DNA from: Flavobacteriales bacterium
GTDB lineage: Bacteria; Bacteroidota; Bacteroidia; Flavobacteriales_F; PHOS-HE28
Length of the DNA stretch: 64,000 bases
Assembly (NCBI GenBank): GCA_035325445.1
Contig: DAOKZW010000002.1
Coordinates: forward strand, 5,826 to 69,825
Direction: 5' to 3'
This document shows, one piece after another, positions 1 to 64,000 of this stretch. The translations under genes and the position numbers were made by a program. The notes beneath the pieces were generated by a model. The model searched no databases. It was given only the letters and a program-made list of their open reading frames with translations, and had not been told where the DNA came from. Position 1 is the stretch's first letter; the number at the start of each line of letters is the position of its first letter.

Positions 1-1130
1 TTCACGCTGATGGCGGCAAAGTCGCCCGTGGTGCCCACTCCACCGGCCCTGTCCCAATAGCCGCCCCCGCACCCGTAGCTCCACAGGTAGCTCTGCTGGG
101 CCATGGTGCTGAAGTAATCGTTGTCGGTGACGTTCTGGTGCCCCACAAGCGGCGCGAAGCCCCTGTATCCATTGGAGGCGAAGGCATCGGAGTAGCCTTG
201 GAAATTGTCGTCCACCAAGCCCCTGACCGTGGCCGTGAAGGCCCTCACCTTCCAGTTGTGCAGCTTGGTGAGGTAATTGCCCATCAGGCCCGTCTCATTC
301 TGCGAGAACATCGGCAGGTTGTAGAAATCAACCCGCCCAACGGCCAGTTCCACTTCGCTGGGCAACACGCTTTGATCGTACTTGCCGTCGCCCGGCACGT
401 TACGGTTGCGCACATCGGTGGCCCAGGTCGCGTTCACCTGGCTGTCCGTCCAATTGCCATTGACATCGCCATAGAACACATCCGCGCTCCACGCCCCTTG
501 GTGGTCGCCATGGCCGTCCGGGGCGAAATTGCCGGAATAAGGCACCGGCACGTGGCCCAGCAGGAAGACCGCCTTGGTGTTCGCCGGGTCGGCGTTGTAT
601 TCGTTCACCACCAGGTTTTTCACCGATGGCACGCTGGCATTGCGGCTCACATCATGCCTCACCACCTTCCAGCCGTCGCCTTCCAGGTCCTGCCTCAGCT
701 GCTCCAACTGTGGTGCCAAGGATTGACTGAAAAAATCGTCCACCAGCAGGATCATTCTTCCCCGGTTTTCCACCATGGGCAGCCGTATGCCTGCATTGAT
801 ATACGAATAGCCTTGGCCCGTATTCGCCGTGGAGCGCACGATCTTGTATTCGTAGGACACGCCAACGTTGACATTGTCATCCGCCCATGTCACCGCCCCT
901 GCGCCCAGCGAGGCCACCGGGTTCCCCCAGGTGGTCGCGCCTTTCACCTTCCGCCAGATCTGATAGCCCGTAACATTGTTCGTGGTCAGCCAGTTCAAAG
1001 TGATGCGCGGTGGCGACACCTGTACCTGCGCCGAAGCCAGAACACTTGCTTCGCGGGCCTGTGCGCGCAATCGGACCGGCAAAAAGCCGGACGCCAGGAC
1101 CAACAAGATCAGCAAAAGCCTACGGGCCAT
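1..1130 (-). CDS. secreted hypothetical protein (signal peptide plus Fn3-like N-terminal region), partial: 3' end lies beyond window start
   Basis: Absent from the ORF track because it has no stop inside the window. The reverse frame from ATG at 1128-1130 is open down to position 3 (checked codon by codon). N-terminus MARRLLLILLVLASGFLPVRLRAQA is a typical signal peptide. Plus-strand ORF 138..1367 is its antisense shadow. Confidence 0.55.
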   Translation of the reverse strand, partial: MARRLLLILLVLASGFLPVRLRAQAREASVLASAQVQVSPPRITLNWLTTNNVTGYQIWRKVKGATTWGNPVASLGAGAVTWADDNVNVGVSYEYKIVRSTANTGQGYSYINAGIRLPMVENRGRMILLVDDFFSQSLAPQLEQLRQDLEGDGWKVVRHDVSRNASVPSVKNLVVNEYNADPANTKAVFLLGHVPVPYSGNFAPDGHGDHQGAWSADVFYGDVNGNWTDSQVNATWATDVRNRNVPGDGKYDQSVLPSEVELAVGRVDFYNLPMFSQNETGLMGNYLTKLHNWKVRAFTATVRGLVDDNFQGYSDAFASNGYRGFAPLVGHQNVTDNDYFSTMAQQSYLWSYGCGGGYWDRAGGVGTTGDFAAISV

Positions 1131-1503
1131 TCCTCAGGTGAATTTGCAAAAGTAGGCCGCTCCCCTGCCCAAGGCAAAGGCGTTCCCTATTCATATTCCA
1201 TCCGGGCCGGGCTGTCATCGCCGATTCCAGGTCCACGGCAGGCACACCTCCGCAGATCCACGCCACCGAATGCCCATGCCTTGTCCGCTTGCATACCCCC
1301 TATAGGTCCGCTTGAACGGCGCCAGAAACGCTTCATGACAATCGGCAGCGCACGCCTCGACGAATAAGCCTAAATTTACGACGAACGGGAAAACGAGCGA
1401 ATCCACTGGCCCGATTCAGCCCATGAAGGGGACCAAACCTTTGCCGCCCTTGGCCGTTTAAGTCCACGCCTGATTTTCTGTACAACAAGGACCGATCCCA
1501 TAC

Positions 1504-4500
1504 ATGTCCCACACGAACGAAGCCGCTCCGGCTTCCATTTTCAGCTACTTTGAACAAGGGGCCGCCTTGGCCCCAAACGCCATCGCGCTCATCGGAGAGC
1601 ACGGTGCATTGACCTATTCGGAATTGAGCGCCCGGGCGGGACGGCTGGCGCACCTGTTGCAAGCCGCCCAGATCGGGCCTGGTGCCAATGTGGGTCTTTG
1701 CTTGGACCGGTCCGCAGAACTGGTCATCAGTGTTTTGGGGATCCTGCAGGCCGGCGCGGCCTACGTTCCCTTCGACCCCTCCTATCCGCCGGAGCGGATC
1801 GCGGCCATGCTGGAAGATGCCCGCCCGCCTGCCGTGATCACCAGCCGGGCACATGCCCACCTTTTCCGTGATGCCGGTGCGAGCACGCTCCTGATCGAGG
1901 ACATGGACCTGGGGACCGGCCCTGCCCTGCAAGGCCCCGGCCCCGCGCAGGGCACCGACCTGTTGTACATCCTTTTCACCAGCGGAAGCACCGGCCGGCC
2001 CAAAGGCGTGGCCATGCCCCACGCGCCGCTGGTGAACCTGATCCAATGGCAGCTACGCACCTCGGTACTACGGGCCGGCGAGCGCACCTTGCAGTTCGCG
2101 CCCATCAGTTTCGACGTCAGCTTCCAAGAGATATTCACCACGTTCGCGCAAGGCGGCACCTTGGTGCTGATCACTGATGAAGACCGGCTCAACAGCACAC
2201 AGCTGCTGCGCAAGATCATCAGCCAAGGCATCAACCGGATCATCGTGCCTTTTGTGGCCTTGCAATACCTGGCCGAAGCCGTGGAGCGCACCGGCGAAGT
2301 GCCTTCATCGCTCAAGGAGGTCTTCACCAGCGGGGAGCAACTGAAGATCACCCCGGCCATCGCCAACCTCTTCAAGCAATTGCCCGGCTGCCGCTTCTGC
2401 AACCAGTACGGCCCCACCGAGGGCCACGTGGTGAGCGAGCTCGAGCTCAAGGGCGACCCGGATGCCTGGCCCTCCCTGCCCAACATCGGCACGGCCATCG
2501 ATAACGTGAAGCTGTACGTGCTCGATGAGCAAATGAAGCCCGTGAAACAGGGTGAGGAAGGCGAGTTGTACCTCGGCGGCGCCTGCGTGGCGAAGGGCTA
2601 CATCGGACGCGACGACCTGACGGCCGAACGCTTCCTTGCCGACCCGTTCGTGGCCGGTGGCCGCATGTACAAGACCGGCGACCGTGCCGCTGAGCTCCCG
2701 AACGGCGAGATCGACTACAAGGGCCGCATCGACGGGCAAGTAAAGGTGCGCGGCTACCGCATCGAACTGGGCGAGGTCGAGGTGGCCATGGAGAAACACC
2801 CGCACGTGGAGCAGGCCGTGGCCACGGTACGCGAAGACCGGCCGGGCCTGAAACGACTGGTGGGCTACTACGTCGCCAAGGGCGAACTGGGGACCAATGA
2901 TCTGCGCAAACACTTGGCCTCCCTCCTGCCGGACTACATGCAGCCTTCGGCCTTCGTGGCGGTGAAGGAACTGCCGCGAACACCCAGCGGCAAGATCGAC
3001 CGAAAGGCGCTTCCCGCCCCTGACGTAAAGCGGCCCGACCTCGACGTTGCCTTTGCGGCACCCGAGACCAGCACGCAGAAGACCATCTCTCAAGTATGGG
3101 CGGACCTGCTCGGCATTGACCGGGTGGGGCTCGACGACAACTTCTTCGACCTGGGCGGCAACTCGCTGCTGAGCATCCAAGCGGTGGCGCAGCTCGAGGG
3201 CCATGGCCTGAAACTGCCCATCGTCAAATTGTACCAGCACCCCACCGCCCGGGCGTGTGCCGCCTATCTCGATGGTGACGCCGGCACGGTGTCGCCCGCC
3301 GAGCTCGCCGCCAAACGGAAGGCATTGGGCACCGCCAAGGGTGATGTGGCCATCATCGGCATGAGCGGCCGATTCCCCGGCGCCGCCAGCGTGGAGGAGC
3401 TGTGGGCCAATTTGCTGGCGAAAAAGAGCAGCATCAGCCAGTGGGCCGCCGACGACATCGACCCGAGCATTCCGGCCGAGCTCCGCAACGACCCCGACTA
3501 TGTAAAGGCACGCGGGGTGATCACCGATGCCGACAAGTTCGACCACGGCTTCTTCGGCGTGAACCCCAAGGTAGCGGCGCTGATGGACCCCCAACAGCGC
3601 GTGTTCCTGGAAACGGCATGGGCCGCCTTGGAGGATGCCGCATACGACCCCGCCCGATTCAACGGGCTCATCGGCGTGTATGCCGGCATGGGCAACAACA
3701 CCTATTACACGCGGAACGTCATCGGCCATCCCGACCTGATCGAGCAGGTGGGCGATTTCGCAGTGATGACGGCCAACGAGAAGGACTACATCGCCACGCG
3801 CCTCGCCTTCGAGTTCGATCTGCGCGGACCGGCCCTGAGCATCCACACTGCGTGCAGCACCTCCCTGGTGGCCATCGCACAGGCCTTCAAGGCGTTGCGC
3901 GACGGTGAGTGCGACATGGCCTTGGCCGGCGGCATCGCCATCACCGTGCCCATCAACAGCGGCATCCTGTACAACGAGGGCGGCATGTACAGCCCCGACG
4001 GGAGCACGCGCACCTTCGACGCCGAGGGCAAAGGCACCAGCTTCAGTGATGGCACGGGCATCGTGGTGCTCAAGCGCCTGGACGATGCCGTGCGCGACAA
4101 GGACCACATTTATGCCGTGGTGAAAGGTGCCGCGTTGAACAACGACGGCAGCGACAAGGCCAGCTTCACCGCACCCAGCGTACGCGGGCAGGCCGAAGTG
4201 ATCGCCATGGCCCAAGCTGACGCCGGTGTTACACCCGACCAGATCACTTACGTGGAAGCGCACGGCACCGCCACCCCGCTCGGCGATCCCATCGAGGTGG
4301 AGGCCCTGACATTGGCATTCGGGGGCAAGCAGGACGGCCACCGCTGCGCCATCGGGTCGGTGAAGAGCAACATAGGCCACCTCACCGCTGCCGCCGGTGC
4401 GGTTGGCGTGATCAAGACCGCCATGGCCTTGCAGCGGGAGCAGATCCCCGCCAACATCGGCTTCGACAAGCCGAACCCGTCGATCAACTTCGCTGATTCG

Positions 4501-7500
4501 CCCTTCCATGTGGTGCAGGACAACCTGGCCTGGCCACGGGTGCCCGGCACACCACGCATGGCGGGCGTATCCTCATTCGGCGTGGGGGGCACCAATGCGC
4601 ATGTGATCCTCGCCGAACCGCCCGTTACCGCGGCCTCCGGCGCATCACGCAGCAAGCAGCTCTTCCTGCTCAGCGCCAAAAGCAAGGCCAGCCTCGACGC
4701 CATGACCGACAACCTCCGCCAATGGATGGAGGACAACGCGGAAACATCATTGGCCGATGCCGCATTCACCTTGCAGGTGGGGCGCCGCCATTTCAAGCAC
4801 CGCCGCCTGATCGTGGGCGGAAGCCACCAGGAAGTGGCCCGGGCCATCGCCGACAAGGATGCCGCCCTCATGGGCACCCGCGAACTCACCGAAGCAGCTC
4901 CCGGCGTGGTCTTCATGTTCCCCGGGCAAGGCTCGCAGTACGTGAACATGGGCCGCGACCTGTGGGAGAGTGAGCCGGTCTTCAAAAAGCATTTCGACAA
5001 GTGCATCCACCTCTTCAGCAAAGAGCTGGGCACGGACCTGCGGGCCATCATCTTCCCGAAACCGGGTGAAGAGGAGAAGGCCGCCGAACAACTCAAGCAA
5101 ACGGTGTACACCCAGGCCGGGCTGTTCACCATGCACTACAGCCTGGCCCAACTGTGGATGGACTGGGGCATCAGGCCGGACGCCCTGATGGGCCACAGCA
5201 TCGGCGAGTTCGCGGCCGCCTGCCTCGCCGGCATCTTCTCGTTGGAGGATGCCGTGAAGCTGGTGGCCAACCGTGGACGCATGATGCAGGAACTGCCCGG
5301 TGGCAGCATGCTCAGCGTGCGCGCCGCAGAGGAGGATGTGGCCAAGCGCCTGCCCGAAGGATGCAGCATCGCCGCCAACAACGGTCCGCAACTCTGCGTG
5401 GCCAGCGGCCCACATGAAGCCATCGCCAAGCTGCAGGCCGAGCTGGAGAAGGAAGAGATCACTTGCAAGTTGCTGGTGACCAGCCACGCCTTCCATAGCC
5501 CGATGATGGAACCGATGGTGGAACCCTACCGCAAGGTGGTGGAAGGCGTGCAATTGAACGCCCCGCGCATCCCCATCATCAGCACCGTGACGGCCGAATG
5601 GCTGAAGGATGACGAGGCCACCTCGCCCACGTATTGGAGCGACCACGTGCGGGCCACCGTGCGTTTTGCCCAAGCCGTGAAGTTCGCATGGCAGGATGCG
5701 GACCCCGCCGACACCAAGGTTGTGGCGGGCTCGCGCGTGATGCTTGAAGTGGGACCGCGTACCACGGCAACCACGTTGGCGCGCCAGCAAAGCACCGATC
5801 CCAAGAAACAAACGGCCGTGTCCTCGCTTGGGGCCGAGGCCGGCAACGGCGCTGAATTGGCGCAACTGCTGAAGGCCGTCGGGGGATTGTGGCAGTCCGG
5901 CATTTCCATCGATTGGGAAAAGTTCCACGGCCAAGAGGAACGCCGCCGGATCAGCATGCCCACCTACGCCTTTGAGCGCATCCGGCACTGGGTGGAGCCC
6001 AATGCCCCCCTGATGGTGGACGGGCACCGTACGGCGGCCGCTACCGCGAGCACCACCGCGAACACAGCGATCGTGGATGCCAGCCTCAGCGCCAAGGACC
6101 AATTGATCGCACAGATCAAGCACCTGCTCGAAGAAAGCTCTGGCCTGGAGTTGGCCAATGCCAGCAACGAGGACACCTTCCTGGAGATGGGCCTCGATTC
6201 CCTCTTCCTGACCCAAGTGGCCACTTCCCTGTCCAAGAAGTTCGGGGTGAAGATCAGCTTCCGGCAGCTCAACGAGGAACTGCCCAACCTGGACAAGCTT
6301 GCGGACCACATCCTGCCACATTGGACGGCCGGGGCGGCAAGTGCCCAAGCACCCGCCGCCAAGGGCGTGGCCGGCGAAGGAAGCCAAGCCACGGGCACCA
6401 ACGCGCTCGAGGATGCGCCCGAACTGAAGAAGGTCTTTGGCGCACAAGCCCGGATCAGCAAGGAGAAGGTGGACGACTTCACGCCCGAGCAGCGCGCCTG
6501 GTTCGACGACTTCGTGAAGCGCTACACCGCGAAGACCGCCAAGAGCAAGGCATTCACCCAGCAACATCGGGCGCACATGGCCGACCCGCGGGTGGTCACC
6601 GGTTTCAAGCCGCAAACCAAGGAACTGACCTACCAAGTGGTGGTGGACCGCAGCACCGGCTGCTACCTGTGGGATATCGACGGGAACAAATACGTGGACA
6701 TCCTGAGCGGCTTCGGCAGCTCCATGTTCGGGTACATGCCCGACTTTGTGAAGGAGGCGCTGCACAAGCAAGTGGACCTGAGCGCGGAGATCGGCCCCAT
6801 GCACCCCTTGGCGGCCGAGGTGAGCGAACTGCTCTGTGAATTGACGGGACAGGAACGCGCGGCGGTGTGCAACACGGGCTCCGAGGCGGTGCTTGGCGCC
6901 ATGCGCATGGCACGCACCGTAACGGGCCGCAGCCTGATCATCTCCTTCAGCGGCAGCTACCACGGCATCAACGACGAGGTGATCATCCGCGGCAGCAAGA
7001 GCAAGAAGAGCTATCCCGGCGCGCCGGGCATCATGCCCGAGGCCGTGCAGAACATGTTGGTGCTGGACTACGGCACGCCCGAGAGCCTGGAGATCATCAA
7101 GGAGCGCTGCCATGAGGCCGCCGCCATCCTGGTGGAGCCCGTGCAAAGCCGCCGCATGGAATTCAGGCCCGTGGACTTCCTGCGCGAGTTGCGCCGCATC
7201 ACCAAGGAACATGGCACCGCGCTGATCTTCGATGAGGTGATCACCGGCTTCCGCACGCACCCCAACGGCGTACAGGCCCTGTTCGGCATCCAGGCCGACA
7301 TCGGCACCTACGGCAAGGTGATCGGAGGCGGCATGCCCATCGGCGCCATGATCGGCAAGCGCGAATGGATGGATGCCCTCGACGGCGGCCACTGGCAGTT
7401 CGGCGACGACAGCGTGCCCGAGGCCGGCGTGACCTATTTCGCAGGCACCTTCGTGCGCCATCCGCTCACCATGGCCGCCATGAAGGCCTCGCTGCAACAC

Positions 7501-8016
7501 ATGAAGGACGAGGGCCCGGCCCTGCAGGAGCGGCTGAACACCATGACCGAAGGCATGGTGGCGCGGGCCAACGACCTCTTCGACAAGTACCAGCTCCCCT
7601 ACCGCTGGGTGAACTTCGGCAGCGCCTTCAAGACCAAATACGACGAGAGCGTAAACTACACGGAGCTCTTCTTCATGTTGATGCGCTACCACGGGGTGCA
7701 CGTGCTCGACTTCCCGCATTTCATCACCACCGCCCATACGGCGGCAGACATCGAATTCATCATGCAGGCCTTGGAGAAGACCTGCAAGGATCTACGGGCC
7801 TCAGGCTTCATGCCGGAGCGCACCTATATGCTGGAAGTGGTGAACAGCACCCTGAACGGCCATGCCCGCAAGCTCAGCGAGCAGGTGATGGAGGCCAACG
7901 AGCCGCCGGTACCTGGTGCCCGCCTGGGCCGCACGCCGCAGGGCGAAACCGCCTGGTTCCTGCCCGACCCCGAGCGCAAAGGGAAGTTCCTGATGGTTGA
8001 ATTGGCTGAGCATTGA
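1504..8016 (+). CDS. hybrid NRPS-PKS megasynthase: A - PCP - KS - AT - ACP - class III aminotransferase
   Basis: Adenylation motifs LYILFTSGSTGRPKGV, FDVSFQE, NQYGPTEG, YKTGD, GRIDGQVKVRGYRIELGEVE. Carrier motif DNFFDLGGNSLLS. KS active site IHTACSTSLVA with EAHGTATPLGDP and KSNIGH. AT GHSIGEFAA with HAFH (malonyl-type). ACP LGLDSLF. C-terminal PLP aminotransferase VITGFR ... GKVIGGGMPIGA. Confidence 0.9.
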   Translation: MSHTNEAAPASIFSYFEQGAALAPNAIALIGEHGALTYSELSARAGRLAHLLQAAQIGPGANVGLCLDRSAELVISVLGILQAGAAYVPFDPSYPPERIAAMLEDARPPAVITSRAHAHLFRDAGASTLLIEDMDLGTGPALQGPGPAQGTDLLYILFTSGSTGRPKGVAMPHAPLVNLIQWQLRTSVLRAGERTLQFAPISFDVSFQEIFTTFAQGGTLVLITDEDRLNSTQLLRKIISQGINRIIVPFVALQYLAEAVERTGEVPSSLKEVFTSGEQLKITPAIANLFKQLPGCRFCNQYGPTEGHVVSELELKGDPDAWPSLPNIGTAIDNVKLYVLDEQMKPVKQGEEGELYLGGACVAKGYIGRDDLTAERFLADPFVAGGRMYKTGDRAAELPNGEIDYKGRIDGQVKVRGYRIELGEVEVAMEKHPHVEQAVATVREDRPGLKRLVGYYVAKGELGTNDLRKHLASLLPDYMQPSAFVAVKELPRTPSGKIDRKALPAPDVKRPDLDVAFAAPETSTQKTISQVWADLLGIDRVGLDDNFFDLGGNSLLSIQAVAQLEGHGLKLPIVKLYQHPTARACAAYLDGDAGTVSPAELAAKRKALGTAKGDVAIIGMSGRFPGAASVEELWANLLAKKSSISQWAADDIDPSIPAELRNDPDYVKARGVITDADKFDHGFFGVNPKVAALMDPQQRVFLETAWAALEDAAYDPARFNGLIGVYAGMGNNTYYTRNVIGHPDLIEQVGDFAVMTANEKDYIATRLAFEFDLRGPALSIHTACSTSLVAIAQAFKALRDGECDMALAGGIAITVPINSGILYNEGGMYSPDGSTRTFDAEGKGTSFSDGTGIVVLKRLDDAVRDKDHIYAVVKGAALNNDGSDKASFTAPSVRGQAEVIAMAQADAGVTPDQITYVEAHGTATPLGDPIEVEALTLAFGGKQDGHRCAIGSVKSNIGHLTAAAGAVGVIKTAMALQREQIPANIGFDKPNPSINFADSPFHVVQDNLAWPRVPGTPRMAGVSSFGVGGTNAHVILAEPPVTAASGASRSKQLFLLSAKSKASLDAMTDNLRQWMEDNAETSLADAAFTLQVGRRHFKHRRLIVGGSHQEVARAIADKDAALMGTRELTEAAPGVVFMFPGQGSQYVNMGRDLWESEPVFKKHFDKCIHLFSKELGTDLRAIIFPKPGEEEKAAEQLKQTVYTQAGLFTMHYSLAQLWMDWGIRPDALMGHSIGEFAAACLAGIFSLEDAVKLVANRGRMMQELPGGSMLSVRAAEEDVAKRLPEGCSIAANNGPQLCVASGPHEAIAKLQAELEKEEITCKLLVTSHAFHSPMMEPMVEPYRKVVEGVQLNAPRIPIISTVTAEWLKDDEATSPTYWSDHVRATVRFAQAVKFAWQDADPADTKVVAGSRVMLEVGPRTTATTLARQQSTDPKKQTAVSSLGAEAGNGAELAQLLKAVGGLWQSGISIDWEKFHGQEERRRISMPTYAFERIRHWVEPNAPLMVDGHRTAAATASTTANTAIVDASLSAKDQLIAQIKHLLEESSGLELANASNEDTFLEMGLDSLFLTQVATSLSKKFGVKISFRQLNEELPNLDKLADHILPHWTAGAASAQAPAAKGVAGEGSQATGTNALEDAPELKKVFGAQARISKEKVDDFTPEQRAWFDDFVKRYTAKTAKSKAFTQQHRAHMADPRVVTGFKPQTKELTYQVVVDRSTGCYLWDIDGNKYVDILSGFGSSMFGYMPDFVKEALHKQVDLSAEIGPMHPLAAEVSELLCELTGQERAAVCNTGSEAVLGAMRMARTVTGRSLIISFSGSYHGINDEVIIRGSKSKKSYPGAPGIMPEAVQNMLVLDYGTPESLEIIKERCHEAAAILVEPVQSRRMEFRPVDFLRELRRITKEHGTALIFDEVITGFRTHPNGVQALFGIQADIGTYGKVIGGGMPIGAMIGKREWMDALDGGHWQFGDDSVPEAGVTYFAGTFVRHPLTMAAMKASLQHMKDEGPALQERLNTMTEGMVARANDLFDKYQLPYRWVNFGSAFKTKYDESVNYTELFFMLMRYHGVHVLDFPHFITTAHTAADIEFIMQALEKTCKDLRASGFMPERTYMLEVVNSTLNGHARKLSEQVMEANEPPVPGARLGRTPQGETAWFLPDPERKGKFLMVELAEH

Positions 8017-8028
8017 GCAAGGAGGATC

Positions 8029-11000
8029 ATGGAGAAATTCATTCAAGAGCCGCGTCTGGTCGCCGTTGATTTCAATCCGTTCGCCGGGCCGGAGATCGCC
8101 CGCACCATCCCCACCACCGAGGCGCAACGGGAAGTATTCACGGCCTCCATGATGGGCCACGACGCGAGCTGCGCGTACAACGAAAGCGTATCCCTGGAGC
8201 TGTCCGGCGAACTCGACCGCGCGGCGCTGGGATCGGCCCTGCAATCCTTGGTGGACCGGCATGAGGCGCTGCGCGCCACGCTGGACCCAACGGGCATGCG
8301 CATGATCATCGCCGGCAAGGCGGAGGTCGCCCTTTCATACAGCGACCTGTCCGCATTGTCCGGGGCGGAACGTGAACAGAAGCTGGATGAGATCGGCCGC
8401 ACGGACATGACCACGGCCTTCGATCTTCACCAAGGCCCGTTGTTCCGCGTGCACCTCATCCGCACCTCGGCACACACCCACCTGCTGCGTCTCACGGGCC
8501 ACCATGCCGTGTGCGACGGATGGAGCCTGGGCATCATGATGGCCGAGATCAGCGGGCTGTACAATGCCGCCAAGAGCGGAACGCCCGCCAAACTTCCCGA
8601 GGCATCACGCTTCAGTGAGTACAGCTTGGCCACCATCGATTTTGCCAAGAGCCCTGAACACCAAACAGTGGAACGCTATTGGATGGACCTGTACAAAGGG
8701 ACCATCCCCCGTATGGACCTGCCCACCGACCGTCCGCGGCCGATGGGGAAGACGTACAGCGGCCACCGCTTGGACCTGCCGTTGACGGTGGAACAGGTGA
8801 ACGCGCTGAAGGGCGTGGCCACCCGCACCGGCGCCAGCTTTGTCACCACGCTGCTCGCCACGTTCGAGGTGCTGCTGTACAGGCTCACCGGCGACACCGA
8901 CCTGGTGGTGGGCCTGCCCGCCGCCGGCCAGAGCGACTTGGGCATGAAGCATCTGGTGGGACACTGCGTGAACCTGCTCGCCCTGCGCAGCCGGATGAAC
9001 GAGAACGCCTCCTTCCAATCCTTCCTGAAGGACCGGCGCACCGGCGTGCTCGATGCCTTTGACAACCAGAAGTACACCTTCGGCACCTTGTTGCGGAAAC
9101 TGAACATCAAGCGCGAGCCGGGGCGGATCCCCTTGGTGCCCATCGTGTTCAACGTGGACATGAACATGGATGACGGCGTGTCCTTCCATGCGCTGGAACA
9201 CCGCTTCATCAGCAACCCCAGGGCCTACGAGAATTTCGAGCTCTTCCTGAACGCCACGGGGCACGAGGACTCGCTGATCCTGGAGTGGAGCTACAACACG
9301 GACCTCTTCGACCAAGCCACGGTGGAGGGCTGGATGCGGCAATTCACGGCCCTGATCGGGCGCATCAGCGCCAACCCCGATGCCGCCATCGTCGACCTGG
9401 CGGGCGATGCGGCACCCGTTGCCGAAACAGCCAAGGTTCCCGCGGAATGGCATGGCAAGGAGACGGCCTTCCCCCAAGTGGACATCAGCACCTTGTTCGA
9501 CCAAGTGGCGGCACAACATGCCGACCGGACGGCGCTGGAACTTTCCGGCAGCACGATGAGCTATGGTGAGCTCCGCGATCGCGTGCACGGCCTCAGCAAG
9601 CTCCTGGCCTCCCTTGGCGTGAAGCCCGGCGAACCGGTAGGGTTGTGCGTGGAGCGCGGGTTCGACATGGTGGTGGCCATGTTGGCCACCCTGCGTGCCG
9701 GCGGTTGCTTCGTGCCTTTCGACCCCGGCTATCCGGCGGAGCGCTTGGAACTGATGTTGGCCGACACTGACGTACGCGTGATGCTCACGCAGGGCCACCT
9801 GGCGAACACACTTCCCGCACATAAGGGCCGCAACATCCTGCTCGAGGATGCGGACATGAGCGGTCAGGGAGGCCCGATGCCGCAGTCCGGCCCCGAGAGC
9901 CCGGCCTACATCATGTACACCTCGGGTTCCACCGGAAAGCCCAAGGGCGTGGTGGTGCCGCACCGGGCGATCATCCGTTTGGTGCACGACCAGAACTTCC
10001 TGCCCTTCGGGCCCGACCTGGTCTTCCTCCAACTGTCCAACATCTCCTTCGATGCCTCCACCTTGGAGCTGTGGGGCGCACTGCTGAACGGGGCCAAGTT
10101 GGTGCTTCAGCCCCAGCAGAAGCCGACGCTGCAGGAGATCGTTCAAACCGTGAAGGACCATGGCGTCACCACCGTCTGGTTCACGGCCGGCCTCTTCAAC
10201 CTGATGGTGGACGAACACCTGGAAGACCTCAAGGGCCTGAAGCATATTCTCGCCGGCGGCGACGTGCTGAGCGTGGCACACGTGCGCCGGGCCCTGGCGG
10301 AGCTTGGGCCGGGCGTTCTCATCAACGGATACGGCCCCACGGAGAACACCACCTTCACGTGCTGCCATGCCATCAACAGCGAGAAGGACCTCACCCCCCG
10401 GATACCCATCGGCGCCCCCTTGCACAACACCACGGTGCATATCCTGGACAGCGCGATGAAGCCTGTTGGCGTAGGCGAGGCCGGCGAGTTGTACACCGGC
10501 GGTGCGGGCGTGGCCCTGGGCTACTGGCACAACCGGCAGCTTACGGACGAGGTTTTCGTCGATGACCCGTTCAGCAAGCGCGCCGGGGCGAAATTGTACC
10601 GCACGGGCGACCTCGTGCGCTGGCTCCCCAACGGGTCCGTGGATTTCATAGGCCGCGCGGACGGCCAGGTGAAGGTGCGCGGGTTCCGCATCGAGCTCGG
10701 CGAGATCGAGAATGCGATCAGCGCGATCGCCGGTGTGAAGGACGGCGTGGTCGTGGTGCGTGACGACCTTCCGGGGGAAAAGCAGTTGGTAGCCTATGTG
10801 GTCCCCTCCTCCGAAGAACAAAAGGCCCAGGAAGACCTGATCAACGCGGTGCGTGAACACCTGCGGGGATCACTTCCCGGCTACATGGTCCCCACGGCAT
10901 TCATGCTGCTTCCGGTGCTGCCGCTCAACCCGAACGGCAAGGTGGACCGCAAGGCGCTGCCGGCGCCCGAACTGCGCGACCGCACGATGGAAGTACGGCA

Positions 11001-11973
11001 CGTGGCCCCGCGCAATGCGCGGGAAACGGCCCTTGCGGAGATCTGGGCGGACCTCCTGAAGGTGGACGGCATCGGCGTGCACGACAACTTCTTCGACCTG
11101 GGAGGCCATTCCTTGATCGGCATCCAGCTGCTGGCCCGCGTGGACGAGCGGATGGGCAAGAAGTTGCCGTTGAACAGCCTCTTCCAAGCGCCCACCATCG
11201 CGCAATTCGCCAAGCTGCTTCAAGACGGAACGAACACCGGGCTTGAGAACTTGGCGCTGTTGCAACCGGAAGGGGACCGCCTGCCATTTGTGCTGGTGCA
11301 CGGCGATGAGGCCAACCACCACATCATGCGCTACCTGGGCAAGGACCAGCCTTTCTACGCCTTCTTCCACCAGGGCGAGGAAGGGGAGCCCTTTGCGCAC
11401 AACTCCGTGGAGGAGATTGCCCAGCACTACATGGGCGAGCTGCTTTCGGTGCAACCCGACGGCCCCTACCTGCTTGGCGGCTATTCCTTCGGCGGGCTCG
11501 TGGCGTACGAAATGGCGCGCCAATTGACGTTGGCCGGCCACGAGGTGCCGCTCCTCGCCCTTTTCGACACGTATGCGCCGAAGGAACACGTGCAGGTGAT
11601 GAAGGAGGAGGAGAAGTTGCACGAGCCGCTGAAGCGCACCGTGATGCGCTGGCTGGTGAAACGCGCGCACGCCAAGGGGCGCATCACCTCGCCGAAACTG
11701 CGGCACTTCTACATCATCGACTCGTACAACCAAGCGATCGAACGGTACAGGCCCGAGCCTTATGCCGGCCCGGTCACGGTCCTCAAAGCCTCGGAATCCA
11801 AAGGTGCGGACGACATGGGATGGCGGAGGCTGGTGAAGGGGCCGTTGGACATCCATGTCCTGCCCGGCAACCACTTCAGCCTGATCAAAGGCGACGAGGT
11901 ACAGCAACTGGTGCGCGAGCTTTCCGTCGTCATCGACCGGGCGGTAAGCAAGCATGCGGTGGAAGCCGTGTAA
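8029..11973 (+). CDS. NRPS termination module: C - A - PCP - TE
   Basis: Condensation motif HHAVCDGWS. A-domain motifs YIMYTSGSTGKPKGV, FDASTLE, NGYGPTEN, YRTGD, GRADGQVKVRGFRIELGEIE. PCP DNFFDLGGHSLIG. Thioesterase GYSFGG. Starts 13 nt after the upstream megasynthase. Confidence 0.9.
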   Translation: MEKFIQEPRLVAVDFNPFAGPEIARTIPTTEAQREVFTASMMGHDASCAYNESVSLELSGELDRAALGSALQSLVDRHEALRATLDPTGMRMIIAGKAEVALSYSDLSALSGAEREQKLDEIGRTDMTTAFDLHQGPLFRVHLIRTSAHTHLLRLTGHHAVCDGWSLGIMMAEISGLYNAAKSGTPAKLPEASRFSEYSLATIDFAKSPEHQTVERYWMDLYKGTIPRMDLPTDRPRPMGKTYSGHRLDLPLTVEQVNALKGVATRTGASFVTTLLATFEVLLYRLTGDTDLVVGLPAAGQSDLGMKHLVGHCVNLLALRSRMNENASFQSFLKDRRTGVLDAFDNQKYTFGTLLRKLNIKREPGRIPLVPIVFNVDMNMDDGVSFHALEHRFISNPRAYENFELFLNATGHEDSLILEWSYNTDLFDQATVEGWMRQFTALIGRISANPDAAIVDLAGDAAPVAETAKVPAEWHGKETAFPQVDISTLFDQVAAQHADRTALELSGSTMSYGELRDRVHGLSKLLASLGVKPGEPVGLCVERGFDMVVAMLATLRAGGCFVPFDPGYPAERLELMLADTDVRVMLTQGHLANTLPAHKGRNILLEDADMSGQGGPMPQSGPESPAYIMYTSGSTGKPKGVVVPHRAIIRLVHDQNFLPFGPDLVFLQLSNISFDASTLELWGALLNGAKLVLQPQQKPTLQEIVQTVKDHGVTTVWFTAGLFNLMVDEHLEDLKGLKHILAGGDVLSVAHVRRALAELGPGVLINGYGPTENTTFTCCHAINSEKDLTPRIPIGAPLHNTTVHILDSAMKPVGVGEAGELYTGGAGVALGYWHNRQLTDEVFVDDPFSKRAGAKLYRTGDLVRWLPNGSVDFIGRADGQVKVRGFRIELGEIENAISAIAGVKDGVVVVRDDLPGEKQLVAYVVPSSEEQKAQEDLINAVREHLRGSLPGYMVPTAFMLLPVLPLNPNGKVDRKALPAPELRDRTMEVRHVAPRNARETALAEIWADLLKVDGIGVHDNFFDLGGHSLIGIQLLARVDERMGKKLPLNSLFQAPTIAQFAKLLQDGTNTGLENLALLQPEGDRLPFVLVHGDEANHHIMRYLGKDQPFYAFFHQGEEGEPFAHNSVEEIAQHYMGELLSVQPDGPYLLGGYSFGGLVAYEMARQLTLAGHEVPLLALFDTYAPKEHVQVMKEEEKLHEPLKRTVMRWLVKRAHAKGRITSPKLRHFYIIDSYNQAIERYRPEPYAGPVTVLKASESKGADDMGWRRLVKGPLDIHVLPGNHFSLIKGDEVQQLVRELSVVIDRAVSKHAVEAV

Positions 11974-11975
11974 GC

Positions 11976-12725
11976 ATGAAGCGCAGCCAGGCGTTGGTGG
12001 TCCATTGCGAGGCCCCCGGTTTCACGGAGGCCACCAGTGGGCATGTGCCCGGCAGCCCGCTGTCCGTACCGCTGGTCTGGTTCAGCCCGCTGGACGCCCT
12101 CCGCGACCGGCTGGACCGGTACATCACCCTATTGGACATGGAGGAGCGCGCACGTGCCGACCGGTTCCGCTTCGAAAGGGACCGGGAGCGCTATATCCTC
12201 GGGCATGGCCTGCTACGTGAGGTCCTGGGGTGGCACCTCGCGCAGCCGGCAGCGCAGCTCGTGATGCCCCGTGAGGAGTTCGGCAAGCCCTTCTTGGAGG
12301 GTCACCCCGTGCATTTCAACCTGAGCGATACCAAGGATGCGGTGCTCGTGGCCCTGCATCGCCTTCCTATTGGGGCCGACGTGGAGACCTTGAACCGCCG
12401 TACCGACCATGAAGAGGTGGCCGGGCACTACTTCACCCCGCGTGAAGTGGCAAGCATCGCCAAGGCGTCCGATGGCAAGCGGCGCTTCCTGGAGCTATGG
12501 ACCCGCAAGGAGGCGGTGCTGAAGGCCTGCGGGGTGGGCCTGATGGACGACCTGCACAGCCTGGAGGTGGGTGAAAGGGAAAACCGGATGACCATCTCCC
12601 ATCCCGAATTCATGCGGCTGGCCGCGCCGGAATACCATGTCCAAACCGCGCTGATCGGGACCGGCCATTTGGCCAGCATCGCTTGCGAAGAGCACTTCGA
12701 CAGGTGCATCCTGCAAAAGGTGTAG
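11976..12725 (+). CDS. Sfp-type 4'-phosphopantetheinyl transferase
   Basis: Motifs FNLSDT, GADVE and WTRKEAVLKACG (W/FxxKEA) are characteristic of Sfp-family PPTases. ATG at 11976 lies 2 nt after the NRPS stop (TAA 11971-11973). The track ORF 11820..12725 is a 5' over-extension. Confidence 0.8.
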   Translation: MKRSQALVVHCEAPGFTEATSGHVPGSPLSVPLVWFSPLDALRDRLDRYITLLDMEERARADRFRFERDRERYILGHGLLREVLGWHLAQPAAQLVMPREEFGKPFLEGHPVHFNLSDTKDAVLVALHRLPIGADVETLNRRTDHEEVAGHYFTPREVASIAKASDGKRRFLELWTRKEAVLKACGVGLMDDLHSLEVGERENRMTISHPEFMRLAAPEYHVQTALIGTGHLASIACEEHFDRCILQKV

Positions 12726-12756
12726 CCTCGGGCCCGGCCTTGCGCGCCCCGGCCAC

Positions 12757-14208
12757 TCAGTCCTCATCACCGTAAAACCGGGGATGGAAGTTGAGCAGGT
12801 AGAGCTGCTCACTGGCCCTGGTGATGGCGGTATACAGCCATCGCACATACTCCCGATCGATCATTTCCTCCGTTACGTAGCCTTGATCGACGAACACGCT
12901 TCGCCACTGCCCGCCTTGGGCCTTGTGGGCGGTAACCGCGTATGCATACTTCACCTGCAACGCATTCACATAAGGGTCTTGCCGGAAGAGCTTGAAGCGC
13001 TCCGCCTTGGTGCGGGCCACGATGCCGGCCAACACATCCTGCGATAACTGGCGCATGCGCGGACCGGGCAATGCGGGCCCTTCCGTGGCCAGCACATCCA
13101 GGATCACCTTCACCTCCAGTTCCCGTTCATCACGCCCGTCCCACCAGGCCACGGTGAGGTCCGCGAAACGAAGTCCGTGCCGCTCCTCGGTCCGGTGCAC
13201 GCGAAGCACGTTCACCTGCTCGCCATTGGCGATCAGGTTGAAGCTTCCGCCCCCCGGCCCGCTCTCCCGGGCCGCCCAGTAGTAGTTGTTCTTCACCACC
13301 ATGAGCCGGTCGTTGGCCTCCAGCTCCTCCTCGAAACCATGTATGCGTGCACGTACCTGCTGGCTGTATTGGTATGCGCGTTTGTTGCTACGGCAGATCA
13401 GGCACACCTCTTCATCGCCATGCCTGGCATAAGCCTCCTCCAAGGCATCCTGCAGGTCGTGGCCATCCACACGCACCACATCGGGATGATCCGTGCTGAA
13501 CCGGGGGATGGCCCTTTCCGTGGGCGCATCATCCCCCGCCCCGGCCCCGTGCATGTCAGCCAACAGGTCCCGCAAGGCCGTGGCGTTGGCCAAGATGCCC
13601 GATTCACCCGCCTGGCGCACCACGTCCGTGAGCTCCACGCTGCCGGCCAGCAGGCCGTACTCACCCAGGTCCTTCACCTCCAAGGCCGGGCTGTGTTCGC
13701 TGCCCACGGGCGGCAACTGCGCCGGATCACCGATCAACAGCAGCTTATTGCCGGGGGAGGCGAACACGTGCTCAAACAGGTCGGCCAGCAGGTCGCGCTC
13801 ATACATGCCCTCTCCGCCCCTGCCGATCATGCTGGCTTCGTCCACCACGAAAAGGGCCTCACGATCCCGGTTGGGGGCCAGCGCCAGGCCGCTGAAGTCC
13901 CCGTCCTCACCGGTCCTGTATATCCTGCGATGGATGGTGCTTGCCGGTGCGCCGGCGTAGGCGCCCAGCACCTTGGCGGCCCTGCCGGTAGGGGCCAGCA
14001 GCACCACCGGGCGGCGGAGGTCGGCCAGCACCTTCACCAAAGCGCCCACCAAGGTGGTTTTGCCCGTGCCTGCGTAGCCCTTCAGCACCAGCGTTGCCCG
14101 GAGCTTCGGGGTGTCCACCAAGCGTTCCAAGGCTGCCATGGCCCTGTGCTGGCCCGGGGTGGGTTGATGGCCCAAACGGGCAAGCAAGCGATCGGCCAAG
14201 GCTGGCAT
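12757..14208 (-). CDS. RecD/TraA-like ATP-dependent DNA helicase (AAA_30 family)
   Basis: Walker A GYAGTGKTT, Walker B LFVVDEASM, helicase C-terminal region. Start assigned to the Met of MPALADRLL (CAT at 14206-14208) rather than the track start at 14313. Confidence 0.7.
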   Translation of the reverse strand: MPALADRLLARLGHQPTPGQHRAMAALERLVDTPKLRATLVLKGYAGTGKTTLVGALVKVLADLRRPVVLLAPTGRAAKVLGAYAGAPASTIHRRIYRTGEDGDFSGLALAPNRDREALFVVDEASMIGRGGEGMYERDLLADLFEHVFASPGNKLLLIGDPAQLPPVGSEHSPALEVKDLGEYGLLAGSVELTDVVRQAGESGILANATALRDLLADMHGAGAGDDAPTERAIPRFSTDHPDVVRVDGHDLQDALEEAYARHGDEEVCLICRSNKRAYQYSQQVRARIHGFEEELEANDRLMVVKNNYYWAARESGPGGGSFNLIANGEQVNVLRVHRTEERHGLRFADLTVAWWDGRDERELEVKVILDVLATEGPALPGPRMRQLSQDVLAGIVARTKAERFKLFRQDPYVNALQVKYAYAVTAHKAQGGQWRSVFVDQGYVTEEMIDREYVRWLYTAITRASEQLYLLNFHPRFYGDED

Positions 14209-15112
14209 GGGCGGTGAAGTTCGGCAGCGCAGCCGGAATGCGAATGCCGCGCTCCCGCCATTCGCCTTCTCCATGCTTCCTTTGTGGTCCACGGGCAACG
14301 GCCCGGCCGCCATGCATACCGATACTTTTCACCCGAGCTACGACCCTGCCCAGGAACACGCTTGGCACCTCAGCTTCTGGCTCTCGCCGGGGCTGCAGGC
14401 ATGGAGCGTGCACGAACGGTCGTCCGGAAGGCTCGTGGGGCTGGCCTCGGGGCCAAACGAAGACCTGCCCTTGCCGGGGCGGCTTCCCGTGAGGCCTTCG
14501 AGCGTGTCCTTCACCGCCATGCCCGAGGTGAGCGCCTTGGTGCCCGAGAGCGCCATGGAGCCCGGCAGCGGCCTGCAACACCTGAAATTGGTGCACGGCA
14601 AGGTGCCCACAGGCCTGCTACGGGATGAACCAGTGGACACTTTGGGGGCGCACTGCATCTACCTGCATGACGAGCAGGCCGAGCTGAACCTGCTGAAACG
14701 CTTTCCCGGGGCCCGCTCCCTGCCTTTGCAAGGCACCCTGATCAGCCATGCCTTGGGCCGCTCGGCCTCCGCGCCGGTGGCCGTGGTACACCGCGCGCCC
14801 AACCGGGTAGACCTGGTGGTCGCCGATCACGGCAGGCTTCTGCTGAGCAACACCTTCTTCGCCACCACCCCGGAAGATGTGCTGTACTACACGCTGTTTG
14901 CCGTGGAGCAGTGCGGCCTGGCGCCGGGGGATATACAGCTTCGCACGGGCGGCACCCATCTCACCGCGGCCGACGAGCATCTGCTTGCCGACTATTTCAC
15001 CTCCGGCCCGGTGCCCACCACCGGCAAGGCCGACCCCGTGCTATCGCTGTTGGCCTTGCCTGATGCACATCGTTGGACCGGGTTGATCGAACAATTCCCA
15101 TGCGCATCGTAG
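14207..15112 (+). CDS. hypothetical protein, DUF3822-like (conserved Bacteroidota gene upstream of rsmD)
   Basis: Family assignment from the gene's position immediately upstream of rsmD/coaD, as in Bacteroidota; no diagnostic motif was read, so the family call is by recall. Precise start uncertain (candidate Mets at 14273 and 14312). Confidence 0.45.
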   Translation: MGGEVRQRSRNANAALPPFAFSMLPLWSTGNGPAAMHTDTFHPSYDPAQEHAWHLSFWLSPGLQAWSVHERSSGRLVGLASGPNEDLPLPGRLPVRPSSVSFTAMPEVSALVPESAMEPGSGLQHLKLVHGKVPTGLLRDEPVDTLGAHCIYLHDEQAELNLLKRFPGARSLPLQGTLISHALGRSASAPVAVVHRAPNRVDLVVADHGRLLLSNTFFATTPEDVLYYTLFAVEQCGLAPGDIQLRTGGTHLTAADEHLLADYFTSGPVPTTGKADPVLSLLALPDAHRWTGLIEQFPCAS

Positions 15113-15648
15113 CCGGCCGCTTCAAGGGCAAACGCATCCATCCGCCGAAGGAGATCGCGGCACGCCCCACCACGGACTTCGCCAAGGAGGCCCTCTTCAA
15201 CATCCTTCAGCACTCCATTGCGCTGGAAGGCATCCGCGTGCTCGACCTGTTTGCGGGCGCCGGGGGCATCTCGCTCGAATTCCTCAGCCGCTGTGCGGAG
15301 GAGGTGATCAGCGTGGAACAGGACCGCACGTTGTTCGCACACCTGCAGCGTACCGGGCGCGAGCTGGGCATCGACAACTGGCACTTGGTGAAGGCGGATG
15401 CCTTCGCCTACCTGAACACCGACCGCAGCCGGTACGATGTGATCTTCGCAGACCCCCCGTTCCATTTGCCCGAAACGGCCAGTTTGCCGGCACGGGTCCG
15501 CGATGCAGGCCTGCTCGCCCCTGACGGCCTGCTGATCGTGGAGCATTACAAGGAACTGGACCTCAGCAACGATCCGTGGTTCGATGTTTGCCGGAAGTAC
15601 AGCAACATCCATTTCAGCTTCTTCACCCCGAAAAGTGAACAACCATGA
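15100..15648 (+). CDS. rsmD: 16S rRNA (guanine966-N2)-methyltransferase RsmD
   Basis: MRIVAGRFKGKRIHPP ... VLDLFAGAGGISLEF ... DVIFADPPF are RsmD signature motifs. Start moved to the Met of MRIVAG. Confidence 0.8.
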   Translation: MRIVAGRFKGKRIHPPKEIAARPTTDFAKEALFNILQHSIALEGIRVLDLFAGAGGISLEFLSRCAEEVISVEQDRTLFAHLQRTGRELGIDNWHLVKADAFAYLNTDRSRYDVIFADPPFHLPETASLPARVRDAGLLAPDGLLIVEHYKELDLSNDPWFDVCRKYSNIHFSFFTPKSEQP

Positions 15649-16109
15649 GCACCGGCAAGCAGATCGCCGTTTTTCCCGGGTCCTTCGACCCGGTGACCAT
15701 CGGGCATGTCAGCATCGTGCAGCGCGCACTCCCCTTGTTCGACAAGGTGGTGGTGGCCATGGGCGAGAACATCACCAAACGCTACATGTTCCCCACGGAA
15801 CAGCGCCTGCGGTGGCTGAAGGAGACATTCGCCGCGGAGCCCAAGGTGGAGGTGATCGCCTTCCAAGGGCTGACGGCCGACCTGTGCCAGGAACTCGGCG
15901 CGCGGTACATCGTGCGCGGCCTGCGCAACAGCACCGACCATGGGACGGAGCGGAGCATCGCACTGATGAACCATGCCCTGCGCGGCGTGGAGACCATCTT
16001 CCTGCCGGCCCTGCCGGAGCATGCGCATATCAGCAGCACCATCGTGCGCGAGCTGCTCGCCAATAAGGCCGACGTTTCCGCGTTCGTTCCTTCTGCGGTA
16101 CGCCCCTGA
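15645..16109 (+). CDS. coaD: phosphopantetheine adenylyltransferase
   Basis: IAVFPGSFDPVTIGHVSIV (HxGH nucleotidyltransferase motif) and C-terminal ISSTIVRE. Overlaps rsmD stop by 4 nt. Confidence 0.9.
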   Translation: MSTGKQIAVFPGSFDPVTIGHVSIVQRALPLFDKVVVAMGENITKRYMFPTEQRLRWLKETFAAEPKVEVIAFQGLTADLCQELGARYIVRGLRNSTDHGTERSIALMNHALRGVETIFLPALPEHAHISSTIVRELLANKADVSAFVPSAVRP

Positions 16110-17626
16110 TGAAGAAGATCCTGGCCGGTCTCTCCGTGCTCCTCTGCCTGGCGGCGGAAGCGGGCGGCGTGCACCTGCTTGTGGACGCCCCGGCCTATGC
16201 CGGCCAGCAGGTTACGCTGTACCGCTACATGGACCTGTTCACCCGCCGCCTGGAGCCCTTGGCCAAGGGCATGATGGATGCCCAAGGACAGATCCGCCTG
16301 GATGCGGAGGTGGAGGGCACGCAAAAGGCCCTGCTGCTGGTGGGTGGTGCGGGCGCGGACCTGTGGCTGCGCGCCGGCAACTACCATGTGCAACTGTCAC
16401 CCCCGGCACCGGGGCAGCCGCGTTCGTTGGGCAAGGCCGCCCAGGCCGACCTGCTCTTCATCGACCTGGACCCGCTTGATGTGAATGCCTTGGTCGGCGA
16501 CCTGAACGAACGGCTGGACGCCTTCCTGGCCGAGGGCCTCGCCACCGACCGGAGCGCTGCGATGGGCGCCATCGGGCAGGCCCGCAGCGGCGGAGAGGCC
16601 ATAGCCCCCGACACCACCGGCGCCGCCCGTAGCCTGTACATCGCACCCACTTGGGAAGGCAGCCGCGTGGACACCTTCGGGCAGAAGCTTGAGCGATTCT
16701 ACGCCGGTGTGCAAGACCCTTGGTTCAAGGCGGATGTGGAATACGGGCTGGCGGGCCTGCGCCTGGGGCCCAAGGCCAATAATCGCGCCCTGTACAACCG
16801 CTACCTGAACGGGAGGCCGGTGCTGTACGACGTGCCGGAATACATCCGGTTCTTTTCCACCTTCTTCGCCGACCACCTCCGGCGTTTCCCCTTCCGCAGC
16901 CATGCGGATGCCCTGCTGCGCCAAGTCAAGGAAGGCGCCACCGACAGCCTGAAGGCATTGCTGGCCACCAACGATTTCCTGGTGGACGACCGCCTGAACG
17001 AGCTGGTGCTGATCACGAACCTGTACGCCGAACACGCCCATGCCCTGCTGGACCGCAACGGCATCCTGCGGGTGCTCGGCGAGGTGCGCGACCGGTCGGC
17101 ATACCCGGAACACCGCCGGATAGCGGGCAACATGATCTGGGACCTCACCGCCATGGGCAAGGGCTCCGCGCTGCCGGACGGCGCCCTTCTGGACCAGGCG
17201 GGCCGCACCTTGGCACTGGACAGCCTGCTGCAAGGCCCCACCTGCCTGCTCGTGGCCCGGCCGGGCAATCCGTATAGCGACCAGGAGCTTGTGGCCATGA
17301 ACCAACTGGCACGGGACTATGCAGGGGTGGTCCGCTTCCTGTACGTGATCCTGGGGCACACGCCGGCCGAGCTGGCCGCTTGGCGGAAGAGCGCCCCCCC
17401 TGCGGGCGGCGTGTGGGCCGTTCCCGCCGATCAGCGTGCGCTGCTGGACCAATGGCGCATCAGCCAGGCACCGATGGTATTGCTGCTGGAGGGCCGCACC
17501 TTGAGCGCCTCCCCCGGCCCGCTGCCCAGCCAAGGGCTTGTATCGGAGCTGCACCGGACAAGGGTGGCCGCCGAGCGCGAACAGAAGCTCAACCGCGAGC
17601 GTGGCGTGCCTGCCCCCAAGCGCTAA
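16109..17626 (+). CDS. exported hypothetical protein with C-terminal thioredoxin-like region
   Basis: Signal peptide MKKILAGLSVLLCLAAEAGG. No catalytic CxxC seen. Family not recognised. Confidence 0.5.
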   Translation: MKKILAGLSVLLCLAAEAGGVHLLVDAPAYAGQQVTLYRYMDLFTRRLEPLAKGMMDAQGQIRLDAEVEGTQKALLLVGGAGADLWLRAGNYHVQLSPPAPGQPRSLGKAAQADLLFIDLDPLDVNALVGDLNERLDAFLAEGLATDRSAAMGAIGQARSGGEAIAPDTTGAARSLYIAPTWEGSRVDTFGQKLERFYAGVQDPWFKADVEYGLAGLRLGPKANNRALYNRYLNGRPVLYDVPEYIRFFSTFFADHLRRFPFRSHADALLRQVKEGATDSLKALLATNDFLVDDRLNELVLITNLYAEHAHALLDRNGILRVLGEVRDRSAYPEHRRIAGNMIWDLTAMGKGSALPDGALLDQAGRTLALDSLLQGPTCLLVARPGNPYSDQELVAMNQLARDYAGVVRFLYVILGHTPAELAAWRKSAPPAGGVWAVPADQRALLDQWRISQAPMVLLLEGRTLSASPGPLPSQGLVSELHRTRVAAEREQKLNRERGVPAPKR

Positions 17627-18227
17627 GCACGCGGCGGACCGACGGGTAAGTATCCCGCCACATGGCCTCCACGCCTGCCGCATCCAGCCACTGCACCGCA
17701 TCGATATCCTCTTCGGCCTGGGGCACGAGCGCTTCCGCGGCATGGCCCCGCATGAGGTACCACCGGGTCCGTTTCAGGTGTTGCTCCCCTTGGCGGGCGT
17801 AGGTATGCCACGTATCACACAGGTGCCGCACCACCTCCAGCTGCCGCAGGCCGCACTCCTCCTGCACCTCGCGCACGGCGGCAACATCCAGGGCCTCCCC
17901 GGCCTCCACTTTTCCCTTGGGAAGGTCCCACCGGCCCAGCCGATGGATGGCCAGCAGCCGGCCCGCCTCATCCTCCACGGCGCCACCGGCGGCCTCCACC
18001 GCCCGGAAGCCGTCCTGGAACCACTGCCACAGCTCATCCACCGGCCGGCCGAAGACATGGATGCCCCGCAGCTCCTGCTGCTTGGCCAGTGTCTCCTTGG
18101 CCAAGCGCATCTCCTCCGGGCTTTCCACCCGCAAATACAGCCAGTTGCCCGGTATCTCCCGTAAATTGGGCTCCTCCCCGATGGTGAAGCTCCTGCCGTC
18201 GGTATGGACTTCGTATTTTTGCCGCAT
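17589..18227 (-). CDS. NUDIX hydrolase
   Basis: Nudix box GKVEAGEALDVAAVREVQEECGL. Confidence 0.8.
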   Translation of the reverse strand: MRQKYEVHTDGRSFTIGEEPNLREIPGNWLYLRVESPEEMRLAKETLAKQQELRGIHVFGRPVDELWQWFQDGFRAVEAAGGAVEDEAGRLLAIHRLGRWDLPKGKVEAGEALDVAAVREVQEECGLRQLEVVRHLCDTWHTYARQGEQHLKRTRWYLMRGHAAEALVPQAEEDIDAVQWLDAAGVEAMWRDTYPSVRRVLSAWGQARHARG

Positions 18228-18900
18228 GGATCCCCGCCTCGAACCGGCATTGAAGATCGCCGAATTCCTTCTGCGAATAAAGGCCGTGAGGCTTGAACCT
18301 CAAAACCCGTTCACCTGGGCCAGCGGTTGGAAGAGCCCGATCTATTGCGACAACCGCAAGACGCTGAGCCATCCGGTGATGCGCACGTTCATCCGCCAGC
18401 AGTTCGTGGAAGCCATCCAGGACAAGTTCGGCAAGCCGGACATGATCGCGGGCGTGGCCACGGGCGGCATCGCACATGGTGCCTTGGTGGCCCAGGAACT
18501 GGGGCTTCCCTTCATCTATGTGCGCAGCTCGGCCAAGGGCCACGGCCTGAAGAACATGGTGGAGGGCGACCTTTCACAGGGCCGGAGCGTGGTGGTGGTG
18601 GAGGACCTGGTGAGCACCGGGAAGAGCAGCCTGCAGGCCGTGGCCGCGCTGCGCGAGGAGCAGTGCGAAGTAAAAGGCATGGTGAGCATATTCACATACG
18701 GGCTGAAGGATGCCACGGAAGCCTTTGCCAAGGAGCGCGTGCGCCTCTATGCATTGACGAACTACAACATCCTGCTGAAGCAGGCCATTGCCGACAACTA
18801 CATCACCGAAAAGGACCTGCAGTCCTTGAACAGTTGGCGCGAAAACCCCGCCGAATGGGGCGGCACGGCCGCGGCCACTGCCAGCGGCGCAACAGCATAA
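18226..18900 (+). CDS. pyrE: orotate phosphoribosyltransferase
   Basis: PRPP-binding motif VVVVEDLVSTGKS. The N-terminus MDPRLEPALKIAEF and overall length match PyrE. The track ORF 17917..18900 is an over-extension; ATG at 18226. Confidence 0.85.
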   Translation: MDPRLEPALKIAEFLLRIKAVRLEPQNPFTWASGWKSPIYCDNRKTLSHPVMRTFIRQQFVEAIQDKFGKPDMIAGVATGGIAHGALVAQELGLPFIYVRSSAKGHGLKNMVEGDLSQGRSVVVVEDLVSTGKSSLQAVAALREEQCEVKGMVSIFTYGLKDATEAFAKERVRLYALTNYNILLKQAIADNYITEKDLQSLNSWRENPAEWGGTAAATASGATA

Positions 18901-18930
18901 GAGCCGCCACCACAGCCCCAAGGCCAACAC

Positions 18931-19332
18931 ATGACGAGCATCCAAAGCAAGAGCGTCCGCATCAACCGGACGGCGGAAGAGTTGTACCATTTCCTGCAGG
19001 ACATGCACAACTTCGAGCAACTGCTGCCGCAAAACCACATCAGCGATTGGAAGTGCGACGGCCAGTCCTGTTCCTTCAAGGTGCAAGGCGCGGCCACCAT
19101 CGGCCTGGCCTTGGATGGCGGCACGCCGAACTCCCTGGTGAAGATGAAGAGCACGGACCGCGCACCCTTTCCCTTCACCCTGGACGTGCACCTGGAGGAA
19201 AAGGACGGGGTGACGGAAGCACACCAACTCTTCCAGGGGGACATCAACCCCTTCCTGCGGATGATGGTGGAGAAGCCGTTGAAGAACCTCTTCGACCACA
19301 TCGCCGACAAGATGGTGGCCCTGCACGGGTGA
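18931..19332 (+). CDS. SRPBCC (START/Bet v1-like) family hypothetical protein
   Basis: 133-aa protein. Fold assignment by general resemblance only. Confidence 0.4.
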   Translation: MTSIQSKSVRINRTAEELYHFLQDMHNFEQLLPQNHISDWKCDGQSCSFKVQGAATIGLALDGGTPNSLVKMKSTDRAPFPFTLDVHLEEKDGVTEAHQLFQGDINPFLRMMVEKPLKNLFDHIADKMVALHG

Positions 19333-19427
19333 GGCCCGTGCCTGCCCAGGCCGCCCAACTTCCAAAAAGTGCAACGAACCGGACATCCGCCCCGCGGGTG
19401 CTCCAATTTCGTGGGCACGCTCGCGCC

Positions 19428-21251
19428 ATGGCAACAAAAAAAGGCAACAACAACGCGCAGGATGCGCCGCACCAAGTAACCCAGGCCTCCTGGCGCAAGG
19501 CCCTGCGCCTGTTCCGTTACCTGCGGCCACACTGGGGCATCTTTGCGGCAGGCATGTTCTGCCTGCTGGTCACCAGCCTGCTCAGCCTGGCCTTCCCCAT
19601 CCTGCTGGGCAAGTTGGTCAACGCCGAGGCCTCCGTTGGTGGCGGCTTTTGGTCGGCGCCCCTCACAGACCTCACCAACATCGACTCGGTGGCGAAGCTT
19701 CTGGTACTGGTCTTCGCCTTCCAGGCCGCCTTCGGCTTTGCACGCATCTACTTCTTCGGGCTGGTCTCGGAGAATGCCTTGGCCAACCTGCGGCAGGACA
19801 CGTACGCCCATCTGGTGCGCATGCCCATGCTCTTCTTCGCGCAGCACCGGGTGGGCGAGCTCAACAGCCGCATCAGCGCGGACGTGGCACTGCTGCAGGA
19901 AGGCATGACCACCTCGCTGGCGGAAATGCTGCGGCAGGTGCTCACCATCACCATCGGCATCAGCCTGCTCACCATGGTGAGCGTGCAACTGACGCTGACG
20001 ATGCTCGCCACCCTGCCCGTGGTGGCGCTGGTGGCCGTGTTCTTCGGCCGCTGGATCCGCAAGCTCAGCAAGCAGGTGCAGGACCGGATAGCGGATACCA
20101 ACGTGATCGTGGACGAGACGCTGCAAGGGATCCAGAACGTGAAGGCCTTCAGCAACGAAGGCTTTGAGGTGGCCCGCTACCGCAGCAGCGTGCTCAAGGC
20201 CCGCGACCTGGCGCTGAAGGGTGTGCGCTGGCGGGGCGCCTTCGTCTCGTTCATCATCTTCTGCATGTTCGGCGTCATCGTGTTCATCATTTGGCGCGCC
20301 GTGCACCTGATGGCCGAGGGCGTACTGAACATGGGCGACATCACCTCCTTCCTCGCGCTGTCCATCATGATCGGTGCCTCCATCGCCAGCGTGCCCGAAC
20401 TGGTGACCACCATGCTGAAGGCCGTGGGCGCCACCGAGCGCCTGATGGACCTGCAGGAAGGCGAGACCGAACCGCTGTCATTGGAGGAGGCGGGCGCTCC
20501 CCTGCCCGTGCAGGGCGACATCCGCTTCGAACACGTCTCCTTCCACTATGCCACCCGGGCCGACCATCCCGTTCTGCACGACGTCACCTTCCACGCACGG
20601 CCCGGTGAGCGCGTGGCCCTGGTGGGGCCCAGCGGTGCGGGCAAGAGCACCATCGCCTCGCTGGTGCTGCGCTTCTACGACCCCGTGGGCGGGCAGATCC
20701 TCATTGACGGGAAGGATGCGCAGGGCTACGACCTCAGCGCCCTGCGCGGGCGCATGAGCATCGTGCCGCAGGAGGTGCTGCTCTTCGGCGGCACCATCCG
20801 GGAGAACATTGCATACGGAAAACCAGGTGCATCCGCCGCCGATATCGAAGCCGCCGCGCGAAAGGCCAACGCCCACGACTTCATCACCGTCTTCCCCGCA
20901 GGGTACGACACCGTGGTGGGCGAACGGGGCGTGCAGCTCAGCGGTGGCCAACGGCAGCGGATCGCCATCGCACGCGCGGTGCTGAAGGACCCGGCCATCC
21001 TGATCCTGGACGAGGCCACCAGCGCCTTGGACACCGCCAGCGAGCGCGTGGTGCAGGAGGCACTGGACAAACTGATGGAGGGGCGCACCAGCATCGTGAT
21101 CGCCCACCGCCTCAGCACGGTGCGCCGCGCAAACCGCATCCTGGTGCTGGACCAAGGGCGCGTGCTGGAAAGCGGCACCCATGATGAGCTGATCGCCGAT
21201 ACCCAAGGACTGTACTACTCGCTGAGCCGGATGCAGTTGGCCGGGGCCTGA
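19428..21251 (+). CDS. ABC exporter, fused permease/ATPase (MsbA/ABCB-like)
   Basis: Six-TM N-terminal domain. Walker [10 protein letters not shown], signature LSGGQRQR, Walker [13 protein letters not shown]. True start is the Met of MATKKGNN (ATG 19428); the 974-aa track ORF from 18327 is an artefactual N-extension. Confidence 0.85.
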
Positions 21252-21301
21252 ACAGGGGTTTTCGTGTTCCGCGGATACCCATCCCGAACTACCTTGCTCC
21301 C

Positions 21302-21826
21302 ATGCAGCGGTACACTTTCCTCTTCCTTGCGGCCTTGCTCCTCCCCCACCTGGCCCATGGGCAGTCCGACCTGCCACCAGCGGCACCGGGGGTGGACCTG
21401 TACCTGTATGGCACGATCAAGAGCTATGAAACCCGGGACTCGCTGCCGGGTGCATCCGTCCGCCTGCTGGAGCAGCCTGCCGGGCAGGAGCTGTTGCACC
21501 TGGTGGCGAACGAGCGTGGGCGATATGAACTGGAGCTGAACCGGAGCGGCCTGTTCCGCCTGGCATTCAGCGATGAGGGCCGGGTGGCCAAAATGGTGGA
21601 GATCGACCTCCGTGACGTCCCCGATTCCCTTTGGGCCGGGGGTGTGGCCATGAACATTGAGATGACCCTGTTCGAGACCCTCCCCGGGGTGGACTACTCC
21701 ATCCTGGCTGAGCCCATGGGCAGGGCCCGTTACAACGCCGAGCTGGACAACATCGCCTGGGACCTGGAGTACACGGAAGGGATACGCCAACAGCTCAAGG
21801 CCCTCCAGGAAGCCCACAGCCGGTGA
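21302..21826 (+). CDS. secreted hypothetical protein
   Basis: Signal peptide MQRYTFLFLAALLLPHLAHG. No recognisable catalytic motif. Confidence 0.5.
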   Translation: MQRYTFLFLAALLLPHLAHGQSDLPPAAPGVDLYLYGTIKSYETRDSLPGASVRLLEQPAGQELLHLVANERGRYELELNRSGLFRLAFSDEGRVAKMVEIDLRDVPDSLWAGGVAMNIEMTLFETLPGVDYSILAEPMGRARYNAELDNIAWDLEYTEGIRQQLKALQEAHSR

Positions 21827-21911
21827 CCCGCATACCGGTGCGGTAGAGGTTCACCCGGGGATGCGCCGCCGGTCCTGCCTGCCCAGGGATGAAAGGGTAT
21901 CGGCGCGCCGC

Positions 21912-23663
21912 TCACTGCACCACCAAGGTACACGCAGCCAAGGGCAGGCCATCACGCACGGCCCGCACGAGGTAAGTGCCGGGCCGGACACCATTGAGGT
22001 CGAGCACGGTCCAAGCATCCGACGCGGGTGTTGAGGATACCAATTGCCCCATGGCATTGAACAGGTCAAGGCGGATGCCGGCCCCGGCGGAATTCAATTC
22101 CACCGTAACCCTGTCCATGGCGGGGTTGGGATACAGTTGCACCGCCGTGGGCACCTCACCGCCCACGCCAACCGTGCCGCAGGCCAGGATCATCATGTTG
22201 TCCATGGCCAACAGGCGTGCATCCAGCCATTGTTCCATATAGTCCAGTTGTGCGGGATCATGGTGGTAGCCGGACCAGGCCATTTCCTCCCGCTCATACA
22301 CCCCCGACGCGGCCAATTCTGCATGCCGGTCCTGGAACCGCTGGAGGATGCCGGCCGTGGAGAGTTCGTTCTGCCGCAGCTGCCACCACCGATCGCAAAC
22401 GGCCCACCGGAATGAATTGCCTTCAGGCCCGTCGAGCCACCGATCGTACAACCCATTGCTAAGGACCCACTGCGACCCATCATCCGGCGACCCGTCCCAA
22501 TTGATGCCCAGGATGCCATCCAGGTCCCAAGGGACGTAGAAGAATGGCTCATGCTCCTTGTAGCGGGCCACATAGAGGTTCTTCCCCGTATTGTCCGCCG
22601 CTTTCAGGGCATTCATGAAGATGTAGTAGTCGACGGCATTCCCGCGGTGGAAGCGCTGGTCCACTTGGGCATGGAAATCAGCCACGGACGCTTCCGCAAC
22701 GAAGTGGGCAAATTCCGATAGCGTTTCCCAATCGGGCACATCATCCGGGTAAATGGCCTTGAAGCCTGCCCAGGTGGGCTGACCCGCCACGTATGGCGGG
22801 GGCACCACATCAAAGGTGGTGACGCCGCTCCAAGACTCCCCCTTGTACACCAGCCCGCGATATTGGCTTGTCGTCTTCTTCACCTTCAGCTGCTTGCGAT
22901 CCACCCGTTCGCCCACGGCGTAAAGGCCGCGGTAGGTGCCATTGACGGCCAGTTCCACAAAGGCATGCCGCACGCCGCCCATCGCCTCCGGCTCCAGGAA
23001 TGCGTAGTAGGGCTGGTGGATGTCCATCCACAGTTCCTGCCCGATCACCGAGCGCAGGCGCAACGGCTCAATGGAAAAGGCCTGCAGGTTCCAATCATCA
23101 TCGGAACGCATGCCCAGCAACGCCACATCCCGGGTGACGGTCTGGTCGCTGTCCTCCCTGAACTCGATGCGGTAGGGCTTCTTGGGAAGGGTTTGCGCGT
23201 AGGCGCCGCGGTATTCTATGCCGATGCTGTACTGGTCGATCACTTGACCGGGTGACCAGAGGCTGAACCGGCCGGGCACCTTGGGCTCGTCCACAATGGT
23301 CTGCTCCGTGGTGATCTGCACCAGCGGCAGGTTGGTGAAATAGACGGCCACCCCATTTCCGGCGGTATCCACGGCCTCATACCGCTGGCCCGTTGCAATG
23401 GCCGGCACCGGCGCATCGAATTGGAAAAAAGCACCTGCCCTTACGCCCTCCTTCATCCCTGGCCATTGGGCCTGCACCTCATCACCGGTCATGGCCACCA
23501 CCACCAGGCCGAGGCCGGGATCATGGATGTACCGCCCGGTGGCAACGGCCACCGTATCGCCTGCGGCAACCATGCCGGGCAGGCCGGCCCATACCGCCAG
23601 CAACAACGCCCCCTGCATGCCGATCCTTCCCGGCATCAGCCGGCCATACCATTGGTTGCTCAT
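21912..23663 (-). CDS. CotH kinase-family protein with T9SS C-terminal sorting domain
   Basis: CotH-like core (DDDWNLQA, YRGLYAVGE, YYIFMNALKAADNTGKNLYV, VPWDLDGILG). C-terminal ~80 aa (VQLYPNPAMDRVTVELN ... GTYLVRAV) is a Por/T9SS sorting tail. N-terminal signal peptide. Confidence 0.7.
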   Translation of the reverse strand: MSNQWYGRLMPGRIGMQGALLLAVWAGLPGMVAAGDTVAVATGRYIHDPGLGLVVVAMTGDEVQAQWPGMKEGVRAGAFFQFDAPVPAIATGQRYEAVDTAGNGVAVYFTNLPLVQITTEQTIVDEPKVPGRFSLWSPGQVIDQYSIGIEYRGAYAQTLPKKPYRIEFREDSDQTVTRDVALLGMRSDDDWNLQAFSIEPLRLRSVIGQELWMDIHQPYYAFLEPEAMGGVRHAFVELAVNGTYRGLYAVGERVDRKQLKVKKTTSQYRGLVYKGESWSGVTTFDVVPPPYVAGQPTWAGFKAIYPDDVPDWETLSEFAHFVAEASVADFHAQVDQRFHRGNAVDYYIFMNALKAADNTGKNLYVARYKEHEPFFYVPWDLDGILGINWDGSPDDGSQWVLSNGLYDRWLDGPEGNSFRWAVCDRWWQLRQNELSTAGILQRFQDRHAELAASGVYEREEMAWSGYHHDPAQLDYMEQWLDARLLAMDNMMILACGTVGVGGEVPTAVQLYPNPAMDRVTVELNSAGAGIRLDLFNAMGQLVSSTPASDAWTVLDLNGVRPGTYLVRAVRDGLPLAACTLVVQ

Positions 23664-24274
23664 AGTTCCACGTCCACCACTTTCTTGGTCTCAAAGAACG
23701 GCTCTTGGAAGAAGTCGCGGAGCTCTACCACCCGCACGGGCCTTCGCAAGGGCCTCAACTCATCGATGAGGTCCCCGCCCTTCAGGTAGAGCAACCGCCC
23801 CCGGCCCTTGTGTACCAGGTGCTTGGTGGCTTGGATGAACTCGGGCAGGGTGGTGACCGCCCGGCTGACGATGAAGTCGTACTTCGCCTTGTGGTCCTGG
23901 CTCCGCACCTGTTCCGCGCTGGCGTTCGCCAGGCCAAGCCCATCGATCACGCCCTGCACGGCGGCGATCTTCTTTCCGATGCCATCGATGCAGTGGAAGC
24001 TGCTTTCCGGGAACATGATCGCCAGGGGGACACCCGGAAATCCACCACCGGTGCCCACATCGATGATGCGCGACCCCGGGGCGAAGCGGTGCACCTTGGC
24101 GATGCCCAACGAATGCAGGATGTGCCGCTCGTACAAGTATTCGAAATCCTTCCGGGAAACGAGGTTCACGCGTTCGTTCCACTGCGCATAGAGGCCTCCC
24201 AGGCGCGCAAACCGTGCCCGCTGCCCGTCGGTCAGCTCGGGGAAATAATGGGGGACCAGGCCAGCGCCCTGCAT
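23660..24274 (-). CDS. rsmG: 16S rRNA (guanine527-N7)-methyltransferase
   Basis: GidB/RsmG motifs IIDVGTGGGFPGVPLAI and YDFIVSRAV. Confidence 0.85.
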   Translation of the reverse strand: MQGAGLVPHYFPELTDGQRARFARLGGLYAQWNERVNLVSRKDFEYLYERHILHSLGIAKVHRFAPGSRIIDVGTGGGFPGVPLAIMFPESSFHCIDGIGKKIAAVQGVIDGLGLANASAEQVRSQDHKAKYDFIVSRAVTTLPEFIQATKHLVHKGRGRLLYLKGGDLIDELRPLRRPVRVVELRDFFQEPFFETKKVVDVEL

Positions 24275-24321
24275 ATCGCGTTACGTTCTTCCCGGCCTCG
24301 TGCGCCGATGGGTGCCGCGCC

Positions 24322-24933
24322 TCAAATGGTATCCTTGCGGGTATCCAGCAGGTTCTCGAGGAACTCGCGGGCACGGAACAACTGCGCCTTCACCGTGCCC
24401 AAGGGCAGGTCCAGTTCATCGGCGATCTCCTCGTAGCTGTACTCCTTGTAGTAGCGCAACTCCACCAAGGTGCGGTAGCGCGGCTTGAGCTTCTCCACCA
24501 CTTCCCGCATCACCTCGCTCTTCTGCTCCTTGATCACCACCTCCACCGGGTCAAGCCCGTGGCCCTTGAGCTCGATGTGCATCTCATCGCCGTCCTGCGT
24601 GCCGATGGGATTGTCGATGCTCAGCATCTTCTTCTTCTTCTCCTTGCGGATCCAGTCGATGCAGTTGTTGGACGCGATCTTGAACAGCCACGTGCTGAAC
24701 GCATAGTTGGGCGTGTACTGGTGCAGCCGATTGAAGGCCTTTCCGAAGGCCTCGATGGTGAGGTCATCCGCGTCGTCCTTGTTATTGATCATCTTCAACA
24801 ACATGAAGTAGATCGAATCGCGGTAGCGTGACATCAGTTCGGCATAGGCCTTCTGGTCCTTCGCTTCCACGGCGCGGCGCACGAGCTCCAGGTCGTACAC
24901 GGCCTTGTCCGAGAGGTTCGGGCTTACTTCCAT
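24322..24933 (-). CDS. ECF RNA polymerase sigma factor (Bacteroidota SigW/SigE-like)
   Basis: Region 2 (DDLTIEAFGKAFNRLHQY ... FSTWLFKIASNNCIDWIRK) and region 4 (TLVELRYYKEYSYEEIADELDLPLGTVKAQLFRARE). Start set at the Met of MEVSPNL (CAT 24931-24933). Confidence 0.85.
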   Translation of the reverse strand: MEVSPNLSDKAVYDLELVRRAVEAKDQKAYAELMSRYRDSIYFMLLKMINNKDDADDLTIEAFGKAFNRLHQYTPNYAFSTWLFKIASNNCIDWIRKEKKKKMLSIDNPIGTQDGDEMHIELKGHGLDPVEVVIKEQKSEVMREVVEKLKPRYRTLVELRYYKEYSYEEIADELDLPLGTVKAQLFRAREFLENLLDTRKDTI

Positions 24934-26168
24934 CGTTGGGGTTTGATGATGAGGGTACTGATGTAAATGCAGGGATCCAAAAGTAGGAACAGCCATTCCA
25001 AGGGCAGCGCGAGCCAGATGATGCCGCGCGCACCCAGCCTACGCATGGCCATCATGCCGATGGGCATGAAGACCAGGAGTTCCACGGCCAGGCCGATCAG
25101 TGCCATCTGGTAATGGCCGTTCAGGGCGAGGTACAGCACGGTGGCCCAGAGCATGAGCCTGGCGGTGGGCAACAGGGTGAGCAGCAGTTGGTGGCCGAAG
25201 CGGTAGAAGCGCGCCGTGGTGTAGTGGCGCCGTTTGCGCCGCAGCCAGGTGGCCATGTCGGGCGTGGCCCGGGTGACCATGTACGCCGCGCCGTCAGCGA
25301 TGGCCGCAGTATTCTTGGCCCGCGCCACCTCGTTGATGAACAGGTCATCGTCGCCGCTCATCAATTGGCGTTGCTGCCGGCCGCCCTTGGCGCTGAAGAA
25401 CAGGTCGCTCGTGAAGGCCATGTTGCGCCCAACCCCCATGTACGGGAAGCCCGCCTGTGCGAAGCTGATGTACTGCACCGCCTTGGTGAACCCGTCGTAG
25501 CGCTCCAGCAGGTTGGTCAGGCCCGGGCGTTGTTCGTACGGGCTATGCCCGATAACGATCTGGCGGCCGTCCTTGAACCCTGCTGCCATGCGGCTGATCC
25601 AATCGCGGCTGGTGGGCTCGCAATCCGCATCGGCCACCAGCACATGCGGGTATTTCGCGCTGCGCACCCCCACCCCGAGGGCGATCTTCTTGCCATAGCT
25701 GAACTTCTCGTCGGCCTGTATGTTCACCGGTTTCAGGCGTGGGTAGTTCGGCTTCATCCACTGCAACACCTCCCAGCTGTCGTCGTCGCTCCGGTCGTTC
25801 ACCACCACCAGCTCAAACTCGTGGTGGTCCTGTTCCATCAGGACCGGGATCAAGCGCTGGAGCGCGATGCTTTCGTTCCGGGCGCAGATCACCACGCTCA
25901 CCGGCAGTTCCCGGTCGGGTTGCACCTCCTGCTTCCTGAACGCCAGGCGGCTGAAGATGACCAAATGAAAAAAGGCCAGGACCAGCAAGGCCGCGACCAT
26001 CAGATAAAATACGTACGTGGCGATCAAATCAGGGCGCACCCGGGGTGCGATATGGTACGGTGCGAAGCTATCCGGGCCGCGCCGGGGCGGAAAGGGGCCG
26101 GCGGTCCAGTTATGAACAACGGCAAAGTGGATGCGGAGGCCCCGTTCATCGCGATCTTCGCGCCCCAA
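24924..26168 (-). CDS. family 2 glycosyltransferase (membrane-anchored)
   Basis: GT2 signature VSVVICARNESIALQRLIPVL ... VVVNDRSDDDS and a DxD-type region. N-terminal TM segment. Start may be a downstream Met (MVAALLV). Confidence 0.75.
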   Translation of the reverse strand: MGREDRDERGLRIHFAVVHNWTAGPFPPRRGPDSFAPYHIAPRVRPDLIATYVFYLMVAALLVLAFFHLVIFSRLAFRKQEVQPDRELPVSVVICARNESIALQRLIPVLMEQDHHEFELVVVNDRSDDDSWEVLQWMKPNYPRLKPVNIQADEKFSYGKKIALGVGVRSAKYPHVLVADADCEPTSRDWISRMAAGFKDGRQIVIGHSPYEQRPGLTNLLERYDGFTKAVQYISFAQAGFPYMGVGRNMAFTSDLFFSAKGGRQQRQLMSGDDDLFINEVARAKNTAAIADGAAYMVTRATPDMATWLRRKRRHYTTARFYRFGHQLLLTLLPTARLMLWATVLYLALNGHYQMALIGLAVELLVFMPIGMMAMRRLGARGIIWLALPLEWLFLLLDPCIYISTLIIKPQRWK

Positions 26169-27304
26169 TGGAATTCAAGTTATTGACCACCGACCCCCGC
26201 AGCAAGGCCCGGGCCGGCGAACTGCATACCGGGCACGGCGTGGTGCCCACGCCCATCTTCATGCCCGTGGGCACCCTCGGCGGCGTGAAGGCCGTGCACA
26301 TGCGCGAACTGCGCGAAGACGTGAAGGCCTCCATCATACTGGGCAACACCTACCACCTGTACCTGCGGCCGGGCACCGAGGTGATCGAACATGCGGGGGG
26401 GCTCCACAAATTCAACGGCTGGGATGGCCCCATCCTCACCGACAGCGGGGGATTCCAGGTCCATTCCCTCAGCGAAATGCGCAAGATCACCGAGGAGGGC
26501 GTGCGGTTCAGCAGCCATATCGACGGCAGCAAGCACCTCTTCACACCCGAGGGCGTGATGGACATCCAACGCACCATCGGGGCCGATATCATGATGGCCT
26601 TCGATGAATGCACCCCGTGGCCCTGCGACCTGAAGTACGCCACCGACAGCATGCACCTCACCCACCGCTGGCTGGACCGCTGCATGGACCGCTTCAACGG
26701 CACAGAGCCCAAGTATGGCTACGAACAGGCCCTGTTCCCCATCGTGCAGGGAAGCACCTTCCCCGAATTGCGCAAGGCCAGCGCCGAGTACGTGGCCCGC
26801 AAGGAGGCCTACGGCAACGCCATCGGCGGGCTGAGCGTGGGGGAGCCCGAGGAAGAGATGTACGCCATGGCCGAGCTGTGCTGCGACATCCTGCCCAAGG
26901 AACGGCCCCGATACCTGATGGGCGTGGGCACACCGTGGAACCTGCTGGAGAACATGGCCCTGGGCGTGGACATGTTCGACTGCGTGATGCCCACACGCAA
27001 CGGACGCAACGGCATGCTCTTCACCCGCGAGGGCGTGGTGCAGATCAAGAACAAAGCGTGGGCGGACGACCATTCCCCGCTGGACCCGAACGGCACCAGC
27101 TTCGTGGACAGCGCGTACACCAAGGCCTTCGTGCGGCACCTCTTCGTCACCAACGAACTGCTGGGCCTGCAGATCGCCAGCCTGCACAACTTGGCCTTCT
27201 ACGTGGCGCTGATGACCGAGGCACGGGCGAAGATCCTCGACGGGACGTTCTCCGATTGGAAAGCGATGATGCTGCCCAAGCTGAAGAACCGGATCACTGG
27301 ATAA
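26168..27304 (+). CDS. tgt: queuine tRNA-ribosyltransferase
   Basis: MEFKLLTTDPRSKARAGELHTGHGVVPTPIFMPVGT ... LTDSGGFQV. The zinc-binding C-terminal region was not checked. ATG at 26168; track ORF 26045 is an over-extension. Confidence 0.9.
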   Translation: MEFKLLTTDPRSKARAGELHTGHGVVPTPIFMPVGTLGGVKAVHMRELREDVKASIILGNTYHLYLRPGTEVIEHAGGLHKFNGWDGPILTDSGGFQVHSLSEMRKITEEGVRFSSHIDGSKHLFTPEGVMDIQRTIGADIMMAFDECTPWPCDLKYATDSMHLTHRWLDRCMDRFNGTEPKYGYEQALFPIVQGSTFPELRKASAEYVARKEAYGNAIGGLSVGEPEEEMYAMAELCCDILPKERPRYLMGVGTPWNLLENMALGVDMFDCVMPTRNGRNGMLFTREGVVQIKNKAWADDHSPLDPNGTSFVDSAYTKAFVRHLFVTNELLGLQIASLHNLAFYVALMTEARAKILDGTFSDWKAMMLPKLKNRITG

Positions 27305-27345
27305 AGTAGCTTCGGGCCGCGAGCTTCGAGCCCACACCATCGGCC

Positions 27346-28497
27346 ATGTTCAAAACCCTCGACCGCTACATCATCCGCCAGTTCCTGGGGACCTTCTTCC
27401 TCATCCTGGTGCTGATCATGAGCATCGCGGTGGTGTTCGACATCAGCGAGAAGACGGAGGACTTCACCAAGGCGTCGGCCACCTTTTCGGAGATCGTGTT
27501 CGACTACTACGTGAACTTCATCCTCTACTACAGCAACCTCTTCAGCGGCCTGCTGATCTTTATCGCGGTGCTGCTGTTCACCAGCCGCATGGCGGGGCGC
27601 AGCGAGGTGATCGCCGCCCTCAGCAACGGGGTCAGCTTCCCGCGCTTCGTCAGGCCTTTCTTCGTCACCGCCACCATCCTCACCGCGCTGTCCCTGTACG
27701 TGAACGTCTTCCTGCTCCCCCACGCCAACCGCACCCGGGTCGCCTTTGAGAAGGCGCATATCTGGAGCACCTACAAGCTGGAAGAGAACAATGTGCTGCG
27801 TGAAATAGCACCGGGCGAGATCGTCTACTTCGAGGCCGTGGACGTGCCCAAGCTCACCGGCTACCGTTTCAGCCTGGAGAAATGGCAGGACGGCCAACTC
27901 CGCAAGAAACTCTTGAGCGACCGCGCCGTGTATGACACGCTCACGGGTATCTGGACGGTGTACGACTACATGGTGCGGGAGATACCGGAAGACCCGGGAC
28001 CGATGGGCCTGGACCGGCCCACGGGGGCGGTGGTGGGCGGCGATGGCCACCGGGAACGGGCCGTCGCCGAACGGATCCAACGCGGCGCGGTGCTGGACAC
28101 GGTGATCCCGCTAAAAATGTCGGACCTGGGGCAACGGCTGGACAACGCCGCGGCCATGGACCGCAAGGAGATCGCTGAGTTCATTGCCAAGGAACGGGCG
28201 CGGGGCGGCAGCAAGATGGCGCACTATGAGGTGGAGCAGAAGCAGCGCACCTCCTATCCGTTCGCCACGTACGTCTTCACGCTGATGGGCGTGGGCATCG
28301 CCAGCCGCAAGGTGCGCGGCGGCACCGGCGTACACCTGGTGCTGGGCGTGCTGCTCACCCTCCTGTATGTCTTCGCCATGAAGATGACCACCGTGGCGGC
28401 CACCAACTCCGCCTTCAACACCACCTTGGCCGTGTGGCTGCCCAACATCGTGTTCGGCATCATCGGCCTGTGGATTTACTGGAAGGCCCCGAAGTAG
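27346..28497 (+). CDS. LptF/LptG family permease (YjgP/YjgQ)
   Basis: N-terminus MFKTLDRYIIRQFLGTFFLILVLIMSIAVVFD typical of LptF/G, periplasmic beta-jellyroll insert, C-terminal TM helices. Confidence 0.8.
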   Translation: MFKTLDRYIIRQFLGTFFLILVLIMSIAVVFDISEKTEDFTKASATFSEIVFDYYVNFILYYSNLFSGLLIFIAVLLFTSRMAGRSEVIAALSNGVSFPRFVRPFFVTATILTALSLYVNVFLLPHANRTRVAFEKAHIWSTYKLEENNVLREIAPGEIVYFEAVDVPKLTGYRFSLEKWQDGQLRKKLLSDRAVYDTLTGIWTVYDYMVREIPEDPGPMGLDRPTGAVVGGDGHRERAVAERIQRGAVLDTVIPLKMSDLGQRLDNAAAMDRKEIAEFIAKERARGGSKMAHYEVEQKQRTSYPFATYVFTLMGVGIASRKVRGGTGVHLVLGVLLTLLYVFAMKMTTVAATNSAFNTTLAVWLPNIVFGIIGLWIYWKAPK

Positions 28498-28503
28498 GAC
28501 CGC

Positions 28504-29421
28504 CTACCAAGCGAATTTCGCGCCCAAGGCGCGCAGATCGGCCTCTATGCCGCCGGTACGCACCGGCTGAATGCCGGCCAGGCGCGCATCACGGCCCACC
28601 GCCAAGCTCTGCAGTTCCAGGTGTTGGTCCACGAACAGCAGCTCCATGTCCGGGTACGGGCCGCGCAGCGCCTCCACCAGTTCCACCACGGAGTGGTCCT
28701 CCTCCACCAGGTCGAAGGTGCCCACCAGCTGGTTGGGCGGCAGCAATGCCGCCAAGGTGGCCACCACGGCATCCACATGGATGAAGGGCCGCCGCTGGTT
28801 GCCCGTGCCGCGGACGGTGATCCTCCCTTGGAAGTGGGCCTGGAAGGCAAAGCGGTTGATCACCGCATCGAAGCGCATGCAACGCCCGTAGCCATGCACG
28901 TTGCCGGAACGCAGGATGCACACCGGTTGGTTGTCGCCCAGGCGCTCCATGTGCGCCTCACCCCGTAACTTGGCGTGGCCGTATGCCGATCGCGGCGACG
29001 GCTTCTCCGCCGAAAGCGCCGAGCCCGTGGCCTGTCCGTACACCGAGGCGCTGCTCAGGTACACCACCCGCGCCTCGGGGGCCACCTCCTCGATGGCATA
29101 CACCACCTCGGCCGTGCCCCAGTGGTTCACCTGTTCAAACTGGCTGTGGCCCGCCTCGGAAAACGGCGTGGTGACCTTCGCCGCCAGATGGTAGATCATG
29201 TCGGCGCCGGCCAATTCCTGCAGCAGGCGCCGCGAATCCAGCACATCGCCCTGCACCAGGCGCACCTTGGCGGTGCCGAGCCGGGGGCCCATGAAGACGC
29301 CGAAATGCCCGCGCTCCAACGAGTCGTAGACCACCAGCTCGTCCACGCGCGGATCGTTCGCCAGCACGGCGCACAGCTCGGCCCCAATGTATCCGGCTCC
29401 TCCGGTCACCACCACTTTCAT
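28504..29421 (-). CDS. NAD-dependent epimerase/dehydratase
   Basis: Rossmann motif VVTGGAGYIGAELC. SDR-extended fold with YxxxK. Confidence 0.8.
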   Translation of the reverse strand: MKVVVTGGAGYIGAELCAVLANDPRVDELVVYDSLERGHFGVFMGPRLGTAKVRLVQGDVLDSRRLLQELAGADMIYHLAAKVTTPFSEAGHSQFEQVNHWGTAEVVYAIEEVAPEARVVYLSSASVYGQATGSALSAEKPSPRSAYGHAKLRGEAHMERLGDNQPVCILRSGNVHGYGRCMRFDAVINRFAFQAHFQGRITVRGTGNQRRPFIHVDAVVATLAALLPPNQLVGTFDLVEEDHSVVELVEALRGPYPDMELLFVDQHLELQSLAVGRDARLAGIQPVRTGGIEADLRALGAKFAW

Positions 29422-30092
29422 TGCTTCCCTTTGTTATCGACCACCAGGTCCGTGTTTAACCCGCACTCCGTCTTCTTCAGCCCGTACCAGCGGCTGGTGC
29501 GTTCATCATAGCCCTCCATGGCCTTCCGCGTGTACGGCATGTCGCCGATGCTCAGGTAACCCTCGGCCTCCAATGGGTGGGGCGGCAGGTTGTGTTCCTT
29601 GATGTAGGCGTGGATCATGCGCGCATTCCAATCCAACATGGGGTGGTAGCGCAGGCATCCGTGCGCAGCGGGCTGCTCCACGCCCATCGCCCGGCGAGCG
29701 TCGCTCTGGTCGGCCCGCACACCGTTGATCCACACATCATATTCCGCCAGCACCAGCTCCATGGGCTGCACCTTGTTCAGGTACGAATCGCGGTCGGGGT
29801 CCCAGCTGTACATCAGCTCGCCATGGGCATTGAGCTGCTGGCTCTTGGACACCAAGGGCCGAAGCTGCACGAATTTCAGGCCCAGCAGCTTCTTCAGCGT
29901 ATCGCGGAAGCGCAACGTCTCGGGGAACAGGTACCCGGTGTTCACGTAGTACACGGGGATCGTCGGATCGATCCGCATCAACATGTGCAACATGGGCACG
30001 CTGTGGCCTTGGAAGCTGGTGGACGCGAAGATCTTCTTGCCCTCGGCCTGGAAGGCGTGCACCCGGTCCCGGAATTGCTCGAAGGTGGGCAT
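29418..30092 (-). CDS. PAPS reductase/CysH-like family protein
   Basis: PP-loop-like region SFQGHSVPMLHMLMRIDPTIPVYYVNTGYLFPET typical of the phosphoadenosine phosphosulfate reductase family. Confidence 0.7.
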   Translation of the reverse strand: MPTFEQFRDRVHAFQAEGKKIFASTSFQGHSVPMLHMLMRIDPTIPVYYVNTGYLFPETLRFRDTLKKLLGLKFVQLRPLVSKSQQLNAHGELMYSWDPDRDSYLNKVQPMELVLAEYDVWINGVRADQSDARRAMGVEQPAAHGCLRYHPMLDWNARMIHAYIKEHNLPPHPLEAEGYLSIGDMPYTRKAMEGYDERTSRWYGLKKTECGLNTDLVVDNKGKQ

Positions 30093-30108
30093 GGGCGCAA
30101 AGGTGGCG

Positions 30109-30210
30109 ATGGAATGGGGAATGGGGAATGGGGAATGGGGAATGGTGAAGAGGTGAAGAGGTGAAGAGGTGAAGAGGTGAAGAGGTGAAGAAGTGAAGAA
30201 GTGAAGAGGT
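30109..30210. repeat. compound tandem repeat: (AATGGGG) x5 followed by (GTGAAGAG) x8, in a divergent promoter region
   Basis: Read directly: ggaatggggaatggggaatggggaatgg then gtgaagag repeated 8 times with two A/G variants (gtgaagaa). Lies between the CAT start of the minus-strand CysH-like gene (30090-30092) and the plus-strand gene starting at about 30213. Confidence 0.9.
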
Positions 30211-30212
30211 GG

Positions 30213-31007
30213 ATGATGACGAGTGCATGGTTCGCACCACGTTGGGAAAAGGTGATGGGCCTAATTGCTGAGCCGGAAGGAAATCGCGCGGCTTACGACC
30301 TTTGTACCATGCTCGCCGATCGTTTGCTGAAGGAGGTTTTTGGATTTGACATCGCCAAGGCTGGTTTGCCGAAGCGCATCGGGGTCCTGGACCCGTTCAA
30401 TGGCGAAAACGCGGAGCAGGTGCGCCATAACGTGGAGCTCTTCCACCGCCGCTACTACGCCGACGACAAGCCTCGCATGCTGATGCTGGGCATCAATCCG
30501 GGCCGCTTCGGCGCCGGAAGCACCGGCATCTGCTTCACGGACACCAAGCGCTGCGTGGCCGACCTGGGCATTCCCGTTGAGGGCATCCAGACGCACGAGC
30601 CCAGCAGCGATTTCTTCTACCGCATGGTGCGGGCCGCCGGCGGGCCGGAAGCCTTCTACGGCCAAGTGTACGTGCAATCGCTCTGCCCGCTCGGGTTCAC
30701 ACGGAAAGGACCCAAGGGCACCTGGGTGAACCTGAACTACTACGACGACCCCGCGCTCCAAAAGGCCATAACCCCGCTCATGGTGGACTGGATCCATGCC
30801 CTGATCGGCACCGGCATGCACACCACCGTGGCCTGCTGCATCGGCACCGGGAAGAACTATACGTTCATGAAGAAGCTCAACGACCAGCACGGCTTCTTCG
30901 AGCGGATCATCCCCTTGGAGCATCCCCGCTTCGTGATGCAGTACCGATACAAAAGGCTGGAGGAGTACATCGACAAGTACCTCGCCGCCCTGCTGGAAGT
31001 TCAATAA
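30213..31007 (+). CDS. uracil-DNA glycosylase superfamily-like hypothetical protein
   Basis: GINPGRFGAGSTGICFTD resembles the UDG-superfamily G-x-N-P-G glycosylase motif. Start ambiguous: GTG 30201 lies inside the repeat, ATG at 30213, ATG at 30255. Confidence 0.5.
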   Translation: MMTSAWFAPRWEKVMGLIAEPEGNRAAYDLCTMLADRLLKEVFGFDIAKAGLPKRIGVLDPFNGENAEQVRHNVELFHRRYYADDKPRMLMLGINPGRFGAGSTGICFTDTKRCVADLGIPVEGIQTHEPSSDFFYRMVRAAGGPEAFYGQVYVQSLCPLGFTRKGPKGTWVNLNYYDDPALQKAITPLMVDWIHALIGTGMHTTVACCIGTGKNYTFMKKLNDQHGFFERIIPLEHPRFVMQYRYKRLEEYIDKYLAALLEVQ

Positions 31008-31058
31008 GACGCAAGAGCGATCGTAACCTTTCGGCGGCCCGTGCGACTATCTTGTTGA

Positions 31059-31613
31059 ATGCCCGCCATGCAGCCTGATCCACGCACTGCCTTCATGCAG
31101 GCCTACGCGCCGTGCCATGAACCCTTTGCACGCTACTGCGCGGCCCTGGCCTTCGGGCGCATGGAGGTGGAAGACCTGATGCAGGACGTGCTGCTCAGCG
31201 CCTTCCGGCAATTCGACCGGATCCAACGCAAGGACCAATTGCTGCACTACCTGATCCGCGCCGCGCGAAACCGTGCCGCCAGTGAATGGCGCTTGGCCTC
31301 ACGAACGGAAGCGATGCGGGAAAAGCAACTGGGCCACATCCGCGACAAGGGCACGCCCGCCGAGGTACTGGTGGACGTGGGCCTGCTGTATGCCGAACTG
31401 GACAGGCTGCCCGCCAAGCAGCGCGAGGCATTGGTCCTCTTCGAGGTGTCCGGCCTCAGCATGGAGGAGATCGCCGACATACAGGGCGTGAAGGCCAATG
31501 CCATCAAGACCCGGGTGAGCCGGGCGCGCACGGCGCTGCGGGCCAGGCTTGAAGGACGGGCCCGGCCCAACGCCGCCAAATTGTTGAACACCATGGCCAG
31601 CCTGATGCTATGA
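31059..31613 (+). CDS. ECF RNA polymerase sigma factor
   Basis: Region 2 (DLMQDVLLSAFRQFDR ... LLHYLIRAARNRAASEW) and region 4 (REALVLFEVSGLSMEEIADIQGVKANAIKTRVSRAR). Confidence 0.8.
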   Translation: MPAMQPDPRTAFMQAYAPCHEPFARYCAALAFGRMEVEDLMQDVLLSAFRQFDRIQRKDQLLHYLIRAARNRAASEWRLASRTEAMREKQLGHIRDKGTPAEVLVDVGLLYAELDRLPAKQREALVLFEVSGLSMEEIADIQGVKANAIKTRVSRARTALRARLEGRARPNAAKLLNTMASLML

Positions 31614-33100
31614 AACAGCCCACGCCCGACCATACCCTGCTGGCGCCGCTGCGCAGCCTGCCCCTGCCCGTGGAACTGGGACAGGTGGAACGCATGGTGG
31701 CCGTCTTCCCCGCCGCCACCGGGCTTGCCGCATGGCTGGCACGTATTCGCACCAACTTCAATTCCATCCTGATCATGACCATTTCCGTCGCCACCATCCT
31801 GACCGCCGCCCTCCTGCTCACGGGTGGTCCTTCGCCACAACCCATCGCCGCAGTGGCAGTCCCGGCCACGGCCGACACGGCCCAAGTGGTACAGCCCGCA
31901 TCCACGACCGAAGTGGAGGCGGAACAGGGAACGGCCATTCCCCCGATCGACCTTCCAGCACCCCAAGCCGCACCCACGGATACCACCTTGGCAAACGAAG
32001 GCCACGGGTTGGAACCGACCGTGGATGCAAGGACCAGCGTACCCGTCCGACCATTGGTCCAAGCGCCGGAGCCGCATGCCATGGGCACCGACGGAGTATC
32101 GAAGGCAAAACACGAAGGGGCGGCCCGCACCTTCCCGATCACCGGCTTCACCCAACTGGCCATCGGCTCAGCCCCCCACGCGAACCCCGACGGCGTGAGG
32201 AAACGGGGCAAGGAGAAAACCACCATCAATCCGAAAGGAAGTCCCACGCTGCTGGTGCAGGTGGAGGAAGGCCCCTTCTCTGTTTCGGCTGCAGGTGATG
32301 AACTTCTAGTGGATCTGGTACAGGCCAGCGTGGTGAAGGGCAAAGCCTACCTGTACTGGGATGTGAATGCAAACTTCCCAAAAGGATCGCTGCGCGATAC
32401 CGTACGCATAAGGGTGGTCCTGCCCCGGCTGGAATCGGTGGCCGTTCTTGGCCAGCAACAGGTCCTCATCAGCGAGCTGCACGGCTCCAAGGAGCTGGAT
32501 CTGTCCGTGGTCGGCTCCGGCGGGATCACGCTGGCCCGGGCCTTAGCCTTGGAAAAGCTGCAAGCCCTCCAATCAGGTTCGGGCACCATAGACTGCCAGG
32601 GGGTGGGTGTGCGGGGTGAATTGGGCCTATCGCAGGTTGGCAGCGGCCGTATCTGGGTATCGGGCAACGCCGGTTCGTTGGCAATCACCCAAAGCGGGTC
32701 GGGGTCGGTGGTGGGCCAAGGCCTGGTAGTGGGGCAGGAAGCGAGCCTGGCCCAGGTGGGCAGCGGCAACATCACCCTCACCGGCACCGCCGGGAAACTG
32801 AGCGCAACCCAGTCAGGCACCGGAAAGATCACCTGCGAAGGGAGCGCCCCATGGGGGCCCGTGGAGCTGAGCCAGCTTGGCAGCGGACGCACCACGCTGA
32901 AGGGTGACGCAGCCACCCTTTCCATCACGCTCAGCGGCTCCGGTACCGTGGACGCCTCCGCGTTGGCCGTGCCCTCGGCCGAAGTGTCCCTCCTCGGCAG
33001 CGGGAGCGTGAAGGTGGAAAAGGCCGAAAGGGTGAGCTCCACCGTGATGGGCAGCGGCACCGTCCACACGCGCGACGGTTTGCAGCGGAAGGCACGCTGA
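31610..33100 (+). CDS. putative anti-sigma factor / membrane protein with C-terminal GIN-type (DUF2807/DUF4097-like) beta-helical repeats
   Basis: Overlaps sigma gene stop by 4 nt. Short N-terminal region, single TM (FNSILIMTISVATILTAALLLTGG), Pro/Ala-rich linker, then about eight repeats of the form L.QVGSG.I.V.G.A..L.ITQSGSG.V. Confidence 0.55.
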   Translation: MKQPTPDHTLLAPLRSLPLPVELGQVERMVAVFPAATGLAAWLARIRTNFNSILIMTISVATILTAALLLTGGPSPQPIAAVAVPATADTAQVVQPASTTEVEAEQGTAIPPIDLPAPQAAPTDTTLANEGHGLEPTVDARTSVPVRPLVQAPEPHAMGTDGVSKAKHEGAARTFPITGFTQLAIGSAPHANPDGVRKRGKEKTTINPKGSPTLLVQVEEGPFSVSAAGDELLVDLVQASVVKGKAYLYWDVNANFPKGSLRDTVRIRVVLPRLESVAVLGQQQVLISELHGSKELDLSVVGSGGITLARALALEKLQALQSGSGTIDCQGVGVRGELGLSQVGSGRIWVSGNAGSLAITQSGSGSVVGQGLVVGQEASLAQVGSGNITLTGTAGKLSATQSGTGKITCEGSAPWGPVELSQLGSGRTTLKGDAATLSITLSGSGTVDASALAVPSAEVSLLGSGSVKVEKAERVSSTVMGSGTVHTRDGLQRKAR

Positions 33101-33283
33101 CCCGGCACCGCCACCTGCGGCAAGAACAGTACGCCACGCCCGCTGTTCCTTTGGGGAAATGAGGAAAGGCGGCCAGCATCCCGGACACCACGGAACGGCG
33201 GGGAACACATCTCCGGATCTCGTATCGGGCCCCGGCGTTATTTTGGGCGATTGTATCGGATGCACATCCCAACCCCGTCCCCG

Positions 33284-33711
33284 ATGAAGACCCTGCTTAC
33301 CCTCATCACGGTTCTGCTGGCCGCGCCGTTGGCCCTCGCCCAGAACACTCTGGCCATTTCAAACGTGTATGCCCTGTATGGCAACGACACCCTGCGGGGG
33401 GACAACACCCTGCTGCAACTTGATGCCGAAGGGGCGCCAGGCAACGCCTACATCATGGCGGGCGGGAAGGTGGCCGTAAGGCTGGATGCCAAGCTCAGCC
33501 CCGCCCCGCACACCGCGCCCGCCGGGACCGAAAGCACACGGATGCTCAGCATGGACATCACCATGAAGGCCGATCGTGAAAAGCAGACCAAGCACGTGGA
33601 CATTGGTCTGACCCCGAACAGCAATACCGCCGTCATGGTGACGGAACCATTCACCTTCAGCGGCGGAAGCGGTACACAGCCCGTCATCCTGTCCTTCAAT
33701 ATCGCCTTGGA

Positions 33712-33715
<4 letters not shown>
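33284..33715 (+). CDS. small secreted hypothetical protein
   Basis: Signal peptide MKTLLTLITVLLAAPLALAQ. Track ORF begins 33 nt upstream at 33251. Confidence 0.45.
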
Positions 33716-35478
<1,763 letters not shown>

Positions 35479-35505
35479 CCCCATCCATTCCAACGACAAC
35501 ATCCC

Positions 35506-35910
35506 ATGCAAATCCCTTCCATCCGCCACCTGGCCATCCTTTTGGCCTCAACCGCCATGCTCACCTGGGGCTGCAAGAAGGAGCCCGGCGAAGGCGGCAA
35601 GGCCGAGATCCGCGGTGTGGTGCTGCGACAAGATGTGAACGCCGTGGGCAACCCCATCGGCGACCCCTACCCTTTCCAGGAAACACGGGTATACATCGTG
35701 TACGGCGACCACGACTTCCACGATGACGACGTGCGCACCGGGCCTGACGGCAACTACGTGTTCCGCTGGCTCCGCAAGGGTGATTACACCGTATACACCT
35801 TCAGCGAATGCAACTGCCCGGGAAAGACCGAGGTGGTGTCGCGCACGGTGACCGTTGACGGCCGCAAGGACGTGATCACCGTGCCCACCATCACCGTGAA
35901 GAACTTCTGA
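35506..35910 (+). CDS. hypothetical lipoprotein
   Basis: Signal peptide with lipobox LTWGC. No other recognisable motif. Confidence 0.5.
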   Translation: MQIPSIRHLAILLASTAMLTWGCKKEPGEGGKAEIRGVVLRQDVNAVGNPIGDPYPFQETRVYIVYGDHDFHDDDVRTGPDGNYVFRWLRKGDYTVYTFSECNCPGKTEVVSRTVTVDGRKDVITVPTITVKNF

Positions 35911-35915
35911 GGAAC

Positions 35916-36629
35916 ATGCGGTCTGCAATGGCCATACTGCTATGCCTGGGCCTTGCCGCACAGGCGGCGGCCCAAGGTGAAGGCCCTGCCCAGGCACAGC
36001 AGGACGCACAATTGTGGTTCAGTTTGGCCGGTGAGATCAAGCCGTTCAGGAAAAAGGAAGGCGACCAGGCGCAACCGCGGTTTTTCCGCAACCTGCGCAC
36101 CACCGGAGAGCTCGGCTGGAAGCTCAATGAAAATGGGAGCAACCTCTCGCAGTTCAACATCGATGCCGGTGCGCGCTATGCCGTCACCGGCTTCATGCGG
36201 CTGGGCGCACAGTACCGGTACAGCATGCGCGACCGGTACACCAGCGACCGCCAACGCGTGGACGGCCGGCTCTACCTGAAGTACAAGCACGAACGCCTGA
36301 AGGCCGACTACCGCCTCGTGTACGAGCACTCCTTCAGGGAACCCCGGAAGTTGCGAACTTTGCTCCGCAACCGCATTGCCATCGGGTACAACATCCCCAA
36401 GTGGAAGTACGACCCGTTCATCAGTGTGGAGTCGTTCACCGCCCTGCACTACACGGGCAATCGACTGGTGGGCATGCGCTACGACCTGGGCACCGACATC
36501 AACCTGAACAAGAACAAGACCAGAACGCTCGAAGTGGCCCTGCGCCACGACCGCGAGGTGAACACCAGCAAGCCCACCAACTCGTGGATCCTCGTACTGG
36601 CCCTTGAAAACGCATTCAAACGAAAGTGA
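35916..36629 (+). CDS. hypothetical outer-membrane beta-barrel-like protein (DUF2490-like)
   Basis: Signal peptide MRSAMAILLCLGLAAQAAAQ. Alternating hydrophobic pattern with aromatic-rich C-terminus. Family assignment tentative. Confidence 0.4.
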   Translation: MRSAMAILLCLGLAAQAAAQGEGPAQAQQDAQLWFSLAGEIKPFRKKEGDQAQPRFFRNLRTTGELGWKLNENGSNLSQFNIDAGARYAVTGFMRLGAQYRYSMRDRYTSDRQRVDGRLYLKYKHERLKADYRLVYEHSFREPRKLRTLLRNRIAIGYNIPKWKYDPFISVESFTALHYTGNRLVGMRYDLGTDINLNKNKTRTLEVALRHDREVNTSKPTNSWILVLALENAFKRK

Positions 36630-37291
36630 AGAACGCCCCTTACCTACGAGCCGGCATTTTCGCCGCCATCTTCGGCATCGCCGTCACCATCGGCTATTTC
36701 GTGCTCAAGCCTTCCGATGAGCTGCCCATCTACCACCCGTCCCATCTGGACCCGCGCCTGGTGGACCCTTCGGTGCTGGGCAACAAGGATGAATTCCACA
36801 TCAAGCCTTTCCGCCTGATCGACCAGAACGGCGACAGCCTCTTCCTGCCCGATGTGCAGGGCAAGGTGCTGCTCACCGATTTCTTCTTCACCACCTGTGG
36901 GAGCATCTGCCCCAAAATGACCAAGCAGATGGTGCGCGTGCAAGCTGAATTTGCCGATGACGACCGCGTGCTCCTCCTCTCCCACTCCGTAACGCCGGGC
37001 GCCGACTCGGTGCCGGTGCTGAAGGCCTATGCGGAGGAAAACGGCGTGGACCACCGCCGCTGGCGCCTGCTCACCGGCGACCGCAAACACATCTACGACC
37101 TGGCGCGCACCAGCTATTTCGCCGTGCTGGACCAAGGCGATGGAGGACCCGATGATTTCGTACACACGGAAAACTTCGTCCTCGTTGACCCCGAAGGCCG
37201 CCTGCGCGGCTTCTATGACGGCACCAAGGCCAAGGAAGTGGACCAGGCCATCAAGGACATCCGCAAGCTGCTGAAGGAGATGAAGCGCTGA
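36626..37291 (+). CDS. SCO1/SenC family copper chaperone (thioredoxin-like)
   Basis: N-terminal TM. CxxxC motif FFFTTCGSICPKMT and downstream conserved His, characteristic of SCO proteins. Confidence 0.8.
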   Translation: MKNAPYLRAGIFAAIFGIAVTIGYFVLKPSDELPIYHPSHLDPRLVDPSVLGNKDEFHIKPFRLIDQNGDSLFLPDVQGKVLLTDFFFTTCGSICPKMTKQMVRVQAEFADDDRVLLLSHSVTPGADSVPVLKAYAEENGVDHRRWRLLTGDRKHIYDLARTSYFAVLDQGDGGPDDFVHTENFVLVDPEGRLRGFYDGTKAKEVDQAIKDIRKLLKEMKR

Positions 37292-37296
37292 CGGCG

Positions 37297-37851
37297 CTAC
37301 CTCCCCCTTGCCGGCGGCAGCTCCTCCTCCTTCGGGCCGTAATACAGTTTCCCGTCCTTCAGCCGCGCCGCGGCGGTGTACGGGTGCTCCTCCTCCTTGC
37401 CCAGGCCCATGATGTGATGCACCAGCCAGCCATCGGCCTTCAGCCGGTCGCTGATCATGGAACGATGGCAGCGCCACCACAGCACCTCGCTGCACATGAT
37501 GGCCGTGCGCCGTGCATCCGCCAGCTGCTTTAGTTCCGCCAAGCCCTCCTCAAAGGCCGGATCGTTCATCATGTAGTCGGCATAGCCGCGAAAGGCCGGA
37601 TGCCGCCACACCGTGTTCACGGAATCCTTCGCCTCGCGCCGCCTGCCGCCCAGCGACCGCAAATGGACGTACCCGATGCCCGCCCCGTCCAGCTCCCCCG
37701 GCAGCACCTCCTTGTTGAACTGCGGCTCGCGCCGCGACCCCGGATAGCTCCGCACGTCCACGAGCTGGGCGATATCAAAAGCCCGCAACCACGCCGCGAA
37801 TTCCGCGAAGGGATGGGTGGAGTGGCCGATTGTCCAGAGCTCGTGGGGCAT
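37297..37851 (-). CDS. DUF488 family protein
   Basis: MCSEVLWWRCHRSMIS motif and overall pattern typical of DUF488. Confidence 0.65.
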   Translation of the reverse strand: MPHELWTIGHSTHPFAEFAAWLRAFDIAQLVDVRSYPGSRREPQFNKEVLPGELDGAGIGYVHLRSLGGRRREAKDSVNTVWRHPAFRGYADYMMNDPAFEEGLAELKQLADARRTAIMCSEVLWWRCHRSMISDRLKADGWLVHHIMGLGKEEEHPYTAAARLKDGKLYYGPKEEELPPARGR

Positions 37852-37865
37852 GGTGCGAAGGTCGG

Positions 37866-38058
37866 GATTGGTTGGCAGGTGGCAGGTGGCAGTCCGCCTT
37901 CGCCCTTCGGGCTATGGCGGGACGAAGTTGGCAGGTGGCAGAGGGCAGGTGCAGTTGGCAGGTGCAGAGGGCAGGTGCAGTTGGCAGGTGGCAGAGGGCA
38001 GTTGCAGTTGGCAGGGTAGCGGAGTGCCCTAACAACTAACAACTGACAACTGACAACC
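37866..38058. repeat. complex intergenic repeat: TTGGCAGGTGGCAG copies, three ~27-bp units (TTGGCAGGTGGCAGAGGGCAGGTGCAG), then (CAACTRA) x4, forming an imperfect long inverted repeat
   Basis: Read directly in the 237-bp divergent region between the DUF488 gene and the ABC-F gene. Words GCAGTTGGCAG and ACAACTGACA recur at 51095-51165. Confidence 0.8.
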
Positions 38059-38088
38059 AGGAAATGGCCCCATACCTTCGCGACCCGC

Positions 38089-39957
38089 ATGAACTGCCTT
38101 TCCGTGGAGCGCATCAGCAAGCGCTATGGCCCCCGCCTGCTTTTCGAGAACATCTCCTTCGGGCTGGAGAAAGGCCAGAAAACGGCCATCGTGGCGCGCA
38201 ACGGCACCGGCAAGAGCACGCTGCTGAAGTGCATCGCCGGGGTGGAGAAGCCGGACGAGGGCATCATCACCTTCAACAAGGGCCTGCGCGTGGGCTACCT
38301 GGACCAGAACGTGGAGATGACCGCCACGCACTCGCTGGTGGACGAGATGCTGGACCGCGACGACCCGGTGTCGAACGCCATCCGCACCTACGAGCACTTG
38401 TCGGCCAAGGGAAGCCAAGGACCCGAACTGGAGGCCGCCATTGCGCGCATCACCGAGCTGGGCGCATGGGACCACGAGGCCCGCATCAAGCGGCTGCTGT
38501 TCCAGTTCGGCCTGCGCGACCTGGAGCAGCCCGTGAACACCCTCAGCGGCGGCCAGCAGAAGCGGGTGGCCATGGCCAAGGTGCTCATCGACATGCCCGA
38601 CGTGCTGATCCTGGACGAGCCCACCAACCACCTCGACCTGCACATGATCGAGCAGCTCGAGGAGGAACTGTCGGCACCGAACGTCACGCTCCTGCTGGTC
38701 ACCCACGACCGCTGGTTCCTGGACAACGTGTGCGACGAGATCATCGAGATGGAGTTCGGCTCCTTCACGCGATTCAAGGGCAACTACAGCTACTACGTGG
38801 AAAAGAAGGCCCTGCTGGAGGAAGTGCGCGATGCCACCCAGCAGCACCTGCGCGGACTGGCCCGCAAGGAATTGGAGTGGGTGCGAAAGATGCCCCGCGC
38901 ACGCGGCACCAAAAGCAAAAGCCGCCTGCAGGCCTACGACACGCTGAAGGACCTCGCCGGCCGCAGCTACGACCAGGAGCAGGTGAGCCTCGACATCAAA
39001 ACCACCCGCCTGGGCGGCAAGGTGATCGAGACGCGCAACCTTACCAAGAGCTTCGGCGACAAGAAGATCGTGGAGCACTTCAACTACTCCATCAAGGCCG
39101 GCGACCGCATCGGCGTGGTGGGGCCCAACGGCATCGGCAAGAGCACCTTCATCGACCTGCTCACACGCAAAACAGAGCCCGACGCCGGCAAGGTCACCAT
39201 CGGCGATACCGTGGTGCTCGGCATCTTCGGACAGCAGGGCCTGCAACTGAAGGATGACAAGCGCATCATCGAGGTGGTGCGCGACATCGCCGAGGCCATA
39301 CCACTCAGCAAGGGACGCACCCTCACCGCCGCGCAGCTTTTGGAGCGCTTCCTCTTCGACAAGGAACAGCAATACCAGTACGTGAGCACCCTCAGCGGTG
39401 GCGAGAAGCGCCGCCTCTACCTGTGCACCGTGCTGATGAAAAACCCCAACGTGCTGGTGCTGGACGAGCCCACCAACGACCTCGACATCGCCACGCTCAA
39501 CGCACTGGAGGACTTCCTCACGGACCTCGACATCTGCCTGCTCATCGTCAGCCACGACCGCTTCTTCATGGACAAGCTCTGCACCAAGCTGCTGGTGTTC
39601 GAGGGCGACGGCGTGATCAAGGAATGGGTACACACCTACACCGAGCTGCGCGAGTGGCAGAAGGAGCAGGAACGTGCGGCGAAAGAGGCGCGGGAGAAGG
39701 AGGCCAGGAAGGAGAAGGAAGTCAAGAAGGGCGCGCCGTCGGGCAAGCTCACCTACGCCGAACGCATAGAGCTGCGCAAGATCGACCAGCAGCTGCCCAA
39801 GCTGGAGCAAAAGAAAACCGAGCTGCTCGCCGAGATGGCCGAAAAGGCCGCCGACCACCACGCCGTGATGGAACTCTCGATCCAGCTGGAGAAGACGACT
39901 TCGGAGCTGGAGCGATTGGGGGATCGATGGCTGGAGCTGAGCGAGAAGGGAGAGTGA
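38089..39957 (+). CDS. ABC-F family ATPase (tandem ABC domains, no TM)
   Basis: Two nucleotide-binding domains: ARNGTGKSTLLK / LSGGQQKRVAMAKVL / LILDEPTNHLD and GPNGIGKSTFIDLL / LSGGEKRRLYLCTVL / LVLDEPTNDLD. Charged coiled-coil C-terminal extension. Confidence 0.9.
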   Translation: MNCLSVERISKRYGPRLLFENISFGLEKGQKTAIVARNGTGKSTLLKCIAGVEKPDEGIITFNKGLRVGYLDQNVEMTATHSLVDEMLDRDDPVSNAIRTYEHLSAKGSQGPELEAAIARITELGAWDHEARIKRLLFQFGLRDLEQPVNTLSGGQQKRVAMAKVLIDMPDVLILDEPTNHLDLHMIEQLEEELSAPNVTLLLVTHDRWFLDNVCDEIIEMEFGSFTRFKGNYSYYVEKKALLEEVRDATQQHLRGLARKELEWVRKMPRARGTKSKSRLQAYDTLKDLAGRSYDQEQVSLDIKTTRLGGKVIETRNLTKSFGDKKIVEHFNYSIKAGDRIGVVGPNGIGKSTFIDLLTRKTEPDAGKVTIGDTVVLGIFGQQGLQLKDDKRIIEVVRDIAEAIPLSKGRTLTAAQLLERFLFDKEQQYQYVSTLSGGEKRRLYLCTVLMKNPNVLVLDEPTNDLDIATLNALEDFLTDLDICLLIVSHDRFFMDKLCTKLLVFEGDGVIKEWVHTYTELREWQKEQERAAKEAREKEARKEKEVKKGAPSGKLTYAERIELRKIDQQLPKLEQKKTELLAEMAEKAADHHAVMELSIQLEKTTSELERLGDRWLELSEKGE

Positions 39958-40045
39958 AGGGATGTTCCCTGCCCACCGTTAGGTAGGCTCCATTCACCGT
40001 ATCGGTTGGTCGGCCCTGGAACTATGGGCTCCTCCCCTATGCGTT

Positions 40046-40318
40046 TCATTGTTCCCACTCCCCCAAATGCGCCCGCATCAGGCTCTTGAAGAGCTTGCCA
40101 TGGTTCGGGACGCGCAGGTGTAGCAGTTCATGCACGATCACATAGTCCTGGAACTTGAGGGGTTTATGCAGGAGTTCGCTATTGAAATTCAAGTGGCCTT
40201 TCGTGGAGCAGCTGGCCCACTTGTGGCGCATAGGGCGGATGCCCAGCCACACCACCTCCACACCGATCTTCTCCGACCAGTCACGGACGCGTTGCTTGAA
40301 GGCGGCCTTGGCGTCCAT
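40046..40318 (-). CDS. YgjP-like metal-dependent hydrolase (DUF45), unusually short (90 aa)
   Basis: HEXXH motif in YVIVHELLHLRVPNHG preceded by WASCSTKGHLNFNSELL, the conserved C-terminal half of DUF45. ATG shares one nucleotide with the hsdR stop at 40318. Missing about 100 N-terminal residues relative to typical family members. Confidence 0.6.
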   Translation of the reverse strand: MDAKAAFKQRVRDWSEKIGVEVVWLGIRPMRHKWASCSTKGHLNFNSELLHKPLKFQDYVIVHELLHLRVPNHGKLFKSLMRAHLGEWEQ

Positions 40319-43300
40319 CAGATGCGGTCTGCTTTCTCCAGCAACGTGAATAACTCATCCACCAGCCGCGCCACCAGTATTTCGTCGTCCACCTGGCCGT
40401 AAATGGCGAAGGTGACCTTGGAGCGCAGCTCGCGCAGTTCTTTCTCACTGGTCTTCCAGTGCGGGAAGGCCACGAAGGCGTCCTTGATCTTGCGGCTCAC
40501 CGTCTCGCTTTCGGGCACCTGGGCATCCAGCAGGGTGCGGTACACGAAGTAGGTAAGCCCATCGAAGCCCTTCTCGGCCTGCTCCCGTTTGCGGTCCTCA
40601 TTTTGTTGCACGAGGCGTAGCAGATCATCCAGCGCCTCTTTCGTATCGGACTGGCGGCTTTCGAAGCTCTCCTGCACCGCCTTGGCGCGTTCGGCCATGG
40701 CGATCAGGAAGGGGTCGTCGCTTTCGGACTCGGCCTTCTTCTCGATGCTCTTGACCAAGTTGATCACCTTGGTACCGTCACCCGCATTCTTCTGCTTGAT
40801 CAGCTCGATGGTGCGCTCGTTGATCTCCACCAGCTCCAGCGGCGCGTTCACGTTGTAGGTGCCCACGTGTTCCTGCACCAGGCTGTTCGTCTTGCGCTGG
40901 AACTCCCGGTCCACCTCCACACGCTTGGTGTAGGCCTTGCGCACCACGTCGTAGATGGCGCTCAGCGTGGCATAGGGCTCGATGTAGGGGCGCAGGAAGG
41001 CATCGGGGCTGATGATCTCATACAGCATCTCCACTTCCTTGTACGCCTTGAAGAACTCCTTGCGGCGTTCCGGGTCGCGGAAGTGCTCGATCAGCGTGTC
41101 CACGTCGCGGTCGTCGAAGCGGCCGCCCACCAGCGCCAGGTAGGCGGGTACCTTCTGCTCCATCTTGTTCTTGAACAGACCCTTCAGCAGGGCGATGTCC
41201 TTCACGATGGCATTGACCTCGTCACTATCAAAGGCCAGCGCTTTCTCCAACTTGTCGAAGATGCCCACGAAGTCCAGCACGAAGCCGTGGGGCTTCACCA
41301 TCTCGGCCTGCTCGTTCTCATACGGACGGTTCACCCGGGCGATGGCCTGCAGCAGTGTGTGGTCGCGCATGGGCTTGTCCAGGTACATGGCGTAAAGCAG
41401 CGGCGCATCGTAGCCGGTGAGCAGCTTCTCGGTGACGATGAGGATCTTGGGCTGCTGGTCCAGTTTGGTGAAGGCCTTGCGGATCTGCCGCTCCTTCTTC
41501 TCGTCCAGGTGGAATTCCTTCAGCGCGGCGCTGTCGTTGTTGTTGCCGGTGTACACTACGGCGCTGTACTCGGGCGGCAGGTACTTGTCCAGCGCGTGCT
41601 TGTACAGGGCGCAGGCCTCGCGGTCCACGCCTACGAGGAAGGCCTTGTAGCCGAGCGGCTCCACGTTCTCGGTGTAGTGCTTCGCCACGAACTCGGCCAC
41701 CTTGGGGATGCGCTCCCTGCCCTTCAGGAAGTTCTTCAGGTTCACGGCGCGGTCCAGCACCTTGTTCAGGTGCTCGATGTCCGCCAGGCCCTCGGCCTCG
41801 GCCAGCGAGAGGAACTCCTTGTCCAGCGTTTCGTGCGGCACCAGCAGCTCGTTCGGCGCCAGGTTGTAGTACAGCGGCAATGTGGTGCCGTCGCTGATGC
41901 TGTCGGCGATGCTGTACTTGTGCAGGTAGCCTTTGTCGTCCTCCCCGCCGAAGGTCTTGAAGGTGCCACGTCCGTAGGCGGTCTTGTCGATGGGTGTGCC
42001 GGTGAAGCCGATGTAACTCGCGTTCGGCAATCCGGCCATGAGGAAGTTGCCCAGGTCGCCGCCGGTGGTGCGGTGCGCCTCGTCGATCAGCACGTAGATG
42101 TTCTTCCGCGTGTTGATGTTTGCCGGCATGTCGCGGAACTTGTGCACCATGCACACGATGATGCCGCGGTAGTCGTCCTTCAGCAGCTTGTTCAGCCGGG
42201 CGATGCTCTCGGCGTGCTCGATGTTGCCCAGGCCCAGCGCCGCGAGGTTCTTCAGCATCTGGTCCTCCAGCTCGTTGCGGTCGATCATCAGCAGCACCGT
42301 GGGCTTGTCCGCCTCGGGGGCCTTGAAGAGCAGCTCGGCGGCCTTGATCATGGTGAAGGTCTTGCCGCTGCCCTGCGTGTGCCACACCAGCCCGCGCCGC
42401 CGTTGCGGGTCCAGCGCGCGGTGCACCACGCGCTCCACGGCCGTGGTCTGGTGCTGGCGCAGGATGTACTTGTTCAGCTCCTCATCCTTCTCGGCGAAGA
42501 CAATGAAGTCCTTCAGCAGGGCCAGCACCTGGGGGATGGCGCAGAAGCTTTTCACCTTGGCCTCCAGTCGGCCGGGGGTGTAGGATGGCGGACCTCCTGG
42601 TCCGCCCGAGATCCCGGTGCTATGCGGCGGACCGGGAGGTCCGCCTTCCGTCAATGCGTCCTTCTCGTAGAGCAGGTACTCACCCTCCTTCAGCCCGCTC
42701 TTCACCGGATTGTTGCGGATGTAATCACACACCTGCTCAAAGTGGTCCTCGTTGCGGATCAGCCGGTCCCAGTACTCGTCCATCCAAAGCGAACCGGTCT
42801 TACCCAGGCGCTTATTCACTTCACGTGCGCTGAAGCCCTTCCATGACTTCACGATCTCACCGATCGTGTGGCCGTTCAGCGGGCGGAACAGCACATGCAC
42901 GTGGTTCGGCATCACCACGTAGCTCACGACTTCATAGCGGTCGCCGTCGAAGTGAAGGATCGCATCACCAACAATGCGGGCCAACTCCGGCTTCCGGAAG
43001 GGGCACGAGCCTTTGCCGGCGTCCAGCCACTTGTCCATGCGGCGGCTGAAGCGGTCGAAATGCTCCAGTTCGATGGCTTCGGTCCACGGTTCGGGGTGTT
43101 CGCGCAACCACGCATCGCGCTCGGCTTTCCATTCATCCAAAACTTCACGTGGAAGAGAGTCGCCCATGCGCCACGTCACGGAGCAGTACACGCCGGGTTG
43201 GTGCCAATGCGGTACACGGTGCTCTTTCGGGTTGACGGAGGAGTACGGGTCGAAGAAGGGGCTTTCCGGGATGGCGGACATTCCTGGGACGGCGGACATT

Positions 43301-44091
43301 CCTGTCCGCCCAGTGCTCCGTGGCGGACTGGAAAGTCCGCCTTCCTCCCCCCGTAGGATTTTCCACTCGAAGATGTTGCGGTACACCGTATTCCAGGTCA
43401 CCCCGTACTTGAAGCCGATGGCATCGGTGGCGGTGAAGAGCTGCTGGGGCACCATTACCTCGGGCGTTTCGCGGTGGTAGCGCCGGATCTGGTCGATGCC
43501 CAGGGCGATGCCCTCGTCCTTGGTGGCGTTCTTGCACTCCACCACCAGCACGGGGATGCCGTTGATGAGGAAGACCACATCCTGCCGCGTGCTGTGGTGG
43601 CCGTTGTGCGTTACCCACTCCTCGGTGACCTCGTAGATATTCCTGTCGGATGGCGGACTTTCTTGTCCGCCCGAGACTCCGGCCACACCCGTGCTCACGC
43701 GCGGACTGGAAAGTCCGCGTTCCAAGACCGCACCGTAATCGATGAGCACCAGGTCGCGCTCGCGGTCCTCTTCGTGGTCGAAGAACTTGCCTTGGTTGCG
43801 CAGGTACTGGAGGAACTCGCGGTTGCCGTAGATGTCCGTGTGCAGGTGGCGCAAGCGGCCCGGCAGGGCACCGGGAGCCTCGGTGTAGCGCGGGTTGAAG
43901 CGCCGCACCTGCGCATCCAGCACCTCTTCGAAATAGAGGCTGGCACCCCTGGCCCGTTCACTGCCCGTAGCGGCGGCGTTGAAACCCCGGCGCCGCTCGG
44001 CGGTTTCGCGCGGCACCACGGCCCAGCCCACCTCCTTGGCGTAGGCCAGGATGCGCGCTTGAACGGTCTTGTGTTCGCCGGGGGTGGGCAT
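40318..44091 (-). CDS. hsdR: type I restriction enzyme R subunit (HsdR) carrying three in-frame REP insertions and an in-frame RayT-like transposase domain
   Basis: N-terminal PD-(D/E)xK nuclease (DVVFLINGIPVLVVECK), helicase motif I HTQGSGKTFTM, DEAH-type LIDEAHR, motif VI region, C-terminal helical domain. The 1257-aa ORF is continuous. About 290 extra residues (aa 251-510) plus a 25-aa insert at aa 126-150 are not HsdR-like. Confidence 0.85.
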   Translation of the reverse strand: MPTPGEHKTVQARILAYAKEVGWAVVPRETAERRRGFNAAATGSERARGASLYFEEVLDAQVRRFNPRYTEAPGALPGRLRHLHTDIYGNREFLQYLRNQGKFFDHEEDRERDLVLIDYGAVLERGLSSPRVSTGVAGVSGGQESPPSDRNIYEVTEEWVTHNGHHSTRQDVVFLINGIPVLVVECKNATKDEGIALGIDQIRRYHRETPEVMVPQQLFTATDAIGFKYGVTWNTVYRNIFEWKILRGEEGGLSSPPRSTGRTGMSAVPGMSAIPESPFFDPYSSVNPKEHRVPHWHQPGVYCSVTWRMGDSLPREVLDEWKAERDAWLREHPEPWTEAIELEHFDRFSRRMDKWLDAGKGSCPFRKPELARIVGDAILHFDGDRYEVVSYVVMPNHVHVLFRPLNGHTIGEIVKSWKGFSAREVNKRLGKTGSLWMDEYWDRLIRNEDHFEQVCDYIRNNPVKSGLKEGEYLLYEKDALTEGGPPGPPHSTGISGGPGGPPSYTPGRLEAKVKSFCAIPQVLALLKDFIVFAEKDEELNKYILRQHQTTAVERVVHRALDPQRRRGLVWHTQGSGKTFTMIKAAELLFKAPEADKPTVLLMIDRNELEDQMLKNLAALGLGNIEHAESIARLNKLLKDDYRGIIVCMVHKFRDMPANINTRKNIYVLIDEAHRTTGGDLGNFLMAGLPNASYIGFTGTPIDKTAYGRGTFKTFGGEDDKGYLHKYSIADSISDGTTLPLYYNLAPNELLVPHETLDKEFLSLAEAEGLADIEHLNKVLDRAVNLKNFLKGRERIPKVAEFVAKHYTENVEPLGYKAFLVGVDREACALYKHALDKYLPPEYSAVVYTGNNNDSAALKEFHLDEKKERQIRKAFTKLDQQPKILIVTEKLLTGYDAPLLYAMYLDKPMRDHTLLQAIARVNRPYENEQAEMVKPHGFVLDFVGIFDKLEKALAFDSDEVNAIVKDIALLKGLFKNKMEQKVPAYLALVGGRFDDRDVDTLIEHFRDPERRKEFFKAYKEVEMLYEIISPDAFLRPYIEPYATLSAIYDVVRKAYTKRVEVDREFQRKTNSLVQEHVGTYNVNAPLELVEINERTIELIKQKNAGDGTKVINLVKSIEKKAESESDDPFLIAMAERAKAVQESFESRQSDTKEALDDLLRLVQQNEDRKREQAEKGFDGLTYFVYRTLLDAQVPESETVSRKIKDAFVAFPHWKTSEKELRELRSKVTFAIYGQVDDEILVARLVDELFTLLEKADRI
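42587..42645. repeat. REP-like palindromic doublet (inside hsdR, in-frame)
   Basis: GGCGGACCTCCTGGTCCGCC ... GGCGGACCGGGAGGTCCGCC: two perfect 8-bp-stem hairpins 19 nt apart. Confidence 0.75.
42646..43260 (-). mobile_element. RayT / IS200-like Y1 HUH tyrosine transposase domain, in-frame inside hsdR, flanked by REP doublets
   Basis: Residues about 278-482 of the hsdR ORF. HUH motif VVMPNHVHVLF and catalytic-Tyr helix FEQVCDYIRNNPVKSGL. No homology to HsdR. Confidence 0.6.
43273..43341. repeat. REP-like palindromic element (inside hsdR, in-frame)
   Basis: GGCGGACATTCCTGGGAC GGCGGACATTCCTGTCCGCC cagtgctccgt GGCGGACTGGAAAGTCCGCC. Translates as SSPPRSTGRTGMSAVPGMSAIPESP. Confidence 0.75.
43652..43718. 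repeat. REP-like palindromic doublet (inside hsdR nuclease domain, in-frame)
   Basis: GGCGGACTTTCTTGTCCGCC ... GCGGACTGGAAAGTCCGC. Translates as LSSPRVSTGVAGVSGGQESPPSDR. Confidence 0.7.
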
Positions 44092-44094
44092 GGT

Positions 44095-46029
44095 TTATAC
44101 TGTCGGCCAATCTTCAGGTACCAGCTTAAGACCACCGCGCCAACGTTCGCGTATAGTGTCCTGGTACCAATTCTCCTGGAACTCGGCGTGCTCCGTCATG
44201 ATAACTTGAAGCCCCGGTGCCACTTCCTGAACAAGGTCATAGATCAGCTTGAACATCCTTTTCAAGTCCTCCCTATCATCGCCTTTTAGCTCAACCACGT
44301 TGTCTCTTGAAACATCTGGTGGGAAGTACACCTGTGAAGGCTGGTCCAGAAAAAGGAAATGAGGAACAGGACGACGTTGCATTGTAAACCACTTGTGAAG
44401 GGCAAGGTGGCCTATTAAATGATAACCTACCCAGTTCTCACCACTGCCCATCTTGTCCATTGTAATCGCTCCATTGGAAGTTGCCGCAAACACCGTGAGT
44501 TTGTTCACATTTAGGCGTAAGGGATACTTTGAATGTTCGAGCTCCAACCTCTTCGCCCAGATGGACATGTCTTCCGCCAGGATGGAGACGATTGATTCAA
44601 GCCGCTCCTTGATGTCCTCGTCCGACAACTTCTCCTCAAACTCTGCAACTTCAAGCTGCAGGAGCTTCGATTGTCTTTCCAGGTCTAGTGTATTGGGTAA
44701 GTCGGGCAAACTTTCCAAGTACAGACTGATGCGACCAAGGATCAGAGCCCGGAGCGATACATCGTCGCGTAATTGCTTGAGCTTCTCATCAGCCTGAACA
44801 ACCGCGGCCATCGACTCTCGATTCTTACGCAAACTCTCATTCAAGCCGCTAATCTTCGATTGAGTCTCTGCGATAGACTTCTCTACCTGAGGTAGGTTAC
44901 GTTGTACTCTATTCAGTTGGTCAGCCACCTTAGAAATGGAGTCAGTGATGCTCGTGGCGATGGGCAGGTTAGACGTATCCGCCAAACCTTGCTCACACAA
45001 CGGACAGACGTGCGCTTCACCCTGGCTCAATAACCCTATGCTCACCAGCCTTGCCTTCTGTTCCTTAGCCTCTGAAGTGAATCCTACTTCAGCATCCGCA
45101 ATTGATTGAATCGCCGAAAGTTGTGCTTGGAGGTGGCCTCGCTCCGCCAAGAGTCTCTCGCGTTCAGATGCTAGCTTCTCGTACTCGCCGGCATCCGTGC
45201 CCTTGGCGTCTAGCACCGACACACTGGCCTGGCTTGCTTTATGCAGATGTGCAACGAGTTCGTTCCAGTCAGAAGTATCCGGGGCTTGGCTCAAGCCAGC
45301 CTCCCGAGCTTGCGCTAGCAGCGAAGCGGCTTTGCCGATTCCTTCGCCGCGAATTGACCGTAGCTCGTTCAGCTTCCTCTCAATCGAGCGGAGTTCACCC
45401 TTTAACATTCGAAGCCGCTCTTGATTTGCGACATAATCATCGCTCACTGCGCCTAAAAAGAAGGGCAGTGTATCCTTGAGGGCTTGTGCCTTGAAGGAGT
45501 CGTTCGCCTTGTAGAAGAGCTGCTCCGGTTGATTGATCACATACTGTGGTTGAAAACACAGCATTAAAGCGTGGCGCACGGTAGCGGCAACAGGCAATCG
45601 TGTGTGGCCCGCATCAGGAACGTGAATATTCTCCTTTACACCAGTCCATCCTGTCACTATTGAGATTAGGCCCTCCTTGTTTGTATTCGAGATTAGGTCT
45701 TCGAACGCCGGGATAGCGATCTCTCGGCCAATTGCAACGTAACACTCCTCCGAGTAGTCTCCGTCCACCCGCGGCGCTTTGCGGGCAATGAAGGCTTCCC
45801 CGTCATCTAGCTTGAGCCGCAAACCGAACCATGAAACGGCGGAGCGAATAATACCATAAGGCACCTTGCATTTGCCACTACCCATGCAGAAGTCAACAAT
45901 TGATATCAGTGCTGACTTGCCAGTCTTTGAGGCGCCCGTTATGACGTTTACCTCGCCAGGAGTGAATGGGAGCTTACGAACTCGTCCATCATGCGAGTAA
46001 AGCACCAAGTCGTGTATTTGAATGCTCAT
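44095..46029 (-). CDS. SMC/Rad50-like ABC ATPase with coiled coil and CxxC zinc hook (DUF3732-like; candidate ABC-3C ATPase)
   Basis: Walker A VITGASKTGKSAL at N-terminus. About 300-aa heptad-rich middle with CPLCEQ hook. C-terminal signature-like MGSGENW, Walker B/D-loop HFLFLDQPSQ, H-loop IMTEHA. Start set at the Met of MSIQIHDL (CAT 46027-46029), overlapping the upstream stop by 4 nt. Confidence 0.7.
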   Translation of the reverse strand: MSIQIHDLVLYSHDGRVRKLPFTPGEVNVITGASKTGKSALISIVDFCMGSGKCKVPYGIIRSAVSWFGLRLKLDDGEAFIARKAPRVDGDYSEECYVAIGREIAIPAFEDLISNTNKEGLISIVTGWTGVKENIHVPDAGHTRLPVAATVRHALMLCFQPQYVINQPEQLFYKANDSFKAQALKDTLPFFLGAVSDDYVANQERLRMLKGELRSIERKLNELRSIRGEGIGKAASLLAQAREAGLSQAPDTSDWNELVAHLHKASQASVSVLDAKGTDAGEYEKLASERERLLAERGHLQAQLSAIQSIADAEVGFTSEAKEQKARLVSIGLLSQGEAHVCPLCEQGLADTSNLPIATSITDSISKVADQLNRVQRNLPQVEKSIAETQSKISGLNESLRKNRESMAAVVQADEKLKQLRDDVSLRALILGRISLYLESLPDLPNTLDLERQSKLLQLEVAEFEEKLSDEDIKERLESIVSILAEDMSIWAKRLELEHSKYPLRLNVNKLTVFAATSNGAITMDKMGSGENWVGYHLIGHLALHKWFTMQRRPVPHFLFLDQPSQVYFPPDVSRDNVVELKGDDREDLKRMFKLIYDLVQEVAPGLQVIMTEHAEFQENWYQDTIRERWRGGLKLVPEDWPTV

Positions 46030-46538
46030 GGTCTCATCCCCAGAAGGGCATATGTTGTTTCTACTGCACCGGCTCGCATGAGCCACCGACCAAGGAACTC
46101 CGCCTTCTTCATACACTCAGCCACCTCATCGGACATATCGCCACTGGCTCGATTGAACACCACCCTATACTTCGCGTTGGGCACAATCACCTCACCTTCG
46201 ATTTGAAATAGACCACTGTTCGATCCGTAGAGGAGCGCTTCCTTCGCGTAAGGAACCAGCTGCAGAGTTCTGAAGGGCAATCCTGCAACCAGCAATGGGT
46301 TGCTCTCTACCCAGGTCGGTATGGATGATCTTACGTTGGTTGGAAGCGACTCTCGCGTCTTCTGATGCAAGATTAGTGGGAGCAAGAGAAAGGCCTCCAA
46401 GTAGTGCAATGCGGTACGTTTTCCCTTAGGATTCTTAAGCGCATCCGTCGCCGCATGCCAGATGATGAAGGCACAGAACCCAGGGTTGAGCAGGAACCGC
46501 TCTTCATGAGGCCGTTGATTCCAAGGCTGCAACGGCAT
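46026..46538 (-). CDS. small hypothetical protein; candidate middle component of a tripartite ABC-3C-like module
   Basis: 170 aa, no recognisable motif. Wedged between the upstream stop (2-nt gap) and the downstream ATPase start (4-nt overlap). Confidence 0.45.
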   Translation of the reverse strand: MPLQPWNQRPHEERFLLNPGFCAFIIWHAATDALKNPKGKRTALHYLEAFLLLPLILHQKTRESLPTNVRSSIPTWVESNPLLVAGLPFRTLQLVPYAKEALLYGSNSGLFQIEGEVIVPNAKYRVVFNRASGDMSDEVAECMKKAEFLGRWLMRAGAVETTYALLGMRP

Positions 46539-46540
46539 AG

Positions 46541-47740
46541 TCAGCTAAGGATTGAAGCCAAGCGGTCCTTGAACTCTGGATGCCAACCGATCCTCATGTC
46601 GTTCGCCAAAATGTGCAATGAGCCACGGGTAATGAACCCATCATGCACGCCGGGTCTTATCCGAGAGTTTTGATTGCCCTGTTCCGCCCATGCCAGCAGA
46701 TCGCTAGCCGCACGCTTCTTCACTTCTTCAGTGGCGCCTGTACCCAGGGTGTCCTCCATCTGGTGGAATACAGCCTCCCATTCCTCAATCAAGGCCCGCT
46801 CATATACGGTAAGGTCGGCTACAAAGAGCAGGTCTTGGCGCAGCCACCTTGAACGCTGTTCAAAGGCTCTGAAATAGTCACGTATTGCTGCACGCAAACG
46901 CTTTGAATGAGAAGTTGCAAGTTCAACTTGCTTAACAAAGGGCAAGCTCTTGTGCGCCTCCGCGGTATCCGTATCAAGTTCAAAGTTCAGCAGGTCATCA
47001 GCAACAGGCAATGAGTCCTGGCGGAATCGATCGCGAACTTCAGTCACCTGCGCTTCAATTTCCTCGGACAGTATTCTACTACTTAACGAAGTGTCCAAGA
47101 GTTGCTGGATAACACGCCTAAACCACCAGCCTTCCAGATACTCAACGAACGTTTCACGATTGTTCTTCCCTGCAGCATAGTGCACTTCTGCCGCAAGAAG
47201 AGAATTGACGCCTTCGATGTCAGGCGCTTGGTCAATGACAAGTACTCGCTCAAGTAGCTCACGGCACTGGCTTGGTTTCCATGCCTTATAGGCGGCGTAT
47301 GCGCTCTCGTTCGTCGCGCTCTCCGAAGTTTGAGCCACGGCCAAAAGTCCCTTCATCGCGCCCTCAACATCTCTGTCTTTCGTTTTCAGCTTTCCTGCAA
47401 TAGAAGCGGCCTGTGCTGTCTCAGAGGTCACGAGGAAGAGCATCGTGTCCTTAGCTAGCTTTCCAGCATTAGTTAGCTCAATCCAAATACGCAGCGTTTT
47501 CCAAAGATCACTGGAGCTGTTCATAAGATTTCCCTTACGGTTCAAATGATGCTTGGTCTGTAGCAGATCCGTTGGCGTGCCAAGCTTCTCGAAAGCAACG
47601 TCATCGAGTGTCTCCACTGAGACACTGAATATTTCGCTGTTCTTCAACCGCTGAAGGCTCCACAACAGTGCACACCGAACCTGGTATAGGTAGCCCAATG
47701 CAGATTCTGCGGCTGAGAATTGCGCTGTTGTATCGGTCAT
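46541..47740 (-). CDS. hypothetical protein; candidate effector with N-terminal restriction-endonuclease-like (Cap4/DUF4297-type) region
   Basis: N-terminus ESALGYLYQVRCALLWSL ... VSVETLDDVAFEK ... LLQTKHH resembles the G-Y-x-Y-Q start and D / (E,Q)xK pattern of PD-(D/E)xK-type Cap4 nuclease domains. ATG overlaps the hsdS stop (ATGA). Confidence 0.45.
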   Translation of the reverse strand: MTDTTAQFSAAESALGYLYQVRCALLWSLQRLKNSEIFSVSVETLDDVAFEKLGTPTDLLQTKHHLNRKGNLMNSSSDLWKTLRIWIELTNAGKLAKDTMLFLVTSETAQAASIAGKLKTKDRDVEGAMKGLLAVAQTSESATNESAYAAYKAWKPSQCRELLERVLVIDQAPDIEGVNSLLAAEVHYAAGKNNRETFVEYLEGWWFRRVIQQLLDTSLSSRILSEEIEAQVTEVRDRFRQDSLPVADDLLNFELDTDTAEAHKSLPFVKQVELATSHSKRLRAAIRDYFRAFEQRSRWLRQDLLFVADLTVYERALIEEWEAVFHQMEDTLGTGATEEVKKRAASDLLAWAEQGNQNSRIRPGVHDGFITRGSLHILANDMRIGWHPEFKDRLASILS

Positions 47741-49017
47741 GCTCGTACTGATGTGTAGTACGTGACTTCTTTAGGAACCCTCACCTTCCCCGTCATCAGC
47801 TCATGAAGCAGGGTGCGGAAGAGGTCTTGGAGTGACGTGAGTTTCGTTCGGTGGTGTTCGCCCTTGCGTTCAATCGCAAGCAAAGCATCTGTGATGCCAT
47901 TCTGCACATCAAGCCCAGGAAGTGGTAGTGGCATACTCCTCACATCGGCCACATTGAGATGGGCTACCGTGAGGCCACTGGCGATCGACTTCATGTGCTT
48001 GCTCAGTACCGGACTGTAGAAGCTGTAGACGAGGAACTCTGGACTAAGCCTAGATCGGTCTGTGCGTATCAGCATGGTTCGTTGCCCCAAGCTGAGTCGC
48101 ATGCCTTCCGGAATGACGCATGCTTCACCTACCGGAGCCTCGCGACTGAACAGAACATCACCTGGTTCGGGCACGGCGCGCCGAACACGATCACGATACT
48201 GCTCCTCGCTCGTGAAGAAGGCTGGTTCCGGCACGAAACGACCATCGCGGATGTTGAAGTTCCGGGCGACGCGTACCCCAGTGGTCAGGAACTTCGGCGT
48301 GGTATGCGGGCAATCGATGACCAGTTCACACACTGACTGCAAAGGCACCACCTCCCAACTCTCCGGCACCAACCCGATCTCGGTCTCCTTCTGGGCTTCG
48401 CCGCGCAGCCCTTCGGTGAAGAGCTTTTGCATCAGGGCCTGCTTCAGCTCGGTGGTGGTGCGGATCAGGCGCTCCTGCTGTTCGATGGCCGATTGCACCG
48501 TGCTGAGCACTTGGGCGATGCGCTGCTGTTCGGCAAGCGGTGGCAGTGGGAGTTCAGACCCGAACACGTCGGATTCACGCACCGCCGGATATCCTGCGCC
48601 ACGTTCCAATCCTGCCATACGTGCTATGAAGCCATCCGTAAGGAGGAATGAGTAGAGGTACCGGGGATCAACCTTGCTCCGGTCGCTCCGAAGCACGCAA
48701 TAGCCTGTGCTAGCGATCTGGCCATCCAGCTTCTCCGGTACTAGCGCCACACGCCTAAGCGTAGGACGGACAGTTGCGAAGAGCACATCGTCCCGGCGTA
48801 TCTCTTTCCGCGCACGGCTCGGCGCATCTTTCCCTACTAGAGAAGCTGACTCTGTGATCTTGAACGATTCATTGGATACGCTGGAAACATCCACATACGC
48901 GAAGCGCTCATGAGGTGCTTTGCGCGGGTCCCGTTGCTTCGCCTTGAGCACTAGGTTCCCGATGCGCTCGCGGCGCCAACCTTGGGGCAAGTCGTATGGA
49001 AGTTCATCCTCCATCAT
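47737..49017 (-). CDS. hsdS: type I restriction-modification specificity subunit HsdS
   Basis: Two target-recognition domains separated by the conserved central helix LPPLAEQQRIAQVL and the C-terminal helix LQDLFRTLLHELMTGKVRV. Start overlaps the hsdM stop (ATGA). Confidence 0.85.
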   Translation of the reverse strand: MMEDELPYDLPQGWRRERIGNLVLKAKQRDPRKAPHERFAYVDVSSVSNESFKITESASLVGKDAPSRARKEIRRDDVLFATVRPTLRRVALVPEKLDGQIASTGYCVLRSDRSKVDPRYLYSFLLTDGFIARMAGLERGAGYPAVRESDVFGSELPLPPLAEQQRIAQVLSTVQSAIEQQERLIRTTTELKQALMQKLFTEGLRGEAQKETEIGLVPESWEVVPLQSVCELVIDCPHTTPKFLTTGVRVARNFNIRDGRFVPEPAFFTSEEQYRDRVRRAVPEPGDVLFSREAPVGEACVIPEGMRLSLGQRTMLIRTDRSRLSPEFLVYSFYSPVLSKHMKSIASGLTVAHLNVADVRSMPLPLPGLDVQNGITDALLAIERKGEHHRTKLTSLQDLFRTLLHELMTGKVRVPKEVTYYTSVRA

Positions 49018-51041
49018 GCCAACTGCTTCAAGATCTTCTTCAGCGCCGCATCCGTTTCCCGCGCCTCGGCCTCAATGGCCTCCAGTTCCTGCACCAGCTC
49101 GGGGATGGGCCGGTAGCTGGTGGCCTCGCCGGTGTGGATGTAGCGGCTGGGCGAGAGGTTGTAGTCGCTCAGTTCGGCCAGTGGCACAATGCGGCTGAGC
49201 TTCTCCTCCTCCTTCCACCCGAGCATCACGTCCGCAATGCGGTCAATGTGCTCGGGCGCCAGGAAGTTCTTGGGCTTGCCCTTCTCGAAGAGCTGGCCGG
49301 CGTTCACCAGCAGCACCTTGCCCTGGCGGGCTGCCGGCTTGGCCCTGCGCAGGAAGAGCACGATGCCCGGCGCGGTGGTGTTGTAGAAGAGGTTGTCCGG
49401 CAGGTAGAGCACGCTCTCCACCAGGTCGTTATCCACGAACCACTTGCGTACCTCGCGCTCCTTGCTGTGGCCATCGTTGCCGCTGCCGCGGCTGGCGGCG
49501 CCGGTATCCAGCACCACGGCGGCGCGGCCGGTCGGCTTCAGGCTAGAGAAGATGTGCTGCGCCCAGCCCCAGTCCGCACTGGCCTTTCCGGGGAAGCCCG
49601 CGCCGGTGGGGAAGCGGTCCAGCTCGTCGTTGGCGTAATCGGCCTCGGTGAACCAATCCTGGTTCCACATGGGGTTGGCCACCACGCGGTCGAAGGTCTT
49701 CAGCCGCCCACGCTCGCGGAACTTGGGGTTCTTGAAGGTGTCGCCGATCTCGATCTGGCCCTGCATGTCATGGATGATCATGTTCATGTTGGCCATGGCC
49801 CAGGTCTCGGCGATGTATTCCTGGCCGTAGAGGCGGAGGGGCGCGTACTTCGGCATGGCAGGCATTCCTGGGCCGGCGGACATTCCTGGGCCGGCGGACA
49901 TTCCTGGGTCGGCGGACATTCCTGTCCGCCCGGTACCGTGTGGCGGACTGAAAAGTCCGCCTACCGAATATGTGGTGCCGCCATCCTTCATGCGCGCCTC
50001 CAATGCGATCTCGCATTTGATCAGCAGGCCGCCGCTGCCGCAGCAGGGGTCGTACACCTCCATGCCGGGCTCGCATTCCAGCACGCGGGCCATCACCTCG
50101 CCCACTTCGCCGGGGGTGTAGAACTCGCCCGCGCTCTGCCCGCCGCCCTCGGCGAACTTGCGGATGAGGTACTCGTAGCTCTTGCCGATGATGTCGGCCT
50201 CCACATCGTTGAGGCCAAGGCGCTTGGTGCTGATGGCCTCGATGAGGTTGCTGAGGCGGTCGTCGGCCAGGTCGCGCTGGCCGTGGGTAGTGGCGTTGAA
50301 GTCCACGCGGTCGATGATGCCCTGCAGCAGCGGGTTGGCCTTGGCCACTTCGCGCAGGTGGGTGGTGAGCTGCTCGCCGATCTTGTCGCTGAGGGTGCGG
50401 ACCACGCTCCACACGGGCTGCTCGGGGTCGGCGGGTTCCAGCGGCAGGTAGAAGCGCACGAGCTTCCTATCGGCTTTTACCAGCCGGAAGGCCTTGGCGC
50501 GGGATCCCACCTCGGCGGCGATGCGGTCCAGCTCATCATCGAACACGTCGCACAGCCGCTTGGTGAAGATGAGCGGCAGGATGTAGTCCTTGTATTTGGG
50601 GGCATCCTTGGCGCCCCGGATGGAGCAGGCGGCATCCCAGATCCAGGTCTCGAGGGATTTGTCGGGGGTGGGCTTGGCAGCCTTCTTCGGGCGGCCGGTC
50701 TTGGTTTTTTCGGCGGGGTCGGGGTCGGTCTTCGCGGACCGGGAGGTCCGCGGGCTCGGTTTGTGGGCGACTTCCTTATCCCCGTCCTGCGCGGACCGGG
50801 AGGTCCGCGGACCGGAGGCTTCCTTTTCCGCGGTCTGCGAGGACCGCGGACCGAGTTTGATGCTGCCGCCTCGCCCGCGCCCGAGGGCGATGGCGCCTTC
50901 GGCGAGGAGCTCGGCTTTTAAGCTTTCGTAGGTGGGCTCGTCCACATCCAGCAGCTCGCGGGCCTTTCCATTACCCAAGCTGGGCGTTTCAGCCAGTAGG
51001 GCGAGCAGGGCTTCCTTGCGGTTGGTATTCTCTTCGGTCAT
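49014..51041 (-). CDS. hsdM: type I restriction-modification N6-adenine DNA methyltransferase HsdM carrying two in-frame REP insertions
   Basis: Motif I VYDPCCGSGGLLIK, FYTPGEVGEVMARVL, motif IV variant VVANPMWNQ, C-terminal HsdM helical region. Continuous 675-aa ORF. Inserts are GGLFSPPHGTGRTGMSADPGMSAGPGMSAGPGMPAMP and the N-terminal region EKEASGPRTSRSAQ ... SPRTSRSAKTDPDP. Confidence 0.85.
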   Translation of the reverse strand: MTEENTNRKEALLALLAETPSLGNGKARELLDVDEPTYESLKAELLAEGAIALGRGRGGSIKLGPRSSQTAEKEASGPRTSRSAQDGDKEVAHKPSPRTSRSAKTDPDPAEKTKTGRPKKAAKPTPDKSLETWIWDAACSIRGAKDAPKYKDYILPLIFTKRLCDVFDDELDRIAAEVGSRAKAFRLVKADRKLVRFYLPLEPADPEQPVWSVVRTLSDKIGEQLTTHLREVAKANPLLQGIIDRVDFNATTHGQRDLADDRLSNLIEAISTKRLGLNDVEADIIGKSYEYLIRKFAEGGGQSAGEFYTPGEVGEVMARVLECEPGMEVYDPCCGSGGLLIKCEIALEARMKDGGTTYSVGGLFSPPHGTGRTGMSADPGMSAGPGMSAGPGMPAMPKYAPLRLYGQEYIAETWAMANMNMIIHDMQGQIEIGDTFKNPKFRERGRLKTFDRVVANPMWNQDWFTEADYANDELDRFPTGAGFPGKASADWGWAQHIFSSLKPTGRAAVVLDTGAASRGSGNDGHSKEREVRKWFVDNDLVESVLYLPDNLFYNTTAPGIVLFLRRAKPAARQGKVLLVNAGQLFEKGKPKNFLAPEHIDRIADVMLGWKEEEKLSRIVPLAELSDYNLSPSRYIHTGEATSYRPIPELVQELEAIEAEARETDAALKKILKQLA
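49855..49961. repeat. REP-like element (inside hsdM, in-frame): 3.5 x 18-bp GGCGGACATTCCTGGGCC units plus two hairpins
   Basis: ggcggacattcctgggcc x3, GGCGGACATTCCTGTCCGCC, GGCGGACTGAAAAGTCCGCC. Same family as the hsdR copies. Confidence 0.8.
50734..50846. repeat. REP-like triple hairpin (inside hsdM 5' region, in-frame)
   Basis: GCGGACCGGGAGGTCCGC at 50734-50751 and 50791-50808, GCGGTCTGCGAGGACCGC at 50829-50846. Confidence 0.7.
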
Positions 51042-51235
51042 TCAGCCGATGAAAATAGGGGAATCGGGGTAAACGTGCGGAGTTCGGAGGCAGTTGGCAG
51101 CGGGCAATCGTCGGGGCCCGCAAACCACAAACCAACCTTCTCGCCGAACACAACTGACAGCCCTGCCTGATCAAAGATCGCTTCGGCCGCAAGGCCGGCC
51201 TCGCGATGACGTGCCGCAGGCGCGAGGGAGTGCCG

Positions 51236-51280
51236 CCCTACGAACTACGCCCTACGAACTACGAACTCCGAACCCCGAAC
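51236..51280. repeat. short tandem repeat (CCCTACGAACTACG / CGAACTMCG units) upstream of the hsdM operon
   Basis: ccctacgaactacg ccctacgaactacgaactccgaaccccgaac read directly. Lies between the rluD stop (51288) and the hsdM start (51041). Confidence 0.6.
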
Positions 51281-51287
51281 TAAAAAC

Positions 51288-52352
51288 CTACTCCTCCTCC
51301 AACGGCCTCGCATTCGTGTACACCCGCCAGCGTTCCAGCACGGCTTGCATGTCGGCGGGGAGCGGGCTTTCGAATTTCATGCGCTTGCCCGTGGCCGGGT
51401 GGTCGATCTCCAATAGGTACGCGTGCAGGGCCTGCCGGGGCAGCAGCTCGAAGCAGTTCTCCACGAAGCGCTTGTATTTGGTGAAGACCGTGCCCTTGAG
51501 CACGCGGTCGCCGCCGTAGTGGGCATCGTTGAAAAGCGGATGGCTGATGTGCCTCATGTGCGCCCGGATCTGGTGGGTGCGGCCGGTCTCCAGCTTGCAC
51601 TCCACCAAGGTGACGTAGGTGAAGCGCTCCAGCACTTTCCAGTGGGTGATGGCGGGTTTCCCCTGTTCGGGGTCCTGGGGCACGGCCATCACGGTGCGGT
51701 CCTTGGGCGAGCGGTCCAGGTTGCCCTCAATGGTGCCCGCATCCTCCTCAAAGTCACCCCAGACCAGGGCCTGGTAGCGGCGGTCGTTGCTGCGCACGTA
51801 GAATTGATGCGCCAAGTGGGCGAGCGCATCGTCGGTCTTGCCGATCACCATCACGCCACTGGTATCCTTGTCCAGGCGGTGCACCAGTCCGGGGCGCGGC
51901 ACGGGCTGGTTGGGCGCGGACGGCAGCTTGCCGAAGTGGTAGAGCAGGGCGTTGACGAGCGTGCCCGTCCAGTTGCCATGGCCGGGGTGCACCACAAGCC
52001 CGGGCTGCTTGTTGATCACCAGGATCTGGTCGTCCTCGTACAGCACTTCCAGCGGGATGTCCTCCGGAATGAGCTCTACTTCGCGCACGGGCTGGGGCAG
52101 CACCACGGTGACCACGTCGCGGGGCTTCACCTTGTAGCTGGGCTTCTCGGGCTTGTCGTTGACGAGCACGTTGCTGTTGCGGATGGCTGCGGCCACGCGT
52201 GTGCGCGAGGCACCGGCCATGCGCTCCGCCAGGAATTTGTCCAGGCGCATGAGTCCTTGGCCGGGGTCGGCCACGATGCGGTGGTGCTCGTAGAGTTCCT
52301 CGCCGGCCTCAGAAACCTCGTCCACCGGTTGTTCGTTCTTGTTGCTCATCAC
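51288..52352 (-). CDS. rluD: 23S rRNA pseudouridine synthase, RluA/RluD family
   Basis: S4-like N-terminal domain (RLDKFLAERM) and catalytic motif HRLDKDTSGVMVIGK with conserved Asp. Confidence 0.85.
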   Translation of the reverse strand: MMSNKNEQPVDEVSEAGEELYEHHRIVADPGQGLMRLDKFLAERMAGASRTRVAAAIRNSNVLVNDKPEKPSYKVKPRDVVTVVLPQPVREVELIPEDIPLEVLYEDDQILVINKQPGLVVHPGHGNWTGTLVNALLYHFGKLPSAPNQPVPRPGLVHRLDKDTSGVMVIGKTDDALAHLAHQFYVRSNDRRYQALVWGDFEEDAGTIEGNLDRSPKDRTVMAVPQDPEQGKPAITHWKVLERFTYVTLVECKLETGRTHQIRAHMRHISHPLFNDAHYGGDRVLKGTVFTKYKRFVENCFELLPRQALHAYLLEIDHPATGKRMKFESPLPADMQAVLERWRVYTNARPLEEE

Positions 52353-54613
52353 CGCTGCACGACCAGGCGCACCTGGCCGATGGTTTCACCGGCACGGCCC
52401 GTGGCACGTGCGATGTACAGGCCGGGCGCCACGTCCGACACGGACAGTGCTCCTTCCACGGAAGCCCATTGCTTCACCACGCGGCCCATGGGGTCGATCA
52501 GCTCCATGCGTGCCGAGGCCGGAAGGCCCGTTCCCACGCGGAAGGCATCGCCCGCAGGGTTGGGGTACACCATGAACCCGGTGGAGGCTTCCTGTTCGTC
52601 CACGCCCGCAAAGGGGTCCACGGCGGCCACCATCACGGGGCGGATCATCCAGGAGGCCTGCTGCCCGGACACCGACCAGTTCTGGCCGACCCTGTAGTAC
52701 ATCTTGTCCTGGTTGTTCCGATTCTTGTCCATGCCCAGGTTCATCTGCACGGCGTTGGTCTGCACCCAGCCCACGTAGAAGGTGCCATCCACGGGCACCA
52801 CGCTGTCCAGCTCATACTCCACGAAGTGGTCGGGGCCCCACATCCTGTACTCGGGTTTGCTGAAGGAGACGTTCTGGTGGATGATCACCTCGGGTGTGAG
52901 GCTCTTCCAGATGGTGATGATGAAGGACCCGTTGGGCGGATAGTTCACCGGCGGCGGGTTGTAGGTGAAGATGGGCGCGAAGTACATCCGCAGCGCCCGC
53001 AGCGAATCGCTGCCCTGGGTATCGAAGCGATAGGCCTGCGCGGCCCCGGCGGCGTTCAGGCTGTAACCGGCCTCGGCGCTGCCATCGTCGTAGCTGTAGT
53101 AGTTGCTGATCTCCTGCACGTAGCGCATGGTGTCGTTGTAGGCGCATACGTCGGGCGTGGCGTTGGTCCAGAAGGTGGTGGTGAGGAAGGCGGCGTCCGC
53201 GCACCCTGATACATCGTACACCAGCGGGTTGGCCCCGCTGTTGACCGGGTGCACGCTGTTGAAGTCAGAGAAGGCGTTGTTGCTGATGTTGTTGCCGTAG
53301 CCGCCGCGCGTGGCCGTCCAGCCGCAATCCGAGGATACCTCGTAGCCCCAGGTGATGAACTTGTCCACCAGGTCGTTGTTGCGCTGTTCCAAATTCACCT
53401 CGGCCGCCATGTACCCGGCGGGCGATTGGATGAACTTGTTGAAGGGCACCGACGTGTAGCTCTGCAGCAGGCCGGCCTGCTGGTATAGGAAGGCCACATC
53501 CTGCAGCACGGTATCGGTATAGGTGCGGTTGCGGTCGAGGCGCACATAATCGACGTGCCATTGGTCCACCATGCCCCCGAGGGTGGCATCGTTGCGGAAG
53601 CGCATGCGGAAGTTGTTCTTCAGGAACCGCTCTTCCGCGATGGGCACCATCACTTGGCGGAATACGTCGGGCGCGGCCGTGCCGGGGCTTGCCCACACTT
53701 GGTACCACTTCTGCTCCTGCGGGGCGAAGAGGTCCAGATACAGGCTGTCCTCGGCATGGGCCAGGTCGTCGCCGCTGAGGCCGATGGGCTCGCAGAAGAA
53801 GCTGAGGTAGATGCTGTCGCCGGCCGGATAGGCCAGGTTGATGGGCACCGAGGTGAGCTTGTCGGCCGGGCCGTTCACATTGGGGTTCAGCGGGTCGTAG
53901 GGCCACCCGGTGCGGTCCATGCCGTCCAGCGTGGCCACGCCGATGGTGGGCGGGTTGACCGGGAAGCTGTTGTTCACGTAGGCATCATCGTCCTCCCACA
54001 GGATCCACGGGCGCGTGGAGTTGTCCGGGTTGATGTACAGGCGCGGATCGGGATCCACGGTATAGACCAGCAGGGAGTCCTGCAGCAGGTTGGGCTCCAG
54101 CGCCAAGGTGTCGGTGGAGGTGGTGCCCACGGTGTCGATCAGCGTGTAGGGCGGCCACACATACATGCTCTGCTCGGTGGGCGGGTACACGTTCAGGTCG
54201 CGCATGATGGCCACGATGGCGGGGTTGGGCAGCACCTGGATGATCAGGGTGTCATCCTCCACTTGGAAGATGTAGTGGTAGGTGGTATCGGCCAGGTAGG
54301 CCATGTCCGGCGTGCTCACGCCCCCCACCTCGATCCGGTAGATGGTCTCCGAGTAGTGCACGTCCGCATCGCCGTGCTGCGCGTTGCGGTGGCGCGTGCG
54401 GTCCACGGAAAAGTCGTCGACCACGGGCAGTGTCTGCGGCGCGTTGTTGTACAGGAACACCTCGTTCGGCCCGCCCGCCTTGTGCATGGCCGGCGGATTG
54501 TCCGGGCGGGGCACCACGCCCAGCGGGGTAACGATCTCCTGGGCAAAAAGCGCCGGGGCCGACAAGGCCATGGCCAGCCCCAACAACTTCCGGTAGCTAT
54601 GCGTTCCCTTCAT
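52349..54613 (-). CDS. large secreted protein with T9SS C-terminal sorting domain (function unknown)
   Basis: Signal peptide MKGTHSYRKLLGLAMALSAPALFAQ (start set at CAT 54611-54613). C-terminal FMVYPNPAGDAFRVG ... GLYIARATG is a T9SS tail. Confidence 0.7.
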   Translation of the reverse strand: MKGTHSYRKLLGLAMALSAPALFAQEIVTPLGVVPRPDNPPAMHKAGGPNEVFLYNNAPQTLPVVDDFSVDRTRHRNAQHGDADVHYSETIYRIEVGGVSTPDMAYLADTTYHYIFQVEDDTLIIQVLPNPAIVAIMRDLNVYPPTEQSMYVWPPYTLIDTVGTTSTDTLALEPNLLQDSLLVYTVDPDPRLYINPDNSTRPWILWEDDDAYVNNSFPVNPPTIGVATLDGMDRTGWPYDPLNPNVNGPADKLTSVPINLAYPAGDSIYLSFFCEPIGLSGDDLAHAEDSLYLDLFAPQEQKWYQVWASPGTAAPDVFRQVMVPIAEERFLKNNFRMRFRNDATLGGMVDQWHVDYVRLDRNRTYTDTVLQDVAFLYQQAGLLQSYTSVPFNKFIQSPAGYMAAEVNLEQRNNDLVDKFITWGYEVSSDCGWTATRGGYGNNISNNAFSDFNSVHPVNSGANPLVYDVSGCADAAFLTTTFWTNATPDVCAYNDTMRYVQEISNYYSYDDGSAEAGYSLNAAGAAQAYRFDTQGSDSLRALRMYFAPIFTYNPPPVNYPPNGSFIITIWKSLTPEVIIHQNVSFSKPEYRMWGPDHFVEYELDSVVPVDGTFYVGWVQTNAVQMNLGMDKNRNNQDKMYYRVGQNWSVSGQQASWMIRPVMVAAVDPFAGVDEQEASTGFMVYPNPAGDAFRVGTGLPASARMELIDPMGRVVKQWASVEGALSVSDVAPGLYIARATGRAGETIGQVRLVVQR

Positions 54614-54627
54614 GCTCCTTTTCTGCT

Positions 54628-55401
54628 TCAAGGCTCTTCGGGCGTTTGCTCCAAGGTAAGCCATACATCGACCATACCTCCCGGGCTTATCCAATCCTCG
54701 GGGCCGGCCGCCGGAAACTGGCGCACCACCGTGGCCAACGCCGTGTCGCACCCGTTATTGCCGCAACCCTTCACCTCCACCACCAGGCCCAGCTTCAGCG
54801 AAGAAAGGGCCAGCACTTCCTTCATTTCCTGGAAACCCATGCCGCGCAGGTCGGGCACGGGGATCTGCTCCCCCTTCTGGCCTTGGCCCAGCACCAAGGT
54901 GATGGCCTCCCCCTTGCGGATGCGGCCATCCGGCGGGATGGGCTGCCCCTTGTACAGTTGGGCCACCACGCAATCGAAGCAGGGGTCGGGACGGTACTCC
55001 ACCTTTTCCACCTTCAGGCCCAAGATCTCCATCACGCTCATGGCCTGTCGTTTGCTCAGGCTCACCAGGTCGGGCATGTTCAGCATCTTGGGTTGGCTGG
55101 CGTTCATCACCAGGTACACCGTGCGCTCGGGCTTCACGTACTTGCCCGCCCGGGGGTCCTGCTCCACCACGGCCCCCTTGGCCGCCTCATCGCTGTACAC
55201 CGAATCAACCACCTCCGGCTTCAGGCCCAAGGCTTCCAAGGCCTGCGTGGCCTCCTCGAAGGACATGGCCTTCACATCGGGCACCTGCACCTGTTGGTTG
55301 TGCCGCGTGTAGGTACCCAACCACGCCCAGGCCCCCAGCACCACCAAGGCGGCGGTCAGCAGGGGCGCGAGGAAAAGAAGAAAGCGCTTACCGGATGTCA
55401 T
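54628..55401 (-). CDS. PASTA domain-containing membrane protein
   Basis: N-terminal TM, then three PASTA-like repeats (VPDVKAMSFEEATQALEALGL ..., MPDLVSLSKRQAMSVMEILGL ..., VPDLRGMGFQEMKEVLALSSL ...). Confidence 0.75.
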   Translation of the reverse strand: MTSGKRFLLFLAPLLTAALVVLGAWAWLGTYTRHNQQVQVPDVKAMSFEEATQALEALGLKPEVVDSVYSDEAAKGAVVEQDPRAGKYVKPERTVYLVMNASQPKMLNMPDLVSLSKRQAMSVMEILGLKVEKVEYRPDPCFDCVVAQLYKGQPIPPDGRIRKGEAITLVLGQGQKGEQIPVPDLRGMGFQEMKEVLALSSLKLGLVVEVKGCGNNGCDTALATVVRQFPAAGPEDWISPGGMVDVWLTLEQTPEEP

Positions 55402-55574
55402 CCATAGTGCTGCGCGCCGAGCGGCGCACGTTGCAGCGAGGCGCGAATATAGTTCCGCCCTTCGGCTCCGCTTCGCACCAACCCGGGGATCAACAGTGCG
55501 CCGTTGGCACTTCGGACAGGAGGGCCGCCCGCGTGCCTTCGCACCGGGCCAATTTTGGGCACAAGCCCTTGCCC

Positions 55575-56570
55575 ATGCCCCTGCCCTTCATTGCCGTCAT
55601 GCGCGGCGGATATACCGGTGAGTCCGTCATCAGCATGCAGAGCGCCGACAACATGATGGCCGCCATCGATACCGGCCGGTATGATGCGGTGTTCGTGACC
55701 GTGGAACGCGGCGCCTGGACCTGCCTCCGCACCGATGGCACCCCGCTGCCTTTTGACCGCGGCAACTTCACCGCCGACCGCGGCCACGGGCATGAACGGT
55801 TCGCGGCCGCGCTGATCGCCGTGCACGGCACCCCCGGCGAGGACGGCAAGCTGCAGGGCTACCTGGACATGCTGGGCGTGCCCTACCAGACCGGCGGCGT
55901 GCTCAACATGGCGCTCACCATGAGCAAGTACAGCACCGTGAGCCTGCTGCGCCAGATGGGCTTCGCCGTGGCACCCTCCTTGCGCCTGTACAAGGGCATG
56001 CCCGATGCGGCCGGCCGGGTGGCCCGCGAGATCGGCTTCCCCTGCTTCGTGAAGCCCGATACCAGCGGCAGCAGCCTGGGCATGAGCAAAGTGAAGACCG
56101 CCGACGAACTGCCCGCCGCCCTGGAAAAGGCCTTCGCCGAGGATGCCATCATCATGTGCGAGAAGGCCGTCACCGGCCGCGAGCTCACCTGCGGCGTGCT
56201 GCGGCTGAACGGCCAAGTGCAGGCCCTGCCCGTGTGTGAGATCCGTACCAGCCGCGAGTTCTTCGACTACGAGGCGAAATATCATGCCGCCGACACGCAA
56301 GAGCTAGTTCCGGCTCCCATCCCGGACGAGATCGCGGAGATCGTCCAGCGCCGCTCCGAAACCATCTACACCGCCATGGACTGCGACGGCATGGTGCGCA
56401 TCGATAATTTCTGGCTTGAAGGACAAGGCGACGGCAAGCAGGTGGTCACCATCGAGATCAACACCGTGCCGGGCTTCACCGCCGCCAGCATATACCCCCG
56501 CATGCTCAAGGCGGCGGGCATCACGGTCGGGCAGGTGGTGAACGGGCTGCTGGTGGGGCTACTGAAGTAA
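55575..56570 (+). CDS. ddl: D-alanine--D-alanine ligase
   Basis: N-terminal MPLPFIAVMRGGYTGESVIS, ATP-grasp motifs FVKPDTSGSSLGMS and EINTVPGFT. ATG at 55575; track ORF from 55395 is an over-extension. Confidence 0.85.
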   Translation: MPLPFIAVMRGGYTGESVISMQSADNMMAAIDTGRYDAVFVTVERGAWTCLRTDGTPLPFDRGNFTADRGHGHERFAAALIAVHGTPGEDGKLQGYLDMLGVPYQTGGVLNMALTMSKYSTVSLLRQMGFAVAPSLRLYKGMPDAAGRVAREIGFPCFVKPDTSGSSLGMSKVKTADELPAALEKAFAEDAIIMCEKAVTGRELTCGVLRLNGQVQALPVCEIRTSREFFDYEAKYHAADTQELVPAPIPDEIAEIVQRRSETIYTAMDCDGMVRIDNFWLEGQGDGKQVVTIEINTVPGFTAASIYPRMLKAAGITVGQVVNGLLVGLLK

Positions 56571-56581
56571 GCTCCTCGCTC

Positions 56582-57160
56582 CTATCCCCGCTCGGCGAGG
56601 AAGCGCGCCAGTTTCCACACGGCGTGGCTCCGGTGGCTGATGGCATTCTTCGTCTCCGCGGGCAGCTCCCCGAAGGTGAATTCACTGGACTCCGGCATGA
56701 ACACCGGATCGTAGCCGAAGCCGTTGGTGCCCCGCGCCTCCAAAGCGATGCGGCCTTGCACCTCGCCCTCGAACAGGTGCTCCCCTTCTCCATCCACCAA
56801 AGCGATCACCGTGCGGAAGCGCGCCCTGCGGTCAGCCACGCCCTCCAACTCGCGCAGCAGCTTGGCCACGTTGGCCTTGTCATCCTTTTCCGGCCCCGCA
56901 TAGAAAGCGGTGTCCACGCCCGGTGCGCCGCCCAAGGCCTCCACCTCCAGACCGGAGTCATCGGCAATGGCGGGAAGACCGCTTTCCTGAAACCCCAACC
57001 GCGCCTTCTGCAAGGCGTTCTCAGCGAAGGTCCGCCCGGTCTCGGGCAGGTCCTTCGGCAAGTTGAAGTCGGCCAAGGTGGCCAGCTCGATGCCGGGCGG
57101 CAACAGCTCGCGGATCTCTTTCACCTTGCCGGGGTTGCCGGAGCAGAGGAGGTAGCGCAT
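56582..57160 (-). CDS. rdgB: RdgB/HAM1 non-canonical purine NTP pyrophosphatase
   Basis: MRYLLCSGNPGKVKE at the N-terminus, plus FGYDPVF and NAISHRSHA motifs. Confidence 0.8.
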   Translation of the reverse strand: MRYLLCSGNPGKVKEIRELLPPGIELATLADFNLPKDLPETGRTFAENALQKARLGFQESGLPAIADDSGLEVEALGGAPGVDTAFYAGPEKDDKANVAKLLRELEGVADRRARFRTVIALVDGEGEHLFEGEVQGRIALEARGTNGFGYDPVFMPESSEFTFGELPAETKNAISHRSHAVWKLARFLAERG

Positions 57161-57274
57161 GGGGGTTGGATCAGGCTCGCGAAGGAACGACAAGGGGCGG
57201 ATCCGCGCCAACCCGCAGGGCCTTGGGACAGGGCTACATGAGAATTAGGCATCTTTGCGCCCCTGCCCCACCCC

Positions 57275-58339
57275 ATGGGAAAAACGATCCTGATCACCGG
57301 AGGCGCCGGCTTTGTCGGTTCCAGCTTGGCGCTGCACCTGAAGGGCAGGGCCCCGCAGGACCGGGTGATCGCCTTGGACAACCTGAAGCGGCGCGGGAGC
57401 GAGCTGAACCTGCCCCGGCTGAAGGCCGCTGGCGTGGAGTACGTGCATGGCGACGTGCGCAACCCGGGCGACATCGTCGGCCTTCCGGCCTTCGACGTGC
57501 TGCTGGAATGCTCGGCGGAACCCTCTGTGCTGGCCGGGTACGGCGGCGACACGCGCTACGTGGTGGACACCAACCTGGTGGGCACGGTGAACTGCCTGGA
57601 GGCCGCCGCAAGGCATAAGGCCGCCATCGTTTTCCTGAGCACCAGCAGGGTCTATCCCATCGACCCCATCAACCGCCTGTGCGTGGAGGGGGAGAACGGG
57701 TTCGCCATTGATGAAGGCCAGGGCGTGCCGGGTGCCTCCGCGAAGGGCATCGCGGAACAGTTCCCGCTCGGCGGGGTGCGTTCGCTGTACGGCGCCACCA
57801 AGCTGGCCAGCGAGCTGCTGATCGCGGAATACGCGGCCATGCACGGCTTGCCGGCGGTGATCAACCGCTGCGGCGTGATCGCGGGCCCTTGGCAGATGGG
57901 CAAGACCGACCAAGGCTTCGCCCTGCTGTGGATCGCACGCCACCACTGGGGACTGCCCCTGAGCTACATCGGCTTCGGCGGCCGCGGGTCGCAGGTGCGC
58001 GACATGCTGCACGTGGACGACCTCTGCGACCTCATCAACCTCCAGCTCGAAGGGATGGACCGCGTGAAAGGCATGACCTTCAACGTGGGGGGCGGGCCCG
58101 CCAACAGCCTTTCCCTGCGCGGATTCACCGAATTGGCTGCCGCCACCACCGGCCGGAAGATCAACGTGGGCAGCGACCCCAACGACCGGCCCGGCGACCT
58201 GAAACTTTATATCACGGACAACGCCTTGATCACCGCCACCACCGGCTGGGCCCCGCAGCGGGACCTGCCTACCCTCTTCGCCGATGCGCACCGATGGCTG
58301 ACCGAACACGAGGACGAACTCCGACCCATCCTGACCTGA
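57275..58339 (+). CDS. NAD-dependent sugar epimerase/dehydratase
   Basis: [18 protein letters not shown] Rossmann motif; extended SDR. Confidence 0.8.
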
Positions 58340-58343
58340 ACCC

Positions 58344-59408
<1,065 letters not shown>

Positions 59409-59517
59409 GGCTGCGGACGCCACTTCGGGCACAACCGTATTTTTACCCGCTGACCGCGGCCTCCAAGCCGGGCCCAAGCGATCGGGCCGCAACAAGGCCG
59501 TGCATCCACCAAGCTCC

Positions 59518-60654
59518 ATGAAGATCGCCATCCTCGAAACCGTGCACTTCCAGTATGGGCTGGCCCAGTCCGAGGTGTTCGGCGCCGCGGAAAAAACATT
59601 CTTCATCACCGAGGAGCTGCACCGGCGCATGCACGACTACGACCCCGCGCTGTGCGATGGCGAGTTCATCATCATCGACGACCTGGCCAGCGCCGCCCGG
59701 CAGATCATCGACAAATGCAACGGCGAAGGCATCGACATCCTGCTGATCAGCCCGATCTTCAAGGAATTCGAAAGCCTGTACCGGATCGTGAAGGAGACCA
59801 CCTGCACCAAGGTGATCACCATCCACAACCTCAATTACTGGCTCAAGTCCTTCTTCCGGACACCGAAGTATTACCGGGAGCGGAAACTGAAACAGGCCAT
59901 CGTGGAGGCCTGCGACTTCATCGCCGTGGAGGATTTCCTGTACCACCACGTCCGGACCCGGAATCCGAGGCTCTTCAACCGGTACAAGTTCATCTACATC
60001 CCCTTCACGCTGTTCCATCCGCGCACACCCGGCCGTAACGTGAAGGACGACCCCACGCGGTTCAAGGTGGTCATCCCCGGCCAGATCAACCCGGCGCGCA
60101 GGCGCTACGAGGAGGTGGTCGAGGTGATCCATCACTTCGCCTGGGCCAAGGCGCCCATCACCTTCTCGCTGCCGGGCAGGCCCGTGGGCGACTATGGCAA
60201 GTGGGTAACGGACGAGCTGGACAAGGCCAACCGGGAGCATCCCGGCATTGCCTATGCCTTCCCGGCGGAAGGCACCGTGACCACCGAAATGTTCCTGCGC
60301 GAAATGGAAACCTCCGACCTGGTGCTCTCGGCCAGCAGCGAGGTATTCCGCGACCTGGGCACCAAGGAGATCTACGGGAAGACCAAGGCCCCGGGCGCCA
60401 TCTACGACATGATGACCTTCCAGCTGCCCGGCCTGCTGCCGGCGCACCTGGGCGTGCCGCGCAACCTCGAGGGCTCGGCCTTCACCTACGCCTCCGCCCA
60501 AGAGCTCACCAGGCTCCTGGAAAAGGCGATGCGCGACCGCGACACCTACATGCAGTGGAAGCGCAAGGCCGAAAGCAACGCCTACAACTACACCGCGGAG
60601 GCCGTGCGGAAACAGTTGCCATTCTTTGCACCGGCGCCCGTCGCCGCCCAATGA
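59518..60654 (+). CDS. hypothetical protein of the polysaccharide locus (possible glycosyltransferase)
   Basis: Start at the Met of MKIAILETV (ATG 59518). No diagnostic motif. Context only. Confidence 0.45.
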   Translation: MKIAILETVHFQYGLAQSEVFGAAEKTFFITEELHRRMHDYDPALCDGEFIIIDDLASAARQIIDKCNGEGIDILLISPIFKEFESLYRIVKETTCTKVITIHNLNYWLKSFFRTPKYYRERKLKQAIVEACDFIAVEDFLYHHVRTRNPRLFNRYKFIYIPFTLFHPRTPGRNVKDDPTRFKVVIPGQINPARRRYEEVVEVIHHFAWAKAPITFSLPGRPVGDYGKWVTDELDKANREHPGIAYAFPAEGTVTTEMFLREMETSDLVLSASSEVFRDLGTKEIYGKTKAPGAIYDMMTFQLPGLLPAHLGVPRNLEGSAFTYASAQELTRLLEKAMRDRDTYMQWKRKAESNAYNYTAEAVRKQLPFFAPAPVAAQ

Positions 60655-60658
60655 ACCG

Positions 60659-61513
60659 ATGCTGAGGGTATTCTTCGGACAGCACAAATGCGCATCCAAG
60701 TGGGTCACGCTACTGATCGAGCGGATGTGCAACGAAATGGGATGGAAATGCGCGATAGCCTACCGCGCGCATGTGGATGGGCACGGAGGCTTGCGCCCCT
60801 TCATCGAAAAGCAGCTACCGGACTTCCTGGTCATCCCCGAGTCCGACATCTCCCTGGTGGGCGAGATACCCGTTCCATTCAAGGGCTTCCATGTGATCCG
60901 CGACCCGCGGGACCTGGTCGTTTCGGGCTACTTCTCGCATCTGAAGGTGCACGACCTGACCACCAACCCCGAGCAGGGCGTGACCGCCGAACACCGCAGG
61001 CAGCTGGAGGAGCTGCCCAAGGAGCAGGGCATCGACCTGGAGATCGCCACCATCGCCCGCATACCCTTGGAGCACCTCTACGAATGGAACTACCGCAACC
61101 CGGACATCCTGGAGGTCAAGTTCGAACAACTGACGGCCGACCCCTATAAGGAGATGATGGCCATCCTCACCTTCCTGGACATGGAAGGGCCCGCCAACCG
61201 CCTCGCCTTCGCCCTGCGGTGCTACATCAACCGCCTGCTCAAGCGGGCCAAGATCAGGGGGCCCCGGGCGGACCGGTATTCCGGGAGCCAATTGCGCAAG
61301 ACACTCCGCGACCTCTCATTCGAGAACCTGAAACGGGGCAAGCCGTGGTGGCTCAACCAGAAGGGCGCGCACTACCGGAAAGGCAAGGCCGGCGACTGGC
61401 GGCACCATCTGACGAACCGCCAGGAACGCGAGATCGACCGGATCTTCCCCGGCATCCTCGAAAAACTGGGCTACCACGGCCAGGCTGCGGGCCACCCCAC
61501 CGTTTCCCCCTAA
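60659..61513 (+). CDS. sulfotransferase family protein
   Basis: 5'-PSB-like KCASKW near the N-terminus and the RDPRD motif (FHVIRDPRDLVVSGYFSH) typical of PAPS-dependent sulfotransferases. Confidence 0.65.
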   Translation: MLRVFFGQHKCASKWVTLLIERMCNEMGWKCAIAYRAHVDGHGGLRPFIEKQLPDFLVIPESDISLVGEIPVPFKGFHVIRDPRDLVVSGYFSHLKVHDLTTNPEQGVTAEHRRQLEELPKEQGIDLEIATIARIPLEHLYEWNYRNPDILEVKFEQLTADPYKEMMAILTFLDMEGPANRLAFALRCYINRLLKRAKIRGPRADRYSGSQLRKTLRDLSFENLKRGKPWWLNQKGAHYRKGKAGDWRHHLTNRQEREIDRIFPGILEKLGYHGQAAGHPTVSP

Positions 61514-61525
61514 GCCAGGCAACAC

Positions 61526-62668
61526 GTGGACAACCCCGGCCAAACACGGCACAAGGTCTTCTTCGAGAACCTCGACGGGCTCCGCTTCCTGTGCTTCATC
61601 GCCGTCTTCCTCTACCACAGCTTCCACACCGACCTTGTCCATATCAGCGATACGGCCGCGTACCGCTTCATCAAGACGGGCATCTTCGGCAACGGCAATA
61701 TCGGGGTCAACTTCTTCTTCGTGCTCAGCGGATTCCTCATCACCTACCTGCTGATCGAGGAGAAGAAGGTCACGGGACAGGTCCATGTCCGCTTCTTCTG
61801 GGTGCGCCGGATCCTCCGCATCTGGCCCCTGTACTACCTCTGCGTGGCCTTCGGGTTCCTCGCCTTTCCCCTGCTGAAGACCGCCTTCGGCCAGGTGCCC
61901 GACGAGACCGCGGACCCGTGGTACTACGTCACCTTCATCGGCAACTTCGACCACATCCGCAAGGGCGTGCCCGACGCCTCCAACCTCGCCGTGCTGTGGA
62001 GCGTGGCCGTGGAGGAGCAGTTCTACCTGGTGTGGCCCGTGGTGCTGGCGTTCGTCCCCGTGCGGCGTTATTGGGCGGTATTCCTCGCCATCATCGCAGG
62101 TTCCCTGTGGTACAGGGCCTGCAACACCTCCTACCTGGAGCACGAGATGCACACCCTTTCCTGCATCGGCGACATGGCCGTGGGCGCCATGGGCAGCTGG
62201 CTGGTACAGCAACGCCCTGCCGTGCTCCACCGCCTGGAAAGGCTGGGCAAAGGCAGCATCGCCCTCATCTACGCCGCCTTCCTCGCCATCTTCTTCTTCC
62301 GCAAGGAACTGCTCCACTGGTCCCTGGCCATCACCGTGGCGGAGCGCGTGATCATTGCGGTGGTGATCGTGCTGATCATCCTCGAGCAGAACTACGCAAG
62401 GAACTCCTTCATCAAAATGGCACGCTTTAAGTGGATGGGCTACCTGGGCCGCATCTCGTACGGCCTGTATTGCCTCCACTTCATCGGCATCCTCATCGCC
62501 CTGCGCATCACCGCATGGCTGGGGCTCAACCAAACGCTCGCCCAGGTGGCCGTGTTGGAGACCGGGCTGGCATTGGGCGTCACCATCGCCCTGGCCCACT
62601 TCAGCTACCAGTATTACGAGAAGCCTTTCCTGCGGCTGAAGGACAGGTTTGCCTTCATCACGAAATGA
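61526..62668 (+). CDS. acyltransferase family 3 (OafA/OatA-like membrane O-acyltransferase)
   Basis: N-terminal FENLDGLRFLCFIAVFLYH motif with conserved His, about 10 TM helices. Confidence 0.8.
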   Translation: MDNPGQTRHKVFFENLDGLRFLCFIAVFLYHSFHTDLVHISDTAAYRFIKTGIFGNGNIGVNFFFVLSGFLITYLLIEEKKVTGQVHVRFFWVRRILRIWPLYYLCVAFGFLAFPLLKTAFGQVPDETADPWYYVTFIGNFDHIRKGVPDASNLAVLWSVAVEEQFYLVWPVVLAFVPVRRYWAVFLAIIAGSLWYRACNTSYLEHEMHTLSCIGDMAVGAMGSWLVQQRPAVLHRLERLGKGSIALIYAAFLAIFFFRKELLHWSLAITVAERVIIAVVIVLIILEQNYARNSFIKMARFKWMGYLGRISYGLYCLHFIGILIALRITAWLGLNQTLAQVAVLETGLALGVTIALAHFSYQYYEKPFLRLKDRFAFITK

Positions 62669-62765
62669 ACCGGCGTGAACACGGGGCCGGGTGCCCCCGG
62701 CGGTCCTATACTTGGCCCCACGGTGGTGACCGGACCATCACGGCCCCGCCACACGGACGAGCGGC

Positions 62766-63878
62766 ATGAAGCTGAAGGGACTGAACATACTGCTGATCTC
62801 CAACGAGCCTTGGGGTGATGTGTGGTACTCCAAGCACAACTACGCCCACGAGCTCTCCAAGCACAACCATGTCACCTTCGTGGGGCCCTCCCCCGCATGG
62901 CGGCCGCGGTTCCTGCTCGGATGCAACGTGTCCGAGGAAAGCGTTGCGGAAGGGCTGACGGTGCTGCACTACAACAACGTGCTGCCCGCCAAGCCGGGCT
63001 ACAGCTACCACCGCAACAACGCGTTGGTCTCAGCGGCCATCCGCCGGCACCTGCAAAAACGGGGCAGGCCCACCGACCTCTTCATCAGCTTCGACCCCGC
63101 CCGCCTGTACGACCCGCAGGCGCTGGGGGCCAAGACCTCCCTCTTCATCGCGGTGGACAAATACTTCTTCTCCCTGCCGGGTGAACGCCACCTGTATTCC
63201 AAAGTGGACGGCATCGTCACCATCAGCCGCACCTTCAACGACCTCTACCTCCCTTTCCGCAAGCCCATCCTCACCATCGGGCACGGCATCTCCTCGGACG
63301 AGTTCTCCGCCACACCGGCGGAAACCGTGCATGAAGGATTCGGGCTATACATCGGCGGGATAGACAAGCGCGTGGACCTGGGCCTGGTGGAGCATCTGGT
63401 GACGTCCTTTCCGGAGGTGCCGTTCGTCTTCATAGGCCGTTTCGCCCTGCAAGGCGATCCCCGCGCCGAAGCCCTGTTCATGCAAGGCCGCCATAAAAAC
63501 CTCCACCACTTGGGGGTAAAACCCTTCAAGGAGTTGAAACGCTGGATCGCCGCCTCCCGTTTCTGCCTGGCGCCGATGGACATTACCCATCCGGGGAACG
63601 ACATCTCGCACCACAAGGTGTTCCAGTACCTCGCCTTCGGCAAGCCCATCTTCTCCACGGTCTTCAGCGAGTATGCCGGCATCGCCGACCTCCTGTACAT
63701 GGACAACGACCCGCAGGCGCTGGCGGCCAAACTCGCACGCTTCCTTCAGGCTTCGGAAGACCCGGGACTGCTGGCGGCGCGGATAGCCCACATGAAAGGA
63801 CAGACCTACGAGGGCATCCTGCAACGACTGGAGGCATTCCTGGAGCAGGAAGTGCGGCCCGGCAAGGAACGGGCCTGA
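62766..63878 (+). CDS. glycosyltransferase (GT4-like)
   Basis: N-terminal MKLKGLNILLISNEPWGDVWYSKHNYAHEL and C-terminal Rossmann half typical of retaining GT-B enzymes. Tentative. Confidence 0.55.
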   Translation: MKLKGLNILLISNEPWGDVWYSKHNYAHELSKHNHVTFVGPSPAWRPRFLLGCNVSEESVAEGLTVLHYNNVLPAKPGYSYHRNNALVSAAIRRHLQKRGRPTDLFISFDPARLYDPQALGAKTSLFIAVDKYFFSLPGERHLYSKVDGIVTISRTFNDLYLPFRKPILTIGHGISSDEFSATPAETVHEGFGLYIGGIDKRVDLGLVEHLVTSFPEVPFVFIGRFALQGDPRAEALFMQGRHKNLHHLGVKPFKELKRWIAASRFCLAPMDITHPGNDISHHKVFQYLAFGKPIFSTVFSEYAGIADLLYMDNDPQALAAKLARFLQASEDPGLLAARIAHMKGQTYEGILQRLEAFLEQEVRPGKERA

Positions 63879-64000
63879 GCACGCCCCCTCGCCTGCTGCC
63901 GGTAGGGCCGCCGGGGATAACTTGGCCCCGCTCCTTGGGAAACGCCCCCACCCGGCACCAAGGAACCTTTATCGATGCACGTACTCCACACCTTCTCCAA

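Follow-up and report, generated by a model that had tools for sequence, protein, structure and literature searches.

A compact three-gene NRPS-PKS-aminotransferase cluster of Flavobacteriales predicted to make a diamino pseudodipeptide

In the window, which is the whole 64,000-nucleotide stretch of DNA analysed here, a three-gene operon on the plus strand (1504..12725, 11.2 kb) encodes an assembly line of two genes together with a phosphopantetheinyl transferase (PPTase), and this cluster is real and intact (Table 1). The gaps between gene 1 and gene 2 and between gene 2 and the PPTase gene are 12 nt and 2 nt, respectively. Pfam searches gave the domain order A-PCP-KS-AT-ACP-AmT for gene 1 and C-A-PCP-TE for gene 2, the same order as in the first-pass annotation of the locus. 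The Bacteroidota-like origin proposed there was also borne out, since the window contains T9SS sorting tails and DUF3822 and relatives carry the label Flavobacteriales. The identity of the adjacent PPTase as an Sfp-type enzyme held, since the protein is two-lobed, contains AASDHPPT_N and ACPS, and has 249 aa (about 230-250 aa for the type). Its start had been listed at 11820; because the stop of gene 2 lies at 11973 and homologues align over 203-258 aa, the ATG at 11976 is the most likely start.

The gene upstream of gene 1 encodes an Fn3-like secreted protein on the minus strand, and the divergent intergenic region is presumed to contain the promoter. A plus-strand ORF at 138..1367 was rejected as the upstream gene because composition and six-frame translation marked it as an antisense shadow, and its "conservation" in tblastn is explained by the secreted-protein gene lying opposite. 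A sigma-70 promoter scan gave no match, which is uninformative since Bacteroidota promoters are outside the coverage of the scan, and terminator matches were fewer than the shuffled expectation, likewise uninformative for Bacteroidota. The secreted protein had been put forward as a candidate for processing or export, a role that we dropped, as no tie to the pathway was found among relatives outside the close clade. An ABC exporter at 18327..21251 was also left out of the pathway, no tie being seen for this gene, which lies beyond the DNA compared among relatives.

Table 1. Features of the cluster and its upstream flank, in window coordinates
Feature	Position	Strand	Basis
Fn3-like secreted protein gene	<3..1130	-	
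Divergent intergenic region, presumed promoter region	1131..1503	.	Coordinates of flanking genes
Gene 1, hybrid NRPS-PKS, 2170 aa, A-PCP-KS-AT-ACP-AmT and conserved C-terminal tail	1504..8016	+	Pfam
A1 adenylation domain, aa 16-497, code DVQIFSQVVK, predicted Pro-type	1549..2994	+	Pfam and alignment; D235, K517 present
PCP1, aa 527-589, Ser554	3082..3270	+	Pfam, invariant serine
KS, aa 614-987, Cys784/His920/His959	3343..4464	+	Pfam, conserved residues
AT, aa 1136-1397, Ser1232, HAFH at 1328-1331, malonyl type	4909..5694	+	Pfam, motifs
ACP, approximately aa 1540-1610, Ser1566	6121..6333	+	Second PP-binding stretch; GLDSL serine invariant; boundaries approximate
AmT, aa 1660-2105 (Pfam core 1710-2070), PLP Lys1938	6481..7818	+	Aminotran_3; 6KFM alignment
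C-terminal tail behind AmT, putative docking region for gene 2	7819..8013	+	Homologue comparison
Gene 2, NRPS termination module, 1314 aa, C-A-PCP-TE	8029..11973	+	Pfam; end-to-end alignment with SrfA-C 2VSQ, EntF, AB3403
C domain, aa 25-455, HHAVCDG	8101..9393	+	Pfam, motif
A2 adenylation domain, aa 490-971, code DALWLGGTFK (predicted Val)	9496..10941	+	Alignment of 125 A domains
PCP2, aa 1001-1064, Ser1028	11029..11220	+	Pfam, invariant serine
TE, aa 1109-1298, Ser1153/Asp1180/His1282	11353..11922	+	Pfam, triad
Sfp-type 4'-phosphopantetheinyl transferase, 249 aa	11976..12725	+	AASDHPPT_N (PF22624) and ACPS (PF01648)

The Pfam matches in gene 1 comprised AMP-binding (aa 16-366, E 1e-73) with AMP-binding_C, two PP-binding stretches, the N and C families of ketoacyl-synt with KS-AT linker families, Acyl_transf_1 (aa 1136-1397, E 2e-51), and Aminotran_3 (aa 1710-2070, E 4e-51). 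The KS motifs TACSTS, HGTAT, and KSNIGH were read in the translation, the carrier serines of the cluster lie within GGNSL, GLDSL, and GGHSL, and the AmT motif is YGKVIGGG. The AT contains GHSIG and HAFH, both invariant in 43 gene-1 homologues, and is of the malonyl-specific cis-AT type, as had been proposed from the HAFH motif. KR, DH, and ER families were absent from the cluster by Pfam (E<=0.001), again in line with the first reading, and a hidden reductive domain is excluded because the AT-to-ACP spacer is too short (about 140 aa). Gene 2 matched Condensation (aa 25-455, E 2e-86), AMP-binding (aa 490-833), PP-binding (aa 1001-1064), and Thioesterase (aa 1109-1298, E 8e-29). It is a type I NRPS termination module with HHxxxDG, the carrier serine, and a Ser/Asp/His TE triad, for which GYSFG, Asp, and His were read in the translation. 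Every domain has a close homologue of solved structure. All catalytic residues are invariant in the 43 gene-1 and 62 gene-2 homologues; a missing AmT or TE, or loss of the KS cysteine or PCP serine, had been named at the outset as grounds against the assembly line, and both domains were found and both residues are invariant.

The specificity codes were taken from MAFFT columns over 125 A domains, among which canonical Pro, Gly, Val, Thr, and Ser codes were recovered elsewhere as validation, and substrates were assigned using published Stachelhaus codes. The partial codes read earlier, D-V-Q for A1 and D-A-L for A2, were correct, and the full codes are DVQIFSQVVK and DALWLGGTFK, the latter predicting valine. 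A different A2 code, DALFIAGTFK, was rejected since the same alignment shows it to be misaligned at positions 278, 299, and 301. The A1 code is identical in all 38 close-clade loci and shares six of ten positions with the canonical Pro code DVQ(F/L/Y)IAHVVK, with Q for H at 322 and S for A at 301. The distant-tier code DVQFMAQVVK shares eight of the ten, and the nearest relatives carry the canonical code. In addition, A1 is 49% identical to the nearest loaders outside the family (DVQFIAHVVK) compared with about 35% to Gly/Val-type domains, and TycB, whose first module activates proline, ranks with the strongest solved matches over a single stretch. The predicted substrate of A1 is thus a cyclic imino acid, with L-proline the likeliest, and because only six positions of the Pro code are shared, it may also be pipecolate or a different imino acid. 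A line of the same logic primed with pipecolate, a substituted proline, azetidine-2-carboxylate, or a non-cyclic amino acid would carry a different β,γ-diamino acid as its head group. This is suggested by the four differences between the close-clade code and DVQFIAHVVK and by the H322Q exchange recurring in the family (DVQFIAQVVK and DVQFMAQVVK), glutamine at this position being known from pipecolate-activating domains. However, the codes run as a continuum from canonical Pro to that of the window inside one homologous family, and no lysine cyclodeaminase or proline-modifying gene accompanies genes 1 and 2 in the relatives that were compared, so that we consider another A1 substrate unlikely.

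The AmT domain is the most conserved domain (89% identity in the close clade and 65% in the distant tier), and its PLP lysine, Lys1938, is invariant in the 43 homologues. Its best solved homologue is the AMT domain of MycA (6KFM; 446 aa aligned, E 6e-124), which shares the PLP-Lys motif and scores 418 bits, whereas the best GSA aminomutase reaches 172 bits. The MycA AMT transfers the amine from Gln to an ACP-bound β-keto thioester (PMC3870968). The module layout is also of the MycA type, with Aminotran_3 fused directly behind the ACP of KS-AT-ACP, and because no KR, DH, or ER is present the β-keto group is available to AmT. Joining an aminoacyl unit to malonate without reduction is at the same time the classic tetramate route, a general precedent for skipping of AmT, or its inactivity, in which case the product would be a β-keto amide or a proline-derived bicyclic tetramic acid. 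The conservation of AmT, its invariant lysine, and its closeness to the active MycA domain argue against such a product, which we regard as very improbable.

Based on these observations, we suggest, with a probability of about 0.62, that the operon makes a small diamino pseudodipeptide from a proline-like acid, an aminated two-carbon unit, and valine. The domains and catalytic residues are present in the sequence, and the pathway steps follow the established chemistry of the families. The PPTase would turn the three carrier domains into the holo form, and A1 would activate L-proline, the most likely substrate, and load PCP1. The KS would accept the prolyl unit and condense it with malonyl-ACP loaded by the HAFH-type AT, giving 3-oxo-3-(pyrrolidin-2-yl)propanoyl-S-ACP. 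The β-keto group would stay, given the absence of a KR, and the MycA-type PLP domain would transaminate it, probably with Gln as the donor as in MycA, to 3-amino-3-(pyrrolidin-2-yl)propanoyl-S-ACP, a β,γ-diamino acid whose γ nitrogen belongs to the pyrrolidine ring. Gene 2 would then use its C domain to join this donor to Val-S-PCP2, and TE hydrolysis would release linear (3-amino-3-(pyrrolidin-2-yl)propanoyl)-Val (C12H23N3O3, [M+H]+ 258.181). Alternatively, the TE might release the product by lactamisation via the β-amine as a seven-membered diazepanedione ([M+H]+ 240.171). Malonate extension, transamination, a second condensation, and TE release, as outlined in the first-pass annotation, remain the best-supported reading, with AmT near the MycA AMT and gene 2 SrfA-C-like. 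Its 3,4-diamino acid condensed with a second amino acid is supported in refined form, the "4-amino" group being the predicted ring nitrogen of a Pro-type unit and the second residue a predicted valine.

The secondary amine γ to the thioester is free and could cyclise early to a pyrrolizidinone in competition with transfer to gene 2, as γ-amino thioesters lactamise readily. If gene 1 released its own product in this way, attack of the ring nitrogen on the ACP thioester would give 1-aminopyrrolizidin-3-one ([M+H]+ 141.10), and gene 2 would be dispensable or act elsewhere. One locus fits this, L056 on a 2.5 Mb contig, where gene 1 (75% identity) is accompanied within 10 kb by neither gene 2 nor a TE or another NRPS. 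However, of the 77 loci with a gene-2 match, 74 have gene 2 directly behind gene 1 and the other three have a second C-A-PCP-TE gene between the two, and the two genes are fused in several lineages, while the HHxxxDG motif of the gene-2 C domain is intact. The conserved C-terminal tail of gene 1, which was detected in most split homologues and is absent from most fused ones, also resembles a docking element and is probably one for gene 2. Self-release therefore seems improbable to us. For the preferred transfer to gene 2, the C domain, which follows 12 nt past gene 1 and also occurs in fused AmT-C-A-T-TE versions, is predicted to accept the β-aminoacyl chain.

A related AmT is encoded in 505 species genomes. 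Gene 1 has one match at 100% (P0001), and more than 120 clusters that are 76-86% identical share its domain set. Most occurrences of the ten-domain line, either split or fused, are in uncultured Flavobacteriales from wastewater, and cultured carriers are found in Parapedobacter (P. luteus DSM 22899 and P. tibetensis) and Mucilaginibacter (M. arboris). Copies in Gemmatimonadaceae and Verrucomicrobiota are candidates for horizontal transfer. The cluster is shared by hundreds of Bacteroidota, most of them uncultured, and is not rare; it had been called unusually minimal, and it is minimal but not unusual. The order of genes 1 and 2 is kept from 85% down to 45% identity, and beyond the close clade only gene 2 and sometimes a PPTase accompany gene 1 in the flanking DNA compared among the relatives. 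Gene 1 is about 82% conserved, above its housekeeping neighbours, which suggests that the molecule matters to its carriers. Gene 2 is about 60% conserved, varies in specificity among relatives (Val, Ile-like, Gly, and Asn), and is sometimes tandemly duplicated. The A2 of P. luteus DSM 22899 is of the Gly type, which predicts [M+H]+ 216.134 for a linear product and 198.124 for a lactam. The strong constraint on module 1 together with the diversification of module 2 suggests a family of small, related molecules in which the diamino head group stays the same. The conservation of gene 1 would also suit a building block that is coupled to a polymer of the cell envelope instead of a free secondary metabolite, and in P. 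luteus the gene pair lies amid five GT2 glycosyltransferases and a Wzx-like flippase. However, neither the window nor the close clade shares the glycosyltransferase context, and the presence of a TE domain implies that the product leaves its carrier, giving an envelope role a very small chance beside the free pseudodipeptide.

The enzymology is textbook and the product undescribed, which makes the cluster an orphan member of a known assembly-line type. In the literature, we found no described product or characterised relative for this domain string, for Bacteroidota aminotransferase-domain lines, or for vicinal-diamine or prolyl/β-amino chemistry, and no β,γ-diamino acid scaffold among the characterised assembly lines searched for. 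Nor did a near-identical characterised cluster, the remaining ground named at the outset, come to light in these searches. If the prediction is true, three genes in 11.2 kb would be a very small route to this scaffold and a convenient chassis from which amine-rich pseudopeptides could be engineered. Among the abundant, uncultured Flavobacteriales of activated sludge the family is common, and the cultured carriers make the product question directly testable. Much more tentatively, the cluster may be the founding example of a widespread prolyl-primed β-amination family making vicinal-diamine pseudodipeptides, in which a constrained head-group module is combined with interchangeable, sometimes tandem, termination modules that vary residue two, and whose product plays an ecologically important role in abundant wastewater Flavobacteriales, for example in metal binding or bestatin-like aminopeptidase inhibition.

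Among known systems, MycA and ItuA (mycosubtilin and iturin; Bacillus) share with the cluster the carrier-KS-carrier-AMT unit followed by C-A-PCP, and in them the AMT aminates the ACP-bound β-keto thioester ahead of amide formation by the C domain, as is predicted here. MycA is primed by a fatty-acyl ligase, makes a long-chain β-amino fatty acid for a cyclic lipoheptapeptide, depends on a trans-AT, and leads on to many NRPS modules, whereas the cluster described here has an NRPS-type A-domain primer with a Pro-type code, a cis AT, and only one further residue. The best solved matches of A1 are indeed NRPS A domains, and an amino-acid-type A1 with one further module differs from the fatty-acyl-AMP ligase and multi-module peptide of the iturin-family lipopeptide synthetases. 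In the KS-AT-ACP-AMT modules of McyE and NdaF (microcystin and nodularin), an in-line aminotransferase β-aminates the growing chain and an NRPS C domain comes next. The PKS-AmT modules of flavipulchrin-type cyanobacterial or marine lipopeptides likewise have an in-line AmT that β-aminates the chain ahead of an NRPS C domain (PMC12819058). Both kinds of module belong to long assembly lines and aminate polyketide or fatty-acyl chains. To our knowledge, no module of these types receives its starter straight from an aminoacyl-PCP so as to form a vicinal-type diamine. The C-A-PCP-TE layout of gene 2 is that of SrfA-C, EntF, and AB3403, and gene 2 aligns end to end with the solved structures, but its predicted donor is a PKS ACP carrying a β-amino acyl chain, and its upstream module is on a separate protein. 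Finally, detoxin and rimosamide biosynthesis (detoxinine) also extends a prolyl-carrier with one malonate on a hybrid NRPS-PKS. There a KR reduces the β-keto group to a hydroxyl, whereas the cluster described here has no KR and its AmT would yield an amine.

Three same-strand ORFs lie between 1504 and 12725 of the window (GC ~63%), separated by gaps of 12 nt and 2 nt, and the Pfam matches along them have E-values from 1e-10 to 1e-86, so chance matches are no concern for the domains of the cluster. The domain order is A-PCP-KS-AT-ACP-AmT in gene 1 and C-A-PCP-TE in gene 2, just as the first-pass annotation had it, and no KR, DH or ER family was matched by Pfam in the cluster ORFs. The third ORF as listed runs over the end of gene 2. 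An ATG at 11976, 2 nt past the gene 2 stop codon, gives a 249-aa protein whose length agrees with the homologue alignments, and the Sfp-type PPTase claimed here is borne out with this corrected start.

Features of the assembly line, its upstream neighbour and the defence island
Feature	Position	Strand	Description
Secreted protein gene	3..1130, runs off window start	-	signal peptide, Fn3-like N-terminal segment
Gene 1	1504..8016	+	2170 aa; Pfam
Gene 1 adenylation (A1)	aa 16-497		AMP-binding, AMP-binding_C; Pfam
Gene 1 carriers	aa 527-589 and a second stretch		PP-binding; Pfam
Gene 1 KS	aa 614-987		ketoacyl-synt N and C, then KS-AT linker families; Pfam
Gene 1 AT	aa 1136-1397		Acyl_transf_1; Pfam
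Gene 1 AmT	aa 1710-2070		Aminotran_3; Pfam
Gene 2	8029..11973	+	1314 aa; Pfam
Gene 2 C	aa 25-455		Condensation; Pfam
Gene 2 adenylation (A2)	aa 490-971		AMP-binding, AMP-binding_C; Pfam
Gene 2 carrier	aa 1001-1064		PP-binding; Pfam
Gene 2 TE	aa 1109-1298		Thioesterase; Pfam
Third ORF	11820..12725 as listed	+	AASDHPPT_N, ACPS; Pfam
HsdR	40318..44091	-	type I restriction-modification
DUF3732 (ABC-3C)	44095..46116	-	within defence island
CTD7 (ABC-3C)	46541..47740	-	within defence island
HsdS	47737..49017	-	type I restriction-modification
HsdM	49014..51041	-	type I restriction-modification

In the translation, the KS carries TACSTS, HGTAT and KSNIGH, the AT carries GHSIG and the HAFH motif reported earlier, and the carrier serines sit in GGNSL, GLDSL and GGHSL. 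The PLP lysine of the AmT is found in YGKVIGGG, the C domain shows HHAVCDG, and the TE combines GYSFG with Asp and His. All of these residues are invariant in alignments of 43 gene 1 and 62 gene 2 homologues from related loci, indicating that the cluster is intact: AmT and TE are both present, and neither the KS nor a PCP is dead. The parts list and integrity of the assembly line are thus read directly from the DNA.

Specificity codes were read after aligning 125 A domains of the cluster family with MAFFT, where recovery of textbook codes from other sequences (DVQFIAHVVK, DILQLGMIWK, DAFWLGGTFK, DFWNIGMVHK and DVWHFSLVDK) validated the code columns. The full codes, DVQIFSQVVK for A1 and DALWLGGTFK for A2, agree with the partial ones read before, and DALWLGGTFK is a Val code. 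The A1 code has the D-V-Q and V-V-K of the Pro code, and A1 as a whole is 49% identical to loading domains with the canonical Pro code versus ~35% to Gly- or Val-type domains. Based on this likeness, we conclude that A1 is probably Pro-type, the main alternative substrate being pipecolate or a modified proline. All 38 close relatives have the A1 code unchanged; in the distant Bacteroidota tier it reads DVQFMAQVVK. A1 is a genuine NRPS adenylation domain for amino acids, as its best solved matches include LgrA, TycB and TycA and are not fatty-acyl ligases. At 33712..35478 lies another AMP-binding enzyme, FadD-like, with no evident tie to the cluster.

The reaction sequence, which we infer from family chemistry, would begin with loading of Pro or a close analogue on PCP1. 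The KS would join the prolyl unit to malonyl-ACP, giving 3-oxo-3-(pyrrolidin-2-yl)propanoyl-ACP, whose ketone, left in place since there is no KR, would be turned into an amine by the AmT. The C domain of gene 2 would then couple this beta-aminoacyl donor to Val-PCP2, and the TE would release a pseudodipeptide. Hydrolysis would give the linear form ([M+H]+ 258.181), and ring closure by the beta-amine would give the lactam, a 1,4-diazepane-2,5-dione ([M+H]+ 240.171). The earlier interpretation is thereby supported and refined to a Pro-type primer and Val as second residue; its 3,4-diamino acid was right in form, and the 4-amino group would be the ring nitrogen if the primer is prolyl. Thioesters with a neighbouring gamma-amine can self-cyclise, here to a pyrrolizidinone, and such self-release from gene 1 is possible in some carriers. 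In line with this, gene 1 stands alone among housekeeping genes, at 75% identity, in L056 (5060..11686), a contig of 2.5 Mb that bears a Gemmatimonadaceae label. For the cluster in the window, release by the TE of gene 2 is the reading proposed.

Gene order around the cluster is shared across the close clade: the secreted protein gene, divergent from gene 1, then genes 1 and 2, the PPTase, a convergent RecD-like helicase, DUF3822 and a CoaD-like gene. When window 1504..17626 was compared with L001-L070, a set of related loci, gene 1 was better conserved (~82% identity) than all its syntenic neighbours, followed by the CoaD-like gene (~72%), helicase (~66%), gene 2 (~60%), PPTase (~50%) and DUF3822 (~45%). 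By domain, identities are 89% for KS and AmT, 85% for AT and 79% for A1, and 65% for C, 62% for A2 and 51% for TE. The CoaD-like cytidylyltransferase gene (15645..16109), 3 kb 3' of the PPTase and syntenic in relatives, is probably there by coincidence. The secreted Fn3-like protein annotated upstream was confirmed, with a signal peptide, but is encoded on the minus strand; no Pfam family matched it, and its gene is syntenic in ~40 relatives and missing from the distant tier. A plus-strand ORF at 138..1367 was rejected as an antisense shadow of this gene.

A2 specificity differs among lineages: the close clade has mostly Val-type codes, some members having an Ile-like code (DAFFLGITFK) or other hydrophobic codes, the Sphingobacteriia/Chitinophagia tier has Gly codes (DILQLGMIWK), and one locus has an Asn code (DATKVGEVGK). 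Three loci (L011, L016 and L027) carry two tandem C-A-PCP-TE genes 3' of gene 1 (within 10547..18563 in L011), each with its own TE and with different codes, DALVMGGVMK (DAIVMGGVMK in L027) followed by DALWLGGTFK, which suggests that one upstream module may serve two alternative termination modules. In the related locus L009, a stand-alone type II thioesterase (15584..16309, 241 aa) lies between gene 2 and the PPTase, and a similar gap of ~0.9 kb is seen in L001, L028, L044, L045 and other close relatives. The conservation pattern is unusual, with a fixed head-group module and a termination module that diversifies and is sometimes duplicated.

More than 120 database clusters match gene 1 at 76-86% identity and share its Pfam set; those that carry a name are 'MAG: Flavobacteriales bacterium'. 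The AmT has relatives in 505 stretches of the species-representative genome set. Of the best 80 loci, ~65 belong to MAGs of uncultured Flavobacteriales or Bacteroidota, which in many cases come from wastewater and activated sludge. Two further MAGs are labelled Gemmatimonadaceae and three Verrucomicrobiota, and a tier at 57-60% includes cultured bacteria, namely Parapedobacter luteus DSM 22899, P. tibetensis and Mucilaginibacter arboris. The Verrucomicrobiota-labelled MAGs (L060, L061 and L065) hold both genes at ~70% and 56% identity. These foreign-labelled copies of gene 1 point to transfer between phyla. In P. luteus (L072, 3640..20345), the gene pair sits within a polysaccharide locus that also encodes five GT2 glycosyltransferases and a flippase resembling Wzx; no PPTase adjoins the pair, and the A2 code is Gly-like. 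Of the 50%-identity representatives of the AmT domain, the nearest 150 most often had the architecture A-T-KS-AT-T-AmT with a C-terminal tail (38 complete), and several were fused A-T-KS-AT-T-AmT-C-A-T-TE proteins; loading codes were mostly Pro-type and downstream codes mostly Gly or Val. This repeated split and fused occurrence indicates that the ten-domain line is a recurrent unit rather than a one-off, so that of the 'unusually minimal' cluster first described, minimal holds but unusual does not. The tail of 65-100 aa, which most split versions show and most fused ones lack, fits a putative docking region for gene 2. A study of Danish activated-sludge MAGs (PMC9765116) reports that NRPS-PKS hybrids are mostly in Flavobacteriales, that the median number of modules is two and that none of the BGCs clustered with MIBiG; several of our related loci appear to stem from that set.

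Elsewhere in the window, a minus-strand defence island (40318..51041) contains a type I restriction-modification system broken by two ABC-3C genes. At 44-48 kb GC is 0.52, down from 0.63. An IS200-like Y1 transposase match lies within the HsdR ORF (aa 385-461).

No description of the cluster architecture or product was found in the literature, nor any characterised route to the predicted scaffold. The cluster is real and an orphan representative of a known assembly-line type, with no new enzymology; it occurs widely in uncultured Flavobacteriales, and the cultured carriers make it testable. Over its full length, gene 2 aligns with C-A-PCP-TE termination modules of known structure (SrfA-C, EntF and AB3403), and the KS-AT didomain is nearest to 8XJY, labelled only 'Polyketide synthase' and co-deposited with a 'Peptide synthetase' as 8XJZ, and next to CurL. 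The AmT aligns with the MycA aminotransferase domain (6KFM/6KFR/6KFU) over 446 residues (E 6e-124, 418 bits), compared with 172 bits for the best free-standing glutamate-1-semialdehyde aminomutase, and every sequence-level feature sought for a MycA-type AMT module was found. The MycA AMT passes an amine from Gln via PLP to an ACP-bound beta-keto thioester (PMC3870968). In operation the cluster would resemble the front end of the mycosubtilin/iturin synthetase and McyE-type modules. However, it does not belong to the iturin lipopeptides, since that family is primed by a fatty-acyl ligase, whereas this line is primed by an amino-acid A domain and adds just one further residue.

Follow-up and report, generated by a model that had tools for sequence, protein, structure and literature searches.

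What do three additional genes, one of them encoding an SMC/Rad50-like ATPase, contribute to a type I restriction–modification (RM) operon in which they stand between hsdS and hsdR, and do they act on their own or together with the RM system that encloses them? The preliminary description of this locus had proposed that the ATPase belongs to a second immunity module, co-transcribed with the RM genes and possibly guarding or backing up the RM system. We analysed the locus in the genome of an uncultured member of the Flavobacteriales (GCA_035325445.1, DAOKZW010000002.1:5826-69825); the whole stretch of 64,000 nt is referred to as the window.

Organization of the locus

According to the ORF list, the seven genes are arranged head-to-tail on the minus strand in the order hsdM, hsdS, lmuA, lmuC, lmuB, hsdR and a short YgjP-like peptidase gene (Table 1). 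The RM frame is chromosomal and is located between rluD and an ABC-F gene. All coordinates of the gene order, strand and junctions given in the preliminary description were reproduced. At each junction of the seven-gene unit, the overlap or gap is 4 nt or less: ATGA overlaps, read directly or derived from the ORF coordinates, are located at 49014–49017, 47737–47740 and 46026–46029, and the other junctions are a 2-nt gap at 46539–46540, a 3-nt gap at 44092–44094 and a 1-nt overlap at 40318. The sole non-coding gap of the locus is the 246 nt 5′ of hsdM, in agreement with the earlier statement that no internal promoter gap exists. The longest lmuB ORF (44095–46116) starts with GTG and encodes 673 aa, and the ATG at 46029 yields 644 aa plus the stop codon. 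This ATG, used in the preliminary description, is favoured as the start of the ATPase, with the PADLOC LmuB models aligning from residue 30 of the 673-aa ORF.

Table 1. Genes and sequence elements of the RM–Lamassu locus (positions counted from the first nucleotide of the window)
Feature	Position	Strand	Supporting matches
hsdM, type I RM methyltransferase, 675 aa	49014–51041	-	Pfam N6_Mtase 6.7e-82, HsdM_N 5.9e-18; PADLOC MTase_I 9.3e-163
hsdS, specificity subunit, 426 aa, two target-recognition domains	47737–49017	-	Pfam Methylase_S in 2 stretches; PADLOC Specificity_I 1.3e-58
lmuA, predicted Lamassu effector, 399 aa	46541–47740	-	PADLOC LmuA PDLC03848 2.6e-62; Pfam CTD7 2.1e-39
lmuC, predicted Lamassu middle component MC3, 170 aa	46026–46538	-	Pfam MC3 1.3e-40; PADLOC LmuC 8.8e-11
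lmuB, predicted SMC/Rad50-like ABC ATPase sensor, 644 aa	44095–46029	-	PADLOC LmuB 2.1e-135; Pfam DUF3732 8.8e-51
hsdR, restriction/translocase subunit, 1257 aa	40318–44091	-	Pfam HSDR_N, SWI2_SNF2, ResIII, T1R_D3-like, Y1_Tnp; PADLOC REase_I 1.5e-84
Short YgjP-like (DUF45) metallopeptidase gene, 90 aa	40046–40318	-	Pfam YgjP-like 1.7e-28
rluD/hsdM intergenic gap, 246 nt, presumed promoter region	51042–51287	.	ORF map; by elimination
RAYT-like HUH/Y1 domain, in-frame in hsdR, aa 278–480	42652–43260	-	NCBIfam REP_Tyr_transpos 5.5e-22, Pfam Y1_Tnp 8.1e-10
REPIN-like palindromic element, in-frame in hsdR, 5′ flank of RAYT-like domain	43263–43345	-	Repeat families D1, D4, D6, D10; inverted pairs I2–I5
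Sister REPIN-like element in hsdR, 3′ flank of RAYT-like domain	42579–42649		
Sister REPIN-like element in hsdR, inside HSDR_N	43641–43723		
Sister REPIN-like element in hsdM	49847–49967		
Sister REPIN-like element in hsdM	50726–50812		

Transcription signals

To the extent that spacing is a guide, a single transcript of all seven genes is plausible, and we infer from the same spacing that their translation is coupled. Between 39000 and 52500, the numbers of sigma-70 promoter-like sites (4 found, 3.5 expected) and of intrinsic terminator-like sites (12 found, 11.6 expected) were at chance level. The Bacteroidota −7 box TAnnTTTG was absent from 40–51.3 kb and is rarer than chance across the whole window, so that neither scan is informative. 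Neither the sigma-70 nor the −7 box scan detected a consensus promoter in the gap 5′ of hsdM, promoter models being poor for high-GC Flavobacteriales, so an internal promoter is also possible. By elimination, this gap is presumed to be the promoter region of the seven-gene unit.

Identification of the cassette

Pfam and PADLOC assigned the three embedded genes to lmuA, lmuC and lmuB, bearing out the earlier proposal of a second immunity module on a Rad50/SMC-like ABC ATPase. The Pfam families put forward for testing in the preliminary description were all recovered, namely DUF3732, the ABC-3C middle component (MC3) and the effector C-terminal family (CTD7), as were the PADLOC models of all three proteins. 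The cassette also matches the cryo-EM structures of Lamassu complexes 9hqu/9hqx and 9ny5/9nxx/9uxh. Because of this sequence homology to experimentally solved complexes, we take its identity as settled: by homology, it is a complete short (type II) Lamassu (ABC-3C), its genes ordered lmuA-lmuC-lmuB, that belongs to the Cap4-CTD7-MC3 sub-family and is predicted to be an anti-phage/anti-plasmid system. The cassette is thus not an undescribed tripartite system. The Cap4-CTD7-MC3 sub-family was named in Li et al. 2025 and includes Vibrio cholerae DdmABC and Salmonella LmuACB, for which cryo-EM structures and the mechanism were published in 2025.

The features that define Lamassu were found in each protein. 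LmuB is a coiled-coil ABC ATPase with a DUF3732 C-terminal half, and aligned over its full length with PDB chains 9hqu_A (2.4e-63) and 9ny5_D (2.9e-59). Its motifs comprise a Walker A (G32ASKTGKS), a zinc hook (C342PLC), a signature (S529GE) and a deviant Asp-Gln Walker B (LFLDQ at 559), and an E-to-Q variant of the Lamassu LmuB Walker B is described in the literature. LmuC, an MC-family protein encoded between lmuA and lmuB, matched the PDB LmuC chains 9uxl_D and 9ny5_C at about 1e-6 over residues 3–155 of 170. LmuA, the effector, consists of an N-terminal Cap4-type PD-(D/E)xK nuclease and a C-terminal CTD7 oligomerization/docking domain of the ABC-3C type. It matched VcLmuA/DdmA (9nxx) over its full length at 2.5e-13 alone and 2.5e-32 with an orthologue profile, and SalEnt LmuA (9hqu) over its full length, at 2.8e-29 with the orthologue profile. 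Residue K63 aligned with the catalytic K57 of VcLmuA, and E43, D46, D47, Q61 and K63 were invariant among 28 orthologues. The suggested search for a Cap4 nuclease gave a divided result: the Pfam Cap4_nuclease family did not match LmuA directly, and CBASS Cap4 was beyond the reach of the LmuA search, profile included, but the full-length homology to solved LmuA structures was clear. The Cap4 assignment of LmuA thus rests on homology to VcLmuA and SalEnt LmuA.

The type I RM frame

The frame has the composition of a type I RM system, as stated in the preliminary description: HsdM is a gamma-class N6-adenine methyltransferase with an HsdM_N domain, HsdS has two target-recognition domains and HsdR combines a PD-(D/E)xK nuclease with an SF2 motor, all three with Pfam and PADLOC matches. 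Motif I (DPCCGSG) and motif IV (NPMW) of HsdM are conserved throughout the RM lineage. HsdM has an N-terminal extension of approximately 125 aa, also conserved in the related loci L083, L084 and L089. A loop of repeat origin, inserted in-frame, interrupts its N6_Mtase match. In HsdR, an in-frame insert of approximately 270 aa lies between the nuclease and motor domains, and the motifs D171...E185-C-K187, GSGKT574, DEAH670, TGTP697 and QAIARVNR915 are intact. As in the cassette, the ORFs are intact and the catalytic motifs complete, and the RM frame, being intact, is predicted to methylate and restrict. The tail gene, previously labelled DUF45, does belong to the YgjP-like family and keeps HELLH (at residue 63), but it is a short form, matching no more than the C-terminal half of the profile (positions 112–198 of 207). 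Such short forms, of 95–121 aa, are located 3′ of hsdR in L081–L089 and are the usual tail gene of the RM lineage.

RAYT-like domain and REPIN-like repeats in the RM genes

Separate from the Lamassu finding, and more unusual, is the in-frame presence of a RAYT-like HUH domain and REPIN-like palindromes in the RM genes, the domain being a feature of hsdR in this lineage. The REP_Tyr_transpos match of the domain scored 78.2 bits against a cutoff of 80, and an IS200 match was detected at 2.3e-6. Eighteen HsdR homologues conserve the HUH motif NHVHVLF and the tyrosine motif DYIRNNP. All 10 units of GCGGAC-N6-GTCCGC in the window lie inside hsdR or hsdM (10/10, against 0.59 expected). Single-stranded folds of the REPIN-like elements reached −23 to −27 kcal/mol; for four elements the z values lay between −4.0 and −6.7, and the element at 50726–50812 had −2.6. 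We found no description of a RAYT domain in HsdR in the literature.

Lamassu relatives and their neighbourhoods

The A-C-B gene order was kept in all of the related loci that reach upstream of lmuB (79/79). Of the 45 Lamassu loci flanked by 4 kb or more in both directions, only two are embedded in RM operons (L001 and L002), and these are the two closest Lamassu relatives among the species representatives. The clade of the cassette recurs in this RM lineage: the LmuB relatives at 98% and 90% identity are likewise flanked by hsdS and hsdR. The nearest relatives of the cassette (LmuB identity 56%, 51%, 90% and 98%) are all inside type I RM operons. Lamassu relatives are also carried by 81 plasmids and an ICE-like element, and the three plasmid loci inspected for RM neighbours were all stand-alone. 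The neighbourhood survey proposed in the preliminary description thus gave a mixed outcome: the clade of the cassette is RM-embedded, but the wider Lamassu family is mostly stand-alone. From this distribution, the clade may have become adapted to life inside RM operons instead of travelling there as a neutral passenger.

The cargo slot and the origin of the cassette

The GC content at third codon positions (GC3) was 0.54–0.60 for lmuACB, 0.64 for hsdS, 0.87 for hsdM and hsdR, and 0.89–0.91 for host genes, with sharp GC steps at 44.1 kb and 47.7–48.2 kb. Since the GC3 of the cassette is far from that of hsdM, hsdR and the host genes, its base composition identifies it as a recent import. The 3′ part of hsdS is also lower in GC. 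In the junction alignment, DNA homology of the RM frame starts exactly at the hsdR ATG and stops approximately 15 nt before the hsdS stop, placing the final 15 nt or so of hsdS in the variable cargo segment.

The hsdS/hsdR slot houses six other cargos in related RM frames, with HsdR identity of 72–92%. The syntenic sibling L083 (RluD 83%, HsdM 75%, HsdR 84% and ABC-F 84% identity) carries a different Lamassu, for which tblastn detected no similarity to the lmuACB cassette. The slot contains a CBASS cyclase and phospholipase in L084, an OLD-TOPRIM ATPase and UvrD helicase (Gabija-like) in L089, a HerA ATPase in L082, and PDC-S06 in both L081 and L087. The cargo thus lies between genes of a defence system, on the same strand, and varies among relatives, as in the embedded systems of Payne et al. 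2024. Given these varied cargos and the exact boundary at the hsdR ATG, the comparison of related loci marks the slot as a generic cargo hotspot in the sense of that study. A tRNA scan for integration sites found none, and the locus is bordered by housekeeping genes, with no integrase or transposase next to it. The likely route of arrival would be homologous exchange between RM alleles, anchored in the conserved hsdS 3′ end and hsdR 5′ end, with part of hsdS probably imported along with the cassette.

Proposed model and alternative explanations

We consider it likely that the locus comprises two autonomous, intact defence systems in one transcription unit, with Lamassu placed exactly at the hsdS/hsdR junction. 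All seven genes would be transcribed from the region 5′ of hsdM and be translationally coupled, so that expression of hsdR would require read-through of the cassette. Both systems are predicted to be active. RM would form the first line, in which self DNA is methylated and unmodified invader DNA is cut. Lamassu would form an independent second line and act like its solved homologues, for which LmuA sequestration, DNA-end sensing, hairpin triggers and the LmuA tetramer are described in the Lamassu literature. An LmuA1-LmuB2-LmuC1 complex would hold LmuA sequestered as a monomer until LmuB/LmuC bind DNA ends or replication- or hairpin-associated structures. The freed LmuA would then form a tetramer via CTD7, and its Cap4-type nuclease would degrade DNA, aborting the infection. 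Nesting would serve co-inheritance and co-regulation rather than physical coupling.

A functional link between the two systems in this clade would be an alternative. RM cleavage or stalled HsdR translocation might trigger Lamassu, or Hsd might restrain it, with the hsdS 3′ and hsdR 5′ ends as a docking platform for second-stage modules. We regard this as unlikely, and retain it on account of the RM residence of every one of the nearest relatives and of the exact cargo boundaries. In a feed-forward arrangement, LmuB/LmuC would sense the double-strand ends left by HsdR, and Lamassu would be an amplifier or a fail-safe when restriction fails to clear the invader. Lamassu homologues do bind, and are activated by, DNA ends, the genes stand in a fixed order with co-transcription suggested by their spacing, and the RM residence of the nearest relatives points the same way. 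However, the slot also houses cargos with unrelated triggers (CBASS, HerA, the Gabija-like pair and PDC-S06), most Lamassu of the family have no RM neighbour, and cell death upon each successful restriction would be costly, leaving this arrangement rather improbable. As for a guard, the Hsd complex would physically restrain Lamassu until phage anti-restriction proteins release it, in the manner of the PrrC/RloC anticodon nucleases. The slot equals the position of prrC, which sits between hsdS and hsdR in the EcoprrI locus. PrrC itself is almost exclusively embedded in type I RM operons (Payne et al. 2024). In solved Lamassu complexes, however, LmuB2-LmuC sequesters LmuA, an internal auto-inhibition for which a further partner is unnecessary, and the homologous VcDdmABC and SalEnt LmuACB protect E. 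coli on their own. In addition, PADLOC models of PrrC and RloC match none of the three cassette proteins, and the cargo of the slot is interchangeable. We consider such a guard very unlikely, and the guarding part of the earlier proposal finds no support in view of the unrelated cargos, the RM-embedded share of 2/45 and the homologues working alone in heterologous hosts.

The chance is slimmer still that one of the systems is an inactive relic, for example with hsdR uncoupled, or with HsdR or HsdM crippled by repeat/RAYT insertions. The several in-frame insertions in hsdR and hsdM and the half-length YgjP-like gene would be consistent with decay. Nevertheless, all seven ORFs with their catalytic motifs are undamaged, the architecture is retained in the 90–98% relatives, and dozens of HsdR lineages at 65–89% identity conserve both the insertions and the short form of YgjP, implying selection. 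That the ATPase is an ordinary SbcC, RecN or Rad50 repair protein beside RM genes has next to no probability. Its coiled-coil/ABC similarity to Rad50, RecN and SMC models is weak (recN 16.5 bits against a cutoff of 407.85; Rad50 18.7 against 1000), its C-terminus is of the DUF3732 family and its Walker B is deviant, and its partners are LmuA and LmuC rather than SbcD, in the invariable A-C-B order. This identity, which the preliminary description had named as contrary to its own proposal, was refuted by the sub-cutoff scores and the Lamassu partners.

Under the favoured reading of two autonomous systems, the locus is one more well-documented case of defence systems embedded in defence systems. 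Together with its siblings carrying six other cargos, this clean, intact locus with base-exact boundaries provides a natural series for the study of cassette exchange and synergy. Type I enzymes generate DNA ends, the signal that Lamassu senses, so the pairing is a sensible one for the question of cross-talk. If cross-talk is absent, the locus is ordinary; if functional nesting is true, RM and Lamassu constitute one two-stage immune device.

Comparison with known systems

HsdM and HsdS give secondary matches to the mad2 and mad5 models and in this respect resemble MADS. This candidate was rejected: HsdM matches MTase_I at 9.3e-163 versus 1.4e-30 for mad2, the window contains no match to mad3 or mad8, and HsdR is a type I R subunit of canonical form. 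With PrrC/RloC, the cassette shares the genomic slot between hsdS and hsdR. It differs in having no anticodon-nuclease domain and in consisting of three proteins, with a predicted DNA nuclease effector inhibited by its own subunits.

The cassette resembles DdmABC and Salmonella LmuACB in its A-C-B order, Cap4-type LmuA with catalytic Lys and CTD7, MC3 LmuC, and LmuB with a DUF3732 C-terminus and D-Q Walker B, and each of the three proteins can be aligned with solved chains, over the full length in the case of LmuA and LmuB. The identity is modest, at the level of remote homology. LmuB here retains the CxxC zinc hook, a feature reportedly lost in the V. cholerae clade. The studied Lamassu systems are stand-alone operons on genomic islands, whereas the present cassette is RM-nested and without a promoter region of its own.

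According to Payne et al. 2024, it is a general phenomenon that known defence systems nest within type I RM operons and share their orientation; further embedded systems are TgvAB, a cargo within the V. cholerae VPI-2 type I RM, and BrxU within BREX. The combination had been considered undescribed. We found no paper that explicitly describes Lamassu inside type I RM, and the supplementary tables of Payne et al. 2024, as far as they were available, had no usable entries for Lamassu, Lmu, MC3 or CTD7, complete known systems having been removed by those authors. Within the literature searched, the claim of novelty may thus hold for the particular pairing, but not for nesting in general, and the locus is a fresh example of defence-in-defence nesting, not a new kind of system. 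As in the published embedded systems, a whole module stands between defence genes in the same orientation with tight spacing, and the cargo varies. The difference is that the cargo here is Lamassu, and what goes beyond these cases is the location of the boundaries exactly at the hsdR ATG and in the last 15 nt or so of hsdS, together with a syntenic sibling that carries a different Lamassu.

Operon organization and genomic setting

ORF mapping of window positions 36000-55000 placed seven minus-strand genes, in the order hsdM, hsdS, lmuA, lmuC, lmuB, hsdR and a YgjP-like tail gene, exactly where the preliminary description had them, and its junctions were recovered when these were read directly from the sequence or derived from the ORF ends (see table). 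For the ATPase gene lmuB, the start at 46029 (644 aa) is supported over that of the longer ORF with a GTG start, since alignments to LmuB profiles begin at residue 30 of the latter. Between 39000 and 52500, matches to consensus promoters (4 versus 3.5 expected) and to terminators (12 versus 11.6 expected) were at chance level, and no Bacteroidota -7 box was found at the locus. Non-coding sequence at the seven-gene locus is confined to 246 nt upstream of hsdM. We infer that the seven genes are translationally coupled and carried on one transcript. Their only candidate promoter region is the intergenic stretch between rluD and hsdM, which contains short tandem repeats.

By exact sequence match (proteins HMN04308-HMN04311), the window belongs to a 198-kb contig of a metagenome-assembled 'Flavobacteriales bacterium'. 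The locus is flanked on one side by genes for an ABC-F ATPase, a DUF488 protein, SCO1 and other housekeeping functions, and on the other by those for an RluD-type pseudouridine synthase, a T9SS-sorted protein and Ddl. Neither a tRNA gene nor an integrase was found nearby. Elsewhere in the window, and unrelated to this locus, lies a hybrid PKS/NRPS pair: a first protein of 2170 aa with AMP-binding, PCP, KS, AT, PCP and aminotransferase domains, and a second of 1314 aa with C, A, PCP and TE domains.

Features of the window and of related loci
Feature	Locus	Position	Strand	Characteristics
hsdM/hsdS junction	window	49014-49017		ATGA overlap
hsdS/lmuA junction	window	47737-47740		ATGA overlap
lmuA/lmuC junction	window	46539-46540		2-nt gap
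lmuC/lmuB junction	window	46026-46029		ATGA overlap
lmuB/hsdR junction	window	44092-44094		TAA, then 3-nt gap
hsdR/YgjP-like gene junction	window	40318		1-nt overlap
YgjP-like gene	window	40046-40318	-	90 aa
RAYT-like domain	window	42652-43260	-	intact, between HsdR nuclease and motor domains
REPIN-like palindromes in hsdR	window	42579-42649, 43263-43345, 43641-43723		
REPIN-like palindromes in hsdM	window	49847-49967, 50726-50812		
HsdM N-terminal extension	window	50667-51041	-	residues 1-125
Hairpin before the hsdS/lmuA overlap	window	47744-47762 (+ coordinates)		CGTACTA-CACAT-CAGTACG (operon strand), 7-bp stem
Tandem repeats	window	51230-51290		AGTTCGTAG(G)
PKS/NRPS pair	window	1504-11973	+	
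261-268-aa gene	L001	12126-12911		
261-268-aa gene	L087	9182-9988		
261-268-aa gene	L088	4451-5257		
261-268-aa gene	L089	9178-9984		
RhuM-family gene	L001	5819-6835		
RhuM-family gene	L087	4399-5409		

Identification of the embedded cassette

Of the families put forward for testing on the three inserted genes, DUF3732, an ABC-3C middle component and an effector C-terminal domain were detected. The 399-aa protein matched Pfam CTD7 (2.1e-39) and PADLOC LmuA (2.6e-62), the 170-aa protein MC3 (1.3e-40) and LmuC (8.8e-11), and the 644-aa protein DUF3732 (8.8e-51) and LmuB (2.1e-135). All three also matched chains of solved Lamassu complexes; the alignments span LmuA and LmuB completely and residues 3-155 of the 170-aa LmuC. 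The values were 2.4e-63 (9hqu_A) and 2.9e-59 (9ny5_D) for LmuB, 2.5e-13 for LmuA against 9nxx_A (2.5e-32 with a profile of 28 orthologues) and about 1e-6 for LmuC. The catalytic K57 of Vibrio cholerae LmuA, made explicit by the K57A mutant chain 9ny1, aligns with K63 of the window's LmuA, which is invariant among LmuA orthologues together with E43, D46, D47 and Q61. LmuB carries the Walker A motif GASKTGKS, a CPLC zinc hook, an SGE signature and the LmuB-typical Asp-Gln Walker B.

The domain set is exactly that of the 'Lamassu Cap4-CTD7-MC3 sub-family', which was explicitly defined by Li et al. 2025 and contains DdmABC and the Salmonella system. With this domain set, and with scores against the RecN and Rad50 models far below their cutoffs, the possibility raised beforehand that the ATPase is an ordinary SbcC or RecN protein is therefore closed. 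On its sequence, the cassette is assigned to a known, mechanistically characterized system, Lamassu Cap4-CTD7-MC3.

RM genes and their RAYT-like insert

HsdM, HsdS and HsdR matched the type I RM models MTase_I (9.3e-163), Specificity_I (1.3e-58) and REase_I (1.5e-84) of PADLOC, and the corresponding Pfam families. The motifs of HsdM (DPCCGSG and the lineage-conserved NPMW) and HsdR (D171...E185-C-K187, GSGKT, DEAH, TGTP and QAIARVNR) are intact. The tail gene encodes a minimal YgjP-like (DUF45) peptidase that corresponds to just the C-terminal half of the profile and keeps HELLH; in this RM lineage, hsdR is as a rule followed by such a short form, of 95-121 aa, and a full version of 234 aa is present in the Sulfuriferula locus L002. 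HsdM has an N-terminal extension of ~125 aa that is partly low-complexity, without a Pfam match, and includes two hairpin-derived 'PRTSRSA' segments; it is kept in L083, L084 and L089, and the HsdM proteins of L001 and L087 lack it.

The hsdR gene contains an in-frame insert of ~270 aa. At its core, aa 278-480 form a RAYT-like (REP-associated tyrosine transposase, HUH/Y1) domain, which matches NCBIfam REP_Tyr_transpos at 5.5e-22 (78.2 bits, with the cutoff at 80); its match to IS200 is far poorer. A comparison of 18 diverse HsdRs showed no variation in the HUH motif and almost none in the Tyr motif, and PF01797 is carried by well over half of 120 HsdR homologue clusters among the matches listed; sister HsdRs of ~973 aa without the insert are 80-95 % identical over the C-terminal 60 %. 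Two REPIN-like palindromes flank the domain, and further copies lie in HSDR_N and at two sites in hsdM. Each is a pair of GCGGAC-N6-GTCCGC hairpins, in frame within the coding sequence and translated as a low-complexity loop. All 10 hairpin units of the 64-kb window fall in hsdR and hsdM (0.59 expected). Folding energies range from -23 to -27 kcal/mol, and the z-scores of the five elements lie between -4.0 and -6.7 except in one, which has -2.6. The hsd genes of L081-L086 contain the same hairpins, whose number and position vary between loci that are 89-98 % identical, L090 lacking the HSDR_N copy.

No literature was found on a RAYT-like domain in HsdR or on hairpin elements in hsd genes, and this arrangement is arguably more unusual than the nesting of Lamassu. 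Since plasmid-borne palindromes of about 79 nt that form hairpins are a published trigger of Lamassu/DdmABC, the presence of hairpin elements beside a Lamassu cassette is a curiosity.

Base composition

Precisely at the hsdR/lmuB junction, the GC content drops from about 0.65 to 0.48; it recovers within the 3' part of hsdS. GC3 is 0.54-0.60 for lmuA, lmuC and lmuB and 0.64 for hsdS, compared with 0.87 for hsdM and hsdR and 0.89-0.91 for host genes. Because of the GC step and this low GC3, the cassette is a recent import, still un-ameliorated, into an RM operon that was resident before it, and part of hsdS was probably imported along with it.

The hsdS-hsdR junction as a cargo slot

The gene-neighbourhood survey, called for by the preliminary description, was run from both the RM side and the Lamassu side. 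HsdR homologues are abundant, and in the eight whose gene contexts were examined the slot held various defence cargos: a PDC-S06 ATPase in the syntenic L081 (HsdR 89 %), a HerA ATPase in L082 (85 %), a CBASS cyclase and phospholipase in L084 (82 %), a KwaA fragment in L086 (80 %), PDC-S06 in L087 and L088 (72 %), and an OLD-TOPRIM ATPase with a UvrD helicase (Gabija-like) in L089 (92 %). The syntenic L083 (HsdR 84 %, RluD 83 %, ABC-F 84 %) carries a different Lamassu (LmuC PDLC03869, LmuB PDLC03862), which has no tblastn similarity to the window's cassette; its junctions share the geometry of the window's, with overlaps of 4 nt and, before hsdR, a gap of 3 nt. In junction alignments, the DNA homology of the RM frame starts exactly at the hsdR ATG and stops ~15 nt before the hsdS stop, and the flanks of the slot are nearly identical across 55-100 nt. 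With these varied cargos and exact boundaries, the slot is thus a generic defence-cargo hotspot, for which the conserved flanks would be obvious anchors for homologous cassette exchange.

The hairpin directly before the hsdS/lmuA overlap lies in the last ~15 nt of hsdS, which are cargo-specific; chance, a role in coupling or a recombination scar could each account for it. In several relatives of the RM lineage, a gene of ~261-268 aa that the window lacks lies directly upstream of hsdR; no Pfam match was found for the L001 copy and no PADLOC match for the L087 copy, and precomputed Pfam annotation lists no domain for the remaining copies. This gene may be an accessory of the RM system that has gone unrecognized, or one more embedded defence gene. 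A second cargo slot of this RM lineage, between hsdM and hsdS, holds a RhuM-family gene in L001 and L087 and is empty in the window.

On the Lamassu side, 80 species-representative loci with LmuB relatives of 35-56 % identity were compared. The A-C-B order was kept in all 79 loci that include the region upstream of lmuB. The cassette was embedded between hsdS and hsdR in 2 of the 45 loci having at least 4 kb on both sides, namely L001 from Opitutales, of the same RM lineage (HsdR 70 %), and L002 from Sulfuriferula, of a different type I family (HsdM 31 %); L067 represents a partial third case. An RM system or methyltransferase adjoins Lamassu without being interleaved in L026, L066, L070 and L071. 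Other relatives stand alone on an ICE-like element and on 81 plasmids, where PGAP already names the proteins 'ABC-three component system'. In the nearest relatives of the window's cassette (LmuB 98 and 90 %), the same hsdS and hsdR genes again lie on either side, so this cassette clade recurs in the RM lineage.

Discussion

In the homologues, an inactive LmuA monomer is held in an LmuA1-LmuB2-LmuC1 complex; freed LmuA tetramerizes via its C-terminal domain, and two Cap4 domains form an active site, resulting in DNA degradation and abortive infection. By analogy, the window's cassette most likely works alike: its LmuA would be kept monomeric in the same complex, tetramerize through the C-terminal domain once released and, through paired Cap4 domains, degrade DNA in an abortive response.

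The best-supported reading of the locus is that two autonomous systems are nested in one operon, with RM serving as a putative first line of defence and Lamassu as an abortive second line, and the nesting would secure their co-inheritance and co-regulation. The preliminary description had considered that the second module might guard or back up the RM system. Guarding in the manner of PrrC, which, according to Payne et al., is found almost exclusively inside type I RM, lacks support, as the cassette proteins have no similarity to PrrC, the subunits of Lamassu themselves keep it inhibited, it is active alone in heterologous hosts, and the cargo of the slot is interchangeable. A feed-forward link, in which DNA ends made by RM would trigger Lamassu, is mechanistically conceivable but speculative.

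As for the earlier statement that this combination had no experimental description, no paper naming a Lamassu-in-type I RM pairing was found in the literature, and Lamassu Cap4-CTD7-MC3 itself has been characterized mechanistically. The embedding of defence systems within one another has been described by Payne et al., and an experimentally dissected example is TgvAB in V. cholerae. The nesting at this locus is nonetheless a case of this known phenomenon, and both systems involved are already known.

Follow-up and report, generated by a model that had tools for sequence, protein, structure and literature searches.

An in-frame REPIN-RAYT element in the nuclease-motor linker of a Type I restriction subunit, HsdR, and its recurrence across phyla

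The window analysed here, i.e. a 64-kb stretch of a contig from a Flavobacteriales bacterium, contains a Type I restriction-modification (R-M) operon with the gene order hsdM-hsdS-(cargo)-hsdR-ygjP. The methyltransferase gene hsdM (49014..51041, minus strand) encodes 675 aa with in-frame REPs and is followed by the specificity subunit gene hsdS (47737..49017, minus strand; Pfam Methylase_S). hsdR itself (40318..44091, minus strand) is one uninterrupted ORF of 1257 aa, in keeping with the first-pass annotation, which had reported neither a stop nor a frameshift, and strings together the Pfam domains HSDR_N (aa 6-230), Y1_Tnp, SWI2_SNF2/ResIII (aa 542-766) and T1R_D3 (aa 864-941); the TIGR00348 hsdR profile scores this fusion at 433 bits (cutoff 285). 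The N-terminal PD-(D/E)xK nuclease domain (aa 1-244; 43360..44091, minus strand) has D171, VECK (184-187) and QIRRY (201-205) in place, and the motor and C-terminal part (aa 507-1257; 40318..42573, minus strand) displays motif I, GSGKT (42358-42372), and motif II, DEAH (42073-42084). The host gene thus combines the hallmarks of a Type I hsdR: HSDR_N with PD-(D/E)xK and QxxxY, SF2 motifs I and II, and hsdM and hsdS in the same operon. Identity to HsdRs lacking the Y1_Tnp segment is 92% in the N-terminal core (window versus the insert-free HsdR P0137) and up to 95% in the motor and C-terminal part. A search of PLSDB for plasmid carriage gave no close match.

Alignment to insert-free orthologues delimits a REPIN-RayT-REPIN insert of 786 nt or 262 codons (42574..43359, minus strand), which takes the place of the 4-codon linker HEEV (H-[AE]-E-V) between nuclease and motor domains and is bordered by 'IF.WK' on one side and 'G[KR]LEAKVK' on the other. 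A location between nuclease and helicase had been read from the sequence before, and these orthologues now fix its ends. Within the insert lies a RayT/TnpA_REP Y1 HUH domain (aa 279-477; 42661..43257, minus strand), assigned from profiles, PDB sequence and fold matches, an AF2 model and motifs. The Pfam Y1_Tnp profile, on whose match the first-pass annotation had staked its claim of a complete RayT domain, hits aa 385-461 with 39.3 bits (cutoff 23), and NCBIfam REP_Tyr_transpos gives 74.6-78.2 bits, slightly below its equivalog cutoff of 80. The HUH motif H397-V-H399 maps to 42895-42903 and the tyrosine motif YIRNNP (aa 457-462, catalytic Tyr Y457) to 42706-42723; both histidines and the tyrosine are unchanged in 71/71 fusion proteins. 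The closest PDB entry, by sequence and by fold alike, is 4ER8 (E. coli TnpA_REP), which leads a Foldseek ranking whose 30 top matches are all Y1 transposases, the remaining 29 being IS200/IS605 TnpA. In the AF2 model the RayT core (pLDDT >90) adopts four strands plus helices, strand 1 being followed by an inserted helical hairpin, i.e. a complete Y1 fold. The embedded RayT is therefore complete, with its catalytic residues intact, and judging from sequence the domain is probably catalytically active on the REPs around it. The E. coli TnpA_REP protein is monomeric and requires a hairpin together with a 5' GTAG (PMC3479197), and a monomer could function as an inserted domain. The gene lacks start and stop codons of its own, the RayT reading frame continuing that of HsdR.

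The REP hairpin, GGCGGAC-N6-GTCCGCC, is present in seven exact copies in the 64-kb window versus 0.01 expected, and all 10 hairpins of the window fall within hsdR or hsdM, with none elsewhere. REPs are arranged as inverted doublets whose hairpins carry a 5' tag, G[TA][AT]G, at their foot. Relatives often show GTAG there, as does the hsdM copy, other REPs have GAAG, GATG or GAGG, and the hairpin foot in the window's hsdR copies reads GAAG, GATG or AACG. The term REPtron denotes a RAYT/TnpA_REP gene with its own REP doublets (REPINs) of the GTAG type on either side, and REPINs flank RayT in the window and in all relatives. On the 5' side of RayT, the REPIN at 43264..43345 (minus strand) consists of an inverted doublet (43269-43345; hairpins 43291-43310 and 43322-43341) and an 18-nt half-REP tandem, and encodes the left linker 'GGLSSPPRSTGRTGMSAVPGMSAIP', in which two ATG codons (GMSAV, GMSAI) occur. 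On the 3' side, the REPIN at 42583..42649 (minus strand), an inverted repeat with 92% complementarity (hairpins 42587-42606 and 42626-42645), encodes the right linker 'GGPPGPPHSTGISGGPGGPPS'. Both linkers have AF2 pLDDT values below 50. The bracketing doublets had been placed correctly, to within a few bases, in the first-pass annotation, but REPs also occur away from RayT. A third REPIN (43648..43723, minus strand), again an inverted doublet with hairpins at 43652 and 43700, is read in frame within the nuclease domain (~aa 120-149, 'GLSSPRVSTGVAGVSGGQESPPS') and is missing from insert-free orthologues, and hsdM carries a REPIN (49911-49961) plus a half-REP tandem (49863-49924) in a loop of its methyltransferase domain and single REPs in its N-terminal linker (~50733-50752 and 50790-50809). 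Every RayT-bearing relative from the Flavobacteriales has this hsdM loop filled, whereas insert-free relatives have it empty. None of the six frames of the hairpin contains a stop codon, so that any insertion of a multiple of three is read through, and the REPs are read as Gly/Pro/Ser linkers predicted to be disordered.

RayT occupies exactly the same HsdR site in ~70 protein clusters (90% identity), drawn from a protein-database sample that leans towards intact ORFs, with carriers among Flavobacteriales, Verrucomicrobiota, Chlorobium phaeobacteroides (UniRef B3ELH7) and Wenzhouxiangella. A transposase domain encoded in frame within hsdR, as first proposed from the window, is confirmed, and it is no one-off. 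Insert length ranges over 234-337 aa, of which the left linker accounts for 20-80 aa and the right linker for 33-100 aa, and the frame is always open; the frame in which the REPs are read differs by lineage (GGHSCPP, GGQECPPS, DRNVRAP, RTGMSA). Recurrence in several phyla indicates, on sequence grounds, that this is a heritable, selected architecture and not an accident. A full-text literature search found no description of a RayT inside HsdR.

These relatives bear directly on the suspicion that the fusion is a dead gene or an artefact, i.e. an hsdR knocked out by a transposon, a frame left open by chance in GC-rich, stop-poor DNA, or an assembly error. A GC3 of ~0.9 does favour long spurious ORFs, many overlapping ORFs are present, and one relative (L071) is visibly decayed. 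However, L071 is the sole exception among 14 independent loci checked at the DNA level, the other 13 being single ORFs despite very different linker lengths; six complete hsdR-RayT genes besides that of the window, from assemblies of other species, are each one open ORF of 1254-1329 aa; nuclease, helicase and RayT catalytic motifs are all intact; and omega is 0.09-0.17 across all three parts. We therefore regard this explanation as scarcely credible, with open ORFs in independent genomes and purifying selection on three parts ruling out an assembly error or a chance ORF.

Estimated by the Nei-Gojobori method over 28 pairs, omega is 0.093 for RayT, 0.175 for HsdR-N and 0.172 for HsdR-C. Pairs that include an insert-free HsdR range from 0.07 to 0.25, which indicates no relaxation in the insert-bearing ones. 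That both HsdR halves are under purifying selection favours read-through translation, and the fusion would accordingly be made as one protein, presumably with restriction activity retained in the fused HsdR. Intein-like splicing was ruled out, as Pfam shows no Hint/intein domain and the junctions are variable. RayT dS (0.93) is ~2.7x that of flanking HsdR (0.34) and RayT GC3 (0.74-0.79) is lower than that of HsdR (0.86-0.97), which suggests that RayT and HsdR have partly separate histories. A single origin with strict co-divergence is unsupported, the HsdR and RayT trees (neighbour-joining, no bootstraps) and the dS values being incongruent.

Insert-free sister alleles are about as common as insert-bearing ones and very closely related to them, and the two kinds are interleaved in the HsdR tree (neighbour-joining, no bootstraps). 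Such a pattern could reflect two states of one locus, in which precise single-stranded DNA excision of the IS200/IS605 kind restores hsdR; alternatively, RayT might be started internally, as the first-pass annotation had already suggested, with the fused HsdR inactive. The alleles do intermingle at shallow divergence (HsdR-C dS is only 0.14 between the insert-free L066 and the insert-bearing L001) while RayT lineages differ by dS ~0.9, and homologous recombination between hsd alleles explains this interleaving equally well. One empty site (L065) reads GAGGTAGGC, resembling a GTAG tag with the first bases of a REP after it, but empty sites vary (GTGG, GTCG, ATCG and others) and 31 other insert-free genes lack this sequence; a conserved GTAG target was dropped as a general rule. 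The two ATGs in the window's left linker would suit separate expression of RayT, yet no conserved Met was found in the left linkers of its fusion relatives, and purifying selection acts on both HsdR halves in insert-bearing lineages. Internal initiation finds no conserved backing, and switch and separate expression together appear improbable.

Copy numbers tie the REPs to RayT. Complete RayT-bearing loci have 8-11 copies of the hairpin each versus none in 47/49 insert-free hsdR loci (L010-L058), REP-coded peptides number a median of 4 in the ~70 RayT-bearing HsdRs versus 0/~50 RayT-free ones, and at least 23 RayT-bearing HsdRs have REPs at extra sites. REP subtypes are homogenised inside each operon. 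A dispersed extragenic REPIN population, as defined by Bertels & Rainey, is absent from the 64-kb window; in the distant relative L067, the same REPs are also scattered intergenically outside the operon, like an ordinary REPIN population.

Taken together, the insert is probably an in-frame, hitch-hiking REPIN-RAYT element (REPtron) that is tolerated by both partners in the HsdR nuclease-motor linker. A REPtron would have settled in frame in the short surface linker joining the HsdR nuclease to its SF2 motor, its REPs turning into disordered Gly/Pro/Ser linkers from which an autonomously folding RayT hangs off the 1257-aa HsdR. The transposase would thereby exploit hsdR transcription and translation, and the insertion would be cheap for HsdR because nuclease and motor stay on one polypeptide. 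As the presumed route of gain and loss, the element would be inherited, and swapped by recombination, along with a Type I R-M operon whose transfer between phyla is widespread, while RayT, or gene conversion between copies, may seed and homogenise further REPINs in other permissive HsdR and HsdM loops.

Alternatively, RayT may have been exapted and contribute to the R-M operon beyond being merely tolerated. Possible roles are hairpin-specific nicking and joining of single-stranded DNA in aid of defence, mobilising or rearranging the operon together with its variable cargo slot, and diversification of HsdR and HsdM surfaces by REPINs. An omega of 0.09, below that of HsdR itself, is not obviously what an entirely selfish element would maintain as a single copy with only 4-5 REPINs in a single operon, and hints at a benefit; catalytic residues are invariant in all 71 fusions, the architecture is kept across phyla, and REP subtypes are homogenised operon by operon. 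In addition, REPs occur only in R-M genes in the window and the Flavobacteriales loci, which makes the operon appear to be the unit on which selection acts. Against exaptation, insert-free sisters are close, about as common and equally constrained, L067 has REPs between genes outside the operon, and no conserved RayT-HsdR interface is evident, the linkers being variable and disordered. Moreover, the RayT clade is mostly stand-alone (78/80 best metagenome RayT loci lie outside hsdR), and the idea that it is mainly hsdR-borne was rejected on this count. We consider a contribution of this kind unlikely. The wider proposal that the whole RayT-REPIN life cycle has moved into a mobile Type I R-M operon, with RayT exapted as a working HsdR domain, we hold to be a minority prospect. 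If true, RayT would use single-stranded DNA cleavage and joining to write in-frame REPIN cassettes, to mobilise or rearrange the operon and its defence-cargo slot, or to toggle hsdR by precise excision.

As a side observation, JGI annotations mislabel stand-alone RayTs as 'type I restriction enzyme R subunit', a label that may stem from the RayT embedded in reference HsdRs.

Known REPtron/REPIN-RAYT systems, reportedly described by Nunvar (2010), Bertels & Rainey (2011) and Ton-Hoang (2012), resemble the hsdR insert in combining a Y1 HUH transposase (E. coli TnpA_REP, 4ER8) bearing NHVH and YIRxNP with flanking inverted REP doublets that have a GTAG-like 5' tag. Unlike in known REPtrons, RayT is here predicted to be translated inside a host protein, with no start or stop of its own, and unlike in REPIN populations, every REP of the window lies inside a gene of one and the same R-M operon instead of being dispersed extragenically. 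Subclass 2.7 of Quentin 2018 (PMC6006769) is resembled by signature only ([ND]HVH, WQ, YI[LR][NQ]NP, ~213 aa). In-frame palindromes within ORFs are known from the Rickettsia RPEs and from intragenic GTAG/CGTC REPs of Opitutus terrae and others (Di Nocera 2013, PMC3733652); they are single or dimeric, sit in functional genes, often for DNA-metabolism proteins, and add 20-80 residues (PMC3733652). Compared with these, to which our REPs are likened by description, a complete transposase gene is inserted as well, and the decorated genes belong to the transposase's own host operon. With IS200/IS605 elements the insert has in common the fold of its transposase, a chemistry acting on single-stranded DNA, and two ends that bear subterminal hairpins in place of terminal inverted repeats, but it has no tnpB, is single-copy in the sequence examined and shows no conserved target tetranucleotide at empty sites. 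As with inteins and homing endonucleases, a selfish coding element lies in frame at one recurrent site, with alleles that have it and alleles that do not; in contrast to inteins, the insert contains no Hint or splicing domain and its variable, REP-coded junctions lack conserved splice residues, which argues that it stays in the mature protein. Relative to EcoR124I-type HsdR, with which it shares the HSDR_N PD-(D/E)xK nuclease, QxxxY, the SF2 motor and the helical domain, the fusion has 284 extra residues, i.e. RayT with its REP-coded linkers at the nuclease-motor junction and the REPIN in the nuclease loop.

The prevailing view of RAYTs is that of domesticated, single-copy transposases with no known benefit to the cell. 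In the fusions described here, a defence enzyme harbours as an internal domain a RAYT that appears from its sequence to be catalytically intact and is held under strong purifying selection in several phyla; surveys of Y1 transposases have missed this fused class where they dropped proteins as 'too long'. Natural insert-free alleles provide ready controls, which makes testable what RAYTs do in vivo, how REPINs are copied and with what cis preference, and how much foreign sequence the nuclease-motor junction of a Type I enzyme tolerates.

The hsdR gene of the window is a single, uninterrupted ORF of 1257 aa (44091 to 40318, minus strand) carrying a RayT, i.e. a REP-associated Y1 HUH tyrosine transposase, in-frame within the Type I restriction subunit. 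The first-pass annotation, which had placed this RayT between REP doublets (REPs being short palindromic hairpin repeats) in an hsdR free of stops and frameshifts, was correct to within a few bases. Pfam profiles assigned HSDR_N to aa 6-230, Y1_Tnp (PF01797; 39.3 bits, cutoff 23) to aa 385-461, SWI2_SNF2/ResIII to aa 542-766 and T1R_D3 to aa 864-941. The NCBIfam models TIGR00348 (hsdR) and REP_Tyr_transpos scored 433 and 74.6-78.2 bits, respectively, the latter slightly below its equivalog cutoff of 80. The HUH histidines H397 and H399 map to 42895-42903 and the tyrosine motif YIRNNP to 42706-42723 (both minus strand). Overlapping the hsdR stop codon is a 90-aa YgjP-like/SprT-like metallopeptidase fragment with a HELLH motif (40046-40318, minus strand), which matches only the C-terminal half of the Pfam profile; versions at the same position in relatives span 102-110 aa.

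Protein alignment with 120 HsdR homologues, combined with DNA comparison to the insert-free locus L065, set the insert boundaries at 42574-43359 (minus strand; 786 nt, 262 residues). While insert-free HsdRs (972-980 aa) read ...IF(T/N)WK-[HD]EEV-GK-LEAKVK..., the window protein reads ...IFEWK-[262 residues]-GRLEAKVK.... In the insert, the RayT domain (aa 279-477) is joined to HsdR on either side by REP-coded linkers, the left one being 34 aa long. A third REP doublet (43648-43723) adds 30 residues within the nuclease domain (aa 120-149); together with the insert, these make up the 284-residue excess over 973-aa HsdRs. An otherwise insert-free homolog, P0220 (1014 aa), carries an unrelated insertion of ~40 aa ('LSDPQITQIFTDSEI...HENNLRSSAQSADKYSDVP') in the same nuclease-motor linker, suggesting that this site may tolerate repeat-derived insertions in general.

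In a phmmer search against the PDB, E. coli TnpA_REP (4ER8) was the first match. An AlphaFold2 model of the insert, built from a 63-sequence alignment, gave pLDDT > 90 for the core and < 50 for both REP-coded linkers, the core following the order strand 1, inserted helical hairpin, then helix/strand-strand(HUH)/helix/strand/helix(Tyr) as in Y1 transposases. Foldseek again ranked 4ER8 top in the PDB, with places 2-30 (29 matches) all being IS200/IS605 transposases, and the HUH histidines and the tyrosine are kept in 71/71 fusions. The RayT in the window hsdR is thus a complete domain. The E. coli enzyme is a monomer that requires a REP hairpin with a 5′ GTAG (PMC3479197); a monomer could plausibly function when inserted as a domain.

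Two inverted hairpins flank RayT on either side, at 43269-43345 (5′ doublet) and 42583-42649 (3′ doublet, arms 92% complementary). The sequence GGCGGAC-N6-GTCCGCC occurs in seven exact copies in the window as compared to 0.01 expected; allowing one stem mismatch yielded ten hairpins, all within hsdR or hsdM. When the window was pooled with seven close relatives (70 hairpins), the unit was G[TA][AT]G-GCGGAC-N6-GTCCGC-C in inverted pairs, the foot frequently being GTAG and otherwise GAAG, GATG or GAGG. Two loop subfamilies exist, CTCCCG/CGGGAG (exclusive in L001, L002 and L009) and TTTCCA/AGGAAT (almost exclusive in L006), with the window being mixed; this largely uniform usage per operon points to copying or gene conversion of REPs within the operon. 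The hairpin is stop-free in all six frames and is read differently by lineage (GGHSCPP, GGQECPPS, DRNVRAP or RTGMSA).

REPs travel with RayT. Complete RayT-bearing loci hold 8-11 copies of the window-type hairpin, which was absent from 47/49 insert-free hsdR loci retrieved (L010-L058). REP-coded peptides, with a median of four in ~70 RayT-bearing HsdRs, were found in none of ~50 RayT-free HsdRs, and at least 23 of the former have further sites, around aa 40-60, 125-180 and 860-1070. In the window and close relatives no REP lay outside restriction-modification genes; related REPs of the distant relative L067 also occur between genes. Tandem repeats unrelated to REPs occupy the intergenic stretch 37873-38057, upstream of an ABC-F type ATPase gene (38089-39957): a 27-nt unit (AGTTGGCAGGTGGCAGAGGGCAGGTGC, 3.4 copies), TGGCAGG (2.9 copies) and CTAACAA (4 copies).

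The hsdM gene (49014-51041, minus strand) contains, at 49863-49961, an in-frame REPIN (inverted REP doublet) and an 18-nt half-REP repeated 3.4 times in tandem, which jointly encode GMSADPGMSAGPGMSAGPGMPAMP in a methyltransferase loop; two single REPs encode 'GPRTSRSA' and 'SPRTSRSA' in an N-terminal extension (~50733-50809). An in-frame REPIN occupies this HsdM loop in all Flavobacteriales operons with RayT; the loop of insert-free operons has none. Between hsdS and hsdR lies a three-gene ABC-three-component system (44095-47740, minus strand; CTD7 effector, 399 aa; MC3 middle component, 170 aa; DUF3732/LmuB_C ATPase, 673 aa) of ~50% GC, compared to ~62% in the flanking hsd genes. In relatives, this gap is occupied by different defence genes (Thoeris SIR2/TIR genes, HipA, KilA-N/RhuM or an SMC-like ATPase) and thus behaves as an exchangeable site for defence cargo.

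Within the top 120 HsdR homologues, PF01797 was present at exactly the same site in ~70 clusters (90% identity level; 1202-1353 aa) and missing from ~50 (972-980 aa). Carriers include MAGs of Flavobacteriales and other Bacteroidota (L001-L006, L009), Pseudomonadota and one Wenzhouxiangella, as well as Verrucomicrobiota and Chlorobium phaeobacteroides (UniRef100_B3ELH7, 1345 aa). Inserts span 234-337 aa because REP arrays differ, and the frame is kept. At the DNA level, 13 of the 14 fusion loci examined are a single open ORF; in L071 (9178-12916) the fusion has decayed into separate ORFs. Insert-bearing and insert-free alleles interleave in a neighbor-joining tree of the HsdR core, with a dS of only 0.14 in HsdR-C (the part after the insert) between insert-free L066 and insert-bearing L001. 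In a RayT tree, fusion RayTs intermix with short ones; in L070, a genuinely stand-alone RayT sharing 77% identity with that of the window adjoins rnhB. In an unbiased tblastn sample comprising the 80 best RayT loci from metagenomes, 78 stood alone and only two, each open at both junctions, lay in hsdR; residence in hsdR is thus the minority state in a clade whose members mostly stand alone. Many stand-alone RayTs of ~200-260 aa (P0004-P0006, P0012, P0032, P0044 and others) bear the JGI name 'type I restriction enzyme R subunit', possibly by annotation transfer from HsdRs with embedded RayT such as B3ELH7.

RayT may have been gained and lost through recombination between alleles, through site-specific insertion or through precise excision; a reversible excision switch or separate RayT expression, possible but unsupported, strikes us as improbable. 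Rearranged derivatives occur among P0012, P0005, P0004 and P0003: HsdR aa 1-36 followed by REPs, RayT, REPs and the motor, a nuclease-less form that possibly arose by REPIN-REPIN recombination; HsdR aa 1-36 followed by RayT and a stop; and a DUF1016_N-HsdR fragment-RayT chimera.

Nei-Gojobori estimates from 28 pairs among eight near-clade genes gave omega 0.093 (dS 0.93) for RayT, 0.175 (0.35) for HsdR-N, preceding the insert, and 0.172 (0.34) for HsdR-C. As omega was 0.07-0.25 in pairs including insert-free HsdR, the insert has not relaxed HsdR constraint. The nuclease motifs D171, VECK and QIRRY are preserved, as are helicase motifs I and II. The data contradict a dead gene or an artefact. 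An exapted role of RayT, which we consider unlikely, would fit two observations: the omega of this transposase, apparently single-copy and with few REPINs, is very low, and those REPINs are confined to the operon. Synonymous divergence of RayT among relatives is ~2.7 times deeper than that of HsdR, also in L001, L005, L006 and L009, a difference that may be partly compositional because RayT GC3 is lower (0.74-0.79 versus 0.86-0.97 in HsdR parts; in the window, 0.78 at 42661-43257 versus 0.89-0.91 in flanking parts, and lower also in the same four loci). Pairwise orders conflict: L005, for example, is nearest to the window in HsdR-C and to L009 in RayT. Insert and host have had partly separate histories.

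REPtrons, i.e. RayT genes bracketed by their own REPINs, and REPIN-RAYT systems are well described; here RAYT is encoded as an internal domain within HsdR. Full-text literature searches found no RAYT gene translated as an internal host-protein domain and no RAYT-HsdR link. In-frame palindromic elements are known from Rickettsia (RPEs) and as intragenic REPs of Opitutus terrae and others (PMC3733652).

The intact ORF and the selection acting on it suggest that the fusion is translated as a single protein, that RayT is active and that restriction is retained. Of the readings considered, a REPtron hitch-hiking in-frame has the best support: stop-free palindromes would render it translatable, and, occupying a permissive linker of HsdR, it would be expressed through hsdR and be inherited and exchanged together with a widely transferred restriction-modification operon, with RayT and HsdR both staying functional.
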